Assembly: GCA_050742975.1 (NCBI GenBank) | Contig: JBOGDQ010000070.1 | Coordinates: 19,889 to 83,888 of the forward strand | Direction: 5' to 3' | DNA from: Jatrophihabitantaceae bacterium | GTDB lineage: Bacteria > Actinomycetota > Actinomycetes > Mycobacteriales > Jatrophihabitantaceae | DNA: 64,000 nt | Part shown: positions 1-64,000 of the stretch, one piece after another | Position numbering within the stretch: the first letter of the stretch is position 1 | Layout: every line of letters starts with the position of its first letter | Translations under genes and position numbers: made by a program | Notes under the pieces: model-generated | What the model was told of the DNA's origin: nothing | The model's database searches: none | Seen by the model: the letters and a program-made list of their open reading frames with translations, nothing else

Positions 1-1
1 T

Positions 2-199
2 CTGGACTCTCAGGTCATCCGTCCCGACGGCTCAACCTTCGACGGGCTGTACGCCGCCGGCGAGGTCGCCGGCTTCGGTGGTGGTGGGGTGCACGGCTAC
101 AACGCGCTGGAGGGGACGTTCCTCGGCGGCTGCATCTTCTCCGGACGGGCTGCCGGGCGCGCCCTGGCCCGCAGCCTCGGCCGTCCGCGATCGTCCTGA
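2..199 (+). CDS. FAD-binding dehydrogenase, C-terminal fragment (5' end outside window)
   Basis: Frame-2 translation ...DGLYAAGEVAGFGGGGVHGYNALEGTFLGGCIFSGRAAGRALA... ends at TGA 197-199. This C-terminal pattern is typical of FAD-dependent dehydrogenases. Confidence 0.7.
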   Translation: MDSQVIRPDGSTFDGLYAAGEVAGFGGGGVHGYNALEGTFLGGCIFSGRAAGRALARSLGRPRSS

Positions 200-203
200 C
201 GAG

Positions 204-599
204 CTAGCGCGATTCTCGCGGCACGCTCAGCCGCGGCACGCCGCCGAGGCCGAGGTTGTAACGGACATTCTCGGAGTACTCGGCCAGCTTGTCCCACAGC
301 GCGGCGTGCGCGGGCCACGGGATCGGTTCGTCGCCGTTGAGCCAGCTGTCGCCGAAGGTGATCCACACCAAGGTCCAGTCGGCGGCGAGCGCCCACCTGC
401 CGTTGCTCCAGTCGATCAGTGAGCGGCGGATCTGGAATGCGAGCCGCGGGGCGTCCGGGAAGTTCGGGGCGGTGTGCACGGTCCAGACCCGGAAGTCGTG
501 CGACATCAGCTCGAGTTCGAGATCGGTGAGCACGGCGGGGTGCACCAGCACCGTCGCCACGTTCTCGAATCCGGACTCACGCATCACTCGATTGTCCAC
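204..599 (-). CDS. hypothetical protein (131 aa)
   Basis: ORF with balanced, non Arg/Pro-biased composition (W, F, N, E present). It fills the gap before the GGDEF-EAL gene. No motif recognised. Confidence 0.5.
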   Translation of the reverse strand: MDNRVMRESGFENVATVLVHPAVLTDLELELMSHDFRVWTVHTAPNFPDAPRLAFQIRRSLIDWSNGRWALAADWTLVWITFGDSWLNGDEPIPWPAHAALWDKLAEYSENVRYNLGLGGVPRLSVPRESR

Positions 600-696
600 C
601 CGCCCTCCGACTACGCCGGTGGCGTGGGCTCAGTTGCGGCAAAACGGCCAGGTCACTCAAGAATGTCTCGCTTCAGCCGATCTTGCTACGAAGTTC

Positions 697-3042
697 ATGA
701 GGGATCCGGAGGGTCTGGTGATAGCCGAGTGGCCGCGGTTGGTGCGATTCGCGTCGCGCTGGCCGCGTCGCGTACGCCGGATCGTCGCTGTCGCGCTCGT
801 CATCAACGTCGCGCTCGGAATGGCGTTCAGCATCATCGGCCTGCGCCGTCAGGGCGACGCGCGCTCCGGTGTGCAGGTGCAGCTCACCCAGCGGGTAGCG
901 GCCGCGAACGACATCCGCGCCGACGTCTGGCGCTCCGTCGCGCGAGGCTCGGTGTCACCGCTGCTCGCTCGGGCCGACCTCACCACGGTCGCGAGCTGGA
1001 CCGCCGGGACGCAGCACGCCGGCAGCGCGGCTGGCCACGACACGGGCGCGGCATTCGCGGCATCAGTGCAGTCGGTGCGCACCGCACTGGCCGCCGGTGA
1101 CCTTGCCCGTGCGCGCGCCGACGCGCTCGTGATCGACGCCGATCTCGTCACGCTGCGGCAAGCCTTGACCTCGGCGTCGGCAGCGCACCTGCGCTCCTCC
1201 GAGCGGGCCGGCACGACCGCCGACATCGAGACGATCGTGCTCATGCTCTTCGCGGCGCTGATGGGGCTGGTTCTCTTCCAGCGCACGGCTGCCGCCCGCA
1301 TCAACGGCGACCTGCGTGCCGCGCGGGAGCGGGCCCGGGCCGAGGCCAGGTTCGGCTCGCTGGTCCGGCACTCCTCGGACCTGATCTCGATCGTCGACAT
1401 CGACTTCACCATTGCCTACCAGACGCCGTCCCTGGAGTCCGTGCTCGGCTACGCGGCGGGGGAACTGGTCGGCACCAGGCTGCTCGAGCTCGTCCACCCG
1501 GCCGATGCCCTCCACCTGGTCGCGGCGCACGACGCGCTGCTCGACGGCGCGGATCCGCTGCCGACAACCGTGCGGGTGCAGGCGGCAGACGGCACCTGGC
1601 GCCACATCGAGAACGTGCACAACGACATGCGCGATGACGAGACGGTGGCCGGCATCGTGGTCACGTCGCGGGACGTCAGCGAGCGGGTCGCGCTGGAGGA
1701 GCAGTTGCGGCACAGCGCGTTGCACGACGACCTGACCGGATTGGCCAACCGCGTCCTGTTCGCGGACCGCGTCGAGCACGCGATGAGCCGGCGCGTGGGT
1801 GTCACGACCACGCCTGCGGTCATCTTCCTCGACCTCGACGACTTCAAGGCCGTCAACGACGCGCTCGGCCATCGTGTCGGCGACGAGCTGCTGGTCGTCG
1901 TGGCCCAGCGACTGAGTGCGGGCGTCCGGGACAGCGACACCGTCGCCCGGCTGGGCGGCGACGAGTTCGCGGTGCTGGTCGAGGACCTGGACGCCGCGTC
2001 CTGTGCACGCATGCTGCAGCGGGTGCAGGAGTCGTTGCGCCGTCCGGTGGAACTCGACGGTCGCGAGCTGACCGTTCGGGCGAGCCTCGGCATCGCCCGC
2101 GCCGTCACCGCCACGGACGCGGGCAGCCTGCTGGCCAATGCCGACCTCGCGATGTATGCGGCGAAGGCGGCCGGAAAGGACACCTTGCTCGAGTTCACCG
2201 CGGACCTGGGCGAGGACGCCCTGCGGCGCCTGCAGATCAAGACCGAGCTGCAGCAGGCGCTGCGCGTCGGGGAGATCCGCACGTACTTCCAGCCGACGGT
2301 CACCCTCGCGACCGGTGAGCTCAGCGGGTTCGAGGCACTGGTCCGGTGGGAGCATCCGCGCCGCGGGACCGTCGCGCCGCTGGAGTTCATCCCGCTCGCC
2401 GAGCAGACGGGGCAGATCGTCCAGATCGGCCGGCACGTCTTGCGCGATGCGTGCCAGTCACTCGCCGGATGGCACCGGGCGCACCCGCAGTACGCGCACC
2501 TGACGGTCGCGGTGAACCTGTCCGCCCGCGAGCTGCAGGAGCCCGACCTGGTGCAGGCCGTCACGGCGGAACTGAGCCGGTCCGGTCTCGCGCCGGACAA
2601 GCTGACGCTCGAGGTCACCGAGAGCCTGTTCATGACCGACACGGTGCAGGCGAAGCGTCAACTGGCCGCGCTGCGCAGCATCGGCGTCCTCGTTGCGATC
2701 GACGACTTCGGCACCGGGTACTCGTCGCTGAGCTACCTCGAAGAGCTGCCGGCCGACATCGTCAAGATCGACAAGTCGTTCGTGGACCGGCTCACCACCG
2801 GCCAGCCGAACGTGCTCGTCGAGACGATCACCCAGCTCGGCGCAGCGCTCGGGCTGCGTACGGTCGCAGAGGGGATCGAGCACAACTCGCAGGCCGAGAT
2901 CCTGCGCGAGCTGGGCTGCGACCTCGGCCAGGGTTACCTCTACTCGCGTCCGGTGCCCCCCCACGAGATCGACGCACTGCTCGGCATCCGACGTCCGATG
3001 GCGCGACGACGCGTCCCCACCGGCGCCGTCCGCGTCGCCTGA
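697..3042 (+). CDS. membrane-anchored PAS-GGDEF-EAL protein (c-di-GMP turnover)
   Basis: RLGGDEFAVLV (GGDEF) and EALVRWEHP...DDFGTGYSSL...KIDKSFV (EAL) motifs, with hydrophobic N-terminal segments. Start taken at ATG 697 because the longer ORF (289) overlaps the antisense gene 204..599. Confidence 0.88.
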   Translation: MRDPEGLVIAEWPRLVRFASRWPRRVRRIVAVALVINVALGMAFSIIGLRRQGDARSGVQVQLTQRVAAANDIRADVWRSVARGSVSPLLARADLTTVASWTAGTQHAGSAAGHDTGAAFAASVQSVRTALAAGDLARARADALVIDADLVTLRQALTSASAAHLRSSERAGTTADIETIVLMLFAALMGLVLFQRTAAARINGDLRAARERARAEARFGSLVRHSSDLISIVDIDFTIAYQTPSLESVLGYAAGELVGTRLLELVHPADALHLVAAHDALLDGADPLPTTVRVQAADGTWRHIENVHNDMRDDETVAGIVVTSRDVSERVALEEQLRHSALHDDLTGLANRVLFADRVEHAMSRRVGVTTTPAVIFLDLDDFKAVNDALGHRVGDELLVVVAQRLSAGVRDSDTVARLGGDEFAVLVEDLDAASCARMLQRVQESLRRPVELDGRELTVRASLGIARAVTATDAGSLLANADLAMYAAKAAGKDTLLEFTADLGEDALRRLQIKTELQQALRVGEIRTYFQPTVTLATGELSGFEALVRWEHPRRGTVAPLEFIPLAEQTGQIVQIGRHVLRDACQSLAGWHRAHPQYAHLTVAVNLSARELQEPDLVQAVTAELSRSGLAPDKLTLEVTESLFMTDTVQAKRQLAALRSIGVLVAIDDFGTGYSSLSYLEELPADIVKIDKSFVDRLTTGQPNVLVETITQLGAALGLRTVAEGIEHNSQAEILRELGCDLGQGYLYSRPVPPHEIDALLGIRRPMARRRVPTGAVRVA

Positions 3043-3069
3043 CGACCCACGATCACAAGGAGATCACCC

Positions 3070-3504
3070 ATGTACCGGTTCAGTCGCTCGCCGGCGAGCA
3101 TCTTCGCCGTCGTCTTCGGCATCGCCTACCTCGCCACGGGCATCGCGGGATTCGCGGTCACCGGGTTCAGCGGCTTCGCGAGCATGGACGGCCCCCGCTT
3201 GCTGGGCCTGTTCATGGTGAACCCGCTGCATAACCTCGTGCACATCGCGATCGCCGCGGTGTGGCTCGTGACCGCTCCGTGGCACCAGGCCGCGCGCATC
3301 GCGAACCTGGCCATCGGCACCACTCTCGGGCTGGTGACCGTGCTGGGGTTCGCGCACGTGCTGACCTTCCTCAGCATTCACAGCCTCGGCGATCCGGACA
3401 ATTTCCTGCACCTCATGTCGGCCACGCTCGCGCTGTACTTCGGCTCCATCGGCGCCGAGCGGCTCGCCACCGATCCGGTCGCGCACGCGGATCTCGGCGT
3501 CTGA
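3070..3504 (+). CDS. DUF4383-like small membrane protein
   Basis: 144 aa with four hydrophobic segments. The NPLHNLVHIAIA motif is typical of DUF4383. Confidence 0.75.
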   Translation: MYRFSRSPASIFAVVFGIAYLATGIAGFAVTGFSGFASMDGPRLLGLFMVNPLHNLVHIAIAAVWLVTAPWHQAARIANLAIGTTLGLVTVLGFAHVLTFLSIHSLGDPDNFLHLMSATLALYFGSIGAERLATDPVAHADLGV

Positions 3505-3764
3505 ACCGGCCGACGCCGGCTGCGCATTCATTACCGCGAGGTCGTGGCCATGACCCACGGACTCGGGCTCGCGTGTAGTGCCTTCGGGCAACGTGGGTCG
3601 TCCTGAGTTGTATTACGCCCGTAAGACAGTTCGCACATTGCATCCTCTCGTCCCCGCCGGATTCCGGTCGCAGTGAGAGTTCCCTGCTTCGTCCCGGCCA
3701 GCCTCGTGGTCGATCTGGGTCGCCGTTCGACGTCGACGACGAAATTGGCCCACCCTTGCCATAT

Positions 3765-3780
3765 GCGAACATTTGTTCGA
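3765..3780. promoter_or_regulatory. LexA SOS box (GCGAAC-ATTT-GTTCGA)
   Basis: Matches the actinobacterial TCGAAC-N4-GTTCGA consensus at 15/16 positions. It lies directly in front of the imuA'-imuB-dnaE2 cassette. Confidence 0.8.
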
Positions 3781-4105
3781 CTATGGTCGTGTGCTTGATG
3801 TTGTCATCCGCCGAGTCGACGGCGTGCCCGTCCCGGTCCGCGCCGGGCCGCGGCTACTGCCGGTCCATCCCGCGCTGCTGGACGCGTTCGACGTGGTGGC
3901 GGTCCGGCCACCACGGCAACTGACCGCGGCGGCCATGCACCAGCTAGCGGCCCGAGTCCGGCTGCGCGAGGTGGTGCTCGTGCCCTACCTCGCTGGAGTG
4001 GCGGACTGGTCCGGGACCGACGTCCGGTTGACGGTGAGCGATGGGCGGTGGTTCGGCACCGAGGACGGGTACGGGCGGTTGCGACAGCGGCGGGGTGTGA
4101 TGTGA
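3773..4105 (+). CDS. imuA': ImuA'-like protein, short form (C-terminal-half homology only)
   Basis: Position upstream of imuB/dnaE2. The C-terminal pattern ...LAARVRLREVVLVPY...WSGTDVRLTVSDGRWFGTEDGYGRLRQR resembles ImuA' C-termini. The stop overlaps the imuB GTG (GTGA). Start uncertain (TTG 3773 lies inside the SOS box; GTG 3791 is an alternative). Confidence 0.6.
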   Translation: MFDYGRVLDVVIRRVDGVPVPVRAGPRLLPVHPALLDAFDVVAVRPPRQLTAAAMHQLAARVRLREVVLVPYLAGVADWSGTDVRLTVSDGRWFGTEDGYGRLRQRRGVM

Positions 4106-5613
4106 CCGCACCTCGCATGATCGCGGTGTGGTGTCCGGACTGGCCGGTGACCGCCGCCGGCGCGGACCCTGCGGAGCCGGTCGCGGTGTTCGTCGCCAAC
4201 CGGGTAGTGGCCTGCTCGCATCCGGCACGGGCCGAGGGAGTGCGCCGCGGTCAGCGGCGCCGGGAGGCGCAGGCTCGCTGCCCGCAGCTGCGGGTCCTGG
4301 CCCGGGACGAGGCGGCCGAAGCGCGCGCGTTCGAGCCGGTCGTGGTCGCCCTGGAGTCGATCGCTCCCGGGGTCGAAATCGTCCGGCCGGGGCTCGCGCT
4401 GATCGGCGCCCGCGGGCCGACGCGGTACTTCGGCAGCGAGGACGGCGTCCTAGTCGCGTTGTCCCGTGCGATCGCCGCCTGGGCGTCCGATGTGCAGCTC
4501 GGGGTGGCCGACGGCGCGTTCGCCGCCGAGCAGGCGGCGCGGCAGGGCGTGGTCGTGGCGGCGGGCGGGTCGCCGGAGTTCCTCGCCGGCCTGCCGATCG
4601 CCGCGCTCGGCCGGCCGGTGCTGGCCGACCTGTTGCGCCGGCTCGGCATCGGCACGCTCGGCGACTTCGCCGCGTTGCCCGCGCGGGACGTGCTGGCCCG
4701 GTTCGGCCCGGACGGTTCCCGGGCACACCGGCACGCGGCCGCGCGCGAGGACAGGCCGGTCGCCGCCCGGCGACCACCGGCCGAGCTCGACGCCGTTCTC
4801 GACCTGGACGCGGCGATCGACCGGGTCGACACGATGGCGTTCACCGCGCGCGGCACGGTCGAACGGTTCATCGACACGCTCGCCGCGCACGGACTGGCGT
4901 GCAGCTGCTTCGAGTTGCAGCTGTGCACCGACCGCGGCGAACAGACCGTCCGCCGCTGGCGGCACACCGGCGTGCTCACCCCGGTCGACGTCGTCGACCG
5001 GTTGCGCTGGCAGCTCGAAGCGTGGCAGCCGGGCAGCGAGGTGACCCGGCTGCGGCTGATCCCGGTGGAGACGGTCCCGGTCGGCGCGCACCAGCAGGGA
5101 CTGTGGGGTGGCGCGGGCGACGGGGACGAGCGGGCGCGTCGCGCGCTGTCCAGGGTGCAGACGCTGCTCGGCCCGGGCTCGGTGCTGGTTCCGATCGTCC
5201 AGGGCGGACGCACGCCAGCCGAGCGCACCCGCTACGTCCCGTGGGGGGACGACCCGGCGCCTCGCCGGTCACCGGTCGAGCCCTGGCCCGGACGGCTGCC
5301 CGCACCGGCGCCGTCGGTGCTGCTCGACCCGCCCCGTCCGGTCCAGGTGCTGGACGCGGCCGGAATCCCGGTCCGGGTCACCGACACCGGAGCGGTTCCC
5401 GCCGCACCGACCCGGCTGGTGGACGGCGCGCAGCGGCCCGTGCCGATCACGTCCTGGGCCGGGCCGTGGCCGCTCGACGAACGGTGGTGGGACGCCGCCG
5501 CCACGACCCGGGTCGCGCTGCTCCAACTCGTCGACGTCCGGGGCCGGGCCTACCTCGCGAGCTACCGACTCGACGGAGGTGGCCGGTGGACCCTCGACGC
5601 GGTGTACGACTGA
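4102..5613 (+). CDS. imuB: ImuB, Y-family polymerase-like mutasome subunit
   Basis: N-terminus (V)TAPRMIAVWCPDWPVTAAG is typical of ImuB, and the gene lies between imuA' and dnaE2. GTG 4102 overlaps the imuA' stop. Confidence 0.88.
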   Translation: MTAPRMIAVWCPDWPVTAAGADPAEPVAVFVANRVVACSHPARAEGVRRGQRRREAQARCPQLRVLARDEAAEARAFEPVVVALESIAPGVEIVRPGLALIGARGPTRYFGSEDGVLVALSRAIAAWASDVQLGVADGAFAAEQAARQGVVVAAGGSPEFLAGLPIAALGRPVLADLLRRLGIGTLGDFAALPARDVLARFGPDGSRAHRHAAAREDRPVAARRPPAELDAVLDLDAAIDRVDTMAFTARGTVERFIDTLAAHGLACSCFELQLCTDRGEQTVRRWRHTGVLTPVDVVDRLRWQLEAWQPGSEVTRLRLIPVETVPVGAHQQGLWGGAGDGDERARRALSRVQTLLGPGSVLVPIVQGGRTPAERTRYVPWGDDPAPRRSPVEPWPGRLPAPAPSVLLDPPRPVQVLDAAGIPVRVTDTGAVPAAPTRLVDGAQRPVPITSWAGPWPLDERWWDAAATTRVALLQLVDVRGRAYLASYRLDGGGRWTLDAVYD

Positions 5614-5639
5614 GTTCGCCGAGCCAGGCGTAGGTACCG

Positions 5640-8600
5640 ATGGGCTGGCACAACCCCGACGTCACGTGGCGGGAACTGGAGCGGCGGCTGTCCGGCCGGC
5701 CGATCGAGGACCGCGGCCCGGTCTCGCGCAAGCGGGTACCACCACCAGCTCCGTCTACCCGCCGCCGAGTCAAGGCGCCACGCTATGCCGAACTGCATGC
5801 CCACTCGTCGTTCAGCCACCTGGACGGCGCGTCCACCCCGGAGGAGCTGGCCGCGGCCGCCGCCGAACTCGGCCTGTCCGCACTAGCGATCACCGACCAC
5901 GACGGCATGTACGGCGCGCCCCGGTTCGCCGCCGCCGCGGCACAGCAACAACCGCCGCTGCCGACGATCTTCGGCGCCGAGCTCTCCTGCGATCTCCTCC
6001 CACCCGTCACCACAACCGGCCGACTTGTCGGCGCCCGGTCCGCGATGCCCGACCCACCCGGCCGGCACCTGCTCGTGCTCGCCCGCGACCCGACTGGGTA
6101 CGCGAGCCTGTGCCGGGGCATCAGCCGGGCTCAACTGCGTGGCGGCGCCAAGGGTCACCCGGTCTACGACTGGGACGAGTTCGCCGATCTCGCCGACGGT
6201 CACTGGCTGGTGCTGACCGGCTGTCGCAAGGGCCCGGTGCGCCAAGCCCTCGACGTCGGTCAATACGGCACGTTCGCCCTCGATCCCGCCCGCCGGGCGC
6301 TGGCCGAGCTGGTCGACCGGTTCGGCCGCGACAACGTCGCGGTGGAGTTGACCTACGCCCGCGAGCCGCTGGCCGACGAGCGCTACGACGTGCTGGCCCA
6401 GCTGGCCGGCGAAGCCGGCCTGCCGATCGTGGCGACAACCGGCGCGCACTACCACACCCCGGCCCGCCGCCGGCTGGCCACCGCGCTGGCCGCGGTACGA
6501 GCACGCTGCAGCCTGGACGAGCTGGACGGCTGGCTGCCGGCCTGGGCCGACGCCCGGCTGCGGTCAGGAGCCGAGCTGGCCGAGCGATTCGCCCGCTGGC
6601 CCGGCGCGGTCGAGCACGCCGCCCGGCTGGGCGACGAACTCGCCTTCGACCTGCGACTGGTCGCCCCCAACCTGCCGCCGTTCCCCGTCCCGGGGGGATT
6701 CGCCGACGAGATGGCCTACCTGCGCCACCTCACCTACGCCGGTGCCGCCGAGCGGTACGGCACGCCGCTCGACGAGAAGGTCCGTGCTCGGCTCGAACAC
6801 GAGCTGGCTGTCATCGCCGACCGCGACTTTCCCGGCTACTTCCTCGTCGTCTGGGACATCACGAAGTTCTGCCGGGACAACGGCATCCTCTGCCAAGGCC
6901 GCGGCTCGGCGGCCGGCTCGGCAGTCTGCTACGCGCTGGAGGTCACCGCAATCGACCCGGTCGGCTTCGACCTGCTCTTCGAGCGCTTTCTCGCTCCCGA
7001 CCGTACCGAAGCCCCGGACATCGACATTGACATCGAGTCCGGGCAACCGCGAGAGGATGTCATCCAGTACGTCTACCGCAAGCACGGCCGGGAGTACGCC
7101 GCGCAGGTGGCGAACGCGATCACCTACCGCCCCAAGATCGCCGTCCGGGACATCGCCCGCGCGCTGGGCTACTCGCCGGGACAGCAGGACGCGTGGAGCA
7201 AGCAGATCGAGCAGGGTTACTGGACCGATGATGCCGCGCCGAGCACCGGCTGCCCGGACGGCGACATCCCTCCGCTCGTTCGCGAACTGGCCACCGAGCT
7301 GACGGTCACCGGCCAGCCGCGACACCTCGGCATCCACTCCGGTGGCATGGTCATCTGCGACCGGCCGATCATCGACGTCTGCCCGGTCGAGTGGGCCCGG
7401 ATGCCGGACCGCAGCGTGCTGCAGTGGGACAAGGACGACTGCGAGTACGCCGGGCTGGTGAAGTTCGACCTGCTCGGTCTCGGCATGCTCAGCGCGCTGC
7501 GGCAGTGTTTCGAGCTGATCGAGTCCTGGCACGGCGAGCACTACGAACTCGCCACGATCCCGAAGGAGCAGCCGTGTGTCTACGAGATCCTCGGCCGGGC
7601 AGACACCGTGGGGGTGTTCCAGGTCGAGTCCCGAGCCCAGATGCAGGCGCTGCCCCGGCTGCGCCCCAAGAAGTTCTACGAACTGGCGATTCAGGTCGCG
7701 ATGATCCGCCCCGGCCCCATCCAGGGTGGCGCGGTGCATCCGTACATCCGCCGTAAGAACAGCCAAGAAGACATCACCTACCCGCACCCACTGCTGAAAC
7801 CCGCGCTGGAGCGCACCCTCGGTGTGCCGCTGTTCCAGGAGCAGTTGATGGAGATCGCTGTCCACGGTGCCGGCTTCAGCCCGGCCGAGGCCGACCAACT
7901 GCGCCGGGCGATGGGCTCCAAGCGCGGCGTCGAACGCATCGACGCGATGGAGGCGCGGCTGTACGACGGCCTCGCCGACCATGGCATCACCGACGCGGTC
8001 GCCGGCGACATCGTCAACCGGGTCAAGGCCTTCGCCTCGTTCGGGTTCGCGGAGAGCCACGCACTGTCGTTCGCGCTACTCGTCTACGCCTCGGCCTGGC
8101 TGAAGCGGCACTACCCGGCCGCGTTCCTTGCCGCGTTGCTCAACTCCCAGCCGATGGGCTTCTACTCACCGCAGACGCTCGTGCACGACGCCAAGCGACA
8201 CGGCATCGAGGTGCATCGCCCCGACGTCAACCGCTCCGCCACGAGAGCGGCGCTGGAGACGGGCACCGGCTCGCGGCAGTGCGCCTGCGAGCACGGCAAC
8301 GTCATCCAACCTGCGGTACGTCTGGGGCTGTCCGGCGTGCGCACCGTCGACACCGAGGTCGCCGACCGGATCGTCGCCGAACGCGAGGCCCGCGGCCCGT
8401 TCACCTCGATCACCGACCTCGCCCGCCGCGCCGGGGTGTCCGGCGGACAGCTCGAGGCGCTGGCCACCGCAGGGGCGTTCGACGGCCTCGGCCTGCAGCG
8501 CCGGACCGCCCTGTGGATCGCAGGCGGCGCCGCCGACACCGGCCCCGACCAACTCGCCCTGTGTGCCGATCCGGACGTCCCGACGCTGACACCGATGACC

Positions 8601-9008
8601 GAACCCGAACAACTCATCGCCGACATGTGGGCCACGAGCATCACCCCTGACCGCTACCCCACCGCGCTCATCCGCGGCCGGCTCGACGCGCTCGGCGTCA
8701 CCGTCGCCGCGAGGCTGCGCGAGATCCCCGACCGCACCCGAGTCACCGTCGGCGGAGTGGTCACCCACCGACAGCGACCCTCCACCGCCGGCGGCGTCAC
8801 CTTCCTCAACTTGGAAGACGAAACCGGCATGGTCAACGTCATCTGCCCGTCCGCCGTGTGGGACCGGCACCGCCGAATTGCCCGCGACTCCGGCGGCCTG
8901 CTCATCCGTGGCCGGCTCGAACGCGCCGGCGACATCGCCAATGTCCTGGCCGAGCGGATCGCCAAGCTCCCGCTGGGCCTGCGCACCCGCTCCCGCGACT
9001 TCCGCTAG
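5640..9008 (+). CDS. dnaE2: error-prone DNA polymerase III alpha subunit DnaE2
   Basis: 1122 aa. PHP domain start YAELHAHSSFSHLDGAS and pol III alpha core motifs (GLVKFDLLGL, FQVESR), in imuB-dnaE2 synteny. Confidence 0.96.
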   Translation: MGWHNPDVTWRELERRLSGRPIEDRGPVSRKRVPPPAPSTRRRVKAPRYAELHAHSSFSHLDGASTPEELAAAAAELGLSALAITDHDGMYGAPRFAAAAAQQQPPLPTIFGAELSCDLLPPVTTTGRLVGARSAMPDPPGRHLLVLARDPTGYASLCRGISRAQLRGGAKGHPVYDWDEFADLADGHWLVLTGCRKGPVRQALDVGQYGTFALDPARRALAELVDRFGRDNVAVELTYAREPLADERYDVLAQLAGEAGLPIVATTGAHYHTPARRRLATALAAVRARCSLDELDGWLPAWADARLRSGAELAERFARWPGAVEHAARLGDELAFDLRLVAPNLPPFPVPGGFADEMAYLRHLTYAGAAERYGTPLDEKVRARLEHELAVIADRDFPGYFLVVWDITKFCRDNGILCQGRGSAAGSAVCYALEVTAIDPVGFDLLFERFLAPDRTEAPDIDIDIESGQPREDVIQYVYRKHGREYAAQVANAITYRPKIAVRDIARALGYSPGQQDAWSKQIEQGYWTDDAAPSTGCPDGDIPPLVRELATELTVTGQPRHLGIHSGGMVICDRPIIDVCPVEWARMPDRSVLQWDKDDCEYAGLVKFDLLGLGMLSALRQCFELIESWHGEHYELATIPKEQPCVYEILGRADTVGVFQVESRAQMQALPRLRPKKFYELAIQVAMIRPGPIQGGAVHPYIRRKNSQEDITYPHPLLKPALERTLGVPLFQEQLMEIAVHGAGFSPAEADQLRRAMGSKRGVERIDAMEARLYDGLADHGITDAVAGDIVNRVKAFASFGFAESHALSFALLVYASAWLKRHYPAAFLAALLNSQPMGFYSPQTLVHDAKRHGIEVHRPDVNRSATRAALETGTGSRQCACEHGNVIQPAVRLGLSGVRTVDTEVADRIVAEREARGPFTSITDLARRAGVSGGQLEALATAGAFDGLGLQRRTALWIAGGAADTGPDQLALCADPDVPTLTPMTEPEQLIADMWATSITPDRYPTALIRGRLDALGVTVAARLREIPDRTRVTVGGVVTHRQRPSTAGGVTFLNLEDETGMVNVICPSAVWDRHRRIARDSGGLLIRGRLERAGDIANVLAERIAKLPLGLRTRSRDFR

Positions 9009-9037
9009 ACCTCGATCCGTGGAGGGCAACCGATTCG

Positions 9038-9084
9038 CGTGGGCCCCGTGGGGCTCGAACCCACAACCTACGGATCAAAAGTCC
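9038..9084 (-). repeat. distal att-type repeat: displaced 3' portion of tRNA-Lys (partial, non-functional)
   Basis: Identical to 14287-14333 except 9076 C versus 14325 T. It lacks the 5' half of the tRNA. Confidence 0.88.
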
Positions 9085-9186
9085 TCGGGTCGGCCAGCAT
9101 CACCGCGCGCCAGACAGCCCAAACCCCTGTATTCATGGGACTCCCTCTGACTAGCGCATAGGTGCGTGTCGGTCGCTGTCGCTACC

Positions 9187-9208
9187 GAATGGGTGCCAAA
9201 TGGGTGCC
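9187..9208 (+). repeat. tandem (G/A)AATGGGTGCC 11-mers at the island edge
   Basis: GAATGGGTGCC followed by AAATGGGTGCC. The same motif recurs twice at 14183-14216, near the other island end. Confidence 0.7.
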
Positions 9209-9404
9209 GCGCTGGCGGCACTTCTGGTGTAGGAGCTGCACGGCACGGCTGACGCCTGCCGGGTCTCCGACGATCGAGGGGCCGCAGCTAGGCGGTCGCC
9301 CCATCCCAACGCGGGCGCTCGGCAACACCGACCATGCCGTCGGCATTACGCCGAAGGCGATCTCCATCTTGGTACCCCAGACTTTCCTCCTGGTCCGCGA
9401 ATCC

Positions 9405-10432
9405 TCAACGACGCCAAGGAAGTTCGGGCCGTCCGATGTCCAGGCTTGCTGGCAGGCTGCGGGCGCCACGTGCAGGCAGCGGCGCGGGGCGGGTCCGGCC
9501 GGCCTTGCGCAGCTGCCGGTAGCGCAACGGTTCGCCACCGACGGCCTGGCGTAGCAGCGTGCGGAACAGCAGGCCTCGGCTGCGTGAGTGGCGATGGTTG
9601 AAACGGAACACCCACTCGTCGAAATAGGGCTGCAGATGCTCGGCGCTGACCGAGCCTTGCACGGTGCCCATCAGCCACCGCTTGACCAGCGAGAAGATCC
9701 GATGCACCGCGGGTAGCACCTCGTGCGCGGCCAGCCCGGACGCGGCCACCGACGTTCCAAGGTGACGATAGTTCTCCCGCGTCGCAGCAGGGTAGGCCGA
9801 CCAGCCCTCGGTGATCACTCGCGAACCGGGCTCGACGTTGTCGGCCAAGAACCCGTTCAACTCCTGCGCGCTCGCGTCCGCGATGATCCCGAGACGCGCC
9901 CGGCCGAAGCCGCCCTCGTCGCGCTCCACGGCGCCAGCGAACAGCACTTTCCCTCGCGCTCCACGCCCAGGCATCCCCGCTCAGGGCCGCCGAGAAACGA
10001 CTCGTCGACCTCGACGTCACCGCGCAGCCGATCATGTCCTGGGCGCACCATCACCGACCGGTACCGGTGCAGCGTCGCCCACGCGGTCTGGTATGAGCCG
10101 AACTCCGTCTCCCGCTGCAACTGCATCGCCGAGATCCCGATCTTGTCGCCGACCATGCGTCACCCAGCAGCGAACCACACCGTCAGCGGCGTGCGCGTCT
10201 TGTCGAAGATCGTGCCCGTCGTGGCTGACACCTTCCGCTGGCAGCCGCCGCACTTGTTGTGTCCATCCGCGAGCCGCCAACCGACACCGCTGCCGCAGCC
10301 CGGGCAAACGAACCCATCGCGCCAGCGCAGCCACTCCAGGTAGTCGGTGCACTTCCCGTCCTCATCGAACCAGGCCCGCAGTTGCGCGTACGACCTCGGA
10401 TAGTCGCGCCCAGCAACGATCTTGGACCCCAC
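9405..10432 (-). pseudogene. IS1595-family transposase, inactivated (in-frame TGA plus frameshift)
   Basis: Three ORF pieces (10432-10160, 10156-9857, 9974-9405) together give a typical actinobacterial IS1595 transposase (zinc-ribbon CPGCG...CGGC, then VEVDESFLGG, DDE-type core, FVFRFNHRHSRSRGLLF). TGA lies at 10162-10160 where homologues have Trp. A frame change occurs near 9975. Confidence 0.85.
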
Positions 10433-10624
10433 CGAAGAAGGGTATCAATGGAGACCCCCTTTACGCCGATTAGGCGCCTGGATTAGCCGCTTTGTCTTGT
10501 CTGCAAGCTCGACGTTCTGCGCCGCACTCGCCCTCAGTCCCTTCGTTCCTCCCGGGTGCGCGCGCGGGTCCGGGCCACGCGTTCAGCTCCGCTTCGTAGC
10601 TCAGCCGCACAGAGCGTCGCTCTC

Positions 10625-11671
10625 ATGAGCCGGCCGGCGCTCGTTCAAGTGCACCCGAGGGCTACGGGGCCGAGCTACCCTCCGAGCGTGAGACCTGCGA
10701 CCGTGCCGGTACCTGCCCGCTGCGAACATCTGGCCTACGACGCGCGCGGGTTCCCGATCATCTCCGTCGTATCGAACAACGGCAGCGAGGTGAGCTTCGG
10801 TGCGATCTCGGAGAAACGCAAGCTGGTGTTGGCGACGTTCGACTTGTGCGCAGTCTGCGGCAAACCGTTCCGTGACGAGTTGCGTTGGCAGGTCGCCTTC
10901 GGCGACGAACTGCCTGCCCCCGACGATTCTCCGATCGGCTTCAACGAAGCTCCCGTACACGAGATCTGCGCTTTGCTCGCCGCGCAGGTGTGCCCGTTCG
11001 TCTCCTCCCCCTATGCGCGGCACGGCGACGAGTACCGCAAAGGGCAGCAACGCGAAAAGACGCTACTGCTGGCAGGGTTTGAGCACACCGCAGAGGTCTG
11101 GGGGCACGAATCGGCACTGCAACCGGGCGAGTGGATCCTCAGCTTCGCTATGGACAGGATTGGGCCGGTGCGCCAGCTCACTAGCGCCGAGGACGCGGCC
11201 CGGGCGTATCGCGACGCGCTTGCCGCCGAAGCGCCGCTGGTTCTCGACGACGACGAGCAAGCCATCCTGGACGTGCTCTGCTCCCCCACCCCGGACAACG
11301 AGGACTCCGGCGGCGTCCTGGCCGGTGCGGCCTGGATGATTGGCGCGGCGTTCTGCCCGGACATCGACAGAGTGCAGGGCATGTCCATCTACACCAAGCG
11401 TGATACCTATCTGGGGATAGCGATGGGCTCTCTCATCGAACCCGACAAGCTCGTCGCGTTCGAAAAATCGCGCGACCCGTCCACGGTGGCGGCGATGCGG
11501 TGGTTCCTCCATCACCGCGACCGCCTGCCACCAGTACTCGCCGAATGGAGGACCGCGGCGATGGACGGAATGCACGCCCGAGAGCGGGCGCGTAATCGCC
11601 GACCCGATCCGGCCACTGCGGCACGACGTCGCGCCGCGGAGGTAGCCCGACGCAGGAAGAAGCGCAGCTGA
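10625..11671 (+). CDS. hypothetical Cys-rich protein (348 aa), island cargo
   Basis: ORF with normal composition. It has a CAVCG...HEIC...CP cluster suggesting a Zn-binding N-terminal domain and a basic C-terminal tail. Start chosen at ATG 10625. Confidence 0.55.
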   Translation: MSRPALVQVHPRATGPSYPPSVRPATVPVPARCEHLAYDARGFPIISVVSNNGSEVSFGAISEKRKLVLATFDLCAVCGKPFRDELRWQVAFGDELPAPDDSPIGFNEAPVHEICALLAAQVCPFVSSPYARHGDEYRKGQQREKTLLLAGFEHTAEVWGHESALQPGEWILSFAMDRIGPVRQLTSAEDAARAYRDALAAEAPLVLDDDEQAILDVLCSPTPDNEDSGGVLAGAAWMIGAAFCPDIDRVQGMSIYTKRDTYLGIAMGSLIEPDKLVAFEKSRDPSTVAAMRWFLHHRDRLPPVLAEWRTAAMDGMHARERARNRRPDPATAARRRAAEVARRRKKRS

Positions 11672-11942
11672 CGCAGCACCGCCCGGGCCAGCCGCACTGT
11701 GCTCGAGCAAGGCTCGGTCTTGCCGTGCCGTGTACACAATCGTCCCATCTGCGCGATGGTTGGCGACCAGGACAGCGACGGCGAGCCACGCAGACGGCTC
11801 TGGCGTGTCTTCGATGCCCGGGACCTGACACCGATGCGGTATGGCATGTGATCATTTGCGCCTGACGGGGCGGGTTGGCATCGTTGACAGCGGCTGGTCG
11901 CGCTTGTGCGCTGGTGGCGTCTGCGTTGGCGGTGGGCGGCTA

Positions 11943-12803
11943 TCACTCAGTTCGGCGAGCTGCGACTGCGGTGAGTAGGTCGGCTGATAGTGCTGCGCTT
12001 GCCTGTGCGGCGATTTCGGGTTCGCCGACGCCCTGTTCGGTGCGCGCGGCCATCTGTGAGCCGAGCGCTTCGGCGCCGTCTGCGAACAGTTCTTGCAGGT
12101 AGGTGAGCGCTTGGGCTGTGATCTCGCCGGCCAGTTCGTCGTCGAGCAGGCGTATCAGGGTCTCGGCGAGTTGGTCGGTGCTAATGGCGACCAGCAAGCG
12201 GTAGATGTCGTGGGCGTCCTTGTCCAGCAGACGGTCTGGATTCGTGCGCCGCTCGGCGATCTTGTGGAGTTTCGCGATGAGCAGCGCGGCCGGTCCGGCG
12301 ACCTTGGCGGTGAGGTGGCGCTGATCGCGGGGCGACAATGCTGTGATCGGCATTTCGTGGTGGTCGACTACGGCGGCTTCCAGACCGACGGCGCGGCGCA
12401 TTGCCCGTTTGCCGTGTGGCGGATGGATCACGCTGCGTCGGCTATTTCCGCCGGCGATCGCTTCGGGGACCATCAGGTCGACCGGGATCCCGTTCGGGCT
12501 CATCCAGGCGCCCGGCTGCCCGGCGATCGGGTCGAGGAAGAACCCGGCGCGCTCCATCGCCGCGTCGATCAGCGGGTCTTGCCGTAGGGCTCGCACATCG
12601 ACGGCGAGGTCGCTGTCTTTGGTGGTTTCGGCGACGGCGATCGGTGCCGCGCCGGTGTGCAGGTACACGGCTTGGGCGCCGATGACGATAACGGAGTCGC
12701 GATGCTCGGCCAGGGCGGTGAGTGCGTCCAGCAGCACCGATCGGGCGCGTACGAACAGGTTGTCACTGTTGCCAGCGGTCAACGTTGGCCTCCATCCAGT
12801 CAA
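11943..12803 (-). CDS. nucleotidyltransferase-fold protein (AbiEii/GSU2403-like candidate toxin)
   Basis: N-terminal VIVIGAQAVYLH...TKDSDLAVD fits the NTase G[SA]-x(n)-DxD pattern. It lies immediately downstream of, and overlapping, an AbiEi-like gene. Confidence 0.65.
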   Translation of the reverse strand: MTGWRPTLTAGNSDNLFVRARSVLLDALTALAEHRDSVIVIGAQAVYLHTGAAPIAVAETTKDSDLAVDVRALRQDPLIDAAMERAGFFLDPIAGQPGAWMSPNGIPVDLMVPEAIAGGNSRRSVIHPPHGKRAMRRAVGLEAAVVDHHEMPITALSPRDQRHLTAKVAGPAALLIAKLHKIAERRTNPDRLLDKDAHDIYRLLVAISTDQLAETLIRLLDDELAGEITAQALTYLQELFADGAEALGSQMAARTEQGVGEPEIAAQASAALSADLLTAVAARRTE

Positions 12804-13881
12804 GAAGTGCCTCGCCTTCGGCCGGGTTACGTCCAGGGCCGGTGATCAGGTCGACGGCGGCCTGACTCGGCGCCACCGTCACGACCCCCTCGAGCGTGTC
12901 TGCGCGGTCATAGACCACCTCGTAGGCGGGCTGGGCCAGCAGCACGTTCCCTCCGCTGTCCACCGGTCGCAGATCTAGCTGGTTGGCGAGTTGCGCTGAG
13001 TCGTCGCAGTAGATCATCGCAGCTCGGGCCGGAGCGTAGGGCGCCCAGTTCTGAGCGGCCAACGAGCCGGTCACGGCGTAGCGCAGCCCATTCTGGTTGG
13101 GCAGTTCGGCTAGCCCGCTCGATAGGACCGGCAGTCCGCGCGGGGCCAGGAAGTTGGTGACGGCGTGGGTGCGGAGGAACCCGTAGTCCTGGGACCAGCG
13201 GCGCAATAACTCCACCCACCGCACCTGCTTGATCGGACCGCGGACGGCTCGCTCCAGCACGGCCTGTTCGGCGAGGAAGTCCACCACCCGGTAGGTCGGA
13301 CCGGTAGAGGCGCCGGACAACTCCACCAAGCGCGGCACGGAGTACGGCGGTGCGTAGTCGGCCAGCGCCCGCACCACCCGCGCCGCCGGCTCGCCGGTCA
13401 GATTGCCCTTCGGTCGTCCCGGCCCCCGCCACGGGTCCCTGGTTGCGCCCACGTCCCGCACGAACAGTGCCGGTCGATCCAGCGCTACGCGCAGATTTCC
13501 GGTCGCGTCACAGTAGGCGACGTTGCGCTCGGTCAGCCAGCGCTGCAGCGGCGTCGACAGGTATCGTGACGCGATCAGAGGCAGCGCGCCCGGTGTGCCG
13601 CGCCGTGCCGGGAAGGTCGCCGCGATGTAGCCATTGAGCTGCTCGAGCATGCCCGGAAGATCCCGGGTGACCAGGCTGCTCTTCACCTCGACAACCAACA
13701 CCGTAGCCGGACCCTGCGGCGGAACCAGAGAGAGGACTGCATCCGCACGTCGCCGGTCCATAGGCCCGTCGTACGGCTCCAGGCGCCACCCCTGCGGGAT
13801 CCGGGCCCGGATCTGCTCAAGCGCCGCGCCCAGGACATCCCGCTCACGCGACAGAGGTGCTGGCGCCGCGGCCACGTCCAT
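12763..13881 (-). CDS. AbiEi-like regulator/antitoxin with extra N-terminal PD-(D/E)xK-like segment
   Basis: 372 aa. ADAVLSL-x13-VVEVKSS resembles a D...ExK nuclease motif. The central segment looks like a winged HTH (EPAARVVRALADYAPPYSVPRLVELSGASTGPTYRVVDFL). The C-terminal part resembles AbiEi C-domains (recalled from memory, not searched). Confidence 0.55.
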   Translation of the reverse strand: MDVAAAPAPLSRERDVLGAALEQIRARIPQGWRLEPYDGPMDRRRADAVLSLVPPQGPATVLVVEVKSSLVTRDLPGMLEQLNGYIAATFPARRGTPGALPLIASRYLSTPLQRWLTERNVAYCDATGNLRVALDRPALFVRDVGATRDPWRGPGRPKGNLTGEPAARVVRALADYAPPYSVPRLVELSGASTGPTYRVVDFLAEQAVLERAVRGPIKQVRWVELLRRWSQDYGFLRTHAVTNFLAPRGLPVLSSGLAELPNQNGLRYAVTGSLAAQNWAPYAPARAAMIYCDDSAQLANQLDLRPVDSGGNVLLAQPAYEVVYDRADTLEGVVTVAPSQAAVDLITGPGRNPAEGEALLDWMEANVDRWQQ

Positions 13882-14182
13882 CGCAGATCCCCCTTGTCTC
13901 GTTCACCTACAGTCGTATTCCTGTAATGCTAACACTCCGTTGTCAGCGGAGGCTAGATATTCCCAGAAAATTGGACGGCAGATGACCGGGAGGGGGCCCC
14001 GGCACACGGTGACGAAAGGGTGCAGCCCGAGACGGCCGGCGTGTCGTGGTCCGAGCTCCGATCCGTCCAGGAGCTTCCTGCCGGCAGCCCGTCGGTTTGT
14101 CAGGCACAAGCGTCTGATCCGTCAAGCTGCGGAATTTGTCCGCAGAACATCTGCCCATCGACGCTTGCCGGGACACATCGAC

Positions 14183-14216
14183 AAATGGGTGCCAGACGAC
14201 GGAAATGGGTGCCAGA
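14183..14216 (+). repeat. two AAATGGGTGCCAGA 14-mers spaced 20 bp, tRNA-proximal island edge
   Basis: Copies at 14183-14196 and 14203-14216. They share the core with the repeats at 9187-9208. Confidence 0.7.
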
Positions 14217-14288
14217 AGCCGCTGCGTCGACCATGTCGTTGGCCGCGCAAAACCCGTTAATCACCTCGTATATAAGGGATTCATGCCG

Positions 14289-14361
14289 TGGGCCCCGTGG
14301 GGCTCGAACCCACAACCTACGGATTAAAAGTCCGCAGCTCTGCCAATTGAGCTAGAGGCCC
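14289..14361 (-). tRNA. tRNA-Lys (anticodon UUU)
   Basis: The reverse complement GGGCCTCTAGCTCAATTGGCAGAGCTGCGGACTTTTAATCCGTAGGTTGTGGGTTCGAGCCCCACGGGGCCCA folds as a cloverleaf with a 7-bp acceptor stem, anticodon loop CTTTTAA and T-loop GGTTCGAGCC. CCA is not encoded. Confidence 0.95.
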
Positions 14362-14420
14362 GGCGTACTCCTGAAGGGTAGACGGGAGCCACGAGCGACA
14401 GAGACACGCGGACTGGCCGC

Positions 14421-14882
14421 TCACGCAGGCGGTTGCCGCAGCAGGCGGGGGAAATGCCGGGCTCCCGCGCCACCTGCCGCGAGCGCGTCGTCGGGATTGG
14501 AGATCGCGCAGCGCTTGAGCGACAGGCAGCCGCAGCCGATGCACGAGTCCAGGCCGTCGCGCAGCTTGGTCAGCGCAGCGATTTGGTCGTTCAACCGACC
14601 GCGCCAGGAGTGCGACAGGCGCGACCAGTCCGCCCTGGTCGGCGCGCGGCCGTCCGGCAGCGTCGCCAGCGCGGCAGCGACCTCGTCCAGGCCCAGCCCG
14701 ACGTTGCGCGCTGCCCGGATGAATGCCAGCCGCCGCAGCACGTTGCGCTCGTAGCGACGCTGGCCGCCTGACGTGCGCGTCGCGCTCACCAGACCCTCGC
14801 GCTCGTAGAAGCGCAATGCCGACGCCGCGAAGCCGCTGCGCCGAGCGACCTCGCTGACTGTAAGCAGGTCCGTCGTCCGCAT
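14421..14882 (-). CDS. soxR: redox-sensitive MerR-family regulator SoxR
   Basis: MerR HTH (LTVSEVARRSGFAASALRFYEREGL) plus the [2Fe-2S] motif CIGCGCLSLKRC. Confidence 0.9.
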   Translation of the reverse strand: MRTTDLLTVSEVARRSGFAASALRFYEREGLVSATRTSGGQRRYERNVLRRLAFIRAARNVGLGLDEVAAALATLPDGRAPTRADWSRLSHSWRGRLNDQIAALTKLRDGLDSCIGCGCLSLKRCAISNPDDALAAGGAGARHFPRLLRQPPA

Positions 14883-14903
14883 CGTCCGATCCCCTCGTTT
14901 GAC

Positions 14904-14919
14904 TTGAAGTTGACTTCAA
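14904..14919. promoter_or_regulatory. candidate SoxR operator within the divergent promoter (TTGAAGT-TG-ACTTCAA)
   Basis: A 7-2-7 inverted repeat lies between TTGACT (14899-14904) and TATAAC (14921-14926). It resembles the AAGT..ACTT core of known SoxR boxes. Confidence 0.55.
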
Positions 14920-14927
14920 CTATAACG

Positions 14928-15653
14928 ATGGACGGCATGACACCGACAACCTCGCACCAACGACCCACCGCTCTGGTCACCGGCGCATCGCGCGGGTTCG
15001 GCCGAGCCGTGGCCCTGGCCCTCGCCGATCGAGGCTGGCGCCTCGTACTCGACGCGCGCAGCCGCGCTGACCTCGACACCGTCGTTGCGCTGGCTCCCGG
15101 CTCTGTCACGGTGGCCGGCGACGTCACGTCGCCGATCCATCGCGAGGCGCTGACCGCAGCCGTCGAGGTACTCGGAGGCCTGGACCTGCTAGTCAACAAC
15201 GCCAGCGAGCTCGGCCCCAGCCCGCTGCCGACGCTCGCGGCCTACCCGCTGGACGCGCTGCGGCGGGTCTACGAGACGAACGTCCTCGCGCCGCTGGCGC
15301 TGACGCAACTGCTGCTTCCGACGCTGACGGCATCCGCCGGGACCGTGGTGAACGTGAGCTCCGACGCCGCCGTCGAGGCCTACGAGGGGTGGGGCGGGTA
15401 CGGGTCCAGCAAGGCGGCGCTCGATCACCTGGGCCGGGTGCTCGCCGCCGAGAACGCGTCCGTGCGCGTGTACGGATTCGACCCGGGCGACATGCGGACC
15501 GACATGCACCAGCGCGCGTTCCCCGGCGAGGACATCTCCGATCGTCCGCTGCCCGAGACCGTGGTGCCGGCACTGCTGCGGCTGCTGGACGAGCGACCCC
15601 TCAGCGGGCGTTACCGCGCCAGCGATCTCTCCGCCCCGGCGGGCACGCCGTGA
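14928..15653 (+). CDS. SDR-family oxidoreductase (likely SoxR target)
   Basis: ALVTGASRGFGRA Rossmann motif and the YGSSKAAL catalytic motif. Start is ATG 14928 or 14937 (possibly leaderless). Confidence 0.85.
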   Translation: MDGMTPTTSHQRPTALVTGASRGFGRAVALALADRGWRLVLDARSRADLDTVVALAPGSVTVAGDVTSPIHREALTAAVEVLGGLDLLVNNASELGPSPLPTLAAYPLDALRRVYETNVLAPLALTQLLLPTLTASAGTVVNVSSDAAVEAYEGWGGYGSSKAALDHLGRVLAAENASVRVYGFDPGDMRTDMHQRAFPGEDISDRPLPETVVPALLRLLDERPLSGRYRASDLSAPAGTP

Positions 15654-16672
15654 CCGCGCTCGAGTTCGCCCTTCCGCCCGACCTCGAGGCGAGCGCGCCG
15701 CCACGGGAGCGAGACGACGTCCGACTGCTCGTCGCCGCGCCCGACGGCATGCGGCACGAGCGGTTCGCCGACTTCGCGCGATTCCTGCAGCCGGGCGATC
15801 TGCTCGTCGTGAACACCTCGGCCACCCTGGCCGCCGAGGTCGACGGCCGTCGGCTCGGCGGGGCACCGGTCGCCGTCCACTTCGCCTCCGCACTCGACGA
15901 CGGAAGCTGGGTCGTGGAGCTCCGCCCACCCTGGCCCGCCACCGGCCCGGTGCGCGACGTGCGACCAGGTGAGCACATCGAAATGCCCGACGGCATAACG
16001 CTTTCCGCGATCGAACCGCACCCTGACGGTCAGCGCCGGCTCTGGCGCGCGTCGGTCGCGGTGGACGGCGGCGTGCGGCGGTACCTCGCGCGGCACGGAC
16101 GCCCGATCCGTTACGCCTACGTGCCCGCGCCGCACCCGCTCACGGCCTACCAGACCGTCTTCGCCGACGATCCGGGCAGCGCGGAGATGCCCAGCGCGGG
16201 ACGGCCGTTCACCACCGGGATCGTCACCGACCTGGCGGTCCACGGAGTCGCGGTCGCACCCGTCACGCTGCACACCGGCGTCTCGTCGCCGGAGGCCGGC
16301 GAGCCACCGCAGCCGGAGCCCTACCGGGTCCCGTCGCCGACCGCCCGCCTGGTGAACAGCACGCGCGATGCGGGCGGGCGGATCGTCGCCGTCGGCACCA
16401 CCGTCACGCGGGCGCTGGAGAGCGCGGCCGACGTCCGCGGCACGGTTACCGGATCGGCCGGCTGGACAGACCTCGTCCTCGGGCCGGACCGTCCCGCTCG
16501 GGTGGTCAACGGGCTGGTCACCGGGTGGCATGCTCCTGGCGCGTCCCATCTGAGCCTGCTCGAGGCCGTAGCCGGTGGCGAGCTCGTCGCTTCGGCGTAC
16601 GCCGAAGCGCTTCGCGAGCGGTACCGGTGGCACGAGTTCGGAGACAGCTGCCTGCTCCTTCCACCGGCGTAA
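15650..16672 (+). CDS. queA: S-adenosylmethionine:tRNA ribosyltransferase-isomerase (QueA) family protein
   Basis: FALPPDLEA...GDLLVVNTS...YQTVFA...GSAEMPSAGRPFT...VTLHTG...AVGTTVTRALES...WHEFGDSCLL follow the QueA motif order. GTG 15650 overlaps the SDR stop (GTGA). Confidence 0.78.
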   Translation: MTALEFALPPDLEASAPPRERDDVRLLVAAPDGMRHERFADFARFLQPGDLLVVNTSATLAAEVDGRRLGGAPVAVHFASALDDGSWVVELRPPWPATGPVRDVRPGEHIEMPDGITLSAIEPHPDGQRRLWRASVAVDGGVRRYLARHGRPIRYAYVPAPHPLTAYQTVFADDPGSAEMPSAGRPFTTGIVTDLAVHGVAVAPVTLHTGVSSPEAGEPPQPEPYRVPSPTARLVNSTRDAGGRIVAVGTTVTRALESAADVRGTVTGSAGWTDLVLGPDRPARVVNGLVTGWHAPGASHLSLLEAVAGGELVASAYAEALRERYRWHEFGDSCLLLPPA

Positions 16673-16693
16673 ACACCCTTCCGCTCCGGGCGG

Positions 16694-17269
16694 ATGGTCA
16701 ATGGTGGACAACTTCGGTGCGGAACAGGGAGCTGCCGCTACGGTGAGTCGGTGACGACCTCGGTTGCGCCCGAGGACGATGCGCTCGCGCAGTGGGAAGC
16801 GATCAGCCGGAGGGTGCAGAGCACGCAGCAGCGACTGGTCACCCGCATCGAGAAGTCGGGCGTTCCCAGCCAGTGGTTCGCCGTCCTGCACCTGCTGCTG
16901 CACGCCGACCAGCGGCGGATGCCGATGACCCGACTGGCCGACGAGCTGTCGATGACGTCCGGCGGGTTCACCAAGCTCGCCGACCGGATGGGCCAGGAGG
17001 GCCTGATCGATCGCCGCAACTCGTCCGGCGATCGCCGGGTGGTCTACGCGGGCCTGACCGGCGAGGGCCTGCGCCTAGCCCGGCAGACCGAGCGGATGTA
17101 TCGCGACGCGGTCCAGGAGCACGTCCTGGAGGTGCTCACCTCTGAGAAGCTCACGCTGCTCGCTGCGGAGTCCGAGCCGCTCGATCGGAGCGCCGGCGAG
17201 GACGGTGCCGACGACGCCAGCGACGCACTGTCCCGGGATCCGGCGCTGCCCGACCGGCGCACCCGCTGA
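16694..17269 (+). CDS. MarR-family transcriptional regulator
   Basis: Winged-HTH pattern ...FAVLHLLLHADQRRMPMTRLADELSMTSGGFTKLADRMGQEGLIDRRNSSGDRRVVYAGLT. Start uncertain (GTG 16751 is an alternative). Confidence 0.8.
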   Translation: MVNGGQLRCGTGSCRYGESVTTSVAPEDDALAQWEAISRRVQSTQQRLVTRIEKSGVPSQWFAVLHLLLHADQRRMPMTRLADELSMTSGGFTKLADRMGQEGLIDRRNSSGDRRVVYAGLTGEGLRLARQTERMYRDAVQEHVLEVLTSEKLTLLAAESEPLDRSAGEDGADDASDALSRDPALPDRRTR

Positions 17270-17329
17270 GACGGGCGCGTCGGTCACGCCGGCGCGACGG
17301 CGCCGCGGACCAGGGTAGCCTCGCGGTCC

Positions 17330-18352
17330 GTGCCCGCCGTCCTCGCCGATCTGACCACCCTCCGCCTCGGAGGACCGGCCGCGCGCACGGTCTCCGCGTC
17401 GTCCGCCGACGAGCTCGTCGACGCCGTCCGGGCGGCCGATGCGTCCGGCGAAGCGGTCCTGATCCTCGGCGGCGGCAGCAATCTGGTCGTCGCTGACGAG
17501 GGGTGGCCGGGCGTGGCCGTCCTCGTGCGGACCGGCGCGATCGAGATCGCGCAGCCGACGTCGACCGCCGTGCGCATCACCACGCAGGCGGGCGTCGTGT
17601 GGGACGAGCTCGTCGAGCTGTCGGTCCGGGAAGGGCTCTCGGGGCTGGCGCCGATGTCGGGAATTCCCGGCCTGGCCGGCGCAACACCGGTGCAGAACGT
17701 CGGCGCGTACGGCAGCGAGGTTTCGGACGTCATCACCGGGCTGAGCGTGCTGGACAGGCAGACGGGCGCGATCGAGGCATGGGCGCCCGAGCGGTGCGGC
17801 TTCGGTTTCCGCACCAGCGCCTTCAAGCACACCGACCGCTTCGTGGTGCTCGACGTGACGTTCGAGCTGCAGCGCAGCGAGCTGAGCGCCCCGGTCCGGT
17901 ACCTCGAGGTGGCGCGCCAGCTCGGGATCGAGCCGGGCGAGCGGGCGCCGTCGGAACGGGTGCGCGAGGTGGTCCTGAAGCTGCGGCGGAGCAAGGGGAT
18001 GCTGCTCGACGCGGCCGACCACGACACCTGGAGCGTCGGCTCGTTCTTCGTCAACCCGTTCGTCGCGCCGGAGCAGGTTCCCGACGGCTGCCCCAACTTC
18101 CTCGTCGACGGTCAGGTCAAGCTGTCCGCCGCGTGGCTGATCGAGAACGCCGGGTTCGGTAAGGGGTTCACCGGTTCGCACGGCAACGGAACCGTCTCGG
18201 TATCGACGAAGCACACCCTGGCCCTCACGAACCGCGGCGGGGCGACGACGGCCGAGCTGCTCGAGCTCGCGGCGGAGATCCGCGCCGGTGTCGAGGCGCG
18301 GTTCGGCATCCGGCTGCGGCCCGAGGCTCACCTTGCAGGCGTGGAGTTCTGA
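17330..18352 (+). CDS. murB: UDP-N-acetylenolpyruvoylglucosamine reductase
   Basis: LTTLRLGGPA...ILGGGSNLVVADEG...GAYG...SVGSFFVNP...KLSAAWLIE are MurB hallmarks. Confidence 0.92.
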   Translation: MPAVLADLTTLRLGGPAARTVSASSADELVDAVRAADASGEAVLILGGGSNLVVADEGWPGVAVLVRTGAIEIAQPTSTAVRITTQAGVVWDELVELSVREGLSGLAPMSGIPGLAGATPVQNVGAYGSEVSDVITGLSVLDRQTGAIEAWAPERCGFGFRTSAFKHTDRFVVLDVTFELQRSELSAPVRYLEVARQLGIEPGERAPSERVREVVLKLRRSKGMLLDAADHDTWSVGSFFVNPFVAPEQVPDGCPNFLVDGQVKLSAAWLIENAGFGKGFTGSHGNGTVSVSTKHTLALTNRGGATTAELLELAAEIRAGVEARFGIRLRPEAHLAGVEF

Positions 18353-18359
18353 CCTGCTG

Positions 18360-19106
18360 TCAGCTGCGGGCGACCTTGTGCGGAGCCGCCTGCGCCAGCG
18401 GCTTGACCACCAGCAGGTCGACGTTCACGTGCGCCGGTCGCGTGACGGCGAACGCGATGCAGTCGGCGATGTCCTCGGCCGTCAGCGGATGCTCGACACC
18501 CTCGTAGACCCGGTCCGCCGCCACCTGGTCGCCGCGCAGCCGGACGAGCGAGAACCCCTGCGTGTGCACCATGCCCGGCGCGATCTCGGTGACCCGGACC
18601 GGCCGCCCGTTCAGCTCCAGGCGCAGTGTCTCGACCAGCGCGGCCGCACCGTGCTTGGCCGCCGTGTACCCCGCGCCGCCCTCGTAGACCAGGTGCCCGG
18701 CGATCGACCCGGTGACCACGACGTGCCCGCCCGCTCCACCCTCGAGCGCCGGCAGCAGCGCCTGGGTCACCCGCAGCACGCCGAGCACGTTGGTGTCGTA
18801 CATCGCCTGCCAGTCCGCGGGATCGGCCCGTTCGATCGGCTCGACCCCGATCGCGCCGCCGGCGTTGTTCACCAGGACCGCGACGTCATCGAGCGCGTCG
18901 GCGAGTGAGTCGACCGACTCGGGGGAGGTCACGTCCAGCGTCACTGCTCGGATGCCGGGCAGCGACGCGGCCAACTCGTCCAGCCGATCGCGACGCCGCG
19001 CGGCGGCCACGACCTGGTACCCCTCGGCCGCGAGACGCCGGGCAGTGGCGGCCCCGATCCCGCTGCTCGCTCCGGTGACGACGGCTATGCCCCTGGTCTC
19101 GCTCAT
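18360..19106 (-). CDS. SDR-family oxidoreductase
   Basis: [22 protein letters not shown]... with the YTAAKHG catalytic motif. Start at ATG 19106, inside the longer listed ORF. Confidence 0.85.
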
Positions 19107-19137
19107 GCACCGATTCTGCTGGGCCGGCCGTTCGGGC

Positions 19138-20463
19138 ATGATCGGAGGGGTCGGTGTGTTACCACCTGGAACGGACGGACGACGAGAGGGGCGGCGAGTG
19201 CACGGCAGCGCGCGCGCGCAAGCTCCCCGACGCGTGGCCATGCTGAGCGTGCACACGTCCCCCCTGGACGCCCCCGGCGGCGGTGACGCGGGTGGGATGA
19301 ACGTGTACATCGTCGAAACGGCCAAGCGCCTCGCGGCGGCTGGGGTCGAGGTCGAGATCTTCACGCGGGCCACGTCCAGCGAGCAGCCGCCGCGGGTCGA
19401 GTTGGAGCCGGGAGTGCTCGTCCGGCACGTCACCGCCGGCCCGTTCGAGGGACTGGCGAAGGGCGATCTGCCCGCGCAGCTGTGCGCTTTCAGTGCCGGC
19501 GTCATGCGCGCCGAGGCGTTCCAGGAGCCGGGCTTCTACGACGTCATCCACTCCCACTACTGGCTGTCCGGGCAGGTCGGCTGGCTGGCCCGCGAGCGGT
19601 GGGGCGTCCCGCTCGTGCACTCCGCGCACACCCTGGCCAAGGTGAAGAACGCGCTGCTGGCCGACGGCGATGTGCCCGAACCGATGGCCCGGGTGATCGG
19701 CGAGGAGCAGGTGGTCGCCGAGGCAGACCGGCTGATCGCGTCCACCGCCGAGGAGGCCGACGAGCTGATCGGACTGTACGGCGCCGAGCCGTCCCGCGTG
19801 CGGACGATCGCGCCGGGCGTGGATCTCGAGACGTTCACGCCGGGGGACGTGGTGGCCGCGCGGCGCCGCGTCGGCCTGCCCGAGACCGCGCCGACCCTGC
19901 TGTTCGTCGGGCGCATCCAGCCGCTGAAGGCGCCCGACGTGCTGCTTCGCGCCGCGGCGGTACTGCGCGCGGACCATCCCGATCTTCAGGTCGTGGTGCT
20001 CGGTGCACCCAGCGGCACCGGCCTGGCCGACACGCACTGGCTGGCCGGCCTGGCCGGTTCGCTGGAGCTGGCCGACACGGTCCGGTTCGTACCACCCGCC
20101 GCCCGCGATGTGGTCGCGCAGTACTACCGCGCCGCCGACCTCACCGTCGTCCCCAGCTACAACGAGTCGTTCGGCCTGGTGGCGCTCGAGTCGCAGGCCT
20201 GCGGAACGCCCGTCGTCGCCGCTGCCGTCGGCGGTCTCACCACAGCCGTTGCGGACGGCGACTCGGGAGTCCTCGTCGACGGCCACGATCCAGACCTGTG
20301 GGCAAAGGTCATCGGCGACCTGCTGCGCCCGCCCAGCCCGCTCACGCGGCTGGCCGCGGGCGCGCGCCCGCACGCGGAGCAGTTCTCGTGGGAGCGGACG
20401 ACCGGCGGGCTGCTCGCCGCATACACCGAGGCGATGGCGGCCGTGACGGGCACACCGCGATGA
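19138..20463 (+). CDS. mshA: D-inositol-3-phosphate glycosyltransferase (mycothiol biosynthesis)
   Basis: [35 protein letters not shown] is the characteristic MshA N-terminus, and the protein has a GT4 fold. Start is ATG 19138 or GTG 19198. Confidence 0.9.
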
Positions 20464-20948
20464 GCGCGGTGGAGATCATCGCTGCCTCGCTCGCCGAGCA
20501 GGAGCTCGAGCACGAGCGGCTGGACGGCGCGACGTTCGCGGTTGCCCTGCCGGGCGAGAAACGGCTCAAGACCGCATGCGTGCTGACGGTCGGCGCACAC
20601 GCGCTGGAGATCGAGGCGTTCGTCATGCGCCGGCCGGACGAGAATCGCGAGCAGGTCTACGCGTTCCTGCTCCAGCGCAACGCCCGGATGTACGCGGTGT
20701 CCTGGGCGATCGACAGCACCGGTGACGTGTACCTGAGCGGTCGGGTCGCGCTCACGTCCGTCACGCCGGACGAGATCGACCGCATCCTCGGCTGCGTGCT
20801 CGAGTACGCCGACGGCACGTTCAACACCCTGCTGGAGCTGGGCTTCGCGTCGTCCATCCGCCGTGAGTGGGCGTGGCGGGTGAAGCGGGGCGAATCGCTC
20901 GCGAACCTGGCGGCGTTCAAGGCGTTCGCCGAGCGCGAGCCTGAGTAG
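20460..20948 (+). CDS. YbjN-domain protein
   Basis: 162 aa, ATGA-coupled to mshA. This matches the mshA-Rv0487-like synteny. Confidence 0.75.
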
Positions 20949-20990
20949 ACGCCTTGCCTGCCCGGCGCCCTGATCCGGCAGGATGAGGGT

Positions 20991-21731
20991 GTGCCGACAC
21001 TGATCCTGCTCCGCCACGGTGAGAGCGATTGGAACGCCAAGAACCTGTTCACCGGTTGGGTGGACGTCGACCTCACCCCGGCCGGTGAGGCGCAGGGTCG
21101 CCGCGGTGGTGAGCTGCTGCGCGAGCACGGCCTGGTGCCGGCCGTGGTGCACACGTCGGTGCTGCGCCGGGCGATCCGCACCGCGAACATCGCGCTGGAC
21201 GTCGCCGACCTGCACTGGCTGCCGGTGCGTCGCTCGTGGCGGCTCAACGAGCGGCACTACGGCGCGTTGCAGGGCAAGGACAAGGCGGCCGTCCGCGCGG
21301 AGTTCGGCGACAAGCAGTTCATGCTCTGGCGCCGCTCCTACGACACCCCGCCCCCACCGCTGGCCGACGACGACGAGTTCAGCCAGGTCGGCGATCCCCG
21401 GTACGCCGACCTGCTCGAGACGGTGCCGCGTACCGAGTGCCTGGCCGACGTCGTCGACCGCCTGCTGCCGTACTGGTACGACGCGATCGTGCCGGACCTG
21501 CGCAACGGCACGGTGCTGATCGTCGCGCACGGCAACTCGCTGCGCGGGCTGATCAAGCACCTGGACAAGCTGTCCGACGAGGCGGTGGTCGCGCTGAATG
21601 TCCCGACCGGCATCCCGCTGCGCTACCAGCTCGACCCCGCCACGCTCCTGCCGACGCGGCCGGGGGAGTACCTGGACCCGCAAGCGGCCGCGGTCGCGAT
21701 CGAGGCCGTCGCCAACCAGGGCAAGAAGTAG
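20991..21731 (+). CDS. gpmA: 2,3-bisphosphoglycerate-dependent phosphoglycerate mutase
   Basis: [26 protein letters not shown] and AHGNSLRGL motifs. Confidence 0.95.
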
Positions 21732-21748
21732 CCCGTACGATCGGCCCC

Positions 21749-22960
21749 GTGCTGGGGTTCGCGATCTCGTTCGGTCTGCTCACCCTGGTTCTCGGCGTGT
21801 TCGTCGGGTCTCGGTCCCGGGCGCGGGGCGTCCCGCGGCCAGCACAGCAGGAGAACGCCGAGCGGCCCCGGCTCGTCGCCCACCTGCCCGCGCTGTCCTC
21901 GCTCGTCGTCGAGGCGCTCGACGGCGCGGTGATCGTCGTGGACGCCGAGGAGCGGGTCGTGCTGGTGAATCCGGCCGCCCGCGCGATGGACATCGTCAAG
22001 CTCGACCAGCTCGCATTCGAGCCGCTGAGCGAGGTGGCCCGCCGTGCGCGCGAGAGCGGGCGGCGGGTCACGGAGGCGGTGGACCTGCCGATCGGGCGCC
22101 TGGGCCGTGAGCCGATCGGCGTCGCGGTGACCGCAGTGCCGATCAGCGACGGTGAGAGTCCGGACGCCGTCGCCCTGCTGCTCACCGACATCAGCGAGCA
22201 GCGCCGACTGGACGCCGTCCGGCGCGACTTCGTGGCCAACGTCTCGCACGAGCTGAAGACTCCGGTCGGCGCGCTCACCCTGCTCGCCGAGGCCGTGCAG
22301 GACGCGGCGGGCGATGCCGACGCCGTGGCCCGCTTCGCCGGGCGCATGGAGCACGAGGGCAAGCGCCTCGTCCGGCTGGTGAGCGAGCTGATGGAGCTGT
22401 CCCGCGTGCAGGGCGTCGACCCGATGCCCGGCGCCACCGAGGTGGACGTGGCCGGCCTGGTGAGCGACGCCGTCGACCGTGAGCGGCTCGTCGCCGAGAA
22501 GGCGTCCATCGCCATCGACGTGCACAGCGAGCCCGGGCTGACGGTGCGGGGCAACGCGGCCCAACTAGCCACCGCGGTCACCAACCTGGTCGACAACGCG
22601 GTCGCGTACAGCGGCGACAACACCCGGATCTCCGTGACGGCCCGGGCGTCCAGCGATCACCAGGCCCGTCCGATCGTGGACATCTCGATCACCGATCAGG
22701 GCCTGGGCATCTCCGAGGTCGAACAGGACCGGATCTTCGAACGCTTCTATCGGGTCGACCCGGCGCGCTCGCGTGCTACCGGCGGCACCGGACTCGGCCT
22801 GGCGATCGTCAAGAACATCGTCACCAACCACCTCGGCCGGGTGTCGGTTCGCAGCACCGTCGGCGAGGGTTCGACGTTCACCATCCGGTTACCCCGCGTT
22901 CATTCAGCTGGTAGATCGTCGGCGGCAGAACCCGGCGACGGTGCTGCCCTGCCGTCCTGA
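21749..22960 (+). CDS. senX3: phosphate-responsive sensor histidine kinase SenX3
   Basis: TM start, PAS-like segment, H-box FVANVSHELKTP and an HATPase domain (GGTGLGLAIVK). It lies in gpmA-senX3-regX3 synteny. Start at GTG 21749. Confidence 0.85.
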   Translation: MLGFAISFGLLTLVLGVFVGSRSRARGVPRPAQQENAERPRLVAHLPALSSLVVEALDGAVIVVDAEERVVLVNPAARAMDIVKLDQLAFEPLSEVARRARESGRRVTEAVDLPIGRLGREPIGVAVTAVPISDGESPDAVALLLTDISEQRRLDAVRRDFVANVSHELKTPVGALTLLAEAVQDAAGDADAVARFAGRMEHEGKRLVRLVSELMELSRVQGVDPMPGATEVDVAGLVSDAVDRERLVAEKASIAIDVHSEPGLTVRGNAAQLATAVTNLVDNAVAYSGDNTRISVTARASSDHQARPIVDISITDQGLGISEVEQDRIFERFYRVDPARSRATGGTGLGLAIVKNIVTNHLGRVSVRSTVGEGSTFTIRLPRVHSAGRSSAAEPGDGAALPS

Positions 22961-22974
22961 TCGAAGGAGAACCG

Positions 22975-23655
22975 GTGACGCGGGTACTGGTGGTCGAGGA
23001 CGAGGAGTCGTTCTCGGACGCGCTGTCGTTCCAGCTGCAGCGCGAGGGGTTCGAGGTCGAGGTCGCGGCGAACGGCAACGATGCCCTGACCGCGTTCGAC
23101 CGCAACGGGGCGGACATCGTGCTGCTCGACCTGATGCTCCCGGGCCTGTCGGGAACCGAGGTCTGCCGCGCCTTACGGTCGAAGTCCACCGTGCCGATCA
23201 TCATGGTCACCGCGCGCGACGCCGAGGTGGACAAGGTCGTCGGCCTCGAGCTCGGCGCTGACGATTACGTGACCAAGCCGTTCTCCTCGCGCGAGCTCAT
23301 CGCCCGCATCCGGGCCGTGCTTCGTCGCGGCAGCGAGCCGGACGAGTTGCTGACCGCCACCGTCGAGGCAGGCCCGGTGCGGATGGACGTCGAGCGGCAC
23401 GTGGTGTCGGTCGACGGTTCGCAGGTTGCCATGCCGCTCAAGGAGTTCGACCTGCTGGAGATGCTGCTGCGCAATGCCGGTCGGGTGCTGACGCGCGGGC
23501 AGCTGATCGATCGGGTCTGGGGCTCGGACTACGTCGGTGACACCAAGACGCTCGACGTGCACGTGAAGCGGTTGCGCGCGAAGATCGAGCCCGACCCGGG
23601 CAATCCGAAGTACCTCGTCACGGTTCGCGGCCTGGGCTACAAGTTCGAGGCCTGA
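22975..23655 (+). CDS. regX3: OmpR-family response regulator RegX3
   Basis: Receiver domain (VLVVEDEES...DLMLPG) plus a winged-helix output domain (TVRGLGYKF). Confidence 0.9.
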   Translation: MTRVLVVEDEESFSDALSFQLQREGFEVEVAANGNDALTAFDRNGADIVLLDLMLPGLSGTEVCRALRSKSTVPIIMVTARDAEVDKVVGLELGADDYVTKPFSSRELIARIRAVLRRGSEPDELLTATVEAGPVRMDVERHVVSVDGSQVAMPLKEFDLLEMLLRNAGRVLTRGQLIDRVWGSDYVGDTKTLDVHVKRLRAKIEPDPGNPKYLVTVRGLGYKFEA

Positions 23656-23686
23656 GTACGTACTTGCCCGGATCTGTTTGATCAGC

Positions 23687-23941
23687 TCACTTCCAGCGGA
23701 AGTGGACGAAGACGCGGCCGAAGTTGTCGGAGTCCTTCTCGACCCGGTGGTACAGCGCCTTGATCTCCTTGCGGTCCAGGAACCGCAGCACCCGCTTCTT
23801 CAGCTGACCGGATCCCTTGCCGGGGATGATCTCGACGAGCGGCGCCTTCTTGGCCACCGCCTCGTCGATCACCGCACGCAACGCGCGCTCGATCTCGTCG
23901 CCGCGGTTGTAGATGTCATGCAGATCCAGCTTGAGCTTCAT
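23687..23941 (-). CDS. Smr-domain protein
   Basis: 84 aa. LDLHD...VEIIPGKGSGQLKKRV matches the Smr small MutS-related domain. Confidence 0.75.
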   Translation of the reverse strand: MKLKLDLHDIYNRGDEIERALRAVIDEAVAKKAPLVEIIPGKGSGQLKKRVLRFLDRKEIKALYHRVEKDSDNFGRVFVHFRWK

Positions 23942-23950
23942 CGACGAGAC

Positions 23951-24748
23951 CTAGCTGCGACGCTGGGCGCGGGCCTCGGTCGTGGCGGGGTGGACGGCGA
24001 CCAGCCCGAGCTTGAGCCGGTCGCCGCAGACCCGCGCCAGCTCGTCGTACGCGTCCTGGCCGAGCAGCGCGACCAGCTCGGCAGCGTAGGACAGGTACAT
24101 CGCCTCGCCACCGACGTGCGCCTCGGGCGAGGACGTGCAGTACCAGTCCAGGTCGTGGCCACCCTCGCCCCAGCTGCGGCGGTCGAACTCGGCGACGGTG
24201 GACTGCAGGATCCGGGTGCCATCCGGCCGATCCACCCACTCCTGCTCGCGGCGCACCGGCAGCTGCCAGCACACCTCGGGCTTGGTCTCCAGCGGGTTCA
24301 CGCCGTTCTGCAACGCGAGCGCGTGCAGCGCGCAGCCGATCCCACCGGCGAAGCCCTCACGGTTGGCGAAGATGCACGCACCGTCGACGACCCGGGTCTT
24401 CTTGCGCAGCTCGCCGTCGAGCTCCTCGCGCACGAAGACGTCCAGCTTCTTCCGGTCCGCGCGGACGGCGTGATCGCGCAGCTGCCACAGCTCAGGCGTC
24501 AGTTCGTTGACGAACGCCCGCACCCGCTTCTCGTCGGCCCGGTCGGAGAAGTACGCGCCGTGGTTGCAGCACCCGGTGCTGCCCTGCCCGGCGAGGGTTC
24601 CGTGGCAGCCGCGTCCGAAGATGCACGTCCACCGCGAGCACAGCCAGGTGAGGTCGGCCCGGATCAGGTGCGCGGGATCGGCCGGGTCGTAGAACTCGAT
24701 CCACTCACGCGGGAAGTCGAGCGACACTTCATCGTTGAGGGCAGGCAC
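23951..24748 (-). CDS. conserved actinobacterial Cys-rich protein (Rv0495c-like)
   Basis: Well-composed ORF with [14 protein letters not shown]...GCCNHGAYF...DGACIFAN...GCALH clusters. It is divergent from ppx, as in mycobacteria. Start at GTG 24748; the rest of the 605-aa listed ORF is antisense to ppx. Confidence 0.75.
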
Positions 24749-24775
24749 ACCGATGAGGGTAATAGTCTGAAGGTC

Positions 24776-25708
24776 ATGCGACTCGGTGTGCTGGACGTCG
24801 GTTCCAACACCGTCCACCTGCTCGTGGTCGACGCACACCGCGGCGCCGAGCCGACACCGCAGCTCTCGCACAAGAGCGAGCTGTGCCTGTCCGAGCTGAT
24901 CGACAAGCGCGGCGACCTCGCGAAGGGCGGTGCCGACGCACTGGTCGAGGCCGTGCGCAGTGCGCGGAAGGAGGCCGACGAGCTCGACTGCGACGAGCTG
25001 ATCGCGTTCGCGACGTCGGCGGTGCGCGACGCCCGCAACAGCGCCGAGGTCCTCGCGCGGGTGGCGAGGGAGAGCGGCGTCGAGCTCGAGGTACTGCCCG
25101 GCGAGGACGAGGCGCGGCTGACGTTCCTCGCGGTACGCCGCTGGTACGGCTGGAGCGCGGGCAACCTGATCTGCGTGGACATCGGCGGCGGATCGCTCGA
25201 ACTCGGGGCCGGAAGTGACGAGGACCCGGACGTCGCCGTCTCGCTCCCGCTCGGCTCCGCGCGACTGACCCGCGACTGGTTCACGGCCGACCCCGCGAGC
25301 AAGGACGAGATCGCGAGGCTGCGCGCGTACGTCGACGCGCAGCTCGCCGAGCCTGCGGCCAAGTTGCTGTCCGGCGGCAACCCCGACCGCGTCGTCGCGA
25401 CCTCCAAGACGTTCCGCACGCTGGCCCGGCTCGCCGGTGCGGCGCCCAGCTCGGCCGGCCCGCGTGCCCGTCGGCCGCTGAGCCGGATCGGGCTGGGTCA
25501 GGTGAGCGCGTTCATCTCGCGGATGGCGTCCGGGGACCTGGCAGAGCTGGACGGCGTGAGCGAGGGGCGGGCCCACCAGGTGCTCGCCGGCTCGGTCGTC
25601 GCCGCCGCCACCATGGACGCCCTCGGCGTGGACGAGCTCGAGCTCTGCCCGTGGGCGCTGCGCGAGGGTGTGATCCTGCGCCGCCTGGACTGGCTCACCG
25701 GCACGTGA
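24776..25708 (+). CDS. ppx: Ppx/GppA-family phosphatase (exopolyphosphatase)
   Basis: [19 protein letters not shown]...DIGGGSLEL are ASKHA-fold Ppx/GppA motifs. Confidence 0.88.
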
Positions 25709-25736
25709 TCGAACTGCAGCGGCTAGCCTCCCGGCC

Positions 25737-26579
25737 ATGACCGACACCTCGCCGCCCCCGCGCGTCAAGGTGGGCCTGTCGACGGCGTCGGTGTATCCCG
25801 AGGGAACCGCGGTGGCCTTCGAGCTGGCGGCCCGGCTGGGCTATGACGGCGTCGAGGTGATGGTCTGGACCGACCCGACCAGCCAGGACCCGTACGCACT
25901 GCTCCGCCTGTCGCAGCATTACCAGGTACCGATCCTCGCGATCCACGCCCCGTGCCTGATCATCACCCAGCGCGTCTGGACGACCGATCCGTGGGTCAAG
26001 CTGCAGAAGGCACAGTTCGCGGCCGAGCTGCTCGGCGCGCAGACGGTGGTGGTGCACCCGCCGTTCCGCTGGCAGCGCGAGTACGCCCGGCACTTCCGCT
26101 CCGGCATCGAGAAGCTGGCCGACGAGACGCCGGTTCGCTTCGCGGTGGAGAACATGTTCCCGCTGCGGGTGCGGGGCCGCGAGGTGTCGGCGTACCAGCC
26201 GACGTGGGACGTCGCGTCCGGCGGCACTTCTGACACCGAGCCGTACCGCGACTACACGCTCGACCTGTCCCACTCGGCCGTGTCCCAGTCGGACGCGCTG
26301 GCGATGCTGACCGCGATGGGGGACCGGCTGCGCCACCTGCACCTCGCCGACGGCACCGGCCTGACCAAGGACGAGCACCTGATCCCCGGCCGTGGCGACC
26401 AGCCGTGCGTCGAGGTCCTGCAGACTCTGGCCAGCCGTAGGTTCGACGGGCACGTGATCGTCGAGGTGAACACCCGCAAGGCGCTGGACCGCGCCGAACG
26501 CGAGGCCGACCTGGCGGAGGCACTAGCGTTCTGCCGCCTCCACCTGGCCGCCTCGCCGGCTGCTCAGGCCGGCACGTAG
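25737..26579 (+). CDS. sugar phosphate isomerase/epimerase (xylose isomerase-like TIM barrel)
   Basis: GYDGVEV...HAP...VVHPP...ENM...HLAD pattern of the AP-endonuclease-2/TIM-barrel family. Confidence 0.8.
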
Positions 26580-26584
26580 GACGC

Positions 26585-27121
26585 TCAGGCCGGCACGTAG
26601 GTCGCGACGATCACGCCGCTGCCCGTGGTCTGCGTCTTCGCCAGAGTCAGCTCGCTGCCGACGCCGTTGCCGAACAGTCGGTTCCCGCTTCCCGCGATCA
26701 GCGGGTAGATCATCAGCCGGTACTCGTCGATCAGGTTGCGCGCCCGCAGCGTCTCGACCAGCTTCGCGCTACCGGCGATCATCAGCGACTGACCGGACTC
26801 CTTGAGCGTGGCGACCGCCGCGGTCACATCGCCCTCGAGCAGCGTTGCGTTCCATTCGGGCGAGGTCAGGGTCGTCGACGCGACGTACTTGCCGATGCTG
26901 TTCATCCGCTTACCGAAGTCGCCGGTCTCGGCCTCCATCTTCGGCCACGCGTCGGCGAACCCCTCGTAGGTGACGCGGCCGAGCAGCAGCCCGTCGCACT
27001 CGAGCAGGTTGTCGGCCTGGAAACTCTGCAGCTGCTCGTCGAAGTAGGGGCCGCTCCACCGGCCCGGCTCGTCGAAGACGCCGTCCAGGGTGAGGTACTC
27101 CACCGCGAAGATCTTGCCCAT
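26585..27121 (-). CDS. dihydrofolate reductase-family protein (RibD C-terminal domain)
   Basis: LTLDGV...LLLGRVTYEGFADAWP...IDEYRLMIYPLIAGSG pattern. Confidence 0.8.
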   Translation of the reverse strand: MGKIFAVEYLTLDGVFDEPGRWSGPYFDEQLQSFQADNLLECDGLLLGRVTYEGFADAWPKMEAETGDFGKRMNSIGKYVASTTLTSPEWNATLLEGDVTAAVATLKESGQSLMIAGSAKLVETLRARNLIDEYRLMIYPLIAGSGNRLFGNGVGSELTLAKTQTTGSGVIVATYVPA

Positions 27122-27145
27122 GACTTTCTCCTTATGCAGTAGGGG

Positions 27146-27607
27146 TTACGCCGCTGCGAGTAGCGCGTCGAGCTTGGTGAACGAGCTACCCCAACCCTCG
27201 CGGGCGTTGCCGGCGAAGTCCTCGCGGTACGGGCCCTGGACGAGCACCAGCCGGGTCTTGCCGCCCTCGTCGTGGAACTCGATGCGCAGGCTCAGCCGTG
27301 AGGTTCCGAACATCTCGGCCATCTCGGTCTCGAGGTCTTCGTGGCCGACCAGCAGTTCGTTCTCGATGACCTCGTCGAACGTGGCGTTGACCTGACCGGC
27401 CGGCGGCAGGCTGTCGTTGTCCGGAACCATCGTGAAGCGTTGGTGTCCGCCGACCCGGACGTCCACTTCGACGCTGTCGCGCGGAACGGTGTAGCCCACC
27501 GGGCCGAACCAGGCGGCGATCTGGTCGGGGTCGGTGAACGCCCTGTAGACGAGCTCTCGGGGCGCGTCGAAGGTGCGCTCGATGCGCAGTTCGGTGGTGC
27601 CGTTCAT
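27146..27607 (-). CDS. SRPBCC/AHSA1-domain protein
   Basis: LRIERTFDAPRELVYRAFTDPDQIAAWFGP is a typical Aha1/SRPBCC start. It is ATGA-coupled to the upstream ArsR gene. Confidence 0.8.
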   Translation of the reverse strand: MNGTTELRIERTFDAPRELVYRAFTDPDQIAAWFGPVGYTVPRDSVEVDVRVGGHQRFTMVPDNDSLPPAGQVNATFDEVIENELLVGHEDLETEMAEMFGTSRLSLRIEFHDEGGKTRLVLVQGPYREDFAGNAREGWGSSFTKLDALLAAA

Positions 27608-27951
27608 GATGCGGTCCCTTCGGTTGTGTGCGGCTGCTTCATCCGGTCCAGATGTGCGTCGAGGCGGTCGAAGTTGACGTCCCAGAACTTGCGGTAGGGC
27701 TCCATCCACGCGGTGACCTCGCGCAGCGGCTCGGCCTGCAGCGCGCTCGAGCGCCACTGCGCCGACCGGGCCCGCGCGATCAGGCCGGCCTGCTCGAGCA
27801 CCTTCAGGTGCCGAGAGATCGCGGGCAGGCTGATAGGGAACGGCTCGGCCAGTTCGGAGACGGTGGCCTCGCCCTCGGTGAGCCGGGCGAGGATCGCCCG
27901 GCGCGTGGGGTCGGCCAGTGCCGCGAAGATGGTGCTCAGCCGGTCCGTCAC
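27604..27951 (-). CDS. ArsR/SmtB-family transcriptional regulator
   Basis: IFAALADPTRRAILARLTEGEATVSELAEPFPISLPAISRHLKVLEQAGLI wHTH. Start at GTG 27951. Confidence 0.85.
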   Translation of the reverse strand: MTDRLSTIFAALADPTRRAILARLTEGEATVSELAEPFPISLPAISRHLKVLEQAGLIARARSAQWRSSALQAEPLREVTAWMEPYRKFWDVNFDRLDAHLDRMKQPHTTEGTAS

Positions 27952-28003
27952 GTATTTAACGTACCAGTTACATAACGAAGGGCTCAAGTACGCTCCGCCA
28001 CGC

Positions 28004-28053
28004 GATGAACACCCCCTTCACCGCGCTGGGGCGAGATGAAGGGGGTGTTCATC
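28004..28053. promoter_or_regulatory. 17-bp perfect inverted repeat (GATGAACACCCCCTTCA-N16-TGAAGGGGGTGTTCATC) upstream of proline dehydrogenase
   Basis: Arms at 28004-28020 and 28037-28053, in the divergent ArsR/PRODH intergenic region, 21 nt before ATG 28075. Confidence 0.45.
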
Positions 28054-28074
28054 GGGTCTCGGTAGGGTCAACCC

Positions 28075-29019
28075 ATGCTGCGTTCGGCGATCCTGGCTGC
28101 CTCCCGAAGCCCCCGCGTGGAGGGCCTGATCACCCATGCCCCGCTGTCCCGGGGCGTGGTCCACCGCTTCGTCGGCGGCCCCGACACCGCGTCGGCGGTG
28201 GCCACCTCCAGGGCCTTGGTCGATGCCGGGCTGACACTCACGCTGGACCATCTAGGCGAGGACACCACCGACCGCGAGCAGGCGGCCGCCGTGGTCACGG
28301 CCTACACCGACCTGCTGAGCGAGCTGGCCGCGGCCGGGCTGGCCGAGCGGCTCGGCCCGCTGACCTGCCGGGCCGACGTCAGCGTCAAGCTCAGCGCGAT
28401 CGGCCAGGCCCTGCCCGGCGACGGCGAGAAGCTCGCGCTCGAGCATGCCCGGACGATCTGCCTGGCCGCCAGGAGCGTCGGCGCCAGCGTCACGCTCGAC
28501 ATGGAGGACCACACCACCACCGACTCGACGCTCGGCATCCTGCAAGAGCTGCGCGCGGACTTCCCCGACACGGCCGCGGTGCTGCAGGCGTACCTGCACC
28601 GCACCGAGGGCGACTGCCGCGACCTCGCGACTGCCGGCAGCCGGGTCCGGCTGTGCAAGGGCGCGTACAAGCAGCCGGCGTCGGTGGCCTACCAGAAGCG
28701 CCTGGACGTCGACCTGTCCTACGTCCGCTGCCTGAACGCCTTGATGGCCGGTGACGGCTACCCGATGCTCGCCACCCACGACCCGCGACTGATCGAGATC
28801 GGCGCGGAGCGGGCCAAGTTTCACGGGAAGGTCGACTTCGAGTTCCAGCTGCTATACGGCATCCGGCCCGAGGAACAGCACCGGCTCGCGGAAGCGGGCC
28901 ACACGGTCCGCGTCTACATCCCCTACGGTGCGCAGTGGTACGGCTACCTGATGCGCCGCCTGGCGGAACGACCGGCCAACCTGGCGTTCTTCGGCCGCGC
29001 ACTCGTCACGAAGGGTTGA
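28075..29019 (+). CDS. proline dehydrogenase
   Basis: 314 aa with ...LTLDHLGED...DMEDH...CKGAYK...HDP...LYGIR..., the monofunctional PRODH pattern. It is followed by proC. Confidence 0.85.
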   Translation: MLRSAILAASRSPRVEGLITHAPLSRGVVHRFVGGPDTASAVATSRALVDAGLTLTLDHLGEDTTDREQAAAVVTAYTDLLSELAAAGLAERLGPLTCRADVSVKLSAIGQALPGDGEKLALEHARTICLAARSVGASVTLDMEDHTTTDSTLGILQELRADFPDTAAVLQAYLHRTEGDCRDLATAGSRVRLCKGAYKQPASVAYQKRLDVDLSYVRCLNALMAGDGYPMLATHDPRLIEIGAERAKFHGKVDFEFQLLYGIRPEEQHRLAEAGHTVRVYIPYGAQWYGYLMRRLAERPANLAFFGRALVTKG

Positions 29020-29021
29020 GC

Positions 29022-29831
29022 ATGGACGGACTCGCGATCCTCGGCGGCGGCAAGATCGGCGAGGCGCTGCTCTCCGGCCTGCTGCGCGGGGAGCGGACTG
29101 CGGCCGACATCGTGGTGTCGGAGAAGCACGCCGCGCGCGCCGACTACCTGGCCCGGACGCACGGCGTGAAGACGCTGGACGTCGCGGCCTCGGCAGCCGT
29201 GGCCAGCACGATCGTGCTGGCCGTCAAGCCCCAGGACATCGACGCGCTGCTCGCCGAGCTGCACGACGTGGTAGGCCCGCAGCACCTGGTCGTGTCGGTC
29301 GCGGCCGGCGTGACCACGGCGCACATCGAGGCCGCGCTCCCCGACGGCGTCCCGGTCGTGCGCTGCATGCCGAACACGCCGGCGCTGGTCGATCAGGCGA
29401 TGACCGCGGTCTCGGCCGGGGCGCATGCGGACGAGCGGCACCTGACCGTCGCCGAGTCGTTGCTGCGAGCCGTCGGCAAGGTCGTCCGGGTGCCCGAGTC
29501 CCAGCTCGACGCGGTCACCGCGCTGTCGGGCTCGGGTCCGGCGTACTTCTTCTTCCTGGTCGAGGCGATGATCGACGCCGGGATCCTGCTCGGCCTGCCC
29601 CGGGCCCTGGCCGCAGACCTGATCGTGCAGACGGCGATCGGGTCGGCAGTGATGCTGCGCGACTCGGGCGAGCACCCGGTGCAGCTGCGCGAGGCGGTCA
29701 CCAGCCCCGGTGGCACCACCATCGCGGCCATCCGCGAACTCGAGGTGCACGGCGTGCGCGCCGCACTGCTCGCGGCCATCGAGGCGGCCTGCCTGCGCAG
29801 CCGGGAGCTGGGTGCGGGCCCCCAAGCATGA
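29022..29831 (+). CDS. proC: pyrroline-5-carboxylate reductase
   Basis: ILGGGKIGEALLSGL...RCMPNTPALV...VTSPGGTTIAAI motifs. Start at ATG 29022. Confidence 0.92.
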   Translation: MDGLAILGGGKIGEALLSGLLRGERTAADIVVSEKHAARADYLARTHGVKTLDVAASAAVASTIVLAVKPQDIDALLAELHDVVGPQHLVVSVAAGVTTAHIEAALPDGVPVVRCMPNTPALVDQAMTAVSAGAHADERHLTVAESLLRAVGKVVRVPESQLDAVTALSGSGPAYFFFLVEAMIDAGILLGLPRALAADLIVQTAIGSAVMLRDSGEHPVQLREAVTSPGGTTIAAIRELEVHGVRAALLAAIEAACLRSRELGAGPQA

Positions 29832-29954
29832 TCAGTGGGGAACAGCTATCGCTTCTGCACCACCTGTACCGCTAGTCTCATCCCAGCACGTGCGTGTCCC
29901 GTTCGCCGGTGGGGAAGCCGACGCACTGACACGTGCCGAAAGAACCGGTGAAAC

Positions 29955-30227
29955 ATGAGCACGTCAGACAAGCGTGGTTCGGACGAGCCCGCAGAGCCTG
30001 CGAAGGCGCAGGGGTCGTCCGAGGTACATCCGATCGACCCCGCGCTCGCCGACGTCAAGTTCTTGACGGTGGCCGAGGTCGCTGCCGTCATGCGGGTATC
30101 GAAGATGACGGTGTACCGCATGGTGCACAGCGGCGACCTGCCCGCAGTCCGGGTGGGCCGCTCCTTCCGGGTCCCCGAGCAGGCGGTGCACGAGTACCTG
30201 CGCGCGGCGTTCATCGAGGCCGGTTGA
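29955..30227 (+). CDS. excisionase-family (MerR-like) HTH DNA-binding protein
   Basis: FLTVAEVAAVMRVSKMTVYRMVHSGDLPAVRVGRSFRVPE, as in Rv0500A/SCO3328-type proteins. Confidence 0.85.
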   Translation: MSTSDKRGSDEPAEPAKAQGSSEVHPIDPALADVKFLTVAEVAAVMRVSKMTVYRMVHSGDLPAVRVGRSFRVPEQAVHEYLRAAFIEAG

Positions 30228-30353
30228 GCCCCGGACGAGGCATGCGGTACCGGCAGGTAGGCTGAGCCCCTGATACGTACGCCCGGCGGGCTCGCCCCGG
30301 GCGGATCACCAACTGCGTCCGGCAGCGTGCCGGGCATTCGATGAGGTTTACGC

Positions 30354-30452
30354 ATGGGTTCAGTCATCAAGAAGCGGCGCAAGCGGATGGCCAAGAAGAA
30401 GCACCGCAAGCTGCTGAAGAAGACGCGCGTTCAGCGCCGCAACAAGAAGTAG
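30354..30452 (+). CDS. small ribosomal protein bS22 (32 aa)
   Basis: [32 protein letters not shown], near-identical in pattern to mycobacterial bS22 (Rv0500B-type). Too short for the supplied ORF track. Confidence 0.85.
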
Positions 30453-31288
30453 CCGCGCGCGACCGGGCGGCGCCTGCCCCGCAGCGACCCCTGCCTGAGC
30501 GCGACGGCGGCCGCAACACCACCGCCGATCGCGCCGACACCGAGCGCCACCGGAACGCCCACCCTGACCACTTTGCGGCCGGTCCGGAAGTCACGGATCT
30601 CCCACCCGCGCGTCCTGGCCTCGGCGCGTAGCGCGGAGTCGGGGTTCACCGCGACGGCGTGGCCGACCAGCGACAGCATCGGGATGTCGTTGATCGAATC
30701 GGAGTACGCCGAGCACCGGGACAGGTCTAGGTACTCGCGCTCGGCCAGCCGCCGCACCGCGCGTGCCTTCGCCTCGCCGTGCAGCACGTCGCCGACGAGC
30801 GCGCCGGTGTACACGCCCTCGACGGTCTCGGACACGGTGCCGAGCGCGCCGGTCAGTTCGAGCCGCGTTGCGATGATCGTCGCCAGCTCGACCGGGGTCG
30901 CCGTGACCAGCCAGACCTGTTCGCCGGAGTCCAGGTGCCGCCGGGCCAGCGCGTGCGTGCCCGACCAGATCCGGCCGGCCAGCTCCTCGTCGTAGATCTG
31001 TTCGCCGAGCGCGACGATCTCGCTGACCTTTTTGCCGGCGACGAAGGCCAGCGCCGAGTCCCGCGTGGTGTGCATGTCGCCGACGGTCTCGCCCTTGAGC
31101 CGCAGCCGCACCTGGCGCAGCGCGAAGGTGACCAGATCGCGCGAGCTGATGAACCTCCGGCTCGCCATCCCCTTGGCGAAGTGGAAGATCGACGCGCCGA
31201 CCATCATCGTGTTGTCCACGTCGAAGAACGCCGCCGCGCCCGGCCCGCCGTCCTTCCAGGCGGGACCCGGGGGGCCGGTCGACGTCAT
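30431..31288 (-). CDS. HAD-IB family hydrolase (SerB-like) with C-terminal membrane segment
   Basis: FFDVDNTMM (DxDxT motif), ...TATP..., [10 protein letters not shown]. Hydrophobic C-terminus. Confidence 0.82.
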
Positions 31289-31330
31289 CCGCCCAGCGTA
31301 TCGGCGCAGGTAACGGCAGGGTCTCGCGCG

Positions 31331-32584
31331 TCAGATGTGCAGGTGAATGCCGCACGTGCCGATGCCGATCGGCCCGAGTGTCAGTCCGTCGCAGCTGCCT
31401 GCGCTGCCGGGCGGCGTGCTCGGCAGCGGCAGGGACGGCAGCGGCAGCAGCGTCGACGGGAGCGGCAGCGTGGGCAGGACCGCCGTCGGAAGCGGGCCGC
31501 CCGGCGTCGGTGAGGCGGTCGGTGCGGGCGTCGGCGCGCCGGTCGGCCCCCGCGGGTTCGACGCACCGGTCGAGGTCCGATTGCGCGCGCTGCCCGAGGG
31601 GTTCGGGCCGCTGCCCGGCCGGTTCGGGTTGTTCGCCGAGCCGGGGTTGCCGGGCTGGTTCGGGTGCTGCCGCGCCGTCGACGTCGAGCACACCCGGCAC
31701 GGGACCGGGCCGAGCGAGTCGGTGGGCGCGTCGCCCAGGCAGCTGCACCCCAGCACCGACTTGAGCGCCTGCGCCCGGGTGTACGCCGCGCTGAGCAGCT
31801 TCGCCGAGGACATGACCCGGTCGCGGATCGAGCCGGTCGGGGTGCGGGAGACCACGGTGCCCAGCCGCGACATCTGCGCCGGTGCCCAGTTGATCATCAC
31901 GGTCAGCGGCGACGCGGACCGGTCGTGGACGGCCTGCGACCCGAACAGCTGCGAGGCCTGCCGGACGTCGCCGTCAGCAGAGTTGAGCGTGCTCGTGACC
32001 AGTGCGGCGGTGTGGCTGTCGATGGCTCCGCCGGCCTGGATGCCCACGCCCGAGGCCGTCGTCTTCGACAGCAGATCGGTGACCTCGTCCACGCGTGTCT
32101 TGGCGAAGGACAGCAGTTCCTTGCCGCGGGGCACGTTGCCCGAGGTCAGCGAGAACTGCGCGTTCTCGCTGGCCCGCTTGAGGCCGTAGAGCGTCTCGCC
32201 CGGCAGCGCACTGCGGCTGAGCCAGACGGCGCCGCTGAGAGCCAGTGCGAGCACGGTGAGCGCGGCGACGACGAAGCGGACCGGACGGCCGATTCGCAGG
32301 CGCGGGAGGCGGGAGGCGACCGTGCGCGCGCGCGACGGCTGGGCCGCGTCGACCGTCTCGGGCGCATGCCGGACCAGCTCGGCCGGTCCTTCGGACACCA
32401 GCCGCGGGGCGACGGCGACCAGCTGCGACCGGAGCTCGGCGCGGAAGTGCGCGCGCGGCGGCGGCGCCACCTCGAGGGTGGCCAGCGCGGTGACGAGCTC
32501 ACGGATGCGCGGATCGCTCGAGCGCGACGGGTCCGTGCGTCGGTGCAACGCGGCCCCCAGCACCGGTACCCGATGCTCAGCCAT
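31331..32584 (-). CDS. anti-sigma factor (RsbN-like), single-pass membrane protein with Pro/Gly-rich C-terminus
   Basis: Directly downstream of the ECF sigma gene. It has a central TM (VVAALTVLALALSGAVWL) and a low-complexity tail. Confidence 0.65.
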   Translation of the reverse strand: MAEHRVPVLGAALHRRTDPSRSSDPRIRELVTALATLEVAPPPRAHFRAELRSQLVAVAPRLVSEGPAELVRHAPETVDAAQPSRARTVASRLPRLRIGRPVRFVVAALTVLALALSGAVWLSRSALPGETLYGLKRASENAQFSLTSGNVPRGKELLSFAKTRVDEVTDLLSKTTASGVGIQAGGAIDSHTAALVTSTLNSADGDVRQASQLFGSQAVHDRSASPLTVMINWAPAQMSRLGTVVSRTPTGSIRDRVMSSAKLLSAAYTRAQALKSVLGCSCLGDAPTDSLGPVPCRVCSTSTARQHPNQPGNPGSANNPNRPGSGPNPSGSARNRTSTGASNPRGPTGAPTPAPTASPTPGGPLPTAVLPTLPLPSTLLPLPSLPLPSTPPGSAGSCDGLTLGPIGIGTCGIHLHI

Positions 32585-32686
32585 ATCCGTAGTCCCCCCA
32601 GGTCACAAGATCGTTCACCGAGAGCAACGAGCGGGCAGGCAGTGCGTTACTGGCCCGAAATGGCTGCCTCACATACTCGCGAGTAG

Positions 32687-33550
32687 TCATCGGAGATCGG
32701 TTCCGACGAGCTCGGCCAGCTTGCGCACGGCCCGGTGCTGCAGTGCCTTGATGGCGCCGTCGTTCTTGCCCATGACGCTCGCGGTCTCGCTGACCGAGAA
32801 GCCCTGGATGAACCGCAGCATCACGCACTCGCGCTGCTCGTCGCCGAGCTGGTTCACCGCTGCCATCAGCCGCTCGTTGGTCAGCGATTCGATCACCGCC
32901 GCCTCCGGCCCCGCGGCTCGGTCGTGGCCCTCCGGAGTGTCGGCGGTCGTGACCTCCAGTCGGTGCCGTGCCGACTTCACGTGATCGAGCACGATGTTGC
33001 GGGCGATCGTGACGAACCACGCGCCGATGTCGCGGCCCTGGTAGCTGATGCTGCCGATGCGGCGCAGCGCGCGCAGGAACGTCTCGCTGGTGAAGTCCTC
33101 GGCCAGTGCCCGGTCGTTCACGCGGTAGTAGATGTAGCGGTACACCGAGTCGACGTACCGGTCGTAGAGCCGGCCGAACGCCTCCCCGTCGCCGGACTGC
33201 GCCAGGGTGACCTGCTGCCAGACCTCGGCGTGCTCTTCGTCCACGCCGTCGGCATCGGACCGCGAGCCCGAGCCTGTGCCCGAATCCGTGCCGGCGCGAC
33301 CGGGGGCACCGCTCGCGCCGCGACGGCCGGCCCGCTGCAGGGCCGAGGAGACGTCGACGGCCATCTGTGCCGCGAGCGGCCCGGCCGGTTCGGGTAGTCC
33401 CGCCGATCCGGAAGTTCCGGCCGGCCCGGCGACCGCCAGCGCGGGCTGCGCACCGATCGCCAGCAGTGCCTCGTTGACCAGTCGGGCCAGTACGCGCAGG
33501 CCGTGCTCGGGGTCTTCTGAACCTCGGTACGGGCTTGCAGCGCGCGGCAT
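32687..33550 (-). CDS. bldN: ECF sigma factor, BldN family (with N-terminal extension)
   Basis: Sigma-70 regions 2 and 4 (FGRLYDRYVDSVYRYIYYRV...; ECVMLRFIQGFSVSETASVMGKNDGAIKALQHRAVRKLA). The context with anti-sigma, HAD, acyl-CoA ligase and rex-hem genes is as in Streptomyces bldN. Start uncertain (ATG 33550 chosen). Confidence 0.75.
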   Translation of the reverse strand: MPRAASPYRGSEDPEHGLRVLARLVNEALLAIGAQPALAVAGPAGTSGSAGLPEPAGPLAAQMAVDVSSALQRAGRRGASGAPGRAGTDSGTGSGSRSDADGVDEEHAEVWQQVTLAQSGDGEAFGRLYDRYVDSVYRYIYYRVNDRALAEDFTSETFLRALRRIGSISYQGRDIGAWFVTIARNIVLDHVKSARHRLEVTTADTPEGHDRAAGPEAAVIESLTNERLMAAVNQLGDEQRECVMLRFIQGFSVSETASVMGKNDGAIKALQHRAVRKLAELVGTDLR

Positions 33551-33698
33551 GCGTGCACCTCTCCACGGCGGCGAAAGGTGGGGGATCCGTCGGGTACGTG
33601 AAACTCGCACTAACGGTACCTTTGATCCGCACTCCTGAACACCGGCCTGACTAAAGGCCGCCGGGGAGGTCCCCCGTCCCGCGCTGCGAGAGGACCAG

Positions 33699-35150
33699 AT
33701 GAACACACCAGTCGGACCGTCCGATCTGGTCCGGCAGCATGCGGGGAGCAGGCCGGACGCGCTCGCCCTGGTGGACACCGGCGTGCGGCTGACCTGGGCC
33801 GAACTCGACAGCCAGAGCACCCGAGCCGCGCTGGCCCTGCTGGCCGCCGGGGCGCAGCCGGGCGACCGGGTCGCGCTGAGCCTGCGCACCGGTGCGCAGT
33901 TCGCTATCGCCTACCTGGGCGCGCTGCGGGCCGGCCTGATCGCGGTTCCGATCAACCCGTCCAGCACCGAGCGCGAGGTCGAACACATCGTCGGCGACAG
34001 CGGGGCTCGACTGCACCTCACCGCAGACGCCGTGGCGCAGCTTGCGGCGAGCGCTCCGGCGGGCGAGGACCCGCACGCCGACCGCACGGGCGAGGCGACG
34101 GCGGTGCTCCTGTACACCGGCGGCACCGGCGGGCAGGCGCGCGGGGCGATGCTCTCGGCACGGGCGCTGATGGCGAACCTCGACCAGCTGGCCGCGATCG
34201 AGCCGCCCCTGCTCGTGGCCGGCGACGTGCTGTTCGTGCCGCTCCCGCTCTCGCACGTCTTCGGGCTCAACGCAGGGCTGGGCATGGCCCTGCGGGTCGG
34301 CGCCACTGCCGTCCTCGCCGACCGGTTCGACCCCGCGGCCACGCTCGCCACGATGGCGGCCGAGCACGTCACCGCCGTCGTCGGCGTCCCGGGCCAGTAC
34401 GCGGCCTGGCTGAGCCGGCCTGACGTCGCGGAATCGTTCGCGTCGGTCCGCTTCGCGATGTCCGGGTCGGCGACGTTGACCCGGGCGACGGTCGACGGAT
34501 TCCGCGCCCTGGGCGTGGTCCTGCACGACGGCTACGGGCTGACCGAGGCGGCGCCGGTGGTCGCGGTGAACGCGATCGGCGCGGCCCGGGAGCGTCCGAG
34601 GCCCGGCTCGGTCGGCTGCCCGATCCCCGGCGTCGAGGTGCAGTTGCGCGACGGCGACGGTGCGGTGGACGAGGCCGGCGACCCGGGGCGGGTGTTCGTC
34701 CGCGGCGCCAACCTGTTCTCCGGGTACTGGCCGCTGGGCGACGACGGGCCGGTCGCCGACGGCTGGTTCGGCACCGGGGACCTCGCCGTGCAGGACGCCG
34801 ACGGGGCCCTGCACCTGGTCGGCCGCAGCGCCGAGCTCGTCGTCGTGAACGGGTTCAACGTCTACCCGGCCGAGGTCGAGGCGGTGCTCGCCGCCGAACC
34901 CGGCGTCGCCGAGGTCGCCGTCGTCGGCGTGCCGGACGAGCGGGCGGGCGAGGCGGTGCGCGCCTACGTCGTCCCGACCGCGGGAACCGTGCTCGATCCG
35001 GACGAGCTGCTCGCTGCGGCGACGCGCTCGCTGGCCCGGTTCAAGTTGCCGGGCACGATCGAGCTGGTCAGCTCGCTGCCGCACACCGTGACCGGCAGGG
35101 TGATGAAGTGGGCGCTCGGGTCCGAGGAGGGTGAGCGTGGCCGCGACTGA
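33699..35150 (+). CDS. AMP-dependent synthetase/ligase (acyl-CoA synthetase family)
   Basis: Adenylate-forming motifs LLYTGGTGGQARG, DGYGLTE, GTGDLAV. Confidence 0.88.
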   Translation: MNTPVGPSDLVRQHAGSRPDALALVDTGVRLTWAELDSQSTRAALALLAAGAQPGDRVALSLRTGAQFAIAYLGALRAGLIAVPINPSSTEREVEHIVGDSGARLHLTADAVAQLAASAPAGEDPHADRTGEATAVLLYTGGTGGQARGAMLSARALMANLDQLAAIEPPLLVAGDVLFVPLPLSHVFGLNAGLGMALRVGATAVLADRFDPAATLATMAAEHVTAVVGVPGQYAAWLSRPDVAESFASVRFAMSGSATLTRATVDGFRALGVVLHDGYGLTEAAPVVAVNAIGAARERPRPGSVGCPIPGVEVQLRDGDGAVDEAGDPGRVFVRGANLFSGYWPLGDDGPVADGWFGTGDLAVQDADGALHLVGRSAELVVVNGFNVYPAEVEAVLAAEPGVAEVAVVGVPDERAGEAVRAYVVPTAGTVLDPDELLAAATRSLARFKLPGTIELVSSLPHTVTGRVMKWALGSEEGERGRD

Positions 35151-35385
35151 CCACCGCGTCACGCTGATCACCCGGGTCGGCTGCCACCTGTGCCAGGACG
35201 CCGAGACGGTGCTGCGGCGGCTCAGCGGTGAGCTCGGGTTCGGCTACGCGGAGCTGGACGTCGACGCCGAGCCGGCCCGTCGGGCGGAGTACTCCGACCG
35301 GGTCCCGGTGATCCTTATCGACGGCCGGGAGCACGGCTACTGGCGGGTCGAGGAGGCCCGGTTCCGCAAGGCGATAGCTCGCTGA
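35131..35385 (+). CDS. glutaredoxin-like protein (CxxC)
   Basis: VTLITRVGCHLCQDAE...VPVILIDGRE thioredoxin-fold pattern. Confidence 0.8.
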   Translation: MSVAATDHRVTLITRVGCHLCQDAETVLRRLSGELGFGYAELDVDAEPARRAEYSDRVPVILIDGREHGYWRVEEARFRKAIAR

Positions 35386-35413
35386 GGCGGCCTATAACAC
35401 AGCCCTGCTCGAT

Positions 35414-35431
35414 TTGGGAAAAGATTCACGA
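35414..35431. promoter_or_regulatory. candidate Rex operator TTGGGAA-AAGA-TTCACGA
   Basis: Matches the TTGTGAA-N4-TTCACAA consensus with one mismatch per half-site. It lies about 90 nt upstream of rex. Confidence 0.6.
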
Positions 35432-35518
35432 GCGGCGTAGCTTCGACGGCGTCCCAGCAGTCCCTACCACACCGATCCGGGCCGTAGTTCGGCGCCCGTC
35501 TGGAGCCGGTGTACCGAG

Positions 35519-36208
35519 GTGTCGATGACCATCGAGCGCAGTGTCGGCGCTGATGTGCGCACGGTGCCGGAGGCGACGGTGGCCCGGCTGGCGACCTACC
35601 TGCGCGTGCTCGGGGCGCTCGGCGAACGGGCCATCACAACCGTGTCGTCGGAGGAGCTGGCCGTCGCGGCCGGGGTGAACTCGGCCAAGCTGCGCAAGGA
35701 CCTGTCCCACCTGGGCTCGTACGGGATCCGCGGCGTGGGCTACGACGTCGGCACCCTCACTGACGAGATCGCGCGCACGCTCGGCGTCACCGTGCGCCGC
35801 TCGGTCGCCCTGATCGGCGTCGGCAACCTGGGCCAGGCGCTCGCCGGCTACGACGGGTTCGCCTCGCGCGGGTTCCGGATCGCCGCCCTGCTCGACGCGG
35901 CTCCGGCGCGCATCGGCAGCACGATCCGCGGCCTGGTCGTGCGTGACATCCGCGCGCTCGCCGACATCGTCGCCGAGCAGGAGATCGCGATCGCCGTGCT
36001 GGCCACCCCCGCATCGGTGGCGCAGGACGTATGCGACCAGGTCGTCGCCGCAGGTGTCACCAGCATCCTCAACTTCGCGCCGGTCGTGCTGTCGGTTCCC
36101 GCGCACGTCGACCTGCGCAAGGTCGACCTCGCGGCCGAGCTGCAGATCCTGTCCTTCCACGAGAGCCGCAAGGCTGCGGCCCTGATCGCGGCGGGGGTGC
36201 AGGCATGA
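35519..36208 (+). CDS. rex: redox-sensing transcriptional repressor Rex
   Basis: ATVARLATYLRVL...LRKDLSHLGSYGIRGVGYDV... followed by a Rossmann segment LIGVGNLGQAL. Confidence 0.92.
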   Translation: MSMTIERSVGADVRTVPEATVARLATYLRVLGALGERAITTVSSEELAVAAGVNSAKLRKDLSHLGSYGIRGVGYDVGTLTDEIARTLGVTVRRSVALIGVGNLGQALAGYDGFASRGFRIAALLDAAPARIGSTIRGLVVRDIRALADIVAEQEIAIAVLATPASVAQDVCDQVVAAGVTSILNFAPVVLSVPAHVDLRKVDLAAELQILSFHESRKAAALIAAGVQA

Positions 36209-37500
36209 CGCTGCTCGTTGTCGGCCTGTCGCACCGCACGGCACCGGTGTCCCTGCTGGAGAAGATCGTGGTACCGGTCGACGACCTGCGCAAGACGCTC
36301 GACGAGCTGTACCGCACCGAGACGATCAGCGAGGTGCTGCTGCTGTCGACGTGCAACCGCGTCGAGGTCTACGCCGACGTAGCACGGTTCCACCCGGCCG
36401 TCGCCGAGGTGAGCACCGTGCTGTCGCGGCACTCGGGTGTCCAGGGCGGCGACCTGTCCGAGCACCTGTACGTGCACTTCGCCGAGGCCGCGGTCGAGCA
36501 CCTGTTCTCCGTCGCGTCCGGCCTGGACTCGATGGTCGTCGGCGAGTCGCAGATCCTCGGCCAGCTGAGGTCGGCGTACGCGCTGGGCGGCGAGGTCGGC
36601 TCGATCGGCAGCGTCCTGCACGACCTGGCGCAGACCGCGCTGCGCGTCGGTAAGCGGGTGCACTCGGAGACCGGCATCGACCAGGCCGGTGCCTCGGTGG
36701 TCTCGGTCGCGCTCGACCGGGCGGTGGACGTCCTCGGCGATCTAGCCGGACGCCGCGCGCTGATCGTCGGCGCCGGGTCGATGGGCGCGCTGGCCGGTGC
36801 CTCGCTCCGCCGCCGCGGGGTTACCGACCTCGTCGTGGCGAACCGATCCCTGGCCCGCGCCGAGCGGCTGGCCGACTCGCTCGGCGGCCGGGCCGTCGCA
36901 CTGTCGCAGATCGGCGAGGAGATCATCGGCGCGGACCTGCTCGTCTCGTCCACCGGGGCCACCGGGCTGGTCGTCGACAGCGCCGCGATCGGGCCCCGCG
37001 CCGACCGACCGCTGGTCGTGCTCGACCTCGCCCTGCCGCGTGACGTGTCGCCGCTGGTCGCCGATCAGCCCGGCGTGACGTACGTCGACATCGACTCGCT
37101 GCGCGACAGCGGCGCCATGGTCAGCGACACGGACGTGCGCGAGGCGACCGCGATCGTGACCGACGAGCTGGGGCGCTACCTCGCCGAGCAGCAGAAGCTG
37201 GCCGTCGCGCCGACGGTCACCGCGCTGCGGGCGCGCGCGAACCAGGTCATCGACGGTGAGCTGGCGCGGCTCGACGGCCGGCTGCCGGGCCTTGCCCCGG
37301 ACGTGCGCCGCGAGCTGGGCGACGCGGTCCGCCGCGCGGTGGAGAAGGTGCTGCACGCGCCGACGGTCCGGGTCAAGGAGCTCGCGTCCACGCCGGGCGG
37401 GGACCAGTACGCGAGTGCCCTGCGCGAGCTGTTCGACCTCGATCCGGCCACCGCGGAGTCCGTCGCCGCGGTGAAGAAGGATCCGGGGGTGAGCCGATGA
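36205..37500 (+). CDS. hemA: glutamyl-tRNA reductase
   Basis: MTLLVVGLSHRTAPVSLLEK...LSTCNRVEVY...GESQILGQ. ATGA-coupled to rex. Confidence 0.95.
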   Translation: MTLLVVGLSHRTAPVSLLEKIVVPVDDLRKTLDELYRTETISEVLLLSTCNRVEVYADVARFHPAVAEVSTVLSRHSGVQGGDLSEHLYVHFAEAAVEHLFSVASGLDSMVVGESQILGQLRSAYALGGEVGSIGSVLHDLAQTALRVGKRVHSETGIDQAGASVVSVALDRAVDVLGDLAGRRALIVGAGSMGALAGASLRRRGVTDLVVANRSLARAERLADSLGGRAVALSQIGEEIIGADLLVSSTGATGLVVDSAAIGPRADRPLVVLDLALPRDVSPLVADQPGVTYVDIDSLRDSGAMVSDTDVREATAIVTDELGRYLAEQQKLAVAPTVTALRARANQVIDGELARLDGRLPGLAPDVRRELGDAVRRAVEKVLHAPTVRVKELASTPGGDQYASALRELFDLDPATAESVAAVKKDPGVSR

Positions 37501-38480
37501 CCGTGACCCGCACGCTTCGAATCGGTACCCGCAGGAGCGCGCTCGCCCGCGCCCAGACGCAGCACATCGTCGAGGCGCTCGGCGTCCCGATCGAGATCGT
37601 GCCGATCGTGACCCAGGGCGACCGCTCGACCGAGGCGCTGGCGCAGCTGGGAGGCACGGGTGTGTTCGTGTCCGCGCTGCGGTCGGCGCTGCTCACGGGC
37701 GAGATCGACGCCGCCGTCCACTCGTTCAAGGATCTGCCGACCGCGGCCGCCGACGGCATCGTGGTCGGAGCCGTCCCGCCTCGCGAGGACGCGCGGGACG
37801 CGCTCGTGGCCCGGTCCGGGTTGACGCTCGCCGAGCTGCCGCAGGGCGCACGGATCGGTACCGGCTCGCCGCGGCGAGCGGCCCAGCTGCGCGCCCTCGG
37901 CCTCGGGCTGGAGATCATCGAGATCCGCGGCAACGTCGACACCCGGCTCGGCAAGGTCGCGTCCGGCGAGCTCGACGGCGTCGTTCTCGCGCTGGCCGGA
38001 CTGCGACGGCTGGGCCGGGACAGCGAGGCCACCGAAGTCCTCGACCCGATCCAGGTGCTGCCCGCAGCGGCACAGGGCGCGCTGGCCGTCGAGTGCCGCG
38101 CGTCGTCCGAGGAGGTTCGCGCCACGCTCGCCGGGCTCGAGCACGCCGACACGCGCATTGCGGTCACCGCCGAGCGCGCGTTGCTGGCGGCGCTGGAGGC
38201 CGGCTGCTCGGCGCCGGTAGGTGCTATCGCTGAGGTCGTCGAGGGCGACTACGGCACCGACTGTAAGTCCAGGCGCCCGGCGTCCGGCGACGAAAGGAGC
38301 CGGCGCGATGGGTGCGGCACCGAAGTGTTCCTTCGGGCATCGGTGACGGCGATCGACGGCAGCGCTGCCGTTCGACTGTCCGCCACCGGCCCGACCACCG
38401 ATGCCGAGGGCGTGGGACGACGGCTCGCCGCCGAACTCCTCGCCGACGGTGCAGATCGAATGATGGGGAGCTCGTCATGA
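37497..38480 (+). CDS. hemC: hydroxymethylbilane synthase (porphobilinogen deaminase)
   Basis: LRIGTRRSALARAQT...HSFKDLPT...GTGSPRRAAQL...IRGNVDTRL. Contains an extra ~20-aa segment near the C-terminus. Confidence 0.93.
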   Translation: MTVTRTLRIGTRRSALARAQTQHIVEALGVPIEIVPIVTQGDRSTEALAQLGGTGVFVSALRSALLTGEIDAAVHSFKDLPTAAADGIVVGAVPPREDARDALVARSGLTLAELPQGARIGTGSPRRAAQLRALGLGLEIIEIRGNVDTRLGKVASGELDGVVLALAGLRRLGRDSEATEVLDPIQVLPAAAQGALAVECRASSEEVRATLAGLEHADTRIAVTAERALLAALEAGCSAPVGAIAEVVEGDYGTDCKSRRPASGDERSRRDGCGTEVFLRASVTAIDGSAAVRLSATGPTTDAEGVGRRLAAELLADGADRMMGSSS

Positions 38481-40033
38481 CCCGCGTGCGCAAGATCGTC
38501 GGCCGTATCACCTTCGTGGGTGCCGGTCCCGGCGACCCGGGACTGCTCGCCGTACACGCCACCGACGCGCTGAGCCGGGCGGACATCGTCTATGCCGACG
38601 AGTCCGTCAACCCGGCGGTCAAGGCGCTCGCCCGCGGCGAGGTTCGTGCCGCGGACACGGTGCCGGCGGAGACGGCCAAGCTGATGCTGGCCGAGGCCCG
38701 CAACGGCCTGTCGGTCACCCGCCTCGTCGCAGGCGACCCGATGTCCGACGACCGCGTCGTGAAGGAGGCGCTCGCGGTAGCCAGGACCGTCGTGCCGTTC
38801 GACGTCGTCCCGGGCGTCGGAACCGGAGTCGGCGCGGCGACCTACGCCGGCGTCCCCTACGGCTCGATCCGCACCGAGGCCGACGTCACCGACGCCGAGA
38901 CGCTCGATTACGAGGCACTGGCCGCGGCGCCCGGCACGCTCGTGCTGACCGCCGAGGCCGCCGACGTGCGGCTGCTCGGCGAGCAGCTGGTCGCGAACGG
39001 GCTCAAGCCCGACACCGCCGTCACGGTCAGCTGCGGCGCCACGTCCACCGGCCAGCAGACGATCGCCGGCACGCTCGGCGACCTCGAGCTGGCCGCGGTC
39101 GGCATGACCGGCACCCTGGTCGTCACCGTCGGCAAGGCCGCCACCCAGCGCGAGAGGCTGGCGTGGTGGGAGGCGCGCGCGCTCTACGGCTGGAAGGTCC
39201 TCGTCCCGCGGACGAAGGAGCAGGCCGGGGCGATGAGCGAGCGGCTGCGTTCGTACGGCGCGGTGCCGGTCGAGGTTCCGACGATCGCGGTCGAGCCGCC
39301 GCGCACGCCGACGCAGATGGAGCGCGCGATCAAGGGCCTGGTCACCGGCCGGTACGAGTGGATCGTGTTCACCTCGACCAACGCGGTGCGGGCGGTGCGC
39401 GAGAAGTTCGAGGAGTACGGCCTGGACGCGCGCGCGTTCGCCGGCGTGAAGATCGCCTGCGTGGGTGAGGCCACTGCGGACGCGGTGCGCGCGTTCGGCA
39501 TCAACCCCGAGCTGGTGCCGTCGGGCGAGCAGTCGTCCGAGGGCCTGCTGCTCGACTTCCCGCCGTACGACGACGTGCTCGACCCGATCGACCGGGTGCT
39601 GCTGCCGCGCGCGGACATCGCGACCGAGACGCTGGCCGCCGGGTTGCGCGAGCGGGGCTGGGAGATCGACGACGTAACGGCGTACCGCACGGTGCGTGCC
39701 GCGCCGCCGGCGGCCGAGATCCGCGACGCAATCAAGTCCGGCGGCTTCCAGGCGGTGTGCTTCACCTCGTCCTCGACCGTGCGGAACCTGGTCGGCATCG
39801 CCGGCAAGCCGCACGCGCGGACGGTCGTGGCCTGCATCGGACCGCAGACCGCGGCCACGGCCAAGGAGTTCGGCCTGCGGGTGGACGTCCAGCCCGAGTC
39901 GGCGACGATCCCGGCGCTGGTCGACGCGCTGGCCGCGCACGCGGCGGCGAAGGCGATCGAGGAGCGGGAGAAGGCCGCCGCCGCGGCCGCGAAGAAGGCC
40001 GCCCGCTCGTCCTCGCGCCGAGCCGTCCGCTGA
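38477..40033 (+). CDS. bifunctional uroporphyrinogen-III C-methyltransferase / uroporphyrinogen-III synthase
   Basis: N-terminal SUMT motif FVGAGPGDPGLL and a C-terminal HemD-like half (VLVPRTKEQA...). ATGA-coupled to hemC. Confidence 0.88.
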   Translation: MTRVRKIVGRITFVGAGPGDPGLLAVHATDALSRADIVYADESVNPAVKALARGEVRAADTVPAETAKLMLAEARNGLSVTRLVAGDPMSDDRVVKEALAVARTVVPFDVVPGVGTGVGAATYAGVPYGSIRTEADVTDAETLDYEALAAAPGTLVLTAEAADVRLLGEQLVANGLKPDTAVTVSCGATSTGQQTIAGTLGDLELAAVGMTGTLVVTVGKAATQRERLAWWEARALYGWKVLVPRTKEQAGAMSERLRSYGAVPVEVPTIAVEPPRTPTQMERAIKGLVTGRYEWIVFTSTNAVRAVREKFEEYGLDARAFAGVKIACVGEATADAVRAFGINPELVPSGEQSSEGLLLDFPPYDDVLDPIDRVLLPRADIATETLAAGLRERGWEIDDVTAYRTVRAAPPAAEIRDAIKSGGFQAVCFTSSSTVRNLVGIAGKPHARTVVACIGPQTAATAKEFGLRVDVQPESATIPALVDALAAHAAAKAIEEREKAAAAAAKKAARSSSRRAVR

Positions 40034-40039
40034 GCTTCG

Positions 40040-40092
40040 CCCGATTGTGCAACTCTCGGCGGTCTGACACCGCCGGAGGTTGCACAATCGGG
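40040..40092. repeat. 53-nt compound palindromic element (CCCGATTGTGCAAC...GTTGCACAATCGGG), copy 1
   Basis: A 14-bp perfect outer stem plus inner CGGCGG/CCGCCG stem, 7 nt after the hemD-fusion stop. A near-identical element lies at 46294-46345. Confidence 0.8.
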
Positions 40093-40105
40093 TAGGAACG
40101 GGGTT

Positions 40106-41104
40106 GTGATGTTGCCTGAGCTGCCGCCGTTCCCGGTCTCCCGTCCACGCCGGCTGCGGCGCACGCCCGCGCTGCGCCGACTGATGTCCGACGTGGCCGT
40201 GCGGCCGTCCGATCTGGTGCTGCCGATGTTCGTGCGCGAGTCGATCTCCGAGCCGACGCCGATCTCGTCCATGCCGGGGGTCGTCCAGCACACGCAAGAT
40301 TCGCTGGTCAAGGCTGCCGTCGAGGCAGTCGAGGCGGGTGTCGGCGGGCTGATGCTGTTCGGCATCCCGGTGCGCAAGGACGCGCAGGGCTCGGGCGCCG
40401 ACGACCCGGACGGTGTGCTCAACGTGGCCCTGCGCCGGCTGCGCGCCGAGGTGGGCGGCGACACGGTGCTGATGGCCGACCTGTGCCTGGACGAGTTCAC
40501 CGACCATGGCCACTGCGGCGTGCTCGCCGGGGACGGCTCCGTCGACAACGACGCGACGCTGCACCTGTACGCGTCGATGGGTCTCGCGCAGGCCGAGGCG
40601 GGGGCGCACCTGCTCGGAACCAGCGGGATGATGGACGGCCAGGTCGGCGCGGTGCGGGCTGCCCTCGACGCAGCCGGCCACGTCGACACCGGCATCCTGG
40701 GCTACGCGCCGAAGTACGCGTCCGGCTTCTATGGCCCGTTCCGCGAGGCGGTGAGCTCCTCGCTCACCGGCGATCGCAAGAGCTACCAGCAGGACAACGC
40801 CCGCTCGGTGGCCGAGGCGCTGGCCGAGGTGGCGCTGGACGTCGCGGAGGGTGCCGACCTGGTCATGGTCAAGCCGGCGCTGCCGTACCTGGACGTGCTG
40901 CGCGCGGTCGCGGACGCCTCGCCGGTGCCCGTCGCGGCGTACCAAATCAGCGGCGAGTACGCGATGGTCGAGGCGGCGACCGAGCGCGGCTGGCTCGATC
41001 GCGATCGCGTCGTCGTCGAGACGCTGACCTCGATCAAGCGCGCCGGTGCGTCCTTGATCCTCACCTACTGGGCGACGAGATTTGCTAACGGCGAGTTTAC
41101 TTAA
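40106..41104 (+). CDS. hemB: porphobilinogen synthase (delta-aminolevulinate dehydratase)
   Basis: RPRRLRRTPALRRL...MVKPALPYLD...YQISGEYAM motifs. Confidence 0.95.
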   Translation: MMLPELPPFPVSRPRRLRRTPALRRLMSDVAVRPSDLVLPMFVRESISEPTPISSMPGVVQHTQDSLVKAAVEAVEAGVGGLMLFGIPVRKDAQGSGADDPDGVLNVALRRLRAEVGGDTVLMADLCLDEFTDHGHCGVLAGDGSVDNDATLHLYASMGLAQAEAGAHLLGTSGMMDGQVGAVRAALDAAGHVDTGILGYAPKYASGFYGPFREAVSSSLTGDRKSYQQDNARSVAEALAEVALDVAEGADLVMVKPALPYLDVLRAVADASPVPVAAYQISGEYAMVEAATERGWLDRDRVVVETLTSIKRAGASLILTYWATRFANGEFT

Positions 41105-41172
41105 TATGTGAGCGGGCTTGCGAGCGAACCAATCGGTAGAGGTACGCCTCCGCGGCCGACGAGGGAGGCCGA

Positions 41173-42102
41173 GTGAGCGTTGCGCGGCCGATCTACGCCG
41201 AGCCGGGGCGAAGCTACATGTCCTCAGCCGTGCTGCTCGTCGTGCTCGTCGCCGGCTTCGTGGGGGACCTGCTGCTCGGCGGCGGGCGCGCGCACCTGAT
41301 CGGCTGGCTGATCGCGGTGATCGTGGTCGTAGGCATCGACACACTCACCGTGCGCTCCGCGCGCACCCTGCGCTCGGTCACGCTGACCGAGCACGAGCTG
41401 CGCGTCGGCGAGGAGGTGATCGAGCGCGATGACATCGTCGCCGTCGATCACGAGTTCGACCCGCTGACGCCGATCGTCGGCCGGTCCGTGGCCGACGGGC
41501 TGCCGCGAGGCTGGAGCGGGCTGGCGCTGCACCTGGCCGACGGCCGGTACGTGGTAGCCCCGACCCGGCACCCGGACCGGCTCGGGTCGGCGCTGGAGCT
41601 AGCGCTCGACGTCCCTGACGTGCGGGCGGCCGAGCCGGAGGAGCTGCCGCTGCTGGCCGAGATCGACGAGCGGGCCGAGTCGCTGTTCCGGGTGGCCGGC
41701 CTGGAACTGCCCGCTATCGCGTTCCCGATCGACGAGCTGCACGACGCCAAGGCGGTGTTCGTGGTCGGCCGCCCGCCGGTCGGGTTCGTCCGGGTGGAGG
41801 AGGTCGACGGCCTCGCGCACATCGAGGAGCTCGCCGTGCTGCCCGGGCGCATGCGGCGCGGCCTGGGCACGTCGTTGCTGGAGGCGGCCTGCACCTGGGC
41901 CAAGGCGCACGACTACCCGGCGATCACGCTCATCACCTACGCCGACGTGACGTGGAACGGGCCGTTCTACGCGGCCCGCCAGTTCGTCGAGGTGGCAGAG
42001 CCGACTCCCGAGCTGGTCGAGCTGCGCGACTGGGAGACGACGATGGGGCTGGACCGCATCGGCCGCCGCATCGTCATGCGCCGCGAGCTCGGCTCCTCCT
42101 GA
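41173..42102 (+). CDS. GNAT-family N-acetyltransferase with N-terminal membrane segments
   Basis: C-terminal HIEELAVLPGRMRRGLGTSLLEAA acetyl-CoA binding pattern. Hydrophobic N-terminus. Confidence 0.75.
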   Translation: MSVARPIYAEPGRSYMSSAVLLVVLVAGFVGDLLLGGGRAHLIGWLIAVIVVVGIDTLTVRSARTLRSVTLTEHELRVGEEVIERDDIVAVDHEFDPLTPIVGRSVADGLPRGWSGLALHLADGRYVVAPTRHPDRLGSALELALDVPDVRAAEPEELPLLAEIDERAESLFRVAGLELPAIAFPIDELHDAKAVFVVGRPPVGFVRVEEVDGLAHIEELAVLPGRMRRGLGTSLLEAACTWAKAHDYPAITLITYADVTWNGPFYAARQFVEVAEPTPELVELRDWETTMGLDRIGRRIVMRRELGSS

Positions 42103-42114
42103 TTTCCCGCGGGC

Positions 42115-42879
42115 TCAGCGCGGCGCCATGCGGATCGCGCCGTCGAGGCGGATGACCTCGCCGTTGAGCATCGGGTTGCCGACAATGTGCTCGACCAGCG
42201 CGGCGTACTCGGACGGGTCACCGAGCCGGCTCGGGTGCGGTACCTGGGCGCCGAGCGAGTCCTGCGCCTCCTGCGGCAACCCCTCGAGCATCGGCGTCTT
42301 GAACAGGCCGGGCGCGATCGTCATGACGCGGATCTGCCTGTCGGCAAGGTCGCGCGCGATCGCCAGCGTCATCCCCACGACGCCGCCCTTCGACGCGGAG
42401 TAGGCCGCCTGCCCGACCTGGCCGTCGAACGCCGCGACGGACGCGGTGTTGACGATGACGCCGCGCTCGCCGTCGACCGGTTCGGTGGCCGCAATCCGTT
42501 CTGCGGCAAGGCGAATCACGTTGAAGGTGCCGATCAGGTTGACCGTGACGACGCGGGCGAACTGCTCAAGCGGCAGCACCACCCCCTTTCCGCTGATAAC
42601 CCGGCCCGGTGTGCCGATGCCCGCGCAGTTGACCGCGATGCGGATCGGGCCGAGAGCGGCGGCGGCGTCGAGTGCAGCGGCCACCTGGGCCTCGTCCGTG
42701 ACGTCGGCCGGGGCGAAGCTGGCCTGCGTCCCGATCGACTCCACGGCCTTTTCACCCGGCGCGGACGGGAGGTCCACCAGCACCACCCGGGCCCCGGCCG
42801 TGGCCAGGCGCCGCGCCGTAGCCTGGCCGAGCCCGGACGCGCCGCCGGTGATGACCGCGACGCTGCCTTCGATGTTCAT
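42115..42879 (-). CDS. 3-hydroxyacyl-CoA dehydrogenase-type SDR
   Basis: [15 protein letters not shown]...[12 protein letters not shown]...[17 protein letters not shown]10-like pattern. Confidence 0.85.
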
Positions 42880-43230
42880 TCACTTGCCCTTTCGAGTCCG
42901 GGATCGGGGTCGATCCTGCACCACGGGCAGCGGGCGCAGCGGTACCGGGGTGGTGACCACGATCGACGTCACGGTCTGGCCGTACAGCAGGAACCGGTCC
43001 AGGACGGACTCCAGTTCGGCGATCGTCGGCGCGTGGACGCGGACCAGGAAGCAGTCCTCGCCGGTGATGCGGTGGCACTCGGTCACCTCGCGCAGCGACC
43101 TCGCCAGGTCCGCGATCTTCGCGAGCTGTCCCGCGGCCGGGCGGATCCGGGTGAACGCGGTGACCGGCATCCCGAGCGCAGCCGGATCGACGTCGAGGTG
43201 GTAGCCACCGATGACGCCGGACCGCTCCAT
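42880..43230 (-). CDS. Lrp/AsnC-family ligand-binding (RAM) domain protein lacking the N-terminal HTH (probably 5'-truncated)
   Basis: It begins MERSGVIGGYHLDVDPAALG, which is the linker after the HTH in full-length Lrp/AsnC proteins (compare 58585..59037). An in-frame TGA lies 15 nt upstream. The upstream space is occupied by 48-nt repeats. Confidence 0.6.
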   Translation of the reverse strand: MERSGVIGGYHLDVDPAALGMPVTAFTRIRPAAGQLAKIADLARSLREVTECHRITGEDCFLVRVHAPTIAELESVLDRFLLYGQTVTSIVVTTPVPLRPLPVVQDRPRSRTRKGK

Positions 43231-43252
43231 CCGCTGCCGTGCTCAGTGAGCG

Positions 43253-43300
43253 GATCTTCCTGCGCCAGCCGTCACCGGCACTACCCGGCGCAGGAAGATC
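43253..43300 (-). repeat. 48-nt palindromic repeat element, copy a (reverse orientation)
   Basis: The reverse complement GATCTTCCTGCGCCGGGTAGTGCCGGTGACGGCTGGCGCAGGAAGATC has 13-bp terminal inverted repeats. It lies 22 nt upstream of ATG 43230. Confidence 0.85.
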
Positions 43301-43319
43301 GCGCGGCGCAGGTGAAGTG

Positions 43320-43342
43320 CCCGGCGCAGGAAGATCGCGCGG
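43320..43342 (-). repeat. partial duplicate of the 48-nt element end (CCCGGCGCAGGAAGATCGCGCGG)
   Basis: 23-bp direct repeat of 43284-43306. Confidence 0.75.
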
Positions 43343-43352
43343 CCGGCAACTG

Positions 43353-44222
43353 GTGTCGCGGCTGCCACCCACGTCGTTCTTCCTGACCAGCGCGATCTTC
43401 CACTACCTCGGACCGTCGCTGGCCGTGCTGCTGTTCGCGCACGTCGCGGCGCTGGGTGTGGCCTGGCTGCGCATCCTGTCGGCGGCGGTGGTCTTCGCGC
43501 TCTGGCGTCGTCCGTGGCGGCTGCTGCGGTCGATGACGCGTTCGCAGCGACGGCTGTTGTTGGCGCTGGGCGTGGTGCTGGCGGGGATGAACTCGCTGTT
43601 CTACCTCGCCGTCGCCCGGCTGCCGCTGGCGACGGTCGGCGCGATCGAGTTCCTCGGCACGGTCGTGCTCGCGAGCCTCGGTGCGCGGACGACCCGCAAC
43701 GTGCTGGCGCTGCTGCTCGCGGTCGGCGGGGTGGCTGTCCTGACCGACGTGCGGATCGCCCATGACCTGACCGGCTTCGTGTTCGCGTTCGCCAACTGCG
43801 TCGGGTTCATGCTGTACGTAGTGCTGGCACACCGGGTGGCCAGCGAGGGCGCTTCGCGGGGCCAGCTGGGCGGGATCGACCAGCTCGGCGCGGCGATGCT
43901 CGTCGCGGCGTTCGCGTCCGCACCGCTCGGGCTCGCCGACGCGCTGCCCGCGTTCGCCCACCCGCTCTGGTTGCTGTGGGGCGTCGGCGTCGGGGTGTGC
44001 TCGTCGGTCATCCCGTACGTCACCGACCAACTGGCGATGGCGCGGCTGCCGCGGGCGACGTTTGCGCTGATGCTCGCGCTGCTGCCAGCGGCGGCGACGC
44101 TGATCGGGCTGGTCGTGCTCGGCCAGGTGCCGACCCGGCCGGACATCGCCGGCATCGTCCTGGTGATTGCCGGCCTGGCCGTGCACCGCGAGTCGGAGGT
44201 GCCCACGTCCCTGGGAGAATGA
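43353..44222 (+). CDS. EamA/DMT-family transporter
   Basis: Ten-TM pattern with duplicated EamA halves. Start at GTG 43353 because the listed upstream extension reads through the repeat elements. Confidence 0.8.
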
Positions 44223-45544
44223 CCGGCGTGAGCACCGATGCCCCGATCTCGGCCGAACTGTTTGCTCGCGCGCAGCGTGTGACCCCGGGGGGCGTGAACT
44301 CGCCTGTGCGAGCGTTTCACGCGGTCGGCGGCACGCCCCGGTTCATGGTCAGCGGGACCGGTGCGTACCTGACCGATGCGGACGGCCGGCAGTACGTCGA
44401 CCTGGTCTCGTCGTGGGGGCCGATGATCCTCGGGCACGCGCATCCTGCCGTCGTCGCCGCCGCTCAGGCCGCCGCCGCCGGTGGGCTGTCGTTCGGCGCG
44501 CCCACGATCGGTGAGGTCGAGCTCGCGGAGACGATCGTCGAACGGGTCGCCTCGCCGTCGCTGCAGCAGGTCCGGCTCGTCAACTCCGGTACCGAGGCGA
44601 CCATGTCGGCGATCCGGCTGGCCCGCGGCGTCACCGGCCGGCACCGGGTGGTGAAGTTCGCCGGGTGCTATCACGGGCACGTCGACGCGCTGCTGGCCGC
44701 GGCCGGTTCGGGCGTCGTGACGTTCGCGCTGCCGGACACGCCCGGAGTGACCGGGGCGCAGACCGCCGAGACGATCGTGCTGCCGTACAACGATCTCGCT
44801 GCCGTCGAGGTGTGCTTCGCCGAGTTCGGCGCGGACATCGCCTGCGTGATCACCGAGGCGGCGGCCGGGAACATGGGCGCCGTGCCGCCGGCGGCCGGTT
44901 TCAACGCCGGTCTGCGGGAGATCACGTTCAAGCACGGTGCGCTGCTGATCATGGACGAGGTGATGACCGGGTTCCGCGTGTCGGCGTCCGGCTGGTACGG
45001 CCTCGATCCGGTCGAGGCGGACCTGTTCACGTTCGGGAAGGTGATGAGCGGCGGGCTGCCGGCGGCCGCGTTCGGGGGTCGCGAGGACGCGATGGCCCGG
45101 CTCGCTCCGTCCGGGCCGGTCTACCAGGCCGGGACGCTGTCGGGGAATCCGGTCGCGGTCGCGGCCGGGCTGGCGACGCTGCGCGCGGCGGACGCGCGCG
45201 TGTACGCGGCCCTCGACGCGAACGCCAGCACCGTCGGCCGGCTGGTGTCGACGGCGCTGGCCGAGTCCGGTGTGGCGCACCAGGTGCAGTTTGCGGGCAA
45301 CCTGTTCTCGGTGTTCTTCGGCGCCGAACCCGTCGTCGACTTCGCCGGCGCGCAGGCCGCCGAAACCTGGCGGTACCCCCCGTTCTTCCACGCGATGCTG
45401 GACGCCGGCGTGTACCTGCCACCGAGCGCGTTCGAGGCCTGGTTCGTCAATGCCGCTATGGACGACGGCGCCCTGGCCCGGATCGCCGACGCCCTCCCGG
45501 CCGCCGCCCGCGCCGCGGCCGCCGCGGCGGAACGCCCGAACTGA
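44219..45544 (+). CDS. hemL: glutamate-1-semialdehyde 2,1-aminomutase
   Basis: [20 protein letters not shown]...DEVMTGFRV...GKVMSGGLP motifs. ATGA-coupled to the transporter gene. Confidence 0.95.
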
Positions 45545-45556
45545 TGGCCGAAGGTG

Positions 45557-45604
45557 GATCTTCCTGCTCCGAGCGCACCGGGTGACGGCTGGCGCAGGAA
45601 GATC
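45557..45604 (+). repeat. 48-nt palindromic repeat element, copy b
   Basis: GATCTTCCTGCTCCGAGCGCACCGGGTGACGGCTGGCGCAGGAAGATC, 12 nt after the hemL stop and 24 nt before GTG 45629. Confidence 0.85.
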
Positions 45605-45628
45605 GAGTCGGTTTGGGAGGATGGGCGC

Positions 45629-46291
45629 GTGATCACCGTTCACCTGCTGCGTCACGGCGAGGTCTTCAACCCCGACCGGATCCTGTACGGGCGGCTACCC
45701 GGCTACCGGCTCTCGGACCTCGGGATCGCACAGGCCAAGCTCGCGGCCGAGTACCTGGCGCAGCGGCCGATCGGCTACCTGGTCTGCTCCCCGCTGGAGC
45801 GCGCACAGCAGACTGCGCAGCCGCTGGCCGAGGCCCTCGGGCTGCCGATCGCCGTCGACGAACGCCTGCTCGAGGCCGACAACCATCTCGAGGGACGCCA
45901 GGTCGCGGGCGGGAAGGGCCTGCTCACCGACTGGCGTAGCTACCGGTACTACTGGAACCCGTTCCGTCCGTCGTGGGGTGAGCCGTACGCCGAGATCGCG
46001 ACGCGGGTGCTGGCCGCCGCCCGCAGCGCGCGTGACGCCGCCCGTAACGCCGCCGCCAACGACGCCGCCGACGTCGGCGCGCAGGCCGAGGCCGTGTGCG
46101 TCACTCACCAACTGCCGATCGTCGCAGCTCGACGACAGGCCGAGGGCAAGGTGCTGTTCCACGACCCGCGCCGGCGCGAGTGCGGCCTGGCGTCGGTCAC
46201 CTCGTTCACGTTCGACGGGGACCGGATCGCCGACATCACGTACGCCGAGCCGGCCGCCGCGCTGCCGTCCGGACACGGAGCCGGTGCGTGA
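45629..46291 (+). CDS. histidine phosphatase family protein
   Basis: VHLLRHGEVFNP... RHG motif. In hemL-phosphatase-thioredoxin-ccdA-resB-ccsB synteny. Confidence 0.82.
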   Translation: MITVHLLRHGEVFNPDRILYGRLPGYRLSDLGIAQAKLAAEYLAQRPIGYLVCSPLERAQQTAQPLAEALGLPIAVDERLLEADNHLEGRQVAGGKGLLTDWRSYRYYWNPFRPSWGEPYAEIATRVLAAARSARDAARNAAANDAADVGAQAEAVCVTHQLPIVAARRQAEGKVLFHDPRRRECGLASVTSFTFDGDRIADITYAEPAAALPSGHGAGA

Positions 46292-46293
46292 CG

Positions 46294-46345
46294 CCGATTG
46301 TGCAACTCTGGGCGGCGTGAGACCGCCGAAAGTTGCACAATCCGG
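46294..46345. repeat. compound palindromic element (CCGATTGTGCAAC...GTTGCACAATCCGG), copy 2
   Basis: Same architecture and near-identical arms as 40040-40092. It starts 3 nt after the phosphatase stop. Confidence 0.8.
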
Positions 46346-46420
46346 TCTGGAGCCGGCCTGCATCACAGCGGGCTGAGCCGACTGCGGGCGCGCGGACCGG
46401 GTAACGCACACTGGACGTCG

Positions 46421-47002
46421 ATGAAACTCCGCCTGCTCGCTGTCCTGTCGATCGCCGCCGCGCTCGTGCTGTCCGGCTGCACCGGCAAGGACGCGGTCGT
46501 CCAGGGCGACGGCGGGAACAACTTCCACTTCGTCGGCGGCACGTCGCTGGGCAAGTCGTACCCGATCGCCGATCGCAAGAAGGCGGGCAACTTCACCGGC
46601 GACCTGCTCGACGGAGGCAAGCTCAGCCTGTCCCAGTTCGCCGGCAAGGTCGTCGTCATCAATTTCTGGGCGACCTGGTGCGGTCCGTGCCAGACCGAGA
46701 CGCCGCAGTTCGACAGTGTCTACCGCAAGTACAAGGCCAAGGGCGTCGCGTTCATCGGGATCGACACCAAGAACAGCCCTAGCAGCAAGGCCAAGTCGTT
46801 CGTCAAGGACAACGACATCAGCTACCCGATGGTCTACGACCAGACCGGCGAGACCGCGCTGCGGCTGGGCAAGATCCCCGCGCTGTCACTGCCGTTCACG
46901 GTGATCGTCGACAAGCACGGCCGGGTCGCCGTCGTCTACCTGAACGAGATGACGGCCAAGGATCTCGAGCCGCTGCTCGACAAGCTGCTCGCGGAGTCGT
47001 AG
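46421..47002 (+). CDS. TlpA/ResA-like thiol-disulfide oxidoreductase lipoprotein
   Basis: Lipobox LVLSGC and the thioredoxin motif WATWCGPC. Confidence 0.88.
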   Translation: MKLRLLAVLSIAAALVLSGCTGKDAVVQGDGGNNFHFVGGTSLGKSYPIADRKKAGNFTGDLLDGGKLSLSQFAGKVVVINFWATWCGPCQTETPQFDSVYRKYKAKGVAFIGIDTKNSPSSKAKSFVKDNDISYPMVYDQTGETALRLGKIPALSLPFTVIVDKHGRVAVVYLNEMTAKDLEPLLDKLLAES

Positions 47003-47764
47003 ATGCTGCTCGCCGATCCCGGCTTCACGCATGCGGTCAATGACGGCCCGCTGCTCGTCGCCGCGGGGGTGGCCGCGCTGGTCGGCCTGGTCGGCTTCCT
47101 GTCGCCGTGCGTGCTGCCGCTCGTGCCGGGCTATTTGTCCTATGTGGCCGGGCTGTCCGGGTCGGACGAGCGGCCTACGCAGCGGCGCATGTTCGGCGGA
47201 GCGCTGCTGTTCGTGCTCGGCTTCACCGTCATCTTCGTGCTCGAGGGCGTGCTGTTCGGCAGCCTCGGCGCCGCCATCCGCGACCACACGCTGGGGATCG
47301 AACGGGTGCTCGGCGTCGTCACCATCGTGATGGGCGTGGTCTTCCTCGGCGGCATCGGGTTCCTGCAACGCGAGCGGCGCATCCACCGGCTGCCGGCGCC
47401 GGGACTGGTCGGTGCACCGCTGCTCGGTGCGGCGTTCGGGCTGGCCTGGGCGCCCTGCCTCACCCCGACGTTCGGCGCGGTGTACTCGCTCGCGTTCCAG
47501 GAGGGCACTGCCGGCCGGGGTGCGTTCCTGATGTTCTGCTACTGCCTCGGCCTCGGCGTGCCGTTCGTGCTGGTGGCGCTGGGCTTCGGCTGGGTGTCCG
47601 GCGCGCTCGGCTTCGTGCGGCGGCACGTCCGCGCCGTCAGCCGGGTGGGCGGCGTGCTGCTGATCGTCATCGGCGTCCTGCTCGTCACCGGCGAGTGGAA
47701 CTCCTGGATGGACCAGTTGCGGACGTCCGTGGGAACCGGCACGGGCATCGGCGGCGGGCTGTGA
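47003..47764 (+). CDS. ccdA: cytochrome c biogenesis protein CcdA
   Basis: FLSPCVLPLVPGYLSYV and WAPCLTP motifs, six TM segments. Confidence 0.9.
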   Translation: MLLADPGFTHAVNDGPLLVAAGVAALVGLVGFLSPCVLPLVPGYLSYVAGLSGSDERPTQRRMFGGALLFVLGFTVIFVLEGVLFGSLGAAIRDHTLGIERVLGVVTIVMGVVFLGGIGFLQRERRIHRLPAPGLVGAPLLGAAFGLAWAPCLTPTFGAVYSLAFQEGTAGRGAFLMFCYCLGLGVPFVLVALGFGWVSGALGFVRRHVRAVSRVGGVLLIVIGVLLVTGEWNSWMDQLRTSVGTGTGIGGGL

Positions 47765-47819
47765 AAACCGCACGAAACCGCTCCGCACAAAGCACTCCGC
47801 ACTTTCGCGGGGGCCTCGC

Positions 47820-49370
47820 ATGATCACGACGGTCCTTCGTCCGGTGCGGATGACCTGGCGCCGGCTGACCAGCATGCGGACGGCGCTGATCCTGCTGTTC
47901 CTGCTCGCAGTCGCCGCAGTGCCCGGCTCGATCCTGCCCCAGCGCCCGCTCAACCCGACCAAGACCTCGTCGTACATCGCCTCGCACGGCGGCTGGGGCA
48001 CGTTCCTGGATCGCATCGGCATGTTCGACGTCTTCGGCTCGGTCTGGTTCGCGGCCATCTACCTGCTGCTGTTCGTCTCGCTCGTCGGCTGCCTGATCCC
48101 GCGCATCCGGCTGCACGCCCGCGCGATCGCCCGCAAGCCGCTGGCCGCGCCGCGGAACCTGAACCGGCTGCCGGAGAGCGGCGCCGTCGAGGTGGCGGAC
48201 ACGGCCGAGCAGTACGCGGTTGCCGCGCGCCGCACGCTCGGCCGGCGGTGGCGCGTGACCCGACGCGAGGAACCCTCCGGCGCGATCACGCTGTCCGCCG
48301 AGAAGGGCTACAGCCGCGAGACGGGAAACCTGCTGTTCCACGTCGCACTGCTCAGCGCGCTGATCCTGATCGCCGTCGGCAAGCTGTATAGCTACCAGGG
48401 AACGCTGATCGTCAACCAGGGCGACGGCTTCTGCAACACTGTCTCGCAGTACGACTCGTGGAAGCCCGGACGGCTCGCCTCCGACGGCAAGATCTCCCCC
48501 GCGCCGTTCTGCATCACCAAGCTGGACAAGTTCACCGCGACCTACACCGCGTCCGGCGAGCCGTCCAAGTTCGCGGCCGACGTGACGTACAAGCCGAACG
48601 TCGATGCCGCGTCGAGGAAGACGGCGATCACCGTCAACCATCCGCTGCGGCTCGAGGGCGACCGGGTGTACCTGATCAACCATGGCTTCGCGCCCCAGGT
48701 GACGATCCGCATGCCGGACGGTTCGGTCGTGCACGACACCCAGTCGTTCGTGCCGACCAACGCGACGACCTTCCTGTCCGAGGGCGCCTTCAAGGAGCAG
48801 GGCCGGCCGGGCGCCAAGCAGGACGTCGGCCTCTCCGGGCTGTTCGCGCCGACGCCGCAGGACGAGGGCAACGGCGTCATCACCTCGACGTCACCGCAGG
48901 TGCACAACCCCGTGCTCGCGGTCTTCGTCTATGTCGGCGACCTGAACTACAACGGGATGCCACAGTCGGTGTACTCGCTGGACACGTCGAAGATGACCAA
49001 GATCGGCGCGGTGAACCTGGCGGTGGGGCAGACCAAGACGTTCGCCCACGGAGTTTCGGTGACGTTCGACGGCTGGGTCCCGTGGGTCAGCTTCCAGGTC
49101 AGCCACGACCCGACGCAGGGCTATCTGCTGATCGCGGTTGTCGCCATGGTGCTTGGGCTGATCGGCTCGCTGAGCATCCGGCGGCGGCGAGTGTGGCTGC
49201 GCATCACCCCTCCGGCGGACCCCCTGGACGGGTCGCCTACCGTTGTCTCCGTCGGCGGCCTGGCCCGCAGCGACTCGGGCAACTTCAGTACCGAGTTCAC
49301 GGCGCTGCTGGACCGGCTGCGCGGGGCCGGCAGGCCGGCACGGGAGAGCGTCCCGGCAGGAAGGGAGTGA
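47820..49370 (+). CDS. resB: cytochrome c biogenesis protein ResB
   Basis: LTSMRTALILLFLLAVAAVPGSILPQR N-terminus, large extracytoplasmic domain and C-terminal TM. Confidence 0.9.
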   Translation: MITTVLRPVRMTWRRLTSMRTALILLFLLAVAAVPGSILPQRPLNPTKTSSYIASHGGWGTFLDRIGMFDVFGSVWFAAIYLLLFVSLVGCLIPRIRLHARAIARKPLAAPRNLNRLPESGAVEVADTAEQYAVAARRTLGRRWRVTRREEPSGAITLSAEKGYSRETGNLLFHVALLSALILIAVGKLYSYQGTLIVNQGDGFCNTVSQYDSWKPGRLASDGKISPAPFCITKLDKFTATYTASGEPSKFAADVTYKPNVDAASRKTAITVNHPLRLEGDRVYLINHGFAPQVTIRMPDGSVVHDTQSFVPTNATTFLSEGAFKEQGRPGAKQDVGLSGLFAPTPQDEGNGVITSTSPQVHNPVLAVFVYVGDLNYNGMPQSVYSLDTSKMTKIGAVNLAVGQTKTFAHGVSVTFDGWVPWVSFQVSHDPTQGYLLIAVVAMVLGLIGSLSIRRRRVWLRITPPADPLDGSPTVVSVGGLARSDSGNFSTEFTALLDRLRGAGRPARESVPAGRE

Positions 49371-49372
49371 CG

Positions 49373-50413
49373 GTGGCTGGCATCGACGGTTCCATGGCCC
49401 ACCTGTCCGACTCGTTGTTCACGACCTCGATCGCGATCTACGCGGTCGCGATGGTCGGGTACACGGCCGAATACGCCTTCGGGCGCCGGGGACGGATCGC
49501 AGCCACGGTGCCGGTCGCCGCGCGCGAGCTCGTGGGCGCCAGGGGGGGTCCCCCCGCCAATTGGGGCGTAACCGGCGGGGGAGGGCCGCCGTCCGTCGAG
49601 TCGATACCCCCTGCGCCGTCTCCTACGCGACCATCGGCCGCCGAGCGCATCGGTCGCTTCTCCTTCGCCATCACCGTGCTGGGCGCGCTGTTCCACACGG
49701 CATCCATCGCGGTTCGTGCCACGGCCGTCGACGCGGTGCCGTGGAGCAACATGTACGAGTTCGCATCGGTCGCGGGTCTCGTCGGTGTCATCGCGTTCAT
49801 CGCCCTGCTCTGGCGGCTGCCCGCGATCCGGCACCTCGGCGGGCTGATCCTGCTGCCGGTCATCCTGCTGATGTTCCTGGCCGGGACGGTGTTCTACTCC
49901 AGGGCCCAGCCGCTCGTTCCCGCGCTGCAGTCGTACTGGCTGGCCATCCACGTCACGCTGGTCTCGATCGCCGAGGGCGCGCTGATGACCAGCGCGGTGC
50001 TGACCGTGCTGTTCCTGGCCAAGCAGCGCTACGACCGGATCAGCGTGCGGCCCGGCTTCAAGCCCGGCTCGCTGGCCACGCTTGCCTCGCGGCTGCCGGA
50101 CGCGACCACCCTGGACAAGGCCGCGTACCGGATCGTCGCGTTCTCCTTCCCGCTGTACACGGTCGCGATCATCTGCGGTGCCATCTGGGCGGAGGCCGCC
50201 TGGGGGCGGTACTGGGGCTGGGACCCGAAGGAGACCTGGGCGTTCATCGTCTGGGTTATCTACGCCTGCTACCTGCATGCGCGCGCGACCGCCGGCTGGA
50301 AGGGCCGCGCTGCGGCCTGGGTGAACCTGGCCGGGTTCGGTGCGATCATCTTCAACTTCGTGATCGTCAACGTGGTCATCTCCGGGCTGCACTCCTACGC
50401 CGGCCTCAGCTGA
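49373..50413 (+). CDS. ccsB: cytochrome c-type biogenesis protein CcsB/ResC
   Basis: WGRYWGWDPKETWAFI tryptophan-rich haem-handling motif. Start is GTG 49373 (ATG 49394 is an alternative). Confidence 0.9.
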   Translation: MAGIDGSMAHLSDSLFTTSIAIYAVAMVGYTAEYAFGRRGRIAATVPVAARELVGARGGPPANWGVTGGGGPPSVESIPPAPSPTRPSAAERIGRFSFAITVLGALFHTASIAVRATAVDAVPWSNMYEFASVAGLVGVIAFIALLWRLPAIRHLGGLILLPVILLMFLAGTVFYSRAQPLVPALQSYWLAIHVTLVSIAEGALMTSAVLTVLFLAKQRYDRISVRPGFKPGSLATLASRLPDATTLDKAAYRIVAFSFPLYTVAIICGAIWAEAAWGRYWGWDPKETWAFIVWVIYACYLHARATAGWKGRAAAWVNLAGFGAIIFNFVIVNVVISGLHSYAGLS

Positions 50414-50498
50414 CCCGCCCGCTGCTGCTGCAGCGCTCCGGCGTCCGAGGCCATGATCAAAGTAGCGGTTGCGACCAGATACGACAGGATCGGTGCTT

Positions 50499-50531
50499 CG
50501 GTCGGCGTGGCTGCGGCAGCCACGCCGACCG
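50499..50531. terminator. perfect 33-nt palindromic hairpin between convergent genes (candidate bidirectional terminator)
   Basis: CGGTCGGCGTGGCTGCGGCAGCCACGCCGACCG. It lies between the ccsB stop (50413) and the end of the minus-strand ORF (50719). Confidence 0.6.
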
Positions 50532-50718
50532 CGCCCTGTTCGCGGCGGACGGCACCGCTGCAGGACAGCTCCGGTTGCCTTGGCTATCGGATCTGCCCTT
50601 GTCCGGCGACGGATAGTGATGGTGCGGGGTGTATTACGCGCGTCATACAGCTTGGGGAGGCATGGTTCCAGGCAGCCGCGCTCTGCCGCCGATCTGGAGG
50701 TCCTGGGTTGTTGAGCGG

Positions 50719-51084
50719 TCACATATTGATCAACGAGCCGAGGGCGCTCAGCTCGGGCTCGCGTTGGCTTATCGAGTAAGCGACAACCTCGCCGTCTGGG
50801 TGCAGCCAGATACCAGTGAGGTGCTCGCCGGTGTGAGGCGCGAAGCCTTTCGGGCGCCGTGGGGCTACAAATGACCCTCGACCGGTGATGACGACAACAG
50901 GCCTGTTCGCGACAGGGTGATTCGCGTGTGTACGGGCTCCATAGACCGCGGTATCGGCAATCTGAAAGGTACTGAAAACGTACTTGAGATCGGTCGGTTT
51001 GGGCTCTCCACAGCCCGACGCCAGGCGCCGGAACTCGGCGCGGAGTTGTTCAGCCGGTGCGTCGTCCATCATCTCAGCATGCAC
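50719..51084 (-). CDS. hypothetical protein (121 aa) in a visibly more AT-rich segment
   Basis: ORF with non-biased composition (K, F, Y, H, I present). No recognisable motif. Confidence 0.5.
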   Translation of the reverse strand: MHAEMMDDAPAEQLRAEFRRLASGCGEPKPTDLKYVFSTFQIADTAVYGARTHANHPVANRPVVVITGRGSFVAPRRPKGFAPHTGEHLTGIWLHPDGEVVAYSISQREPELSALGSLINM

Positions 51085-51329
51085 CGACCGGGTCCTCGGG
51101 TCGCCCGCCGACGGTCGGACAAGGCCTCAGGAAGCACCAGGTATCTCGACCACACCGGGCGGCTGACTGCGCCGCCGACCGTCAGCAGCGTGATGCCCGG
51201 CTCGTGCCTGGTTCCGGTGTCCGCGAACCGGCGCGAGCCTAGCCGGACCAGTACGGCGAGCTGCGCGAACGTCGTCAGCAGCGCCAGCGCGGCCAGCCCG
51301 GCGCCTCGCATCGTGAACCAGACCGTCAT
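51069..51329 (-). CDS. small hydrophobic ORF (86 aa) ATGA-coupled to apbE; possibly a truncated membrane protein
   Basis: MTVWFTMRGAGLAALALLTTFAQLAVLV... The start overlaps the apbE stop. The tail runs into the AT-richer segment and overlaps the next ORF by 16 nt. Confidence 0.35.
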   Translation of the reverse strand: MTVWFTMRGAGLAALALLTTFAQLAVLVRLGSRRFADTGTRHEPGITLLTVGGAVSRPVWSRYLVLPEALSDRRRATRGPGRCMLR

Positions 51330-52237
51330 GCCGACACCGCCAGCGGATTCTGCTGCGGCCAGCCGCCGACGGTCGTGACCACACCGTCCACGGCAACGAA
51401 GCGGGCGGCCAGGTTCCGAGCGGCGAACCAGCCGAGCGCATCGGCGCCCAACACGATTCCCGCCGTGCTCGCCGTGTTGGCCGCCAGCGCGCACGGCGCG
51501 TAGACGGAGACGGTGCGCCACGGACCGGCCGCGGGCCGTCCGGTGCGCGGGTCGACGATGTGGTGCACGGCTGCGCCGCCACGACGCCACCGGCGGATCA
51601 CCGTGGTGGACGTGGCCATTCCGCCGTGCCGCACGAGCACGTGCTGACCGGTGTCACCGGCGCGCTCGGCGACGTCGATGCACCAGCCCTGCGGCCGGTT
51701 GCCGGCGACGGCGAGGTCACCGCCGAGCTCGACGAGCACCGCGGTGCCGTAACGCTGCGCGAGGGCGTGCGCGGCGTGATCGGCCAGGTAGGACTTCGCA
51801 GTCGCGCCGAGGTCCAGCGCTGCACCGGGCGGCACGGTCAGCAGCCCGGCGTCGCGGTCCAGCCGCACGTCCCGCCAGGTGCGCACCGCCGCCGACGGCG
51901 CCGCGGGACCGTCAGCCGAGACCGCCGCGATGTCCCGGTCGTAGCCGAGCCGGCCGAGCGTCGTCCCCACGGTGGGATCGACCAGGCCGCCGGTCGTGTC
52001 TGCGGCGTCGAGGGCGACGGCGACGAGATCGACGAGCAGGCGCGGCACCGGGACGGGTCGGCCGGCGCTCGAGTTCGCCTTCGACAGCGCGGAGTCCGGA
52101 CGGAAGCGGCTCGCCGCGGCGTCGACCCGGGCGAGCAGCGCGGCCAGGTCGGCGGCGGCTGGACGGATCGCGCGCTCGTCGTCGACCACGAGCCGGACCG
52201 TGCAGCTCCACGCCCGCATCACCTGAGTGGCGCTCAT
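51326..52237 (-). CDS. apbE: FAD:protein FMN transferase (ApbE family)
   Basis: ...LDLGATAKSYLAD...GGDLAV...HHIVDPRTGRP...ALAANTASTA... ApbE motifs. Confidence 0.85.
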   Translation of the reverse strand: MSATQVMRAWSCTVRLVVDDERAIRPAAADLAALLARVDAAASRFRPDSALSKANSSAGRPVPVPRLLVDLVAVALDAADTTGGLVDPTVGTTLGRLGYDRDIAAVSADGPAAPSAAVRTWRDVRLDRDAGLLTVPPGAALDLGATAKSYLADHAAHALAQRYGTAVLVELGGDLAVAGNRPQGWCIDVAERAGDTGQHVLVRHGGMATSTTVIRRWRRGGAAVHHIVDPRTGRPAAGPWRTVSVYAPCALAANTASTAGIVLGADALGWFAARNLAARFVAVDGVVTTVGGWPQQNPLAVSA

Positions 52238-52274
52238 CGCGACACCGCCGTCGCCCGGCCGGCAGCAAGGCTTC

Positions 52275-52556
52275 TCATGAGCCGTTGCTCCCGCCGGCGG
52301 GAGCCTGATCCTGCGTCGAGCTGGACAGGCCGCCGGTCGAGTCCGATCCGCTGTCCGTGCTGTTCGACGTCGTGGACGTCGTGCCGGTGGTGGTGGACGT
52401 CGTCCCGTGCGTGGTCGTCGTGGCCGCGGTGCTGTGCGAGACCCCGACGGTCAGCGCCGCGGTGAGCGCGACTCCGGCCGCCGCGGTGCCGCCGCCGGCG
52501 AGGACGGCCAGGCGGACCAGGCGCTTCGGGTTGCTGTTCTCGGTCATGCCGTTCAC
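52275..52556 (-). CDS. small membrane-anchored Thr/Ser-rich protein
   Basis: N-terminal TM (LVRLAVLAGGGTAAAGVALTAALTV) followed by a low-complexity T/S-rich tail. Immediately upstream of apbE. Confidence 0.45.
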   Translation of the reverse strand: MNGMTENSNPKRLVRLAVLAGGGTAAAGVALTAALTVGVSHSTAATTTTHGTTSTTTGTTSTTSNSTDSGSDSTGGLSSSTQDQAPAGGSNGS

Positions 52557-52631
52557 GATCGGGCCCAGCGCATCAGCGCCGCCTCACGCGAACGTCAAGG
52601 CCGTCCTAAGTTCGGCTTTGACCAGGTGAAG

Positions 52632-53207
52632 TCAGCCCGCCGGCCACGCCGGATCGCGCCCGCAGAGGCCGATCAGCCGATCCAGCGGCGGCGCCGATGC
52701 GGGTACCTCGACGACCGGGCCGAACGGGCCGTCCACCGGACGCAGATCGGCCGAGGCCTCCGCGAGCCTGATGCACTCCTGGACCAGGCCCGGGTCGGCC
52801 GCGAACGGCTGGCCACTGGCCCGGCTGACGTCCCAGCCGTGGACGACCAACTCGTTGACCGCCACCAGTCCCGCGACCTCGCCGGGCAGCGTGATGCCGC
52901 CGACCTCGGTCATCCCGTCCCAGGCGTCCGGCAGGGTCCACGCTCGCGCGAGAGCGCGCAGCTGCACCGGGATCTGCTCGCGCCAGCCGTCGGCGAGCCG
53001 GCTCGCGTCGCCCGACGGGGCCGCCGAACCACCGGGTGGCTGCTCCTTGTTCGCCGCGAACGTGAACGCAAGCGAGAGTCCGTTGACGTGCTCGATCAGG
53101 TCACCGAGCATGTAGTTCGGGCACGGCGTCGGCGCGCCGAGCTGGTCGTCGGTCACCGCGCCGAGCGCGCCGATCAGCCCTTCGGCCGCGGGGGTCAGGT
53201 AGAGCAT
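52632..53207 (-). CDS. TIGR03086/DinB-like mycothiol-dependent enzyme family protein
   Basis: GAVTDDQLGAPTPCPNYMLGDLIEHV is the typical N-terminus of this family. Confidence 0.78.
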   Translation of the reverse strand: MLYLTPAAEGLIGALGAVTDDQLGAPTPCPNYMLGDLIEHVNGLSLAFTFAANKEQPPGGSAAPSGDASRLADGWREQIPVQLRALARAWTLPDAWDGMTEVGGITLPGEVAGLVAVNELVVHGWDVSRASGQPFAADPGLVQECIRLAEASADLRPVDGPFGPVVEVPASAPPLDRLIGLCGRDPAWPAG

Positions 53208-53283
53208 GGTCGGGGTGTCCTTTCACGGTTGCGTCGTCTCACCAGTCAAGCGTCGTTGCACCAGTGAAGCGTCGTCTCACCAG

Positions 53284-54609
53284 TCAAGCCCAGTGGAGCA
53301 GCAACGTGATCAGCGCGCCCCCTGCTGCGCTTCGTCCGAGCGTCATCGTGCCGCCGCTGCCCTCAGCGCACCGGCGGGCGATGTCCAGGCCCAGCCCGGT
53401 CGAGCCGCGGTCGCTGCGGCCGCGGACCAGGGCGTCCTCCGGCAGCCCCGGCCCGGCGTCGGAGACTTCCAGCACCGCGCCCTCGTCGGATGCGACGAGC
53501 CGCACGCTGAACGCCGTCCCCTCCGGGGTGTGCGCGATGACGTTCTCCAGCAGCGCGTCGACGGTTGCGGCCAGATCCTCGGCCGATGTCCTGACCGGCA
53601 AAGGGGATTCGGGCAGGTTGACCTCGGTCGGGCGCTCCTGCTCGTCGGCCAGTGCGGACCAGAACGACACCCGCTCGCCGACGACGGAGGTGGCGTCGCT
53701 GGCGGGCATCCGACCCTCGCGCTGCGGACGCCGCGCAGCGTGGATGATCGCGGTGAGCATCCGCTCCAGCGTGCTCACGTGGTTGCCGACGCGCTCGGCG
53801 TCCTCCGGATCGCGCAGCGCCTCGGCGTCCAGGCGCAGCGCGGTCAGCGGGGTGCGCAGCCGGTGCGAGAGGTCCGCGACGGTCTCGCGCTCCTCGGCGA
53901 TCAGCTCGTCGATCCGATCGGCCAGCCGGTTCAGCGCCGAACCGACCTCGGCGATCTCGCGCGGGCCGTCGGTCGGTGCGCGCGCGGTCGTGTCACCGAC
54001 TGCGAGCTGCTGCGCCGTGTCGGCGGTGCGGACGAGCGGACGGACGATGCGCCGGGTCAGCAGCTCGGCGGCGAGCGCACCGAGCAGCAGCAGGCCGAGG
54101 CCGCCGCCGACCAGCAGGAACCACCACTTGGCCTCGCCCGCGTGCAGCGCGTCGTTCGACAGGTACACGCGGATGAAGTAGAACGTCGTGCTCGTGCGAG
54201 CGGTCGTCTCGGCCAGCTGCCCGCCGGGGATCGGATGCAGCGTCGCGTTGGGAGCGCCGCCCTCGGGCCCGCCACCGCCGGGCAGGTTGGGGAAGCCGTT
54301 GCGTGCACCCCGCGGGGTGAACTGCGCGGTTCGCGGGTCACTCGGCGTCGTGCCGATCGTCGTGCCGTCGGCCAGCGTCACCGACGTGGGCCGACCGGTG
54401 TTGGCCGATACGGACTGCACGTACGTCGTGATCTTGCTCTTCGTCGGTCCGCTGCCTAGGAAGAAGGCCGCGTTCTTGGCCTGGTCCAGAGTGGCCTGCT
54501 CGGCGCGCTGCGCGACGGCGGAGTGCAGCAGGATGCCGACCGGGATCGCGAAGGCGACCACGACCAGCGTCGTCATCCCGACGACGAGCAGCAGGATGCG
54601 GCGCCTCAT
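53284..54609 (-). CDS. sensor histidine kinase (HAMP-HisKA-HATPase)
   Basis: Two TMs and the H-box VADLSHRLRTPLTAL, plus GSTGLGLDIARR. Start at ATG 54609. Confidence 0.88.
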   Translation of the reverse strand: MRRRILLLVVGMTTLVVVAFAIPVGILLHSAVAQRAEQATLDQAKNAAFFLGSGPTKSKITTYVQSVSANTGRPTSVTLADGTTIGTTPSDPRTAQFTPRGARNGFPNLPGGGGPEGGAPNATLHPIPGGQLAETTARTSTTFYFIRVYLSNDALHAGEAKWWFLLVGGGLGLLLLGALAAELLTRRIVRPLVRTADTAQQLAVGDTTARAPTDGPREIAEVGSALNRLADRIDELIAEERETVADLSHRLRTPLTALRLDAEALRDPEDAERVGNHVSTLERMLTAIIHAARRPQREGRMPASDATSVVGERVSFWSALADEQERPTEVNLPESPLPVRTSAEDLAATVDALLENVIAHTPEGTAFSVRLVASDEGAVLEVSDAGPGLPEDALVRGRSDRGSTGLGLDIARRCAEGSGGTMTLGRSAAGGALITLLLHWA

Positions 54610-54661
54610 GCGGACCTCGACCCAGGCGTGGTCGTGGCCCGCGCGGCAGCGTTTCGGCTCG

Positions 54662-55351
54662 TCATGCCGATTCCGCCGGAGCCACCAGCCGGACGCCGAC
54701 GCCGCGCACGCTGTACAGGTAGCGCGGGTTCGCGGCCGTCTCGCCGAGCTTGCGCCGCAGCCAGGACAGGTGCACGTCGACCGTCCGGTCCGAGCCGCCC
54801 CAGGCCAGCTGCCACACCTCGGCCAGCAGGTCGCGCTTGCTGACAACCTCGCCGGCGCGACGTGCCAGGGCCAGCAGCAGCTCGAACTCCTTGCGCGCGA
54901 GCTCGACCGGACGCCCGTCGACGCTCACCTCGTAGCTGCGCGTGTCGATCTTCAGCCCGCCGACGGTGATCACCGGGTCCTCGTCGGTTCGCCCGGTCCG
55001 TCGCAGCACGGCTCGGATGCGCGCGTTCAGTTGGACGGCGGTGAACGGCTTGATCACGTAGTCGTCGGCGCCGAGCTCGAGCAGCCGCACCATCTCGGAC
55101 TCCTCGTCGCGCGCGGTGGCCACGATGACCGGGACGTCGCTGACCGCACGCAGCATCGACAGCACGTCGGCCCCGTCGAGATCGGGCAGGCCGAGGTCGA
55201 GGAGCACCACATCCGGCTTGCGCTCCACGGCTGAGGTCAGGGCAGGCATCCCCGAGCTGACCGACGCGACACCGTGGCCGAGTTCGCGCAGGGCACGGGT
55301 CAGCGCCGTGCGGATGGCGGCATCGTCCTCGACGAGCAGCACCTGGGCCAT
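54662..55351 (-). CDS. OmpR-family response regulator
   Basis: VLLVEDDAAI...DLGLPDLDG receiver and SVRGVGVRL winged helix. Confidence 0.9.
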   Translation of the reverse strand: MAQVLLVEDDAAIRTALTRALRELGHGVASVSSGMPALTSAVERKPDVVLLDLGLPDLDGADVLSMLRAVSDVPVIVATARDEESEMVRLLELGADDYVIKPFTAVQLNARIRAVLRRTGRTDEDPVITVGGLKIDTRSYEVSVDGRPVELARKEFELLLALARRAGEVVSKRDLLAEVWQLAWGGSDRTVDVHLSWLRRKLGETAANPRYLYSVRGVGVRLVAPAESA

Positions 55352-55392
55352 GGCCGCGAAGGTACACGCGACAGGCAGGGATACTGGTCGGC

Positions 55393-56853
55393 GTGGCGTT
55401 CTCGGATCTGCAGGACTTCCTCTCGGCGCTGGAGCGCGATGGCGACCTCGCGCGGGTCACGGCGCCGGTGGATCCACACCTCGAGGTGACCGGGATCGTC
55501 CAGCGCGTGCTGCGCGAGCAGGGACCGGCGCTGCTGTTCGAGAACCCGACGCGCGGCCGGATGCCGTTGCTGATGAACGCGTTCGGCACCCAGCGGCGGA
55601 TGGCGCGCGCGCTCGGTGTCGACGACCTGGACGAGATCGGCGCCCGGATCGCCGAGCTGCTCAAGCCCGAGTTGCCCCGCGGCGTCGGCGGCCTGCGCGA
55701 TGCGCTCGGGAAGGTGTCGCAGCTGCGGGCCGCGCCCCCGCGGCGGGTGCGGAGCGCGCCGTGCCAGGAGGTGATCGTCAAAGGCGACGACGTGGACCTG
55801 ATCGACCTGCTGCCCGGCGTGCAGTCGTGGCCGGACGACGGTGGCGTGTTCCTGAATCTCGGGCTGACGCACACCAAGCACCCCGAGACCGGCGCGCGGA
55901 ACCTCGGCATGTACCGGCTGCAGCTGCAGGATTCGCGCACCGTCTCGCTGCACTGGCAGATCCACAAGGACTCCACCTCGCACGCGGCGATCGCCGAGCG
56001 GCGGGGCGAGCGACTGCCCGTCGCGATCGCGTTCGGCTGCCCGCCGGCGGTGACGTACTCGGCATCCGCGCCGCTGCCCGCCGACATCGACGAGTACCTG
56101 TTCGCCGGCTTCGTCCAGCGCGAGCGCGTCGACATGGTCGACTGCGTCTCGGTGCCGCTGCAGGTACCGGCCGCCGCACAGATCGTGCTGGAGGGCTGGG
56201 TGTCACCGGGCGAGCGCCTACCGGAAGGGCCCTTCGGCGATCACACCGGTTTCTACACGCCGGTCGAGCCGTTCCCGTTCGTGCGGGTCGAGACCTTGAC
56301 GATGCGCGAGCAGCCGATCTACCAGTCGATCATCGTCGGGCGGCCGCCGCAGGAGGACGGGCCGCTGGGCAAGGCGACCGAGCGGATCTTCCTGCCGCTG
56401 ATCAGGATGAGCGTGCCGGAGATCGTCGACTACGACCTGCCCGAGGCCGGCGTGTTCCACAACTGCTGCATCGTCTCGGTCGACAAGCGCTTCCCCAAGC
56501 ATGCACAGAAGGTGATGAACGCGATCTGGGGTGCCGGGCTGCTGTCGCTGTCCAAGCTGATCGTCGTCGTGGACGCCGACTGCGACGTGCACGACTATGC
56601 CGAGGTGGCCTGGCGGGCGTTCGGCAACGTCGACTACGCACACGACGTGCAGCACACGGTCGGCCCGGTCGATCACCTCGATCATGCGTCGTACGAGCAG
56701 TTCTTCGGCGGCAAGCTCGGCGTGGATGCGACCCGCAAGCTGCCGACCGAGGGCTACCACCGTGCCGGTGGCTGGCCGTCGGAGTGTGTTCTCGACGCGG
56801 CGACGCTCGGGCTGGTGGACCGCCGCTGGAGCGAGTACGGGATCGGGCGATGA
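55393..56853 (+). CDS. UbiD-family decarboxylase (menaquinone via futalosine, SCO4490-like)
   Basis: FSDLQDFLSALERDGDLARV...GMYRLQL...HWQIHKD UbiD motifs, in a cluster with UbiA-like, UbiX and mqn genes. Confidence 0.88.
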   Translation: MAFSDLQDFLSALERDGDLARVTAPVDPHLEVTGIVQRVLREQGPALLFENPTRGRMPLLMNAFGTQRRMARALGVDDLDEIGARIAELLKPELPRGVGGLRDALGKVSQLRAAPPRRVRSAPCQEVIVKGDDVDLIDLLPGVQSWPDDGGVFLNLGLTHTKHPETGARNLGMYRLQLQDSRTVSLHWQIHKDSTSHAAIAERRGERLPVAIAFGCPPAVTYSASAPLPADIDEYLFAGFVQRERVDMVDCVSVPLQVPAAAQIVLEGWVSPGERLPEGPFGDHTGFYTPVEPFPFVRVETLTMREQPIYQSIIVGRPPQEDGPLGKATERIFLPLIRMSVPEIVDYDLPEAGVFHNCCIVSVDKRFPKHAQKVMNAIWGAGLLSLSKLIVVVDADCDVHDYAEVAWRAFGNVDYAHDVQHTVGPVDHLDHASYEQFFGGKLGVDATRKLPTEGYHRAGGWPSECVLDAATLGLVDRRWSEYGIGR

Positions 56854-56876
56854 GCGAGGCGGACAGGGTGTCCGGC

Positions 56877-56903
56877 GATCTTCCTGCGCCGGGTAGCGCT
56901 GGT
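56877..56903 (+). repeat. partial (27-nt) copy of the 48-nt element
   Basis: GATCTTCCTGCGCCGGGTAGCGCTGGT, abutting a full copy. Confidence 0.75.
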
Positions 56904-56951
56904 GATCTTCCTGCGCCTGGTGGTGCCCGTGACGGTATGGGTAGGAAGATC
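56904..56951 (+). repeat. 48-nt palindromic repeat element, copy c
   Basis: GATCTTCCTGCGCCTGGTGGTGCCCGTGACGGTATGGGTAGGAAGATC. Confidence 0.85.
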
Positions 56952-56975
56952 AAGACCGCGAGCCCGGCGCGCGTC

Positions 56976-57023
56976 GATCTTCCTGCGCCCGGTAGCGCCC
57001 GTGACGGTACGCGCAGGAAGATC
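56976..57023 (+). repeat. 48-nt palindromic repeat element, copy d
   Basis: GATCTTCCTGCGCCCGGTAGCGCCCGTGACGGTACGCGCAGGAAGATC, 21 nt before ATG 57045. Confidence 0.85.
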
Positions 57024-57044
57024 CGTCAGTTCCTGCGGCTGGTG

Positions 57045-57884
57045 ATGATCGAGCACTCGGTGTTCGCGCTGCCGTTCGCGTACATCGCCGCGCTCACCGC
57101 GATGTGGACGCAGAGCCGCTCGGTGCACTGGGTGCAGCTGCTGCTGATCACCGTCGCGATGGTGTCGGCGCGCACCGTCGCCATGTCCGCGAACCGCATC
57201 CTGGACCGCAACTTCGACGCGCTCAATCCCCGGACGGCGCGGCGCGAGCTGGTGACCGGCGCGCTGAGCGTCCGCTCGGCCTGGGTCGGTACGGCCATCG
57301 CGCTGGCGATCTTCCTGGCGACATGCGCCGCGCTGTCCTGGCTGTGCCTGGCCCTTGCCCCGATCGCGATCTTCCTGCTCGTCCTGTACTCGTACGGCAA
57401 GCGGTTCACGGACTTCCCGCAGGTGCTGCTCGCGTTAGCCCAGTTCGTGGCCCCGGTCGGCGCCTGGATCGCGGTCACCGGCTCGGCGTCATGGGCCGCC
57501 GTCGCGCTCGGTCTCGCGGTCGGCACCTGGATCGGCGGGTTCGACCTGATCTACTCGTGCCAGGACGCCGACGTCGACCGGCAGATCGGCTCACGCTCGT
57601 TCCCGGCCCGCTTCGGCATCCCCGCGGCCTTACGCGCGTCGTCGGTCGTGCACGGCGTGACCTTCGCCGGGTTCGCCTGGTTCGGAGTCGCTGCCGGGCT
57701 CGGCTGGGTGTGGTGGCTCGGCCTCGCGCTCATCGCGGCCGTCCTGGTCTACGAGCACGCGATCGTCCGACCCGACGACCTGTCCCGCGTGAACCGCGCC
57801 TTCTTCACCGCGAACGGCGTGATCGGCATCGGCCTGTTCACGTTCGCTCTCGCCGATCTGCTCGCCCACGGGTTGTCGCGGTGA
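57045..57884 (+). CDS. UbiA-family polyprenyltransferase (menaquinone via futalosine, SCO4491-like)
   Basis: MIEHSVFALPFAYIAAL...NRILDRNFDALNPRTARREL...D-rich motif QDADVD. The frame stays open back to ATG 56850 (ATGA-coupled to ubiD) through the repeats, so the true start is uncertain. Confidence 0.82.
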   Translation: MIEHSVFALPFAYIAALTAMWTQSRSVHWVQLLLITVAMVSARTVAMSANRILDRNFDALNPRTARRELVTGALSVRSAWVGTAIALAIFLATCAALSWLCLALAPIAIFLLVLYSYGKRFTDFPQVLLALAQFVAPVGAWIAVTGSASWAAVALGLAVGTWIGGFDLIYSCQDADVDRQIGSRSFPARFGIPAALRASSVVHGVTFAGFAWFGVAAGLGWVWWLGLALIAAVLVYEHAIVRPDDLSRVNRAFFTANGVIGIGLFTFALADLLAHGLSR

Positions 57885-57951
57885 TCGGCGCGTTTGCACC
57901 CGCTGCGCGCGCCCGCACCGCCCACCCCACGACCACTGCGGGTGCAAAGCC

Positions 57952-58575
57952 GTGAACGGGGAACGGGTGCCGTGGGTGTTCGGGGTGTCCGGGGCATCGG
58001 GCACGGGATACGCGCGCGCGGTGCTCAACGCGCTTCTGGACGCGGGTGAAGCGGTCGACCTGATCGTCTCGCGAGCCGCTCGGCTGACGCTGCTGGACGA
58101 GGTCGGGCTGAGCTTCCGCGACGCGCACTGGCGCGAGGACCTGTCGATCTGGCTCGGGCGCGACCCCGGCAACTCCGTCCACTGGCCGGCGGGCGACCTG
58201 GCAGCAGGCCCGTCGTCCGGCTCCTACCGCACGCGCGGCATGCTCGTCGTCCCGGCGTCGACCGCAGCCGTCGCCGGCATCGCGATCGGACTGTCCAAGG
58301 ACCTGCTCCAGCGCGCCGCCGACGTGACCCTCAAGGAACGCAGGACGCTCGTCGTCGTCCCGCGCGAGACGCCGTACACCCGCGCCACGCTGCAGCACCT
58401 GCTCACGCTGCACGACGCGGGCGCGATCGTCCTGCCCGCGAGCCCGGGGTTTTACAGCGCAGCGAACAGCGTCCAGCAGCTCGTCGACTTCGTCGCGGCC
58501 AAGGTGCTCGACGGGATCGGCGTGGAGCACGACCTGATCACGCGCTGGAGCGGGGATCTGGGCGGCGCGCGGTAA
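57952..58575 (+). CDS. ubiX: UbiX-family flavin prenyltransferase
   Basis: WVFGVSGASGTGYA...MLVVPASTAAVAGIAIGLS...VVVPRETP motifs. Confidence 0.9.
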   Translation: MNGERVPWVFGVSGASGTGYARAVLNALLDAGEAVDLIVSRAARLTLLDEVGLSFRDAHWREDLSIWLGRDPGNSVHWPAGDLAAGPSSGSYRTRGMLVVPASTAAVAGIAIGLSKDLLQRAADVTLKERRTLVVVPRETPYTRATLQHLLTLHDAGAIVLPASPGFYSAANSVQQLVDFVAAKVLDGIGVEHDLITRWSGDLGGAR

Positions 58576-58584
58576 CGTCCGGAC

Positions 58585-59037
58585 GTGGACTCGGTCGACC
58601 GGCAACTGCTCGACGCGCTGCGCACCAACGCGCGCGCCACCTACGCCGAGCTGGCGCGGATCGTCGGCCTCAGCGCGCCCGCAGTGCACGAGCGCGTCGG
58701 GAAGCTCGAGACCGCCGGCGTGATCACCGGCTACCACGCGGCCGTCGCGCCCGAGTCGCTCGGCTACGCGATGAACGCACTGGTCGGCATCTTCATCTCC
58801 GACAGCGCCGATACCGACGAGGTGGCCGCGCAGCTCGCCGCCCTCTCGTCGGTCGAACACTGCTGGTTCGTGGCCGGCGAGGAGACCTTCGTCGTCAAGG
58901 TCCGGGTCCCGGACGTCGCCGGGCTCGAGGCCGCGATCCGCGATCTCAATTCGATGCGCGGCGTCGCTCGTACCCGCACGACCGTCGTCCTGTCCACCAA
59001 GTTCGAGGACCGCGTGCAGGCGGTCGACCAGGACTGA
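58585..59037 (+). CDS. Lrp/AsnC-family transcriptional regulator (full length)
   Basis: HTH LDALRTNARATYAELARIVGLSAPAVHERVGKLETAGVITGY plus a RAM domain. Confidence 0.88.
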   Translation: MDSVDRQLLDALRTNARATYAELARIVGLSAPAVHERVGKLETAGVITGYHAAVAPESLGYAMNALVGIFISDSADTDEVAAQLAALSSVEHCWFVAGEETFVVKVRVPDVAGLEAAIRDLNSMRGVARTRTTVVLSTKFEDRVQAVDQD

Positions 59038-59041
59038 CTGA

Positions 59042-59941
59042 TCAGCGCAGCTGCGCGGCCACCACGTACACCGACTTCTCGCTCCGGCGCCCGGCGGTGG
59101 CGTGCCGTCGGGCAAGCTCGTCGGACTCGGCCAGGTCCGCGACCGCGAAGCCGTGCTTGTCGAGGAAGTCGACAGCGTGCTCGGGCGGCAGGCCGAACGT
59201 CACCGGCTCGCCGATAAGCCGGATCGCCTGCGCAGCCGCACGCCGCACCTGGTCGAACGGGTGCAGGCCGCCGGGCTCGTGCCAGAAGTCCATCGCGAGG
59301 GTCGAGCCCGAACCGCAGATCTCGCGCAGCGTCCCCAACGTCGCGCTGACCGCCAGCCGCGACAGGTACATGCTCACGCCCTCCCAGACGACGAAGGTCC
59401 GGACGCCGACGGTGAACCCCGAGTCCAGCAGCCGGTCGGCCAGCGACTCGGTGCGGAAGTCGATCTCGACACGACGGATGCTGTTGCCCACGAAAAGGTC
59501 CGGATGCGCCGCGACGATCTCGGCCTTGAGCCGCGACAGCGGGGGCAGGTCGACCTCGTGCACCGGACGGCCGCGCAGCTCGTCCGCGAACCGGTAGGCC
59601 CGCGAGTCGTAGCCGGCGCCGAGGACGACGACCTGCTCGGCACCGTCGGCGAGGGCCTTGCCCAGCTGCTCGTCGATGTACCGGTGCCGCAGCAGCACGA
59701 ACGTCGAGATCCCCGCGAGCTCGTGGCGCTCGGCCAGGTGCACGAGCGGGGAGCCGAGCCGCAGCGACTCGAGCACACCGCGGTAGGCCGGCGTGAGGAA
59801 CAGCGGGGCGTACTCGTCGCTGACGATCCGGTCCGCCGGACGCCGGTCCAGCTCGAGCGCGCGCGCCAGCGTCGTCCACTGCGCGGTGGCGCTGGGCCGG
59901 TCGCCGGCGTGCAGCTCGTTCGGCATCAGGGGGATTTGCAT
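59042..59941 (-). CDS. class I SAM-dependent methyltransferase (TIGR00027-like)
   Basis: VVVLGAGYDSRAYRF SAM-binding motif and VWEGVSMYL. Confidence 0.82.
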   Translation of the reverse strand: MQIPLMPNELHAGDRPSATAQWTTLARALELDRRPADRIVSDEYAPLFLTPAYRGVLESLRLGSPLVHLAERHELAGISTFVLLRHRYIDEQLGKALADGAEQVVVLGAGYDSRAYRFADELRGRPVHEVDLPPLSRLKAEIVAAHPDLFVGNSIRRVEIDFRTESLADRLLDSGFTVGVRTFVVWEGVSMYLSRLAVSATLGTLREICGSGSTLAMDFWHEPGGLHPFDQVRRAAAQAIRLIGEPVTFGLPPEHAVDFLDKHGFAVADLAESDELARRHATAGRRSEKSVYVVAAQLR

Positions 59942-60082
59942 GGTGGATCGAGGGTAGGGGATCGCGCCGGGTTCGGCAGACCTTTACGTCCTGTTTACGG
60001 GCTTTCGCGACGTCGCGAGGGACGGGTGCGGCAGCCTGACCTCAGGGCGGGTCGGTACTGGGCCGCACGTACGCTGAACGGC

Positions 60083-61228
60083 ATGGCGCTGACCGAATCC
60101 CGCAAGGCCGAGCTGACCGAGAAGGTCGCCAACCGCGAACGGCTCACCCGCCGGGACGGCGAGGACCTGTACGACTCCGACGACCTGGCCTGGCTCGGTG
60201 GCCTGGCCCACGACGTCCGCACCCGCAAGAACGGCAGCGTCGTCTTCTTCAACGTGAACCGCCACCTGAACCTGACGAACGTCTGCACCGCGTCCTGCGC
60301 GTATTGCAGCTTCCAGCGCAAGCCCGGGCAGAAGGACGCGTACACGATGCGCGTCGAGGAGGCCGTCGAGCTGGCGTCGGCGATGCAGGGCGACGGCCTG
60401 ACCGAGCTGCACATCGTGAACGGCCTGCACCCGACGCTGCCGTGGAAGTACTACCCGCGCGTGCTGCGTGAGCTCAAGGCCGAGCTGCCGGACGTCGCGC
60501 TCAAGTGCTTCACCGCGACCGAGATCCACTTCTTCGAGGAGATCAGCGGGCTGTCCGCGAGCGAGATCCTGGACGAGCTGATCGACGCCGGCCTGGAGTC
60601 GCTGACCGGCGGCGGTGCGGAGATCTTCGACTGGGACGTGCGCAAGCAGATCGTCGACCACAAGACGCACTGGGAGGACTGGTCGCGCATCCACCGCCTC
60701 GCGCACGGCAAGGGTCTGCAGACCCCGGCGACGATGCTGTACGGGCACATCGAGGAGCCGCGCCACCGCGTCGACCACGTCCTGCGGCTGCGCGAGTTGC
60801 AGGACGAGACCGGCGGCTTCCAGGTGTTCATCCCGCTGCGCTTCCACAACGACAACAACCGACTGTCGCACCTGCCGATGGCCCAGCCCGCCGACGTGCT
60901 CAAGACGTTCGCGGTGTCCCGCCTGATGCTCGACAACTTCCCGCACGTCAAGGTGTTCTGGGTGATGCACGGGCTCTCGACCTCCCAGCTCGCGCTGAAC
61001 TACGGTGCGGACGACATGGACGGATCGGTGGTCGAATACAAGATCACCCACGACGCCGACCACTTCGGCACGCCGGACAAGCTGACCCGCGAGAACCTGC
61101 TGGAGCTGATCCGCGACGCCGGGTTCACGCCCACCGAGCGCAACACGCGGTACGAGATCGTCCGCGAGTACGACGGTCCGGTGAGCCTGGCCGAGCGGCG
61201 CGCCGAACCGCAGGCGGTCTGGGCGTGA
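60083..61228 (+). CDS. radical SAM menaquinone (futalosine pathway) enzyme, MqnE/MqnC family
   Basis: CTASCAYC CxxxCxxC cluster, 381 aa. Its position next to UbiD/UbiA/UbiX/AsnC-like genes mirrors SCO4490-4494, where the radical SAM is aminofutalosine synthase (from memory). Confidence 0.82.
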   Translation: MALTESRKAELTEKVANRERLTRRDGEDLYDSDDLAWLGGLAHDVRTRKNGSVVFFNVNRHLNLTNVCTASCAYCSFQRKPGQKDAYTMRVEEAVELASAMQGDGLTELHIVNGLHPTLPWKYYPRVLRELKAELPDVALKCFTATEIHFFEEISGLSASEILDELIDAGLESLTGGGAEIFDWDVRKQIVDHKTHWEDWSRIHRLAHGKGLQTPATMLYGHIEEPRHRVDHVLRLRELQDETGGFQVFIPLRFHNDNNRLSHLPMAQPADVLKTFAVSRLMLDNFPHVKVFWVMHGLSTSQLALNYGADDMDGSVVEYKITHDADHFGTPDKLTRENLLELIRDAGFTPTERNTRYEIVREYDGPVSLAERRAEPQAVWA

Positions 61229-61290
61229 AGACGCCCCGCGACGTTGCTCGCAGGGATGGCACCCTCGCGGGGGCCCAGAAGGAGTCGTCG

Positions 61291-61584
61291 ATGAAGTACC
61301 AGCGCAGTGGCCCCAGCTTCGGGAGCTGGATGGGTTCGATGTGGCTCTACACGATCCTGCGCTTCGCCCTGTTCTTCGCGCTCTGGGGGCTGATGCTGCT
61401 GCTCGGCCTGCACGGTTTCGTCGCAGCGCTCGTCGCGCTCGCGCTGTCGATCCCGCTCGCGCTGGTGCTGCTCGCCGTGCCGCGCGCCCGGTTCGCCGCG
61501 ACCGTCGAGCAGCGGATGAACGCCCATCGCGACGAGCGGGCCCAGCTGGACGCCGAACTCGATCCCGAGCACCGCGACGACTGA
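61291..61584 (+). CDS. DUF4229-like small membrane protein
   Basis: 97 aa with two TMs (LYTILRFALFFALWGLMLLLGL, FVAALVALALSIPLALVLL). GAAGGAG Shine-Dalgarno upstream. Confidence 0.7.
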   Translation: MKYQRSGPSFGSWMGSMWLYTILRFALFFALWGLMLLLGLHGFVAALVALALSIPLALVLLAVPRARFAATVEQRMNAHRDERAQLDAELDPEHRDD

Positions 61585-61586
61585 CC

Positions 61587-61664
61587 GTCCTGATCACGTT
61601 TTCCCCGCGCGTCACCGGTTCGCCGACTCGCAACCGGTGCCCAGCGGGGAAACGTGATCAGGAC
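61587..61664. terminator. 78-nt compound hairpin (21-bp outer stem, 8-bp inner stem) overlapping the RT stop codon; candidate bidirectional terminator or structured RNA
   Basis: GTCCTGATCACGTTTTCCCCGC...CACCGGTT-N11-AACCGGTG...GCGGGGAAACGTGATCAGGAC. It lies between convergent genes. Confidence 0.55.
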
Positions 61665-62974
61665 CAGTCGATCCCGTCGAACGATGCGCGCAGCCGTGCG
61701 CCGAAGGCCGGGTCCAGGCTGTTGGCCCACGACATCCGCCCGAGCAGGCGCTCGCGGAAGTCCTCCGCGCCCCGCGACTGGCCGCGCCAACCGTGCACGG
61801 CGCAGTTGTGCACGATCGCGCGCAGGTTGTCGCGCTCGCGCCGTGGCAGGCTCGGGTGGTCGTTGACCACGGCGCCGAGCGCCTGCTGGCGTCCGGACGA
61901 GCCGAGCACCACGGTCTTGCGCTCGTTGCAGCGAAAGCCCTCCTCGCGCACGATCTGCCCGACGAGCTCGACGAACCGGCTGCGCGCACCACGAAGCGAC
62001 GGGCCACCGCTGAACGTCAGGTCGTCGACGTAGCGGGTGTAGCTCGCGCCGAACGCGCGCGCAAGCCCGGTGAGCCGCCGGTCGAGCGAGAACGCGACCA
62101 GGTTGGCGACGGCGGGGGACGTCGGCGCGCCCTGCGGCAGGTGTGGTGTAGCAAGCCGGCGGCCGAGTTGCCGGTGCGCGTCGCGATCACGCGGAACCGG
62201 GACGTCGCGCCACACGCCCAGCGGAACCGTCGTCGTCATGAGGCCGGTCAACGTGTGCGCGACCGCCTCCGGCAGTCCGGCCGTCCGCAGCACACCCCAT
62301 ACCCGCCCGGCCGCGATCGACGCGAAGAACGTCTCGAGGTCGACGCGGATCACGACCGCCGACCCGGCGTGCGGCTGCACCGCGGTGCGCACCGAGCGGC
62401 CGCGGACGCAGCCGTGCGCCGCGTCGTGGAGGGGGATCGGGTCCAACACGTGACGCAGCAGCCGGCGCTGGATCTCCTTCATCCGCGGCTTCGGGGCGGC
62501 CACCAGGCGCACGCCGTCGCGCTTCGGCAGCGCCCGCCAGCGGTAGTGCCGCAATGGTGCGGCGACCGTCCGCTCGAGCCCGCGCACGTCGGCGAACCAG
62601 TCCAGCTCGCCCGCGTCGAGGTCGAGCAGGCGGGCGAGCGCCGACAGGTCGTCGAGCCGGGCGATCAGACACGGTGACGGCAGGGCGGTGGTCGCGACCG
62701 GCTCCCAGTGCACGATCCGCGGCGAGCGCCGGTGCTGCCAGGCCAGCGCCCACGCCGGCCGGGTCTGCAGGTAGGCAGCGAGCTCGCGCGGTCGGTCGGT
62801 GGGCGGGTCGCGGTAGGCGTCGAGCACCTGGTCGATGAGCGCGCCCACCCAGCGCGGGGCGCGGCGCTGCCCCAGCGCGGCGGTGAGCCGCGAGTGCATG
62901 AGCGGCCGCGTCCACGGTCCGGCGAGCAGCGCGGTAGCCACACCGGCTGCGACCTGCTCGTGGCGAGCGCTCAT
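61658..62974 (-). CDS. retron-like reverse transcriptase with ~170-aa N-terminal extension
   Basis: RT motifs VIRVDLETFFASI, LPQGAPTSPAVANL, YTRYVDDLTFSG, NERKT, ALGAVVN. Start is ATG 62974 (in-frame alternatives at 63064, 63073, 63145). Confidence 0.88.
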   Translation of the reverse strand: MSARHEQVAAGVATALLAGPWTRPLMHSRLTAALGQRRAPRWVGALIDQVLDAYRDPPTDRPRELAAYLQTRPAWALAWQHRRSPRIVHWEPVATTALPSPCLIARLDDLSALARLLDLDAGELDWFADVRGLERTVAAPLRHYRWRALPKRDGVRLVAAPKPRMKEIQRRLLRHVLDPIPLHDAAHGCVRGRSVRTAVQPHAGSAVVIRVDLETFFASIAAGRVWGVLRTAGLPEAVAHTLTGLMTTTVPLGVWRDVPVPRDRDAHRQLGRRLATPHLPQGAPTSPAVANLVAFSLDRRLTGLARAFGASYTRYVDDLTFSGGPSLRGARSRFVELVGQIVREEGFRCNERKTVVLGSSGRQQALGAVVNDHPSLPRRERDNLRAIVHNCAVHGWRGQSRGAEDFRERLLGRMSWANSLDPAFGARLRASFDGIDWS

Positions 62975-63152
62975 GCCGACGGCGCCGAAAGCGCAGCAGT
63001 GAGCAGCGTGCGGCCGACTCTCATGCGGGGGGCGGCGGCAGCCAACCTCTGCCGTGCGCGCCATGAGCTTCATGACGTGAAGGCGATGGCGTGCGACGCG
63101 ATGTCCCGGCGCGATGATCGAGATCCAGGCGACGGCGACACTCACCGGTCGC

Positions 63153-63308
63153 TCAATTCGGCGTCAGCAGCGTGAACGAATCCCATCGCTCGGTGCGCCA
63201 CCGCGACGCCGCGCGCGCCCGTTCCAGCACGACGTGTTCGGCGCCGCTGTCGCTGAGCAGCTTTGCTGACCGCGACCCCCGCGTGGCCGACTCCGATGAT
63301 CAGGTCAC
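63153..63308 (-). pseudogene. N-terminal remnant of a flavin-dependent monooxygenase/oxidoreductase (frameshifted, truncated)
   Basis: Two frames together read ...[14 protein letters not shown] / [36 protein letters not shown], i.e. a GxGxxG dinucleotide-binding start plus the RWDSF.L.TPN pattern. It is cut off at TGA 63155-63153. Confidence 0.7.
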
Positions 63309-63322
63309 CTTACGTTTCTATG

Positions 63323-63340
63323 ATTGCAAACGCTAGCAAT
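63323..63340. promoter_or_regulatory. LacI/GalR-type operator ATTGCAAACGCTAGCAAT
   Basis: 14/18 symmetric positions. The core TGCAAACGCTAGCA fits TGNAANCGNTNNCA. It lies just downstream of the LacI-family gene and upstream of the monooxygenase remnant and RT. Confidence 0.6.
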
Positions 63341-63373
63341 TCGAGGCGCGGCAGATGTCGCTCGGTGAAGTGC

Positions 63374-64000
63374 TCAGCCGCTGCGCACCCTGGGCCTGGC
63401 TGCCGGCCGTGGTGTTGCACGCGCCGATTTGGTGACCGGTACGGGTGGGGGCGCGGCCGTGGAGTTGCGAACGATGAGTTCGAGCGGCAGCAGCACCGAC
63501 TTCGCGGGCACCGTGTCGTCGCGGATCCGGTCGAGCAGCAACTGGGCCGCTTCGGCACCGACCTGATACTGCGGTATGTGCACTGTCGTGAGGCTGGGCC
63601 TGAGCTTGTCGACGATCGGCATGTCGTTGAATCCGACGATGCTGATCTGCTTCGGGCAGACGATGCCGCGCTCGCCGAGCAGGTCGTAGCAACCCAGCGC
63701 GATCAGATCGTTGCCAGCGAGCACCGCCGTGAACTCGACCTTGCGGTCGAAGAGGCGGCCCAGGCACTGGGCACCCTGAATCTCCGTCCAGGCCTCGCAC
63801 TCGACGATAAGGTTGTTGGCGTGCGGGAGCCCTAGATCCCGCAATGCTTGGCGATAGGCCCGGAGCCGGATCTGGCCGGTCGAGGTGAGCTGTGGGCCCG
63901 CCAAATGGGCGATGTAACGGTGGCCGAGGCTGGCCAGGTGGCGTACGGCGAGGTATACCCCTGCGGTGTCGTCGCCAGTCACCGACGGCAGTCCGGGCGC
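63374..64000 (-). CDS. LacI-family transcriptional regulator, C-terminal part (5' end outside window)
   Basis: Periplasmic-binding-fold effector domain pattern ...AVRHLASLGHRYIAHLAGP...RLRAYRQAL...TAVLAGNDLIALG...SIVGFNDMPI...LTTVHIP... The frame is open to the window edge. Confidence 0.85.
   Translation of the reverse strand, partial: APGLPSVTGDDTAGVYLAVRHLASLGHRYIAHLAGPQLTSTGQIRLRAYRQALRDLGLPHANNLIVECEAWTEIQGAQCLGRLFDRKVEFTAVLAGNDLIALGCYDLLGERGIVCPKQISIVGFNDMPIVDKLRPSLTTVHIPQYQVGAEAAQLLLDRIRDDTVPAKSVLLPLELIVRNSTAAPPPVPVTKSARATPRPAARPRVRSG

What the first reader, a model, noticed from the sequence alone, without database searches (positions are those of the whole stretch)
9038..14333. Integrase-less 5.2-kb island at tRNA-Lys bounded by 47-bp direct repeats
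Positions 9038-9084 repeat positions 14287-14333 (the 3' portion of tRNA-Lys(UUU), through the anticodon stem) with one mismatch (9076 C versus 14325 T, tRNA position 37). This is the classic signature of site-specific integration into a tRNA 3' end. No tyrosine or serine recombinase ORF lies between the repeats. The cargo is a decayed IS1595 transposase, an orphan Cys-rich protein and an AbiE-like two-gene module. The island sits directly downstream of dnaE2. It is probably a fixed remnant of a small defence island.
Basis: seen in the sequence. Interest (0 to 1): 0.7.

Follow-up and report, generated by a model that had tools for sequence, protein, structure and literature searches.

The report
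Integrase-less genomic island at tRNA-Lys
A 5.2-kb piece of foreign DNA sits in the end of a lysine tRNA gene of an uncultured soil actinobacterium, still framed by its two attachment sites but with no recombinase of its own, which is an ordinary and already described kind of decayed or hitch-hiking mobile element.

Summary
9038-9084 repeats 14287-14333, the 3' part of tRNA-Lys(UUU) from position 29 to the end, with one mismatch at tRNA position 37.

The interval has the lowest G+C of any 5.2-kb stretch in the window: 66.7% against 71.1 ± 1.1%. Its GC3 is 0.77-0.81, against 0.86-0.93 in the flanking genes. I found no recombinase domain in it.

New here:
- The motif AATGGGTGCCA occurs four times in the 64 kb. 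It forms one pair 73-93 bp inside one att core and one pair 104-115 bp inside the other, all on the same strand. This is the layout of integrase arm-type sites in an attP.
- The IS1595 copy (9355-10460) has both inverted repeats and a 9-bp target duplication. It was a simple insertion, so it did not delete an integrase.
- Without the IS the island is about 4.1 kb, with no room for an integrase.

- The Cys-rich protein is not an orphan. It has about 100 actinobacterial homologues.
- The "AbiE-like" pair is an AbiEi_2-like wHTH regulator plus an NTP_transf_8 nucleotidyltransferase. That link holds only at family and fold level, and neither protein matches any PADLOC model.

Best reading: a CIME-like, non-autonomous or degraded integrative island. 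No empty-site allele could be found. This is a new member of a known kind, of low to moderate interest.

The parts
9038..9084 (-). Displaced 3' fragment of tRNA-Lys(UUU), tRNA positions 29-74 plus 1 nt. This is the distal att core. It has G instead of A at position 37 (9076).
9085..9345 (.). Non-coding arm inside the distal att core. It carries two tandem AATGGGTGCCA motifs, at 9188-9198 and 9199-9209 (the second with 1 mismatch). These are candidate arm-type integrase sites.
   Evidence: no Pfam hit in any ORF here
9346..9354 (.). Left copy of the 9-bp target-site duplication TTACGCCGA made by the IS1595 insertion.
   Evidence: the 9-mer occurs only twice in the window
9355..10460 (-). IS1595-family insertion sequence, 1106 bp, with imperfect terminal inverted repeats (about 9355-9377 and about 10440-10460). 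The transposase is a pseudogene with one in-frame TGA at 10160-10162 and one frameshift near 9974.
   Evidence: Pfam Zn_ribbon_IS1595 and DDE_Tnp_IS1595; NF033547; ends; frames. The NCBI protein accessions seen run 73 (dnaE2), 74, 75, 77 (SoxR), leaving one for the three ORFs between the NTase gene and soxR. That one probably belongs to the regulator, so the transposase probably has none (inferred).
10461..10469 (.). Right copy of the 9-bp target-site duplication TTACGCCGA.
10688..11671 (+). Conserved actinobacterial Cys-rich protein of unknown function, 327 aa (MGH8960474.1). Invariant residues are CxxC at 54 and 57, H91, C94 and C102. Some homologues end in a SEC-C motif.
11943..12782 (-). 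Nucleotidyltransferase-fold protein, 279 aa, of the NTP_transf_8 family. The catalytic-type residues G35, D56, D58 and D102 are invariant. It is the putative toxin or effector of the two-gene module.
   Evidence: AF2 pLDDT 89.5; Foldseek top hits are the H. pylori NTase 4ok0 (prob 0.97) and MenT1 8rr5 (prob 0.92)
12763..13881 (-). AbiEi_2-like regulator, 372 aa, overlapping the NTase gene by 20 nt. It has a NucS/EndoMS-like N-terminal domain, a winged helix-turn-helix, and a TM1012-like C-terminal domain.
13935..13951 (-). Inverted repeat CTCCG-N7-CGGAG beside a -10-like TAGCAT box. It is the likely operator and promoter of the two-gene module, and the same arrangement occurs in homologous loci elsewhere.
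   Evidence: L208, L209, L210, L082
13952..14286 (.). Non-coding arm next to the intact tRNA. It carries two AATGGGTGCCA motifs, at 14184-14194 and 14204-14214.
   Evidence: no Pfam hit in any ORF here
14288..14361 (-). Intact tRNA-Lys(UUU). The proximal att core is 14287-14333.

Best explanation
The interval 9085-14286 is a small genomic island. It entered by tyrosine-integrase recombination between an element-borne attP and the anticodon-stem-to-3'-end segment of tRNA-Lys(UUU). That event regenerated the tRNA and displaced its old 3' part to 9038-9084.

The island now has no recombinase. It keeps both att cores and, on the inner side of each, a pair of AATGGGTGCCA motifs placed where arm-type integrase sites lie in an attP. 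It is therefore a CIME-like element, meaning att-bounded and non-autonomous. Either it is the stripped-down remnant of a larger integrative element, or it is a hitch-hiker that always depended on an integrase supplied in trans.

Its cargo is three genes. Two form a widely mobile module of a wHTH regulator and a nucleotidyltransferase. This most likely works as a toxin-antitoxin or addiction cassette, autoregulated through the inverted repeat at 13935-13951. The third gene encodes a conserved Cys-rich protein. An IS1595 copy later inserted into non-coding DNA and then decayed.

The single att mismatch lies in the anticodon loop. For this class of site that is the presumed strand-exchange overlap. 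Together with the missing integrase, it makes the present copy probably immobile.

Shown: the repeats, the composition, the absence of a recombinase, the IS anatomy, the motif distribution and the family links.
Inferred: the integrase class, the arm-site function, the toxin-antitoxin mechanism and the immobility.
For: - Repeat pair and tRNA.
- The identity block starts in the anticodon stem and runs to the 3' end. This is the commonest island-in-tDNA geometry: 3760 of 3919 Islander islands have a 3' fragment and 2083 have an anticodon-centred site (PMC4383910).
- Composition: the island is 66.7% G+C, against 71.1 ± 1.1% (minimum 68.3%) for 194 other 5.2-kb windows. GC3 is 0.77-0.81 against 0.86-0.93.
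- AATGGGTGCCA occurs 4 times against 0.35 expected (0 of 100 shuffles reach 4). All four are on the + strand and all lie 73-125 bp inside the two cores.
- The motif is absent from the promoter regions of homologous regulator genes in four other loci, so it belongs to the island ends and not to the module.
- No recombinase domain in any island gene or in ten ORFs of the two arms. None in 20 further ORFs of the window.
- The IS is flanked by the unique 9-bp duplication TTACGCCGA, and no ORF is restored when the IS is removed.
- The module is a mobile cassette. It has 1737 and 2576 homologues, 40 plasmid records hold a relative of the regulator, and a 93.5% identical copy lies next to a different gene in L214.
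- CIME definition: PMC6323972. An actinobacterial example is TR1 of Streptomyces scabiei (PMC8369830).
Against: - No empty-site allele, excised circle or related element with an integrase was found, so acquisition by integration rests on anatomy and composition only.
- The arm-site reading of the motif is by position alone. Tandem AAATGGGTGCC units also occur in unrelated metagenome contigs, so the motif is not specific to one integrase family.
- The compositional shift is modest, about 4.4 points.
- The cargo proteins themselves miss every Pfam, NCBIfam and PADLOC threshold, so the toxin-antitoxin reading is by family-level and fold-level analogy.
- Fold matches are weak (TM 0.3-0.45, E about 4e-3).
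Confidence: 0.72

Rival explanations
1. The island is an active non-autonomous element, a true CIME or integrase parasite. A tyrosine integrase encoded elsewhere in the genome, or by an incoming element that targets the same tRNA-Lys site, binds the conserved arm motifs. It then excises and reintegrates the island, or carries it along after tandem accretion.
For: - Both att cores are 98% identical, and both arms keep paired motifs at attP-like distances.
- Neither arm is truncated, and the IS inserted cleanly.
- Without the IS the island is only about 4.1 kb, and no integrase remnant is present, which fits an element that never carried one.
- CIMEs mobilised in cis are documented (PMC6323972; PMC8369830).
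Against: - No cognate integrase was seen in the 64-kb window.
- No related element with an integrase was found through the motif, nor through viral contigs. In the homologous loci read, the only recombinase seen is the serine recombinase in L209.
- The one mismatch sits in the anticodon loop, the presumed overlap region, where heterology is expected to inhibit tyrosine recombinases (inference from established knowledge).
- There is no evidence of polymorphic presence or absence.
Confidence: 0.18
2. The 47-bp copy did not arise by site-specific integration. It is a local partial duplication of the tRNA 3' half, or a relic of an older tRNA gene. On this view the genes between are ordinary variable chromosomal genes.
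For: - No integrase is present and no empty site is known.
- The dnaE2 neighbourhood is not syntenic among family-level relatives, so the region is rearrangement-prone anyway.
- Island genes are present at 93-99.6% identity in related strains.
Against: - The identity block begins exactly at the anticodon stem and ends one base past the tRNA 3' end, as expected for attB/attP identity.
- The interval bounded by the repeats coincides with the lowest-G+C stretch and with low-GC3 genes.
- Paired motifs occur only at the two inner ends.
- The cargo families are mobilome-associated.
Confidence: 0.05
3. The AATGGGTGCCA pairs are operators for a cargo-encoded regulator, for example the wHTH protein. 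They would control the two convergent transcription units and would not be integrase arm sites. Each pair lies about 300 bp upstream of a start codon once the IS is removed.
For: The geometry is symmetric. The distance from 14184 to the start at 13881 is 303 bp. The distance from 9209 to the start of the Cys-rich gene, with the IS removed, is about 300-360 bp.
Against: - Homologous regulator genes in four other contexts keep a different conserved inverted repeat within 80 bp of the start codon and have no AATGGGTGCCA-like sequence.
- In L214 the module occurs without the Cys-rich gene.
Confidence: 0.1

Closest known systems
Cis-mobilizable elements (CIMEs), e.g. CIME(L3catR3) of Streptococcus thermophilus and TR1 of Streptomyces scabiei
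   Same: It is bounded by attL and attR derived from a site-specific integration. It has no integration or transfer genes. It carries only accessory cargo. An actinobacterial precedent exists (PMC6323972; PMC8369830).
   Different: No partner ICE or AICE and no internal att site are seen, and mobilisation is untested. The island is much smaller (4.1 kb without the IS) than TR1 (20 kb). The target is a tRNA gene, whereas TR integrates at an aviX1 site (PMC8369830).
tDNA genomic islands as catalogued by Islander (anticodon-centred 'A' sites)
   Same: A regenerated tRNA plus a displaced 3' fragment mark the ends. The identity block runs from the anticodon stem to the 3' end (PMC4383910).
   Different: This island has no integrase gene. 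Typical members have one, as I recall of Islander's filters; I did not check this in the paper.
AbiE / MenAT type IV toxin-antitoxin systems (AbiEi + AbiEii/DUF1814 nucleotidyltransferase)
   Same: It is a two-gene operon with overlapping genes, a wHTH regulator upstream of an NTase-fold protein with an intact GxxA...DxD motif, an inverted-repeat operator at the promoter, and a mobile-element association. The best fold matches include the H. pylori putative nucleotidyltransferase 4ok0, which I recall as the DUF1814-type protein JHP933, and MenT1.
   Different: The NTase belongs to NTP_transf_8 (PF12281), not AbiEii (PF08843). The regulator is AbiEi_2-like only at family level and has an extra NucS-like N-terminal domain. 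Neither protein matches any PADLOC model, so none of its AbiE models either. No phenotype is known.
attP sites of heterobivalent tyrosine integrases (lambda, mycobacteriophage L5, pSAM2)
   Same: If the island ends are joined, a core is flanked at about -100 and +100 bp by paired short direct repeats, within about 275 bp. This resembles core-plus-arm-type-site architecture. The comparison with those named systems is from my own knowledge.
   Different: No integrase is present to assign the sites to, and binding is untested.

Membership tests
CIME (cis-mobilizable element) | Flanked by attL and attR direct repeats from site-specific recombination | tested here: met
   46 of 47 bp identity between 9038-9084 and 14287-14333, corresponding to the tRNA-Lys 3' part
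CIME (cis-mobilizable element) | Lacks integration/excision and conjugation genes | tested here: met
   No recombinase, relaxase or FtsK/Tra domain in any island ORF. The only Pfam hits are to the IS1595 transposase. Three cargo proteins were negative in NCBIfam and PADLOC.
CIME (cis-mobilizable element) | att sites still recognised by a cognate integrase, with mobilisation by accretion with an ICE | not testable with these tools
   This needs the complete genome or population reads, or an experiment. The paired arm motifs are preserved, but there is one mismatch in the anticodon loop.
tDNA-integrated genomic island (Islander type) | Intact tDNA plus displaced tDNA fragment in direct orientation bounding the element | tested here: met
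tDNA-integrated genomic island (Islander type) | Integrase gene inside the element | tested here: not met
tDNA-integrated genomic island (Islander type) | Foreign composition, or absence from related genomes | tested here: inconclusive
   Composition is met. The absence test is impossible, because relatives with dnaE2 at 70% identity or less lack synteny, and strains at 93-99.6% identity also carry island genes.
AbiE type IV toxin-antitoxin / abortive infection system | AbiEii toxin of the DUF1814/PF08843 nucleotidyltransferase family | tested here: not met
   No PF08843 hit. The family matches PF12281 NTP_transf_8 in 20 of 24 members. There is no PADLOC hit. The only resemblance is at fold level, to 4ok0 and MenT1.
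AbiE type IV toxin-antitoxin / abortive infection system | AbiEi-type wHTH antitoxin/regulator encoded immediately upstream | tested here: inconclusive
   The window protein has no hit. 13 of 22 homologues hit PF09952 AbiEi_2, best E 1.4e-7. The model shows a wHTH. The genes overlap by 20 nt.
AbiE type IV toxin-antitoxin / abortive infection system | Toxicity neutralised by the partner; phage defence | not testable with these tools
   Experimental.
IS1595 family insertion sequence | DDE_Tnp_IS1595 transposase with N-terminal zinc ribbon, terminal inverted repeats and a target-site duplication of about 8 bp | tested here: met
   Pfam and NCBIfam hits. Inverted repeats and the 9-bp duplication TTACGCCGA. 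The transposase is inactivated by a stop and a frameshift.

The most novel reading that the evidence does not exclude
The island is a functional miniature 'integrase parasite'. It would be a roughly 4-kb att-bounded cassette that never encoded a recombinase. It would keep a complete attP-type architecture (core plus paired arm sites on both sides) and be moved between tRNA-Lys sites by a helper element's integrase. In doing so it would spread an uncharacterised AbiEi_2/NTP_transf_8 toxin-antitoxin or defence module among actinobacteria.
Probability: 0.15. Interest if true: 0.5.

Novelty: new member of a known kind. Interest (0 to 1): 0.25.

Why it matters
Integrase-less, att-bounded islands are probably under-counted, because detection pipelines commonly key on an integrase gene. 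A clean small example helps calibrate such searches. This one has both cores, both putative arm-site pairs and a datable later IS insertion. It also gives a concrete sequence motif to look for next to candidate helper integrases.

The cargo points to a very large family pair that is essentially unstudied: an AbiEi_2-like regulator and an NTP_transf_8 nucleotidyltransferase, each with thousands of homologues, the regulator also on plasmids. It behaves like a mobile toxin-antitoxin or defence cassette.

None of this changes current understanding. It is a well-documented instance of a known phenomenon.

Tried and rejected
- **Empty-site search.** I scanned GTDB representative genomes with DnaE2. 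The best relatives are 60-70% identical Jatrophihabitans-type MAGs. None of 22 has a tRNA within 10 kb of dnaE2, and none shares the downstream genes. The comparison is uninformative.
- **Closer strains.** I looked for them through exact-protein look-ups.
  - The window's own assembly is not indexed.
  - L081 (99.56%) covers only 11362-14077.
  - L212 and L213 (95.3% and 97.7%) stop inside the tRNA gene at 14339 and 14334. This is probably graph tangling at a conserved tRNA, so they reveal neither an occupied nor an empty site.
- **Related elements through the motif pair.** The viral scan gave one chance hit. The metagenome scan gave at least 120 hits, mostly unrelated 11-bp tandem repeats and none beside a tRNA-Lys core. 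L193 has the repeat upstream of a tRNA-Ser, with no integrase-sized ORF recognisable in the first 6 kb (not run through Pfam).
- **Integrase remnants.** A Pfam scan at E up to 10 of ten ORFs in 9151-9554 and 13634-14355 found nothing. blastn of both arms against phages matched only the tRNA part. MT838127.1 is a bacterial fragment with a tRNA-Lys and no integrase-like ORF among those of 150 aa or more (read by eye, not scanned).
- **IS-mediated deletion of the integrase.** Rejected, because the target duplication is intact.
- **Prophage remnant.** No relative of the Cys-rich protein or the regulator was found in IMG/VR.
- **PDB sequence-profile searches.** Nothing significant for the three cargo families.
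- **IS ends by comparison with plasmid copies.** The hits were too distant.
- **Rfam.** Only the tRNA was found.


Full report
**Observation**

The window holds a single tRNA gene, tRNA-Lys(UUU), at 14288-14361 on the minus strand (ARAGORN; Rfam RF00005 at 69 bits). Positions 9038-9084 repeat 14287-14333 at 46 of 47 bases. The only difference is 9076 C against 14325 T. A 26-nt core of the repeat occurs exactly twice and never in shuffled sequence. A sensitive blastn search finds no third tRNA fragment in the 64 kb.

In tRNA coordinates the repeat covers positions 29-74 plus one base beyond the 3' end. It therefore starts in the 5' strand of the anticodon stem. The mismatch is at position 37, which is A in the intact gene and G in the fragment.

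**Source and surroundings**

Exact-sequence look-ups identify the source as an NCBI MAG named "Jatrophihabitantaceae bacterium", on a contig of 85,484 bp. The accessions are:
- dnaE2: MGH8960473.1
- the Cys-rich protein: MGH8960474.1
- the nucleotidyltransferase: MGH8960475.1
- SoxR: MGH8960477.1.

The left flank is a GGDEF/EAL protein, DUF4383, an imuB-like gene and dnaE2 (5640-9008; NF004225, 1400 bits). The dnaE2 stop lies 29 bp before the tRNA fragment.

The right flank starts with soxR, an SDR, a queA-like gene, marR and murB. Beyond these lie translated ORFs that read like core actinobacterial genes (gpm, senX3/regX3, proC, hem genes, ccs genes, ubiD/ubiX). I assigned those names by eye from the translations. 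Only some of them were checked against Pfam. None of 20 further ORFs tested carries a recombinase domain.

**Is the interval foreign?**

The G+C of 9085-14286 is 66.7%. For 194 other 5.2-kb windows the mean is 71.1%, the standard deviation 1.1 and the minimum 68.3%, so this is the lowest stretch in the window. Third-position G+C of the island genes is 0.77-0.81, against 0.86-0.93 for flanking genes. None of the three cargo genes passes a GC3 filter that recovers nearly all host genes. The boundaries of the compositional dip coincide with the repeats.

**Anatomy of the island, from the tRNA inwards**

1. A 335-bp non-coding arm (13952-14286).
2. An operator-like inverted repeat, CTCCG-N7-CGGAG, at 13935-13951 beside a TAGCAT box.
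3. A 372-aa gene (13881 to 12763). It overlaps by 20 nt a 279-aa gene (12782 to 11943).
4. A convergent 327-aa gene (10688-11671).
5. An IS1595-family element (9355-10460).
6. A 261-bp non-coding arm (9085-9345).
7. The tRNA fragment.

**The IS**

The transposase carries Zn_ribbon_IS1595 and DDE_Tnp_IS1595 and NF033547. It is broken by one in-frame TGA and one frameshift. The protein accessions seen leave only one number for the three ORFs between the NTase gene and soxR. That number most likely belongs to the 372-aa regulator, so the transposase probably has no protein record. This is inferred, not looked up.

Imperfect terminal inverted repeats (AGGCGATCTCCAT… and …ATGGAGACCCCCT) are directly flanked by TTACGCCGA. 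This 9-mer occurs only at 9346-9354 and 10461-10469 in the whole window. It is a target-site duplication, so the IS arrived by simple transposition into non-coding DNA and caused no adjacent deletion. Removing it in silico restores no ORF. The pre-IS island was about 4.1 kb and fully accounted for, with no room for an integrase gene of about 1.1 kb.

Ten ORFs covering both arms give no Pfam hit even at E up to 10. blastn of the arms against phage genomes matches only the tRNA part.

**A new feature: paired motifs at both ends**

AATGGGTGCCA, allowing one mismatch, occurs four times in the window against 0.35 expected. None of 100 shuffles reaches four. The 9-mer ATGGGTGCC occurs only at these four places on either strand.

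The four copies form two tandem pairs. One is at 14184 and 14204, ending 93 and 73 bp from the proximal core. The other is at 9188 and 9199, starting 104 and 115 bp from the distal core. All are on the same strand.

If the ends are joined as in an excised circle, the result is a segment of about 275 bp with a 47-bp core flanked by paired repeats. This is the layout of attP sites of heterobivalent tyrosine integrases such as lambda, L5 and pSAM2. That comparison is from my own knowledge.

The motif is not part of the regulator module. Homologous regulator genes in four other contexts (L208, L209, L210, L082) share the CTCCG…CGGAG / -10 arrangement within 80 bp of the start codon, but have no AATGGGTGCCA-like sequence. 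I therefore read the pairs as arm-type integrase sites. This is an inference from position only. Similar 11-bp tandem units exist in unrelated metagenome contigs, so the motif alone does not identify an integrase.

**Cargo: the two-gene module**

The 372-aa and 279-aa proteins have no Pfam, NCBIfam or PADLOC hit themselves. They do belong to very large families, with 1737 and 2576 homologues at E ≤ 0.001, mainly actinobacterial. Scanning family members gives AbiEi_2 (PF09952) in 13 of 22 and NTP_transf_8 (PF12281) in 20 of 24.

For the 279-aa protein:
- The AlphaFold model has pLDDT 89.5.
- It shows a nucleotidyltransferase fold.
- Its best PDB neighbours are the H. pylori putative NTase 4ok0 (prob 0.97) and the M. 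tuberculosis toxin MenT1 (prob 0.92), with low TM-scores.
- G35, D56, D58 and D102 are invariant in the family, so the catalytic-type motif is intact.

For the 372-aa protein:
- The model has pLDDT 82.
- It shows a NucS/EndoMS-like N-terminal domain, a winged helix and a TM1012-like C-terminal domain.

The pair behaves as a cassette:
- 40 plasmid records hold a relative of the 372-aa regulator.
- In L209 it is next to a large serine recombinase and is split by an ISL3.
- In L214 a copy 93.5% identical at DNA level is followed, 30 bp after the stop, by a different gene resembling a serine hydrolase (that resemblance is judged by eye from the translated C-terminus).

"AbiE-like" is thus a fair analogy for how the module probably works: an autoregulated regulator plus an NTase toxin. 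It is not a membership, because the NTase is not of the AbiEii/DUF1814 family. A defence function is untested.

**Cargo: the Cys-rich protein**

This protein is not an orphan. It has 101 homologues in Pilimelia, Glycomyces, Amycolatopsis, Nocardia, Streptomyces and others. CxxC, HxxC and a further Cys are invariant. Seven of 22 sampled homologues add a SEC-C motif. Their contexts are variable regions; one lies beside a Gabija-like pair. The function is unknown.

**Comparative evidence**

- The best GTDB representatives have DnaE2 at 60-70% identity and share neither a tRNA nor the downstream genes.
- Closer strains exist in metagenomes. L081 is 99.56% identical over 11362-14077. L214 is 93.5% identical over the module. 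L212 and L213 are 95.3% and 97.7% identical over the right flank.
- No contig spans a junction, and the right-flank contigs end inside the tRNA gene.
- Island genes are therefore present in strains about as diverged as the flanks. This fits some residence time, but linkage is not shown.
- No relatives of the cargo were found in IMG/VR, which argues against a prophage remnant.

**Mechanism**

I conclude that a tyrosine-integrase element inserted at the anticodon-centred site of tRNA-Lys. This is the commonest tDNA sublocation: 2083 of 3919 Islander islands are of this type, and 3760 have a 3' fragment (PMC4383910).

What remains is an att-bounded element without a recombinase. [quoted passage not shown] There is an actinobacterial precedent in TR1 of Streptomyces scabiei (PMC8369830).

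The data cannot tell whether the island lost its integrase by a clean deletion or by att-att recombination in a tandem array, or whether it never had one.

The single mismatch lies in the anticodon loop. For this class of site that is the presumed 7-bp overlap, where heterology is expected to block strand exchange. With no integrase in view, I consider the present copy most likely immobile. I keep about 0.15-0.2 for trans- or cis-mobilisation by a helper.

**Verdict**

This is a new member of a known kind. It is a tidy and well-resolved example, but not surprising to a specialist. Interest is 0.25.

Noticed in passing
window 61658-63145 (-): A reverse transcriptase of about 495 aa (Pfam RVT_1). 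In PADLOC it scores 541 bits on RT_other and 514 bits on the retron 'RT_outgroup' model. Rfam at gathering thresholds gives no hit here, so no group II intron or retron RNA family was detected. A 549-aa ORF (59984-61633, -) lies directly downstream and was not examined.
   Followed up: partly
window 13935-13951; L208, L209, L210, L082: An inverted repeat, CTCCG-N7-CGGAG, sits next to a -10-like box within 80 bp of the start of the AbiEi_2-like gene. Similar stem-and-box arrangements occur upstream of homologous genes in four unrelated contexts. It is probably the autoregulatory operator of this uncharacterised module.
   Followed up: partly
L193 2297-2329: Three to four tandem AAATGGGTGCC units lie about 55 bp upstream of a tRNA-Ser(UGA) in an unrelated contig of 65.7% G+C. 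The unit is the same as the island-end motif. I found no explanation, and no integrase-sized ORF is recognisable in the first 6 kb (not run through Pfam).
   Followed up: partly
L209 5521-10996: A homologous regulator/NTase module (76% DNA identity) has its NTase gene split by an ISL3 transposase. A large serine recombinase of 566 aa follows about 400 bp downstream.
   Followed up: no
L214 1934-2316: A copy of the two-gene module, 93.5% identical, from metagenome run SRR28232439 is followed by a different gene instead of the Cys-rich gene. That gene resembles a serine hydrolase by eye. Homology to the window ends 30 bp after the NTase stop.
   Followed up: partly
L086 1-5271: In Glycomyces xiaoerkulensis a homologue of the Cys-rich protein lies about 4.7 kb from a Gabija-like pair (AAA_15/AAA_21 ATPase plus UvrD helicase) that is interrupted by an IS21-type element. 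Two uncharacterised genes lie between them.
   Followed up: no
L081 (GCA_050701555.1, contig JBOGCW010000171.1): A second NCBI MAG, labelled 'Mycobacterium sp.', holds a 2718-bp contig 99.56% identical to window 11362-14077. This suggests the same or a sister population binned under a different name.
   Followed up: partly
window 23951-25840 (-): A 629-aa ORF with strong GC3 support has no Pfam hit (at E ≤ 1e-5) and no PADLOC hit (at E ≤ 0.001).
   Followed up: no

What the first reader, a model, noticed from the sequence alone, without database searches (positions are those of the whole stretch)
11943..13881. Atypical AbiE-like pair: PD-(D/E)xK-like/wHTH/AbiEi-like protein plus nucleotidyltransferase
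The two minus-strand ORFs overlap by 41 nt. The downstream one has the NTase G[SA]..(n)..DxD signature (IGAQAV...TKDSDLAVD), like AbiEii/GSU2403-type toxins. The upstream one, at 372 aa, is larger than the AbiEi antitoxins I recall. It starts with a D-x13-ExK arrangement (ADAVLSL...VVEVKSS) suggestive of a restriction-endonuclease-like fold, ahead of the wHTH and AbiEi-like C-domain. A nuclease-like domain fused to the antitoxin/regulator would be an undescribed variant of type IV TA / abortive-infection modules. The tRNA-island location fits a defence role.
Basis: partly seen in the sequence, partly recalled or inferred. Interest (0 to 1): 0.7.

Follow-up and report, generated by a model that had tools for sequence, protein, structure and literature searches.

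The report
Divergent AbiE-type toxin–antitoxin gene pair

Summary
Both minus-strand genes are real: A (12763-13881, 372 aa) and T (11943-12782, 279 aa from the likely TTG start). Each has thousands of homologues. T follows A, overlapping it, in 75 of 80 species-representative genomes.

T is a pol-beta-fold nucleotidyltransferase. Its G42, D63xD65, D109 and K178/K181/R185 are about 100% conserved, and it carries the MenT-type T61-K-D63 phospho-acceptor pattern.

A has three domains:
- An N-terminal alpha-beta-beta-beta-alpha-beta domain with E13, D47 and E65-x-K67. Weak but convergent fold and profile hits point to NucS/EndoMS, Mrr and UL24, all PD-(D/E)xK nucleases.
- A central winged helix-turn-helix.
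- A C-terminal AbiEi_2 (PF09952) domain.

The "undescribed variant" reading does not. The same three-domain protein of about 355-370 aa, with the motif intact, occurs in plasmid and ICE proteins that NCBI already labels "AbiEi family antitoxin", next to "AbiEii toxin" genes (Bosea, Mesorhizobium, Klebsiella). That is the COG4861-COG4849 branch, to which M. tuberculosis MenA2-MenT2 is assigned in the literature.

What is new is modest. This actinobacterial clade is missed by the Pfam, NCBIfam and PADLOC models, and I found no paper describing the N-domain's fold. The pair sits in a 5.25-kb degraded island at tRNA-Lys.

The parts
12763..13881 (-). Gene A: 372-aa three-domain AbiEi_2/COG4861-type regulator and putative antitoxin
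   Evidence: ORF. 100% identical to the NCBI MAG Mycobacterium sp. 'hypothetical protein' P0001, with 1737 homologues. AF2 mean pLDDT 93. hhalign to a PGAP-labelled AbiEi gives 98.8%.
13432..13881 (-). A residues 1-150: PD-(D/E)xK-like (NucS_C-like) domain with E13, D47, E65-x-K67. R106/Y107 and D125/G128/N129 are invariant or nearly so.
   Evidence: Secondary structure is a13-27, b33-36, b48-53, b60-67, a72-89, b99-105, a110-118, b122-125. Foldseek hits NucS/EndoMS 5gke and 2vld at probability 0.80-0.95, and UL24, Mrr and endonucleases in BFVD. Weak Pfam hits go to NucS_C (E 0.0017), PDDEXK_13, Mrr_cat, Herpes_UL24 and MmcB-like. The profile against PDB hits NucS 2vld at E 0.19 with ExK aligned. 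Conservation.
13240..13404 (-). A residues about 160-214: winged helix-turn-helix
   Evidence: H164-175, H182-189, H193-205, then strands 209-211 and 217-220. HTH_IclR and MarR_2 hits in homologues; the window protein itself reaches only E 0.18. Foldseek hits to MarR, IclR and CRP wHTH domains.
12766..13239 (-). A residues 215-372: AbiEi_2 (PF09952) C-terminal domain, the presumed toxin-neutralising part, with an NTase-like fold and a conserved T271-G272-S273
   Evidence: Homologues 53-60% identical pass the PF09952 gathering score at residues about 211-379. The top Foldseek hits are MenT1 8an4/8an5 and TM1012 2ewr, 146-159 columns, probability 0.98-1.0. T271/G272/N312/Q340/D344 are conserved, while D293/D294 are degenerate.
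11943..12782 (-). Gene T: 279-aa pol-beta-fold nucleotidyltransferase, the putative toxin. The mechanical ORF extends to the TTG at 12803.
   Evidence: ORF; start argued. 2576 homologues. AF2 pLDDT 92, pTM 0.90. Foldseek hits JHP933 4ok0 (E 4e-4), ANT(2'')-Ia, MenT1 and CCA-adding enzymes. Homologues pass PF12281. hhalign to the Bosea AbiEii gives E 2.9e-5 over 212 columns. Catalytic residues are about 100% conserved.
12763..12793 (-). Overlap and translational-coupling region: GGAGG (12793-12789), 6-nt spacer, TTG start of T (12782-12780), stop codon of A (12765-12763)
   Evidence: Read directly from the sequence. The overlapping arrangement recurs in most of 75 related loci.
13882..14287 (-). 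Non-coding leader between tRNA-Lys and A. It holds the Shine-Dalgarno AAGGGGGA (13895-13888) and a 19-nt tandem direct repeat (14183-14201 and 14203-14221). No convincing operator palindrome.
   Evidence: Sequence; repeats. No sigma-70-like promoter was found. No inverted repeat of 8 or more matched pairs.
14288..14361 (-). tRNA-Lys(TTT), the integration site and right border of the island
   Evidence: ARAGORN
9038..9096 (-). Partial copy of the 3' part of tRNA-Lys (92% over 59 nt, 38 nt identical), the left border of the 5.25-kb island

Best explanation
This is a two-gene, translationally coupled toxin-antitoxin / abortive-infection module of the AbiE/MenAT class, on the COG4861 (AbiEi_2) plus NTase branch. 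It is carried on a small degraded island integrated at tRNA-Lys.

**Shown here**
- Gene order, overlap and a ribosome-binding site for T inside the end of A.
- Strict co-occurrence of the two genes.
- T has an intact pol-beta nucleotidyltransferase active site.
- A is homologous over its full length to proteins already annotated as AbiEi antitoxins.
- A has three domains: NucS-like PD-(D/E)xK fold, wHTH, and AbiEi_2 domain.

**Inferred from characterised relatives (MenT1/MenT3/AbiEii)**
- Free T adds nucleotides to tRNA 3' acceptor ends, stops translation and arrests growth. On phage attack this aborts the infection.
- A keeps T off through its C-terminal domain, by binding T and/or provoking T to phosphorylate itself on T61. 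T61 is the invariant Thr two residues before catalytic D63, matching T39-R40-D41 of MenT1.
- The wHTH of A represses the operon.

**The N-terminal domain**
This nuclease-fold domain is an ancestral part of all COG4861-type antitoxins. Its acidic residues are kept over very large distances, so it probably still binds metal and DNA. About a third of close homologues deviate at one or more of the four motif positions, mostly K67 to R or changes at E13. About 8% lack an acidic residue at position 65 while keeping an intact T partner. I therefore think it more likely acts as a DNA-binding or sensing module than as an obligatory cutting enzyme.
For: - **Genes and overlap:**
- **Pairing:** T lies directly downstream of A in 75 of 80 GTDB loci, usually overlapping. 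Pairs also occur on Rhodococcus and Streptomyces plasmids.
- **Family assignment of A:** homologues pass PF09952. hhalign gives 98.8% to the PGAP-labelled AbiEi of Mesorhizobium. BLASTP to the Bosea AbiEi gives 1e-15. PF09952 equals COG4861 (PMC7251935). COG4861 is paired with COG4849 NTases (PMC3985639).
- **Family assignment of T:** homologues pass PF12281. hhalign to an AbiEii gives E 2.9e-5. Foldseek hits JHP933, MenT1 and ANT(2'').
- **Active-site and phospho-site conservation:**; MenT1 T39/D41/K137 from PMC11375011.
- **N-domain fold:**. Motif conservation.
- **Defence or mobile context of relatives:** CBASS type III plus integrase; type I R-M plus GmrSD; restriction endonuclease; DNA methylase; Klebsiella ICE genes; RES toxin.
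- **Island in the window:**
Against: - No function was tested.
- The window proteins themselves hit no Pfam, NCBIfam or PADLOC model at threshold. Membership rests on homologues and profile comparisons.
- The only studied COG4861-type pair, MenA2-MenT2, showed no toxicity in M. smegmatis or E. coli (PMC7450476), so toxicity of this branch is unproven.
- T fits PF12281 better than the AbiEii model PF08843 (best E 0.031 in one homologue). The hhalign probability to an AbiEii is only 74%.
- No operator-like inverted repeat lies upstream of A.
- Five of 80 loci carry A without T.
- All fold matches for the N-domain are weak (Foldseek E 0.04-0.07; Pfam below threshold). The tool does not report which residues were aligned.
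Confidence: 0.7

Rival explanations
1. Two-effector or sensor model. The N-terminal NucS-like domain of A is an active nuclease, or a DNA-structure sensor whose engagement with phage DNA releases T. A would then be a bifunctional defence protein rather than a mere antitoxin.
For: The window protein has all four motif residues (E13, D47, E65, K67). E13, D47 and E65 are invariant in nine sequences at 20-44% identity spanning Actinomycetota and Alpha-, Beta- and Gammaproteobacteria. The closest fold and profile matches are true nucleases: NucS/EndoMS, Mrr, UL24. Relatives sit in defence islands.
Against: Only 67% of 204 close homologues keep the full E-D-E-K. K67 is R in 13%. E65 is A, Q, G or K in about 8%, including loci with an intact T. 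That is far weaker than the roughly 100% conservation of T's catalytic residues. The strictly invariant residues of the domain (D125, G128, N129, Y107) lie outside the classical motif. No activity data exist.
Confidence: 0.2
2. Not a toxin-antitoxin system. T is a benign nucleotidyltransferase, for example a small-molecule or antibiotic adenylyltransferase like ANT(2''), or a non-toxic tRNA or protein modifier. A is simply its transcription factor.
For: The best TM-scores for T are to ANT(2'')-Ia (TMt 0.56-0.58). MenT2 of the same branch was not toxic. Some loci lie among housekeeping genes.
Against: Full-length homology of A to AbiEi-annotated proteins paired with AbiEii. T keeps the AbiEii-type motif IV (K178..K181..R185) and the T-K-D phospho-site pattern. 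Relatives recur on mobile elements and in defence islands. The tight overlap of the genes is typical of TA operons.
Confidence: 0.1
3. The D...ExK is a chance motif, and the N-terminal segment is just an unrelated alpha/beta dimerisation or DNA-binding domain without endonuclease ancestry.
For: No Pfam PD-(D/E)xK model reaches threshold. Foldseek E-values are 0.04 or worse. The top sequence-profile PDB hit for the N-domain is an unrelated receiver domain (3grc, E 0.084).
Against: The strand and helix order and the motif placement match the fold exactly. Five of the 16 weakly hit Pfam families belong to the PD-(D/E)xK superfamily (by their Pfam names and my knowledge of that clan). Independent structure libraries return NucS, UL24 and Mrr. 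HMMER aligns E65-x-K67 onto the ELK motif of P. abyssi NucS, which I recall as its catalytic E174/K176 (memory, not checked here). The motif persists at 20% identity.
Confidence: 0.08

Closest known systems
COG4861 (Pfam AbiEi_2, PF09952) / COG4849-type AbiEii pairs on proteobacterial plasmids and ICEs, e.g. Bosea vaviloviae WP_069694266.1 + WP_083269956.1, Mesorhizobium WP_258597328.1 + WP_258597330.1, Klebsiella pneumoniae WP_004150897.1 + WP_004227625.1
   Same: The same three-domain upstream protein of about 355-370 aa, with E/D/ExK and the D..GN motif, a wHTH and an AbiEi_2 C-domain. An NTase of about 230-310 aa lies immediately downstream, often overlapping. They sit on mobile elements.
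   Different: Only 20-27% identity to A. Their NTases pass PF08843/AbiEii, whereas this clade's NTases fit PF12281. PGAP names them AbiEi/AbiEii, while the actinobacterial clade is 'hypothetical' or 'helix-turn-helix domain-containing'.
MenA2-MenT2 (Rv0837c-Rv0836c) of Mycobacterium tuberculosis
   Same: A mycobacterial COG4861 gene upstream of an NTase-like toxin gene, with the antitoxin 'much larger' than the toxin (PMC3968373; PMC7450476).
   Different: I could not retrieve these sequences, so identity and orthology are untested. MenT2 is classed as DUF1814 and showed no toxicity in M. smegmatis or E. coli. From memory (unverified), MenT2 is shorter, at about 217 aa.
AbiEi-AbiEii of Streptococcus agalactiae / Lactococcus, and MenA3-MenT3 and MenA4-MenT4 (COG5340-COG2253)
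   Same: A bicistronic operon with a wHTH antitoxin followed by a pol-beta NTase toxin with motifs I-IV. The toxin is controlled by the antitoxin C-domain and by auto-phosphorylation of a Ser/Thr next to the catalytic Asp (PMC3985639; PMC11375011; bioRxiv 10.64898/2026.01.19.700257).
   Different: COG5340 antitoxins are two-domain proteins with the wHTH at the N-terminus and no nuclease-like domain. No AbiEi_1/3/4 Pfam model hits A or its homologues. PADLOC AbiE models do not detect this pair.
NucS/EndoMS C-terminal RecB-like nuclease domain (PDB 2VLD, 5GKE; Pfam NucS_C)
   Same: The best fold and profile match for A residues of roughly 10-125. The E-x-K of beta3 and the following helix and strand align.
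   Different: Similarity is below family thresholds. A lacks the NucS N-terminal DNA-binding domain. A has its own invariant Y-x-D-x-x-G-N motif. The K position is variable.
JHP933 (4OK0), MenT1 (8AN4/8RR5) and ANT(2'')-Ia (5CFS) nucleotidyltransferases
   Same: The fold of T. MenT1's T39-R40-D41 corresponds to T61-K62-D63 of T.
   Different: 11-18% identity. G42 is 20 residues before D63, longer than the spacing of 15 that Dy et al. give for AbiEii. T has a larger helical C-terminal half.

Membership tests
AbiE/MenAT class, COG4861 (AbiEi_2)-NTase branch | Bicistronic operon: regulator/antitoxin gene first, NTase gene immediately downstream or overlapping | tested here: met
   (20-nt overlap, SD for T inside A). 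75 of 80 related loci share the arrangement.
AbiE/MenAT class, COG4861 (AbiEi_2)-NTase branch | Upstream protein carries the AbiEi_2 (PF09952) C-terminal domain | tested here: met
   The window protein itself has no Pfam hit. Homologues 53-60% identical pass the gathering score (26-32 bits against 21). The family profile aligns full-length with a PGAP-annotated AbiEi at 98.8% probability.
AbiE/MenAT class, COG4861 (AbiEi_2)-NTase branch | Upstream protein has a winged helix-turn-helix | tested here: met
   AF2 secondary structure 164-220. HTH_IclR and MarR_2 hits above or near threshold in homologues. Foldseek hits MarR, IclR and CRP. The window protein alone reaches E 0.18.
AbiE/MenAT class, COG4861 (AbiEi_2)-NTase branch | Downstream protein is a DUF1814/AbiEii (PF08843) NTase with motifs I-IV | tested here: inconclusive
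   Motifs are present and about 100% conserved: G42; D63xD65; D109; K178-x2-K181-x3-R185. PF08843 reaches only E 0.031 in one homologue. Homologues pass PF12281 instead. hhalign to the Bosea AbiEii gives 73.6%, E 2.9e-5. The top Foldseek hit is JHP933 (4ok0), which I recall as a DUF1814 protein.
AbiE/MenAT class, COG4861 (AbiEi_2)-NTase branch | Ser/Thr phospho-acceptor two residues before the first catalytic Asp | tested here: met
   T61-K62-D63, with T61 in 185 of 187 homologues. This matches MenT1 T39-R40-D41 (PMC11375011). Phosphorylation itself was not tested.
AbiE/MenAT class, COG4861 (AbiEi_2)-NTase branch | NTase is growth-inhibitory and is neutralised by the upstream protein; the pair confers phage resistance or plasmid stabilisation | not testable with these tools
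   This needs expression and phage assays. MenT2 of the same branch was non-toxic.
AbiE/MenAT class, COG4861 (AbiEi_2)-NTase branch | Autorepression through inverted repeats in the promoter | tested here: inconclusive
   No inverted repeat of 8 or more matched pairs lies in the 220 nt upstream of A. Only some relatives have one, e.g. an 18-bp repeat in L002.
Canonical AbiEi (COG5340; Pfam AbiEi_1, AbiEi_3, AbiEi_3_N, AbiEi_4) | Match to a COG5340-type AbiEi model; two-domain protein with the wHTH at the N-terminus | tested here: not met
   No such Pfam hit for A or nine homologues and relatives. The wHTH is the middle domain.
PD-(D/E)xK nuclease superfamily (N-domain of A) | alpha-beta-beta-beta-alpha-beta core with Asp at the start of beta2 and (D/E)xK in beta3 | tested here: met
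   AF2 model, pLDDT mostly above 90: a13-27, b33-36, b48-53 (D47), b60-67 (E65, K67), a72-89, b99-105.
PD-(D/E)xK nuclease superfamily (N-domain of A) | Significant structural or profile similarity to established members | tested here: inconclusive
   Foldseek hits NucS/EndoMS at E 0.04-0.07, probability 0.80-0.95, and UL24, Mrr and endonucleases at E 0.06-0.14. Pfam NucS_C reaches E 0.0017 in 2 of 46 members, with single hits to PDDEXK_13, Mrr_cat, Herpes_UL24 and MmcB-like. PDB NucS reaches E 0.19. The evidence is convergent but all below the usual thresholds.
PD-(D/E)xK nuclease superfamily (N-domain of A) | Catalytic residues conserved across the family | tested here: inconclusive
   E13 84%, D47 94%, E65 89%, K67 85% (R 13%). 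The full motif is kept in 67% of 204 homologues. E13, D47 and E65 are invariant in nine very distant sequences, while K varies.
PD-(D/E)xK nuclease superfamily (N-domain of A) | Metal-dependent nuclease activity | not testable with these tools
   Biochemistry is needed.
   No PADLOC hit for A, T or their homologues. No NCBIfam hit.

The most novel reading that the evidence does not exclude
The N-terminal NucS-like PD-(D/E)xK domain, kept with invariant E/D/E over the whole COG4861 class, may be a working nuclease or a DNA-lesion/phage-DNA sensor. The AbiEi_2 C-domain may be a dead NTase paralogue that holds the active NTase in check. COG4861-type 'antitoxins' would then be bifunctional sensor-effector proteins that couple recognition of invading DNA to release of a tRNA-modifying toxin. 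This mechanism has not been described for any AbiE/MenAT system.
Probability: 0.15. Interest if true: 0.65.

Novelty: new member of a known kind. Interest (0 to 1): 0.33.

Why it matters
This finding rescues a large, unannotated actinobacterial clade and places it in the AbiE/MenAT toxin-antitoxin/defence class. The clade has more than 1700 relatives of A at 90% clustering, and relatives in 377 stretches of the species-representative genome set. Public records call its members 'hypothetical' or 'HTH domain' proteins, and the Pfam, NCBIfam and PADLOC models miss them.

It also points out that the COG4861-type antitoxins contain a nuclease-fold domain and an NTase-like C-domain. This class is assigned in the literature to the poorly understood M. 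tuberculosis MenA2. I found no paper discussing these two domains. They could explain why MenAT2 behaves differently from the other MenAT systems, and they give concrete residues to mutate.

As a discovery it is incremental. The architecture already exists under an AbiEi label in the databases.

Tried and rejected
- **Direct model searches.** Pfam, NCBIfam and PADLOC searches with the window proteins gave nothing at threshold. Sequence-profile searches against PDB gave only noise for full-length A and nothing for T.
- **Operator search.** The leader of A has no strong inverted repeat, and related loci share none. No sigma-70-like promoter was found.
- **A's C-domain as a paralogue of T.** hhalign probability was 2%. 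The NTase-like fold of that domain therefore rests on Foldseek alone.
- **The neighbouring 371-aa ORF (10556-11671) as a third component.** It has no Pfam, NCBIfam or PADLOC hit. Among the 90 loci fetched it occurs only on a second contig (L086, NCBI assembly GCA_050701555.1) that carries an identical A gene. I rejected it as part of the system.
- **Phage origin.** tblastn of A against 50,697 phage records found nothing.
- **N-domain in other architectures.** phmmer of residues 1-150 against 1.84 billion representatives gave 420 clusters. In the 150 best hits listed, the domain lies at or near the N-terminus, in proteins of about 360-375 aa or in shorter, probably truncated ones. I saw no clear alternative architecture.
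- **M. tuberculosis Rv0837c/Rv0836c.** I could not obtain these sequences with the available collections, so the direct comparison is missing.
- **Literature on a nuclease domain in AbiEi or COG4861 proteins.** Nothing relevant turned up in the searchable library. That is not proof of absence.
Full report
**1. The observation**

The window has two minus-strand ORFs: 12763-13881 (372 aa, here A) and 11943-12803 (286 aa from a TTG, here T). Mechanically they overlap by 41 nt. Both are real genes.
- A is 100% identical to an NCBI 'hypothetical protein' from a Mycobacterium sp. MAG. It has 1737 scored homologues, nearly all 360-375 aa.
- T has 2576 homologues of about 275 aa.

The likely start of T is the second TTG, at 12782. 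GGAGG precedes it at 12793-12789 with a 6-nt spacer. This start yields the 279-aa product that NCBI calls and matches the N-termini of homologues. The first 11 residues of the longer form have pLDDT below 50. The biological overlap is therefore 20 nt, with T's ribosome-binding site inside the end of A. That is a classic translationally coupled pair.

**2. The downstream protein T**

AlphaFold2 with 61 homologues gives pLDDT 92 and pTM 0.90. Foldseek against PDB returns nucleotidyltransferases:
- H. pylori JHP933 (4ok0, E 4e-4)
- ANT(2'')-Ia
- MenT1
- viral poly(A) polymerases
- CCA-adding enzymes

In 187 homologues the following residues are 98-100% conserved: G42, D63, D65, D109, K178, K181, R185, K195, D199 and R202. 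They correspond to pol-beta motifs I-III and the extra AbiEii-type motif IV described by Dy et al. (PMC3985639).

The window protein itself only grazes Pfam PF12281 (E 0.059). Several homologues pass that model's threshold, and one also touches PF08843/AbiEii at E 0.031. Against a Bosea plasmid protein annotated 'AbiEii/AbiGii toxin', the T family profile aligns over 212 columns, including the G and DxD motifs (E 2.9e-5, probability 74%).

T61-K62-D63 reproduces the T39-R40-D41 arrangement of MenT1. In MenT1, T39 is the antitoxin-induced auto-phosphorylation site and D41 binds Mg (PMC11375011). T61 is present in 185 of 187 homologues.

**3. The upstream protein A**

AlphaFold2 with 63 homologues gives pLDDT 93 and three domains.

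(i) Residues of roughly 10-145 have the order alpha(13-27), beta(33-36), beta(48-53), beta(60-67), alpha(72-89), beta(99-105), alpha(110-118), beta(122-125). D47 opens beta2 and E65-x-K67 lies in beta3. This is the textbook PD-(D/E)xK layout, with a conserved Glu (E13) in the first helix.

(ii) Residues of roughly 160-214 form a winged helix-turn-helix. Homologues hit HTH_IclR and MarR_2. Foldseek returns MarR, IclR and CRP domains.

(iii) Residues 215-372 are the AbiEi_2 domain. Homologues 53-60% identical to A pass PF09952 at 26-32 bits against a cut-off of 21.

**4. Is the N-domain really nuclease-like?**

Several weak lines of evidence agree.
- Foldseek against PDB lists EndoMS/NucS (5gke_A, probability 0.95; 2vld, 0.80) over 100-105 columns.
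- Foldseek against BFVD lists herpesvirus UL24, an Mrr-domain protein and phage endonucleases.
- Scanning 46 isolated N-domains against Pfam gave 16 weakly hit families. Five are PD-(D/E)xK families: NucS_C (two members, best E 0.0017), PDDEXK_13, Mrr_cat, Herpes_UL24 and MmcB-like.
- A profile of the N-domain hits P. abyssi NucS in PDB (E 0.19), with E65-x-K67 aligned on the 'ELK' of NucS.

None of these alone reaches a family threshold, and the fold tool does not show which residues were aligned. I therefore rate the fold as well supported, but not membership of any named nuclease family.

Conservation in 204 homologues is E13 84%, D47 94%, E65 89% and K67 85% (plus 13% R). The full E-D-E-K is kept in 67%. 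In several loci E65 is A, Q or G while an intact T gene follows. The strictly invariant residues are elsewhere: D125 and G128, with N129 in 203 of 204 and Y107 in 202 of 204. Across nine sequences at only 20-44% identity (Actinomycetota and three proteobacterial classes), E13, D47 and E65 are invariant, while K67 becomes R, L or T.

My reading is that a metal- and DNA-binding site is ancestral and usually kept, but cleavage is probably not the indispensable function in every member.

**5. Is the architecture new? No.**

tblastn of A against plasmids finds Rhodococcus (43%) and Streptomyces (about 31%) homologues annotated only as 'helix-turn-helix domain-containing' or 'hypothetical'. It also finds distant proteobacterial hits covering A from residue 13-15 onward that PGAP names 'type IV toxin-antitoxin system AbiEi family antitoxin'.

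In Bosea and Mesorhizobium these are 358- and 354-aa proteins. A 288-289-aa 'AbiEii/AbiGii toxin family' gene follows and overlaps by 13 nt. They pass PF09952, and their partners pass PF08843.
- BLASTP of A against the Bosea protein gives 1e-15 over residues 49-364, aligning VVEVKSS with LACEVKSV and YCDATGN with YLDFVGN.
- The A family profile aligns with the Mesorhizobium protein over columns 20-357 at 98.8% probability.
- The Bosea protein has full-length relatives in 101 plasmid records, 80 of them with 80% or more coverage. One is a Klebsiella pneumoniae copy among integrative-conjugative-element genes.

PF09952 corresponds to COG4861 (PMC7251935). Dy et al. linked COG4861 to COG4849 NTases as a second AbiE-type pair. 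In M. tuberculosis this is Rv0837c-Rv0836c, or MenA2-MenT2. [quoted passage not shown]

The nuclease-fold domain is therefore standard for this catalogued subtype. I found no paper describing that domain. PADLOC has no model that recognises COG4861-type antitoxins, even in the annotated proteobacterial examples.

**6. Pairing and context**

In 80 species-representative genomes, mostly Actinomycetota (Micromonospora, Solirubrobacterales, Pseudonocardiaceae, Acidimicrobiia), T lies directly after A in 75, usually overlapping its end. Five have A alone.

Neighbourhoods of relatives often hold defence or mobile genes:
- a type III CBASS operon plus integrase
- type I R-M plus GmrSD
- a restriction endonuclease
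- a DNA methylase
- a RES toxin
- ICE genes

Others are unremarkable. No homologue was found in 50,697 phage records.

In the window, the pair lies in a 5.25-kb insert bounded by tRNA-Lys(TTT) (14288-14361) and a 59-nt partial copy of its 3' part (9038-9096). On one side is a DnaE2-like polymerase gene. On the other are MerR, SDR and QueA genes.

The insert also holds two fragments of an IS1595-family transposase and an orphan 371-aa ORF. No integrase was seen among its ORFs, so it looks like a decayed integrated element.

**7. Mechanism**

The following is shown here: operon structure, coupling, intact NTase site, domain composition, family relationships and co-occurrence.

The following is inferred by homology with MenT1/MenT3/AbiEii:
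- T modifies tRNA 3' ends and blocks translation.
- A's C-domain neutralises T by binding and/or induced auto-phosphorylation at T61.
- A's wHTH autoregulates the operon.

The role of the N-domain is not known. I favour DNA binding or sensing over obligatory cleavage, for the conservation reasons given above. Whether this branch is toxic at all is also open, given MenT2.

**8. Verdict**

The pair is a divergent, unannotated member of a known AbiE subtype, not a new variant created by domain fusion. Interest is moderate to low. The useful residue is the annotation of a big actinobacterial clade and a testable hypothesis about the nuclease-fold and NTase-like domains of COG4861 antitoxins.

Noticed in passing
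window 12766-13239 (A residues 215-372): The AbiEi_2 C-domain of the putative antitoxin gives its best structural matches to the toxin-type NTases MenT1 (8an4/8an5) and TM1012 (146-159 columns, probability 0.98-1.0). It keeps a T271-G272-S273 'hG[GS]'-like motif. The usual carboxylates are degenerate (D293/D294 variable, invariant N312 instead), so it may be a dead NTase paralogue. hhalign finds no sequence-level relation to T (probability 2%).
   Followed up: partly
window 9038-14287: A 5.25-kb insert lies between a partial tRNA-Lys copy and the intact tRNA-Lys(TTT). No integrase was seen among its ORFs. It holds a split IS1595-family transposase (zinc ribbon 10160-10432, DDE 9405-9974, both minus strand) and an orphan 371-aa ORF (10556-11671, plus strand). 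That ORF has no family hit and no counterpart next to other A/T pairs.
   Followed up: partly
window 14183-14221: Two tandem 19-nt direct repeats (AAATGGGTGCCAGACGACG and AAATGGGTGCCAGAAGCCG, spaced 20 nt) lie 66-104 nt from the tRNA 3' end and about 300 nt upstream of A. They could be arm-type recombinase sites left from the element, or a regulator site.
   Followed up: no
L055, L057, L058, L059, L069 (A at about 6001-7100 in most): Five of 80 related genomes carry the A gene without a recognisable T gene. In L057 the next long ORF downstream is unrelated and on the opposite strand. These may be orphan regulators/antitoxins or decayed modules.
   Followed up: partly
L084 3992-9915: A 62%-identical A/T pair sits directly after a complete-looking type III CBASS operon (AAA+/Trip13-like, Cap8, bacterial HORMA, SMODS cyclase, S_4TM effector). 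A phage-type integrase and a Gp49/HTH pair lie within 7 kb.
   Followed up: no
L091 2501-4451 (Klebsiella pneumoniae plasmid NZ_CP129771.1): A COG4861-type AbiEi/AbiEii pair lies among integrative-conjugative-element genes in a clinical K. pneumoniae replicon. Here the two genes are separated by 163 nt rather than overlapping, and the NTase is shorter (233 aa).
   Followed up: no
window 5640-9008: A 1122-aa DNA polymerase III alpha-type protein (PHP, pol3 alpha, finger and HHH domains) ends 30 nt before the island's left repeat. Its size and layout look like the error-prone DnaE2 (from memory, not tested).
   Followed up: partly

Follow-up and report, generated by a model that had tools for sequence, protein, structure and literature searches.

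In-frame copies of a dispersed, GATC-bounded palindrome at an actinobacterial ubiD/mqnP junction, and the association of the palindrome family with a nuclease-like gene

Why does a cluster of 48-nt palindromic repeats lie between a ubiD-family gene and a UbiA-family gene, with a reading frame open through all of it? The locus is part of a 64-kb stretch of DNA from a Jatrophihabitantaceae bacterium, the whole of which was analysed and is referred to below as the window. The upstream gene (55393-56853, + strand) encodes an MqnL-like decarboxylase of the UbiD family (Pfam UbiD_N/UbiD/UbiD_C, E 1e-27 to 1e-75). The downstream gene (56850-57884, + strand) encodes an MqnP-like prenyltransferase of the UbiA family (Pfam UbiA, E 4e-51), the relatives of which are named MqnP or 4-hydroxybenzoate polyprenyltransferase; mqnP serves the biosynthesis of menaquinone (vitamin K2). 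The TGA stop of ubiD (56851-56853) overlaps ATG 56850 in the sequence ATGA. The repeats follow on the + strand as a 27-nt, 9-codon partial copy made up of the left arm and 13 nt (56877-56903), a full element with a degenerate right arm (GGGTAGGAAGATC; copy 1, 56904-56951, located by pattern search and folding), a 24-nt spacer (56952-56975), and a second full element (copy 2, 56976-57023) whose final codons (RRKI) adjoin a conserved MqnP peptide. We verified in the sequence the claim of the first-pass annotation that the frame stays open from the ATGA-coupled start at 56850 through all the repeats; these 27 + 48 + 24 + 48 nt amount to 49 codons, which continue into the UbiA core and would correspond to MqnP residues ~10-58. 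The gene caller placed the mqnP start at ATG 56937, within copy 1 (product 315 aa).

Two more full copies lie elsewhere in the window. One is a solo element at 45557-45604 (+ strand), separated by 12 nt from the upstream hemL stop and by 24 nt from the GTG that starts a histidine-phosphatase gene; the other, at 43253-43300 (- strand), lies where an Lrp/AsnC gene is truncated. Pattern searching thus gave four full 48-nt copies and partial copies, and no match was obtained in 100 dinucleotide-preserving shuffles of the sequence. The coordinates previously given for the four full copies and the 27-nt partial, and their description as inverted repeats ending in GATC, were correct; a partial single-arm copy at ~43315-43336 (- strand), adjoining the 43253 element, had been missed. 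The arms of the window elements are 11-14 nt long, with GATC at the start and end, and the folding energies of the full copies as hairpins range from -22 to -34 kcal/mol (z = -3.6 to -7.5). This stability is confined to the single hairpins, the RNA fold of the whole ubiD/mqnP junction being not unusually stable for its GC content (z -1.9). No T run was present 3′ of the elements, and a scan of 56300-57400 for intrinsic terminators of the U-tract type flagged none. The family had been called unrecognised, and a search of Rfam at the gathering score agreed with this, a tRNA being the sole match in the window and the elements being left without a family; at a permissive threshold the best match at the locus had E 0.23 and 20 bits, compared with a cut-off of 50 bits.

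A scan of GTDB genomes showed that the window copies belong to a dispersed, REP-like family with the consensus GATCTTCCTGCG…CGCAGGAAGATC, many copies of which are present per genome in Jatrophihabitantaceae MAGs. A comparison with REP or MITE insertions, made from the window alone, was therefore apt. The scan yielded at least 100 stretches, nearly all from MAGs of Jatrophihabitans, Jatrophihabitantaceae or 'Pseudonocardiales', a single group of soil actinobacteria. A minimum of 19 blocks of 8 kb, scattered over Mb-size contigs, belonged to one genome. Full copies numbered at least 139 over 774 kb, 78 of them being 48 nt long and 55 being 49 nt long. Each element has inverted arms of 11-14 nt around a centre of 22-25 nt. 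The arms are invariant, with positions 1-13 paired family-wide, and the centres are variable and lineage-specific; even at orthologous sites of different genomes the arms are conserved far better than the centres. A conserved ATG is found at the centre of the 49-nt class. Searching the literature for the arm sequence produced matches in unrelated papers only, and the 48-nt GATC-bounded palindrome is a previously undescribed family.

The placement of the elements was analysed for 114 arrays in 101 sequences, with gene positions taken from our own GC3-based ORF caller. Of the element flanks, 147 faced the 3′ end of a gene and 59 faced a 5′ end, and the median distance of the elements was 25 nt to a stop codon compared with 117 nt to a start codon. 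Placement was convergent in 53 cases, tandem in 44, divergent in 9 (9/112) and inside a coding sequence in 3. Half of the placed copies lay in gaps between convergent genes, which account for 19.5% of intergenic regions in those loci. The first-pass annotation had proposed that the elements target the region just upstream of start codons; a wider search did find the further copies that it anticipated, but their bias is towards stop codons instead. The proposal had relied on three 'conserved starts' (57045, 45629 and 43230) lying 21-24 nt beyond the elements. The distances are arithmetically right, but the regularity that they imply is lost because two of the starts are not genuine: ATG 43230 is an internal Met of the Lrp/AsnC gene, with an in-frame stop just upstream, and ATG 57045 falls within the conserved MqnP peptide KFLxLVMIEHS, which begins upstream of that ATG. 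Similarly, the copies in the window all face the same way with respect to the gene downstream, but this is not so in the family, where orientation relative to the upstream gene is unbiased (~50:50). A role for the sense-strand RNA gained no support from the stems, in which mismatches oriented by the upstream gene showed no asymmetry (G-T 64, A-C 56).

Many elements are arranged as doublets, in which two copies form head-to-tail direct repeats with a period of 72-73 nt (13/25) or 82-84 nt; the spacer between copies 1 and 2 at mqnP gives the 72-nt period typical of these doublets. Single arms have also been amplified locally, some arrays contain 4-5 units, and sites are polymorphic for the presence or absence of an element. 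Target-site duplications of 2-6 nt outside GATC did not occur beyond chance. The palindrome does not extend past GATC, its symmetry stopping exactly there, and the GATC ends may themselves be a palindromic target duplication. At one filled site the element lies immediately 3′ of TAG, and the window counterpart of this site is empty. Comparison of filled and empty sites shows extra flanking bases, and no clean pair with exact ends was found.

Among 120 close relatives of MqnP, 38 contain a 16-residue D-L-x...K-I module, and 35 of 39 such modules are at the identical position; the remaining 82 relatives have no module. At the matching place in their DNA are 48-nt, 16-codon palindromes with arms GATCTTGTGC, GATCTTGTTGCG or GATCTTGATACGC, in 0 to 2.5 copies and always in the D-L…K-I frame. 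The comparison with relatives that had been suggested earlier thus showed presence/absence polymorphism at mqnP, as it did at the hemL junction (below). Covariation was marked at the orthologous mqnP site. Paired cells made up 89.7% of the total, compared with 28-39% in slid controls, and double changes were found in 7 of 13 pairs. There were 24 compensatory cells, a number reached in 0/500 shuffles (8.9 +/- 2.3). The ends of the repeat peptide differ by lineage (DLV/HKI, DLV/NKI, DLP/RKI and DLD/IKI), and the palindrome rather than the peptide is the conserved part of the module. It is very improbable that the peptide encoded by the repeats (DLPAPGSARDGTRRKI and variants) serves MqnP as a functional motif, such as a targeting or interaction module, with the palindrome being incidental. 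The module is indeed in frame and of constant 16-residue length, but its arm-encoded residues swap radically, as base-pairing demands (V/P/D paired with H/N/R/I), the same DNA is found in non-coding places in both orientations, and many MqnP proteins do without it. The single frame in which the module always occurs among the MqnP relatives agrees with the earlier suggestion of an N-terminal extension, and the repeats at ubiD/ubiA are kept in frame and most likely translated as part of MqnP.

The distance of the palindrome from the ubiD stop was 8, 14, 14, 14, 14, 14, 20, 23 and 23 nt, all 2 mod 3, and mqnP started with ATGA or GTGA in all junctions for which offsets were determined. Because of the stop/start overlap, an insertion just past the ubiD stop falls in the mqnP coding sequence; this intragenic post-stop position would account for the repeat-encoded MqnP tail across many lineages. 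The 14-nt offset recurs in five lineages, and this recurrence would also be expected if the mqnP hairpin were a locus-specific cis-regulatory structure that is itself selected, the dispersed family being a secondary expansion in one clade. A hairpin ~14 nt past the ubiD stop and mqnP start could determine how strongly ubiD is expressed relative to mqnP: it might hinder the coupled ribosome, stall ubiD termination, or shield the upstream mRNA from 3′ exonucleases. Liang, Rudd and Deutscher are said to have found in 2015 that E. coli REPs within ~15 nt of a stop codon stall ribosomes. The filling of the 48-nt position in many lineages with compensatory arm changes fits such a structure, as does the almost perfect palindrome of L184, with 20 paired positions.

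The distribution of arm types bears on the same alternative. Lineages with GTG-type arms show no further copies in the mqnP flanks: over ~80 kb of these flanks in relatives, the GATCTTGTG and GTT arm types were found in the mqnP copies only. Lineages of the GATCTTGTG type had copies only at mqnP and around a nuclease-like gene (~80 kb + ~60 kb), so the mqnP copy could be a special selected structure and not just an ordinary insertion like many others. Half-sites of the GATCTTCCT type were present once or twice per mqnP locus in relatives, with no elements except the decayed junction copy of L182. On the other hand, the occurrence of the mqnP arm variants around the nuclease-like gene makes the mqnP copy a member of the family and not a private structure. 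A selected hairpin also fits poorly with the 82/120 close relatives that lack the module, and with the range in copy number. In L129, L131, L134, L124, L181 and L182 the mqnP palindrome is decaying through third-position T-to-C changes, and the mismatches left on the sense strand are A-C, not G-U. Among the matches listed, mqnP was present in 0 of the 100 element-selected loci, so that L181 and L182, in which the palindrome has decayed, give the only view of the mqnP junction in other element-rich genomes. On balance we consider it unlikely that the mqnP hairpin arose as a cis-regulatory structure of this locus.

The gene that shares these arms encodes a protein of ~300 aa and, in 11/11 loci, has a cognate 48-nt element on either side. 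Six of the loci are within the 100 element-selected loci listed, where 6/6 homologue genes have elements on both flanks, and five were picked by the protein alone. In each of these five genomes (5/5), 48-nt GATC...GATC elements lie to both sides of the gene, with arms that vary between lineages (GTGCG, GTTGCG, ATGTTGCG and CCTGCG), and no further copies were found within +/-5-6 kb of it. The gene is absent from the 64-kb window, and the matching of mqnP arms with gene-flanking arms in the same genome concerns the window's own arm type only. Arm types track protein clusters, and a methyltransferase, nuclease-like gene and DAGK neighbourhood is common to four genomes with three arm types. The shared neighbourhood, together with arms that follow the protein clade, fits long vertical co-evolution.

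The N-terminal ~180 residues of the protein match AbiEi profiles and structures (PADLOC AbiEi, E 1e-6). The best Foldseek matches were AbiEi 6y8q (E 1.5e-4) and Rv2827c, obtained with a model of pLDDT 82.8 and dominated by the AbiEi part. The C-terminal ~55 residues matched DUF559 (Pfam PF04480) weakly but consistently: one hit, at E 4e-4, scored 20.6 bits, which is the cut-off itself, and others had E values of 0.004, 0.009 and 0.15. D237, E251, D253 and H257 are invariant. Single-sequence and profile searches of PDB sequences, and a search of NCBIfam, gave no significant match, and almost all of the 810 homologues listed are unnamed. From these profile and model matches we infer an AbiEi-like winged-helix DNA-binding part joined to a putative PD-(D/E)xK nuclease part of the DUF559/Vsr-like type. 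The AbiEi-like N-terminus is shared with AbiE type IV toxin-antitoxin systems, but the AbiEii nucleotidyltransferase toxin gene is missing here; no such partner adjoins the gene, the neighbours of which are housekeeping genes (methyltransferase, DAGK, MoaA, GltB and Pyk). The protein resembles AbiEi antitoxins and Rv2827c in its N-terminal part and, weakly, DUF559 (Vsr-like) proteins in its C-terminal part. The literature searched contained no paper tying DUF559 or AbiEi proteins to REP-like repeats or other dispersed palindromes.

The nuclease-like gene might instead be a selfish, homing-type gene inserted in the spacer of a doublet, with the palindromes spreading or persisting by other means, such as recombination, the action of a different transposase, or use as terminator-like hairpins. 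One known family of homing endonucleases belongs to the DUF559/Vsr-like domains (PMC3424549, PMC3239194). In L030 and L189 the two elements flanking the gene are whole, direct and nearly identical, as expected from insertion in a 72-nt doublet, and in some genomes the gene is at differing loci. The hemL junction can be read in the same way: it holds doublets in L069 and L082, of which L082 additionally houses the nuclease-like gene, it has a solo element in the window, and it is empty in L150. Against such an origin, the four genomes that share the neighbourhood have three arm types between them, the arms follow the protein clade, and the only copies in low-copy lineages, mqnP apart, sit at the gene. 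We regard homing as a somewhat unlikely explanation. It is less likely still, and in our view quite improbable, that the arms are operators of an AbiEi-like protein that acts as a regulator or organises the nucleoid and whose nuclease domain is inactive, the dispersed copies being a regulon or architectural sites. AbiEi proteins bind inverted repeats, and the AbiEi fold and profile matches, the survival of arms beyond that of centres at orthologous sites, and the symmetry of the palindrome without an RNA-strand signature would suit operators. However, the sites lie past gene ends and between convergent genes, with few in divergent (promoter) regions. Arm amplification, doublets, 4-5-unit arrays and polymorphism are hallmarks of repeat dynamics, and the putative catalytic residues are invariant.

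The reading that we prefer, with a probability of roughly 0.7, is that the repeats of the cluster are copies of a REP-like element of 48-49 nt that is dispersed in these genomes and tied to the nuclease-like protein, and that they have been trapped in frame in mqnP. Elements accumulate a few to ~30 nt past stop codons, in either orientation and frequently as direct doublets. At mqnL/mqnP, an element at the usual post-stop distance would fall in the first mqnP codons, where the only survivors would be insertions of 3n length without a stop codon in the D-L...K-I frame. The outcome would be a repeat-encoded N-terminal tail of 49 codons, translated together with MqnP. The nuclease-like protein may recognise the arms and cut at or near the GATC ends, and cutting could thereby copy, homogenise or maintain the elements, following the logic of RAYT with REP/REPIN but with an unrelated enzyme. 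More tentatively, and at somewhat less than even odds, the elements may constitute a new REP-type class, in which a vertically inherited AbiEi-wHTH/DUF559 nuclease, co-evolving with the GATC palindromes, recognises and cuts them and either propagates or homogenises them, and in which the mqnP copy tunes mqnL-mqnP expression through its hairpin. If so, this would be the first function for many uncharacterised actinobacterial DUF559/AbiEi-like 'hypothetical proteins'.

The partnership of REP and RAYT is the textbook example of a long-lived, vertically inherited association of repeat and enzyme in bacteria, and to our knowledge such partnerships are known essentially from Proteobacteria. The 48-nt family shares with REPs its short imperfect palindromes, many copies and lineage-specific sequence classes. 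Most REPs are extragenic, either downstream of genes or in gaps whose flanking genes are convergent or co-directional, and some overlap stops or lie inside ORFs (PMC3733652); by our own gene calls, the 48-nt family is likewise extragenic and enriched after genes, in convergent and co-directional gaps. RAYT genes are low-copy, bracketed by cognate repeats and vertically inherited, and co-vary with their repeats (PMC2817692, PMC5581495), and the gene described here is similarly a low-copy bracketed gene whose repeats change along with the protein. The elements differ from REPs in having a GATC tag at both ends, where REPs have GTAG or CGTC at one end, in being longer (48-49 nt), and in having hosts among the Actinomycetota. 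Their doublets are direct with a 72-73-nt period, unlike the inverted pairs of REPINs, and the product of the bracketed gene combines an AbiEi-like wHTH with a putative DUF559/Vsr-like PD-(D/E)xK domain and is not an HUH/Y1 (Y1_Tnp) enzyme. The genomic logic of RAYT and REP recurs here in actinobacteria of high GC content, with an enzyme of unrelated fold, and if the link between gene and element is functional, repeat-plus-enzyme partnerships arose more than once.

Other repeat families offer partial parallels. Rickettsia palindromic elements (RPEs) also insert in frame into ORFs of functional genes, but the likeness is one of analogy only: RPEs are 100-150 bp long and occupy many internal positions in Rickettsia, whereas the 48-nt element lies at one place, the first mqnP codons, because the upstream stop overlaps the mqnP start. 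With MITEs the elements have in common terminal inverted repeats, a lack of coding capacity, gene-adjacent placement and hairpin formation; they differ in length (48-49 nt compared with the usual 70-300 bp) and in having no target-site duplication beyond GATC. No IS with ends like those of the 48-nt element was seen. MIRUs are units of 40-100 bp that occur in tandem at operon junctions of Mycobacteriales, vary in copy number, and either preserve the reading frame or overlap with stop and start codons of the genes beside them. Tandem junction units, a maintained frame and copy-number variation are thus shared with the 48-nt element, which differs in being palindromic and associated with a nuclease-like gene; we know of no palindromic structure or associated nuclease for MIRUs.

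The elements also affect the annotation of genes in which they lie. Gene callers put the MqnP start within a repeat. At the 43253 element, the Lrp/AsnC gene is reduced to a remnant (42880-43230, - strand) that matches Pfam AsnC_trans_reg only and thus retains the ligand-binding domain alone. Alignment with the intact L093 orthologue showed that the HTH-coding part and the promoter region have been replaced by elements, and a truncated Lrp gene of this kind can pass for an intact small ORF. At the hemL junction, the central GTGA of the element and the flanking TGATG/GTGA motifs form a chain of overlapping mini-ORFs, an arrangement seen once that may resemble the coupling by MIRUs.

The window contains four full 48-nt copies of the element, of the form GATCTTCCTGCGCC-N20-GGCGCAGGAAGATC, at 43253 (reverse strand), 45557, 56904 and 56976, and a 27-nt left-end partial copy at 56877. 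A single-arm partial copy at about 43315-43336 was absent from the first-pass annotation, made from the sequence alone, in which the other copies were described. The four full copies and the 27-nt partial copy are real; the element pattern gave no matches in 100 dinucleotide-preserving shuffles. Hairpin folding energies of the window copies are -22 to -34 kcal/mol (z -3.6 to -7.5). The Rfam check proposed at first pass was run on the window, and the element copies matched no family. The main cluster is accompanied by genes for a UbiD-family decarboxylase (55393-56853), a UbiA-family prenyltransferase (ending at 57884) and a UbiX-like flavoprotein (57952-58575). Relatives of the window UbiA are annotated as MqnP or 4-hydroxybenzoate polyprenyltransferase, and we take the three genes to be the late futalosine-pathway trio.

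GTDB representative genomes were scanned with GATCTTCCTGC-N20-32-GCAGGAAGATC, and at least 100 stretches matched (loci L001-L100; higher L numbers denote further loci). A wider search for the element, as suggested at first pass, thus yielded many further copies. Among the matches listed, all but two stretches came from MAGs labelled Jatrophihabitans, Jatrophihabitantaceae, 'Pseudonocardiales' or uncultured Actinomycetota, with at least 19 8-kb blocks from one MAG and at least 16 from another. The only listed matches outside the Jatrophihabitans-like group were L089 (Bauldia sp.), a 46-nt match within a CDS that is probably due to chance, and L051 (a Solirubrobacterales bin). L051 shares a sample with an element-rich MAG and carries the subfamily of that MAG, and is therefore probably a mis-binned contig.

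With two mismatches allowed per arm, at least 139 full copies were present in 774 kb, 78 of them 48 nt and 55 of them 49 nt long. The arms are essentially invariant (the search pattern itself set arm positions 1-11), and the centres vary and are specific to each genome. An inner stem, GCGCC/GGCGC, is present in the 48-nt class. Among L001-L100, the 49-nt class has a near-invariant central A25-T26-G27 (54/55, 47/55 and 43/55 respectively), where the 48-nt copies of the window have GTGAC.

Gene positions for the family statistics were taken from our own simple GC3-likelihood ORF caller, which recovers the expected genes of the window. The 139 copies were found between convergent (53), co-directional (44) or divergent (9) genes, within a CDS (3), over a gene end (3) or at a locus edge (27). 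Of the intergenic regions in the same loci, 19.5% are convergent. Element flanks faced a stop 147 times, at a median distance of 25 nt and within 30 nt in 82 cases, and a start 59 times, at a median distance of 117 nt. The preference for regions just upstream of start codons, proposed from the window copies, thus does not hold for the family. Orientation relative to the upstream gene was approximately even, with no bias found across the family copies, and sense-strand stem mismatches in these copies showed no excess of G-T over A-C.

Elements are also repeated locally. Twenty-five arrays are direct doublets, with a period of 72-73 nt (13 arrays), 82-84 nt (6 arrays) or 59-63 nt. Solo arms are amplified locally with a period of 19-30 nt. 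One genome regularly has solo arms placed 13 nt to the side of full elements. The palindrome stops exactly at GATC; no duplication outside GATC was found, and no clean insertion footprint was found at the orthologous sites compared. In placement and repeat behaviour the family resembles REPs (PMC3733652), from which it differs in tag, size and doublet orientation. The REP/MITE-like nature suggested at first pass is therefore supported, in that the family is dispersed and behaves as REPs do. At L025:5834-7117, a permease-like gene lies between two near-identical elements 1236 nt apart, and its final ~20 codons come from the downstream element. Elements can therefore also donate C-terminal residues and stop codons.

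Of the three conserved starts to which the window copies had been related, one is plausible and two are internal to genes. GTG 45629 is a plausible start for the histidine-phosphatase gene. ATG 43230 is an internal methionine codon of an Lrp/AsnC gene without an HTH; Pfam detects only the ligand-binding domain, and there is an in-frame stop just upstream. The orthologue in L093 runs on into a normal HTH, at the place where the window has an element and a partial copy. ATG 57045 falls within the peptide (K/R)(I/V)(K/R)KFLxLVMIEHS, which is kept in 120/120 of the MqnP relatives listed, including the shortest predictions, and whose codons show third-position variation like coding sequence. In the Lrp/AsnC region (window 42880-43400), one full and one partial element replace the HTH-coding part of the gene, which is intact in L093, and also the divergent promoter region between the Lrp/AsnC and EamA-type transporter genes. 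L069 lacks the entire Lrp-EamA segment (window about 42879-44241).

Orthologous sites were found with and without elements. Window position 21732 is an empty site; in L042 the TAG of the upstream gene is immediately followed here by two elements and a partial copy. The hemL/histidine-phosphatase junction has one element in the window, doublets in L069 and L082, and none in L150. The copies at this junction have identical arms, and each genome has its own centre type; the arms have therefore been held constant while surroundings and centres diverged. At the window hemL junction (45542-45632), the element sits in a series of mini-ORFs that overlap one another. The first starts at an ATG overlapping the hemL TGA (TGATG, 45542-45546) and stops at the TGA within the central GTGA of the element (45582-45585), and a GTG mini-ORF starting from that GTGA ends at a TGA overlapping the phosphatase GTG start (45629-45632). 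This MIRU-like pattern, seen at one junction, may be due to chance. L082 (1-440, reverse strand; CAVQKZ010000001.1) is syntenic with the window, and the gene ATGA-coupled to its ubiD is an unrelated ORF, at a guess acetyltransferase-like, and not mqnP. Between the cytochrome-c biogenesis genes and ubiD, L082 lacks about 5 kb that the window has (50413-55376).

The main cluster lies where ubiD meets mqnP, the UbiA-family gene. An ATG or GTG overlaps the ubiD stop (ATGA/GTGA) in the window and in every relative whose DNA was examined, and this start shares the frame of the conserved MqnP core. A 16-residue D-L-x...K-I module is present in 38/120 MqnP relatives, and 35/39 modules end exactly two residues ahead of the conserved F in KFL. 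Protein P0013 (locus L183) has two modules, spaced 72 nt apart as in the window, and remnants of a second module are found in L134 and L182. At the DNA level the modules are 48-nt GATC-bounded palindromes whose arms differ by lineage: GATCTTGTGC in L101, L117, L184 and L185 (with 20 paired positions in L184), GATCTTGTTGCG in L183, GATCTTGATACGC in L170, and GATCTTCCTGCG in the window, with a decayed form in L182. In twelve mqnP-site elements, 89.7% of arm cells were paired and both sides had changed in 7/13 pairs. These elements had 24 compensatory cells, more than in any of 500 shuffles (mean 8.9). When the partner strand was slid as a control, pairing fell to 28-39%. The residues encoded by the arms shift radically between lineages (V/P/D paired with H/N/R/I). 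As the arms remain paired while the encoded residues change, the constraint acts on the nucleic acid and not on the peptide.

The proposal that the repeats are kept in frame here was confirmed. The ubiD stop and the first element are 8, 14 (five lineages), 20, 23 or 23 nt apart, always 2 mod 3, and lengths at mqnP differ only by multiples of three (in the window, 27, 48 and 24 nt). The palindrome is eroded through GAT>GAC and CTT>CTC changes in L129, L131, L134, L124, L181 and L182. This is synonymous third-position drift toward the genome codon bias, as expected if the repeats are translated. The sequence comparisons strongly suggest that the repeat tail is translated from the coupled start; the start chosen by the gene caller, ATG 56937, falls within copy 1, and relatives have no equivalent start.

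We suggest, as the simplest explanation, that the element arrived at the usual distance of the family after a stop and that, because the ubiD stop and mqnP start overlap, this position fell within mqnP. Only readings of the insertion that are a multiple of three long and stop-free would then persist, and since imprecise loss would be harmful, the insertion would be trapped. The hairpins at mqnP may affect ubiD termination, mqnP re-initiation or mRNA stability, and the recurrent 14-nt offset and the near-perfect L184 palindrome hint at such an effect. Because the module is often absent, and decayed in some lineages, we argue that any such role is dispensable.

A gene associated with the elements was first seen as an ORF between two doublets in L030. 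Homologues with 50-66% identity were detected by tblastn in 6/100 element-selected loci, and all six have elements on both sides, ~10-200 nt away. The protein family numbers 810 or more; almost all are annotated as 'hypothetical' and a few as 'very-short-patch-repair endonuclease'. Many come from contigs of 1-2 kb, which would be expected if the repeats flanking the gene interrupt assembly. For an unbiased test, five members were picked by protein and contig size only. All five have 48-nt GATC...GATC palindromes on both sides, and no other such palindromes were found within 5-6 kb either side of the genes. The flanking arms are GATCTTGTGCG in L186, GATCTTGTTGCG in L187 and L189, GATCATGTTGCG in L192, and, in L191, GATCTTCCTGCGCC together with a right arm that has diverged, in arrays of 4-5 units of 72 nt on each side.

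The arm variants GTGC and GTTGC of these flanks are the variants found at mqnP in other lineages, and arm type tracks the clustering of the associated proteins. The order methyltransferase, associated gene, diacylglycerol kinase is kept in four genomes with three arm types, and in two genomes the gene has a moaA neighbourhood. The gene was not found within the 64-kb window. In CAVQKZ01 (L082) it lies at the hemL/histidine-phosphatase junction, the site of a solo element in the window. In nearly all loci surveyed (L030:1166-2122 and L082:6755-7669, both reverse strand, L050, L071, L035, L008 and L186-L192) the gene is preceded at 40-130 nt by a conserved pair of GTCCACAG motifs spaced 12-20 nt from each other, which may be a promoter or operator.

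The N-terminal ~180 residues of the associated protein match the AbiEi profile (E 1e-6). In an AlphaFold model (pLDDT 82.8, pTM 0.77), the best structural matches were the AbiEi antitoxin 6y8q (E 1.5e-4) and Rv2827c. The C-terminal ~55 residues gave weak DUF559 matches in 4/4 proteins tested (E 4e-4 to 0.15), and D237, E251, D253 and H257 are invariant. The Vsr clade of PD-(D/E)xK nucleases, of which DUF559 is part, has a homing endonuclease family among its members (PMC3424549, PMC3239194). No AbiEii partner gene was found beside the associated gene in the loci examined.

A REPtron is defined as a low-copy gene bracketed by cognate palindromes, vertically inherited and co-varying with them (PMC2817692, PMC5581495). 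The associated gene is likewise low-copy, flanked by cognate palindromes, vertically inherited and co-varying; however, its enzyme is unrelated to RAYTs. Our literature search found no paper describing such an arrangement of palindromes with an AbiEi/DUF559 gene. The element is REP-like, and the gene that partners it was not expected. We infer that the wHTH part of the protein would read the 11-14-bp arms and that the putative nuclease part would cut at the GATC ends or close to them. Elements would next be copied into new sites by repair or strand transfer, which would also maintain uniform arms in each genome. The position of elements after gene ends would reflect selection or a preference for terminator regions prone to hairpins. 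Alternatively, the gene may simply home into doublets that already exist.

Other repeats were also observed. A second palindromic family of ~52 nt, CCGATTGTGCAAC...GTTGCACAATCGG, has two copies in the window (40041-40093 and 46294-46346, 87% alike), which begin 8 nt and 3 nt past the TGA stops at 40031-40033 and 46289-46291. Loci L053:4198 and L165:2290 have a 47-nt GATC-bounded relative, GATCGTGCAAC...GTTGCACGATC, and L017:625 and L079:584 have another, GATCGGGCAAC. GATC-bounded palindromes of ~50 nt, GATCAACAGC, are also present at L106:6030 and at L140:201, the latter between ubiD and mqnP. Finally, a 59-nt direct repeat with 92% identity is present at window 9038-9096 and 14287-14345. The second copy is the 3′ part of tRNA-Lys(ttt) (14288-14361, reverse strand); at the other, 5.2 kb away, no tRNA was called. 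Such a pair is the hallmark of an element that has integrated at a tRNA gene and is flanked by att sites.
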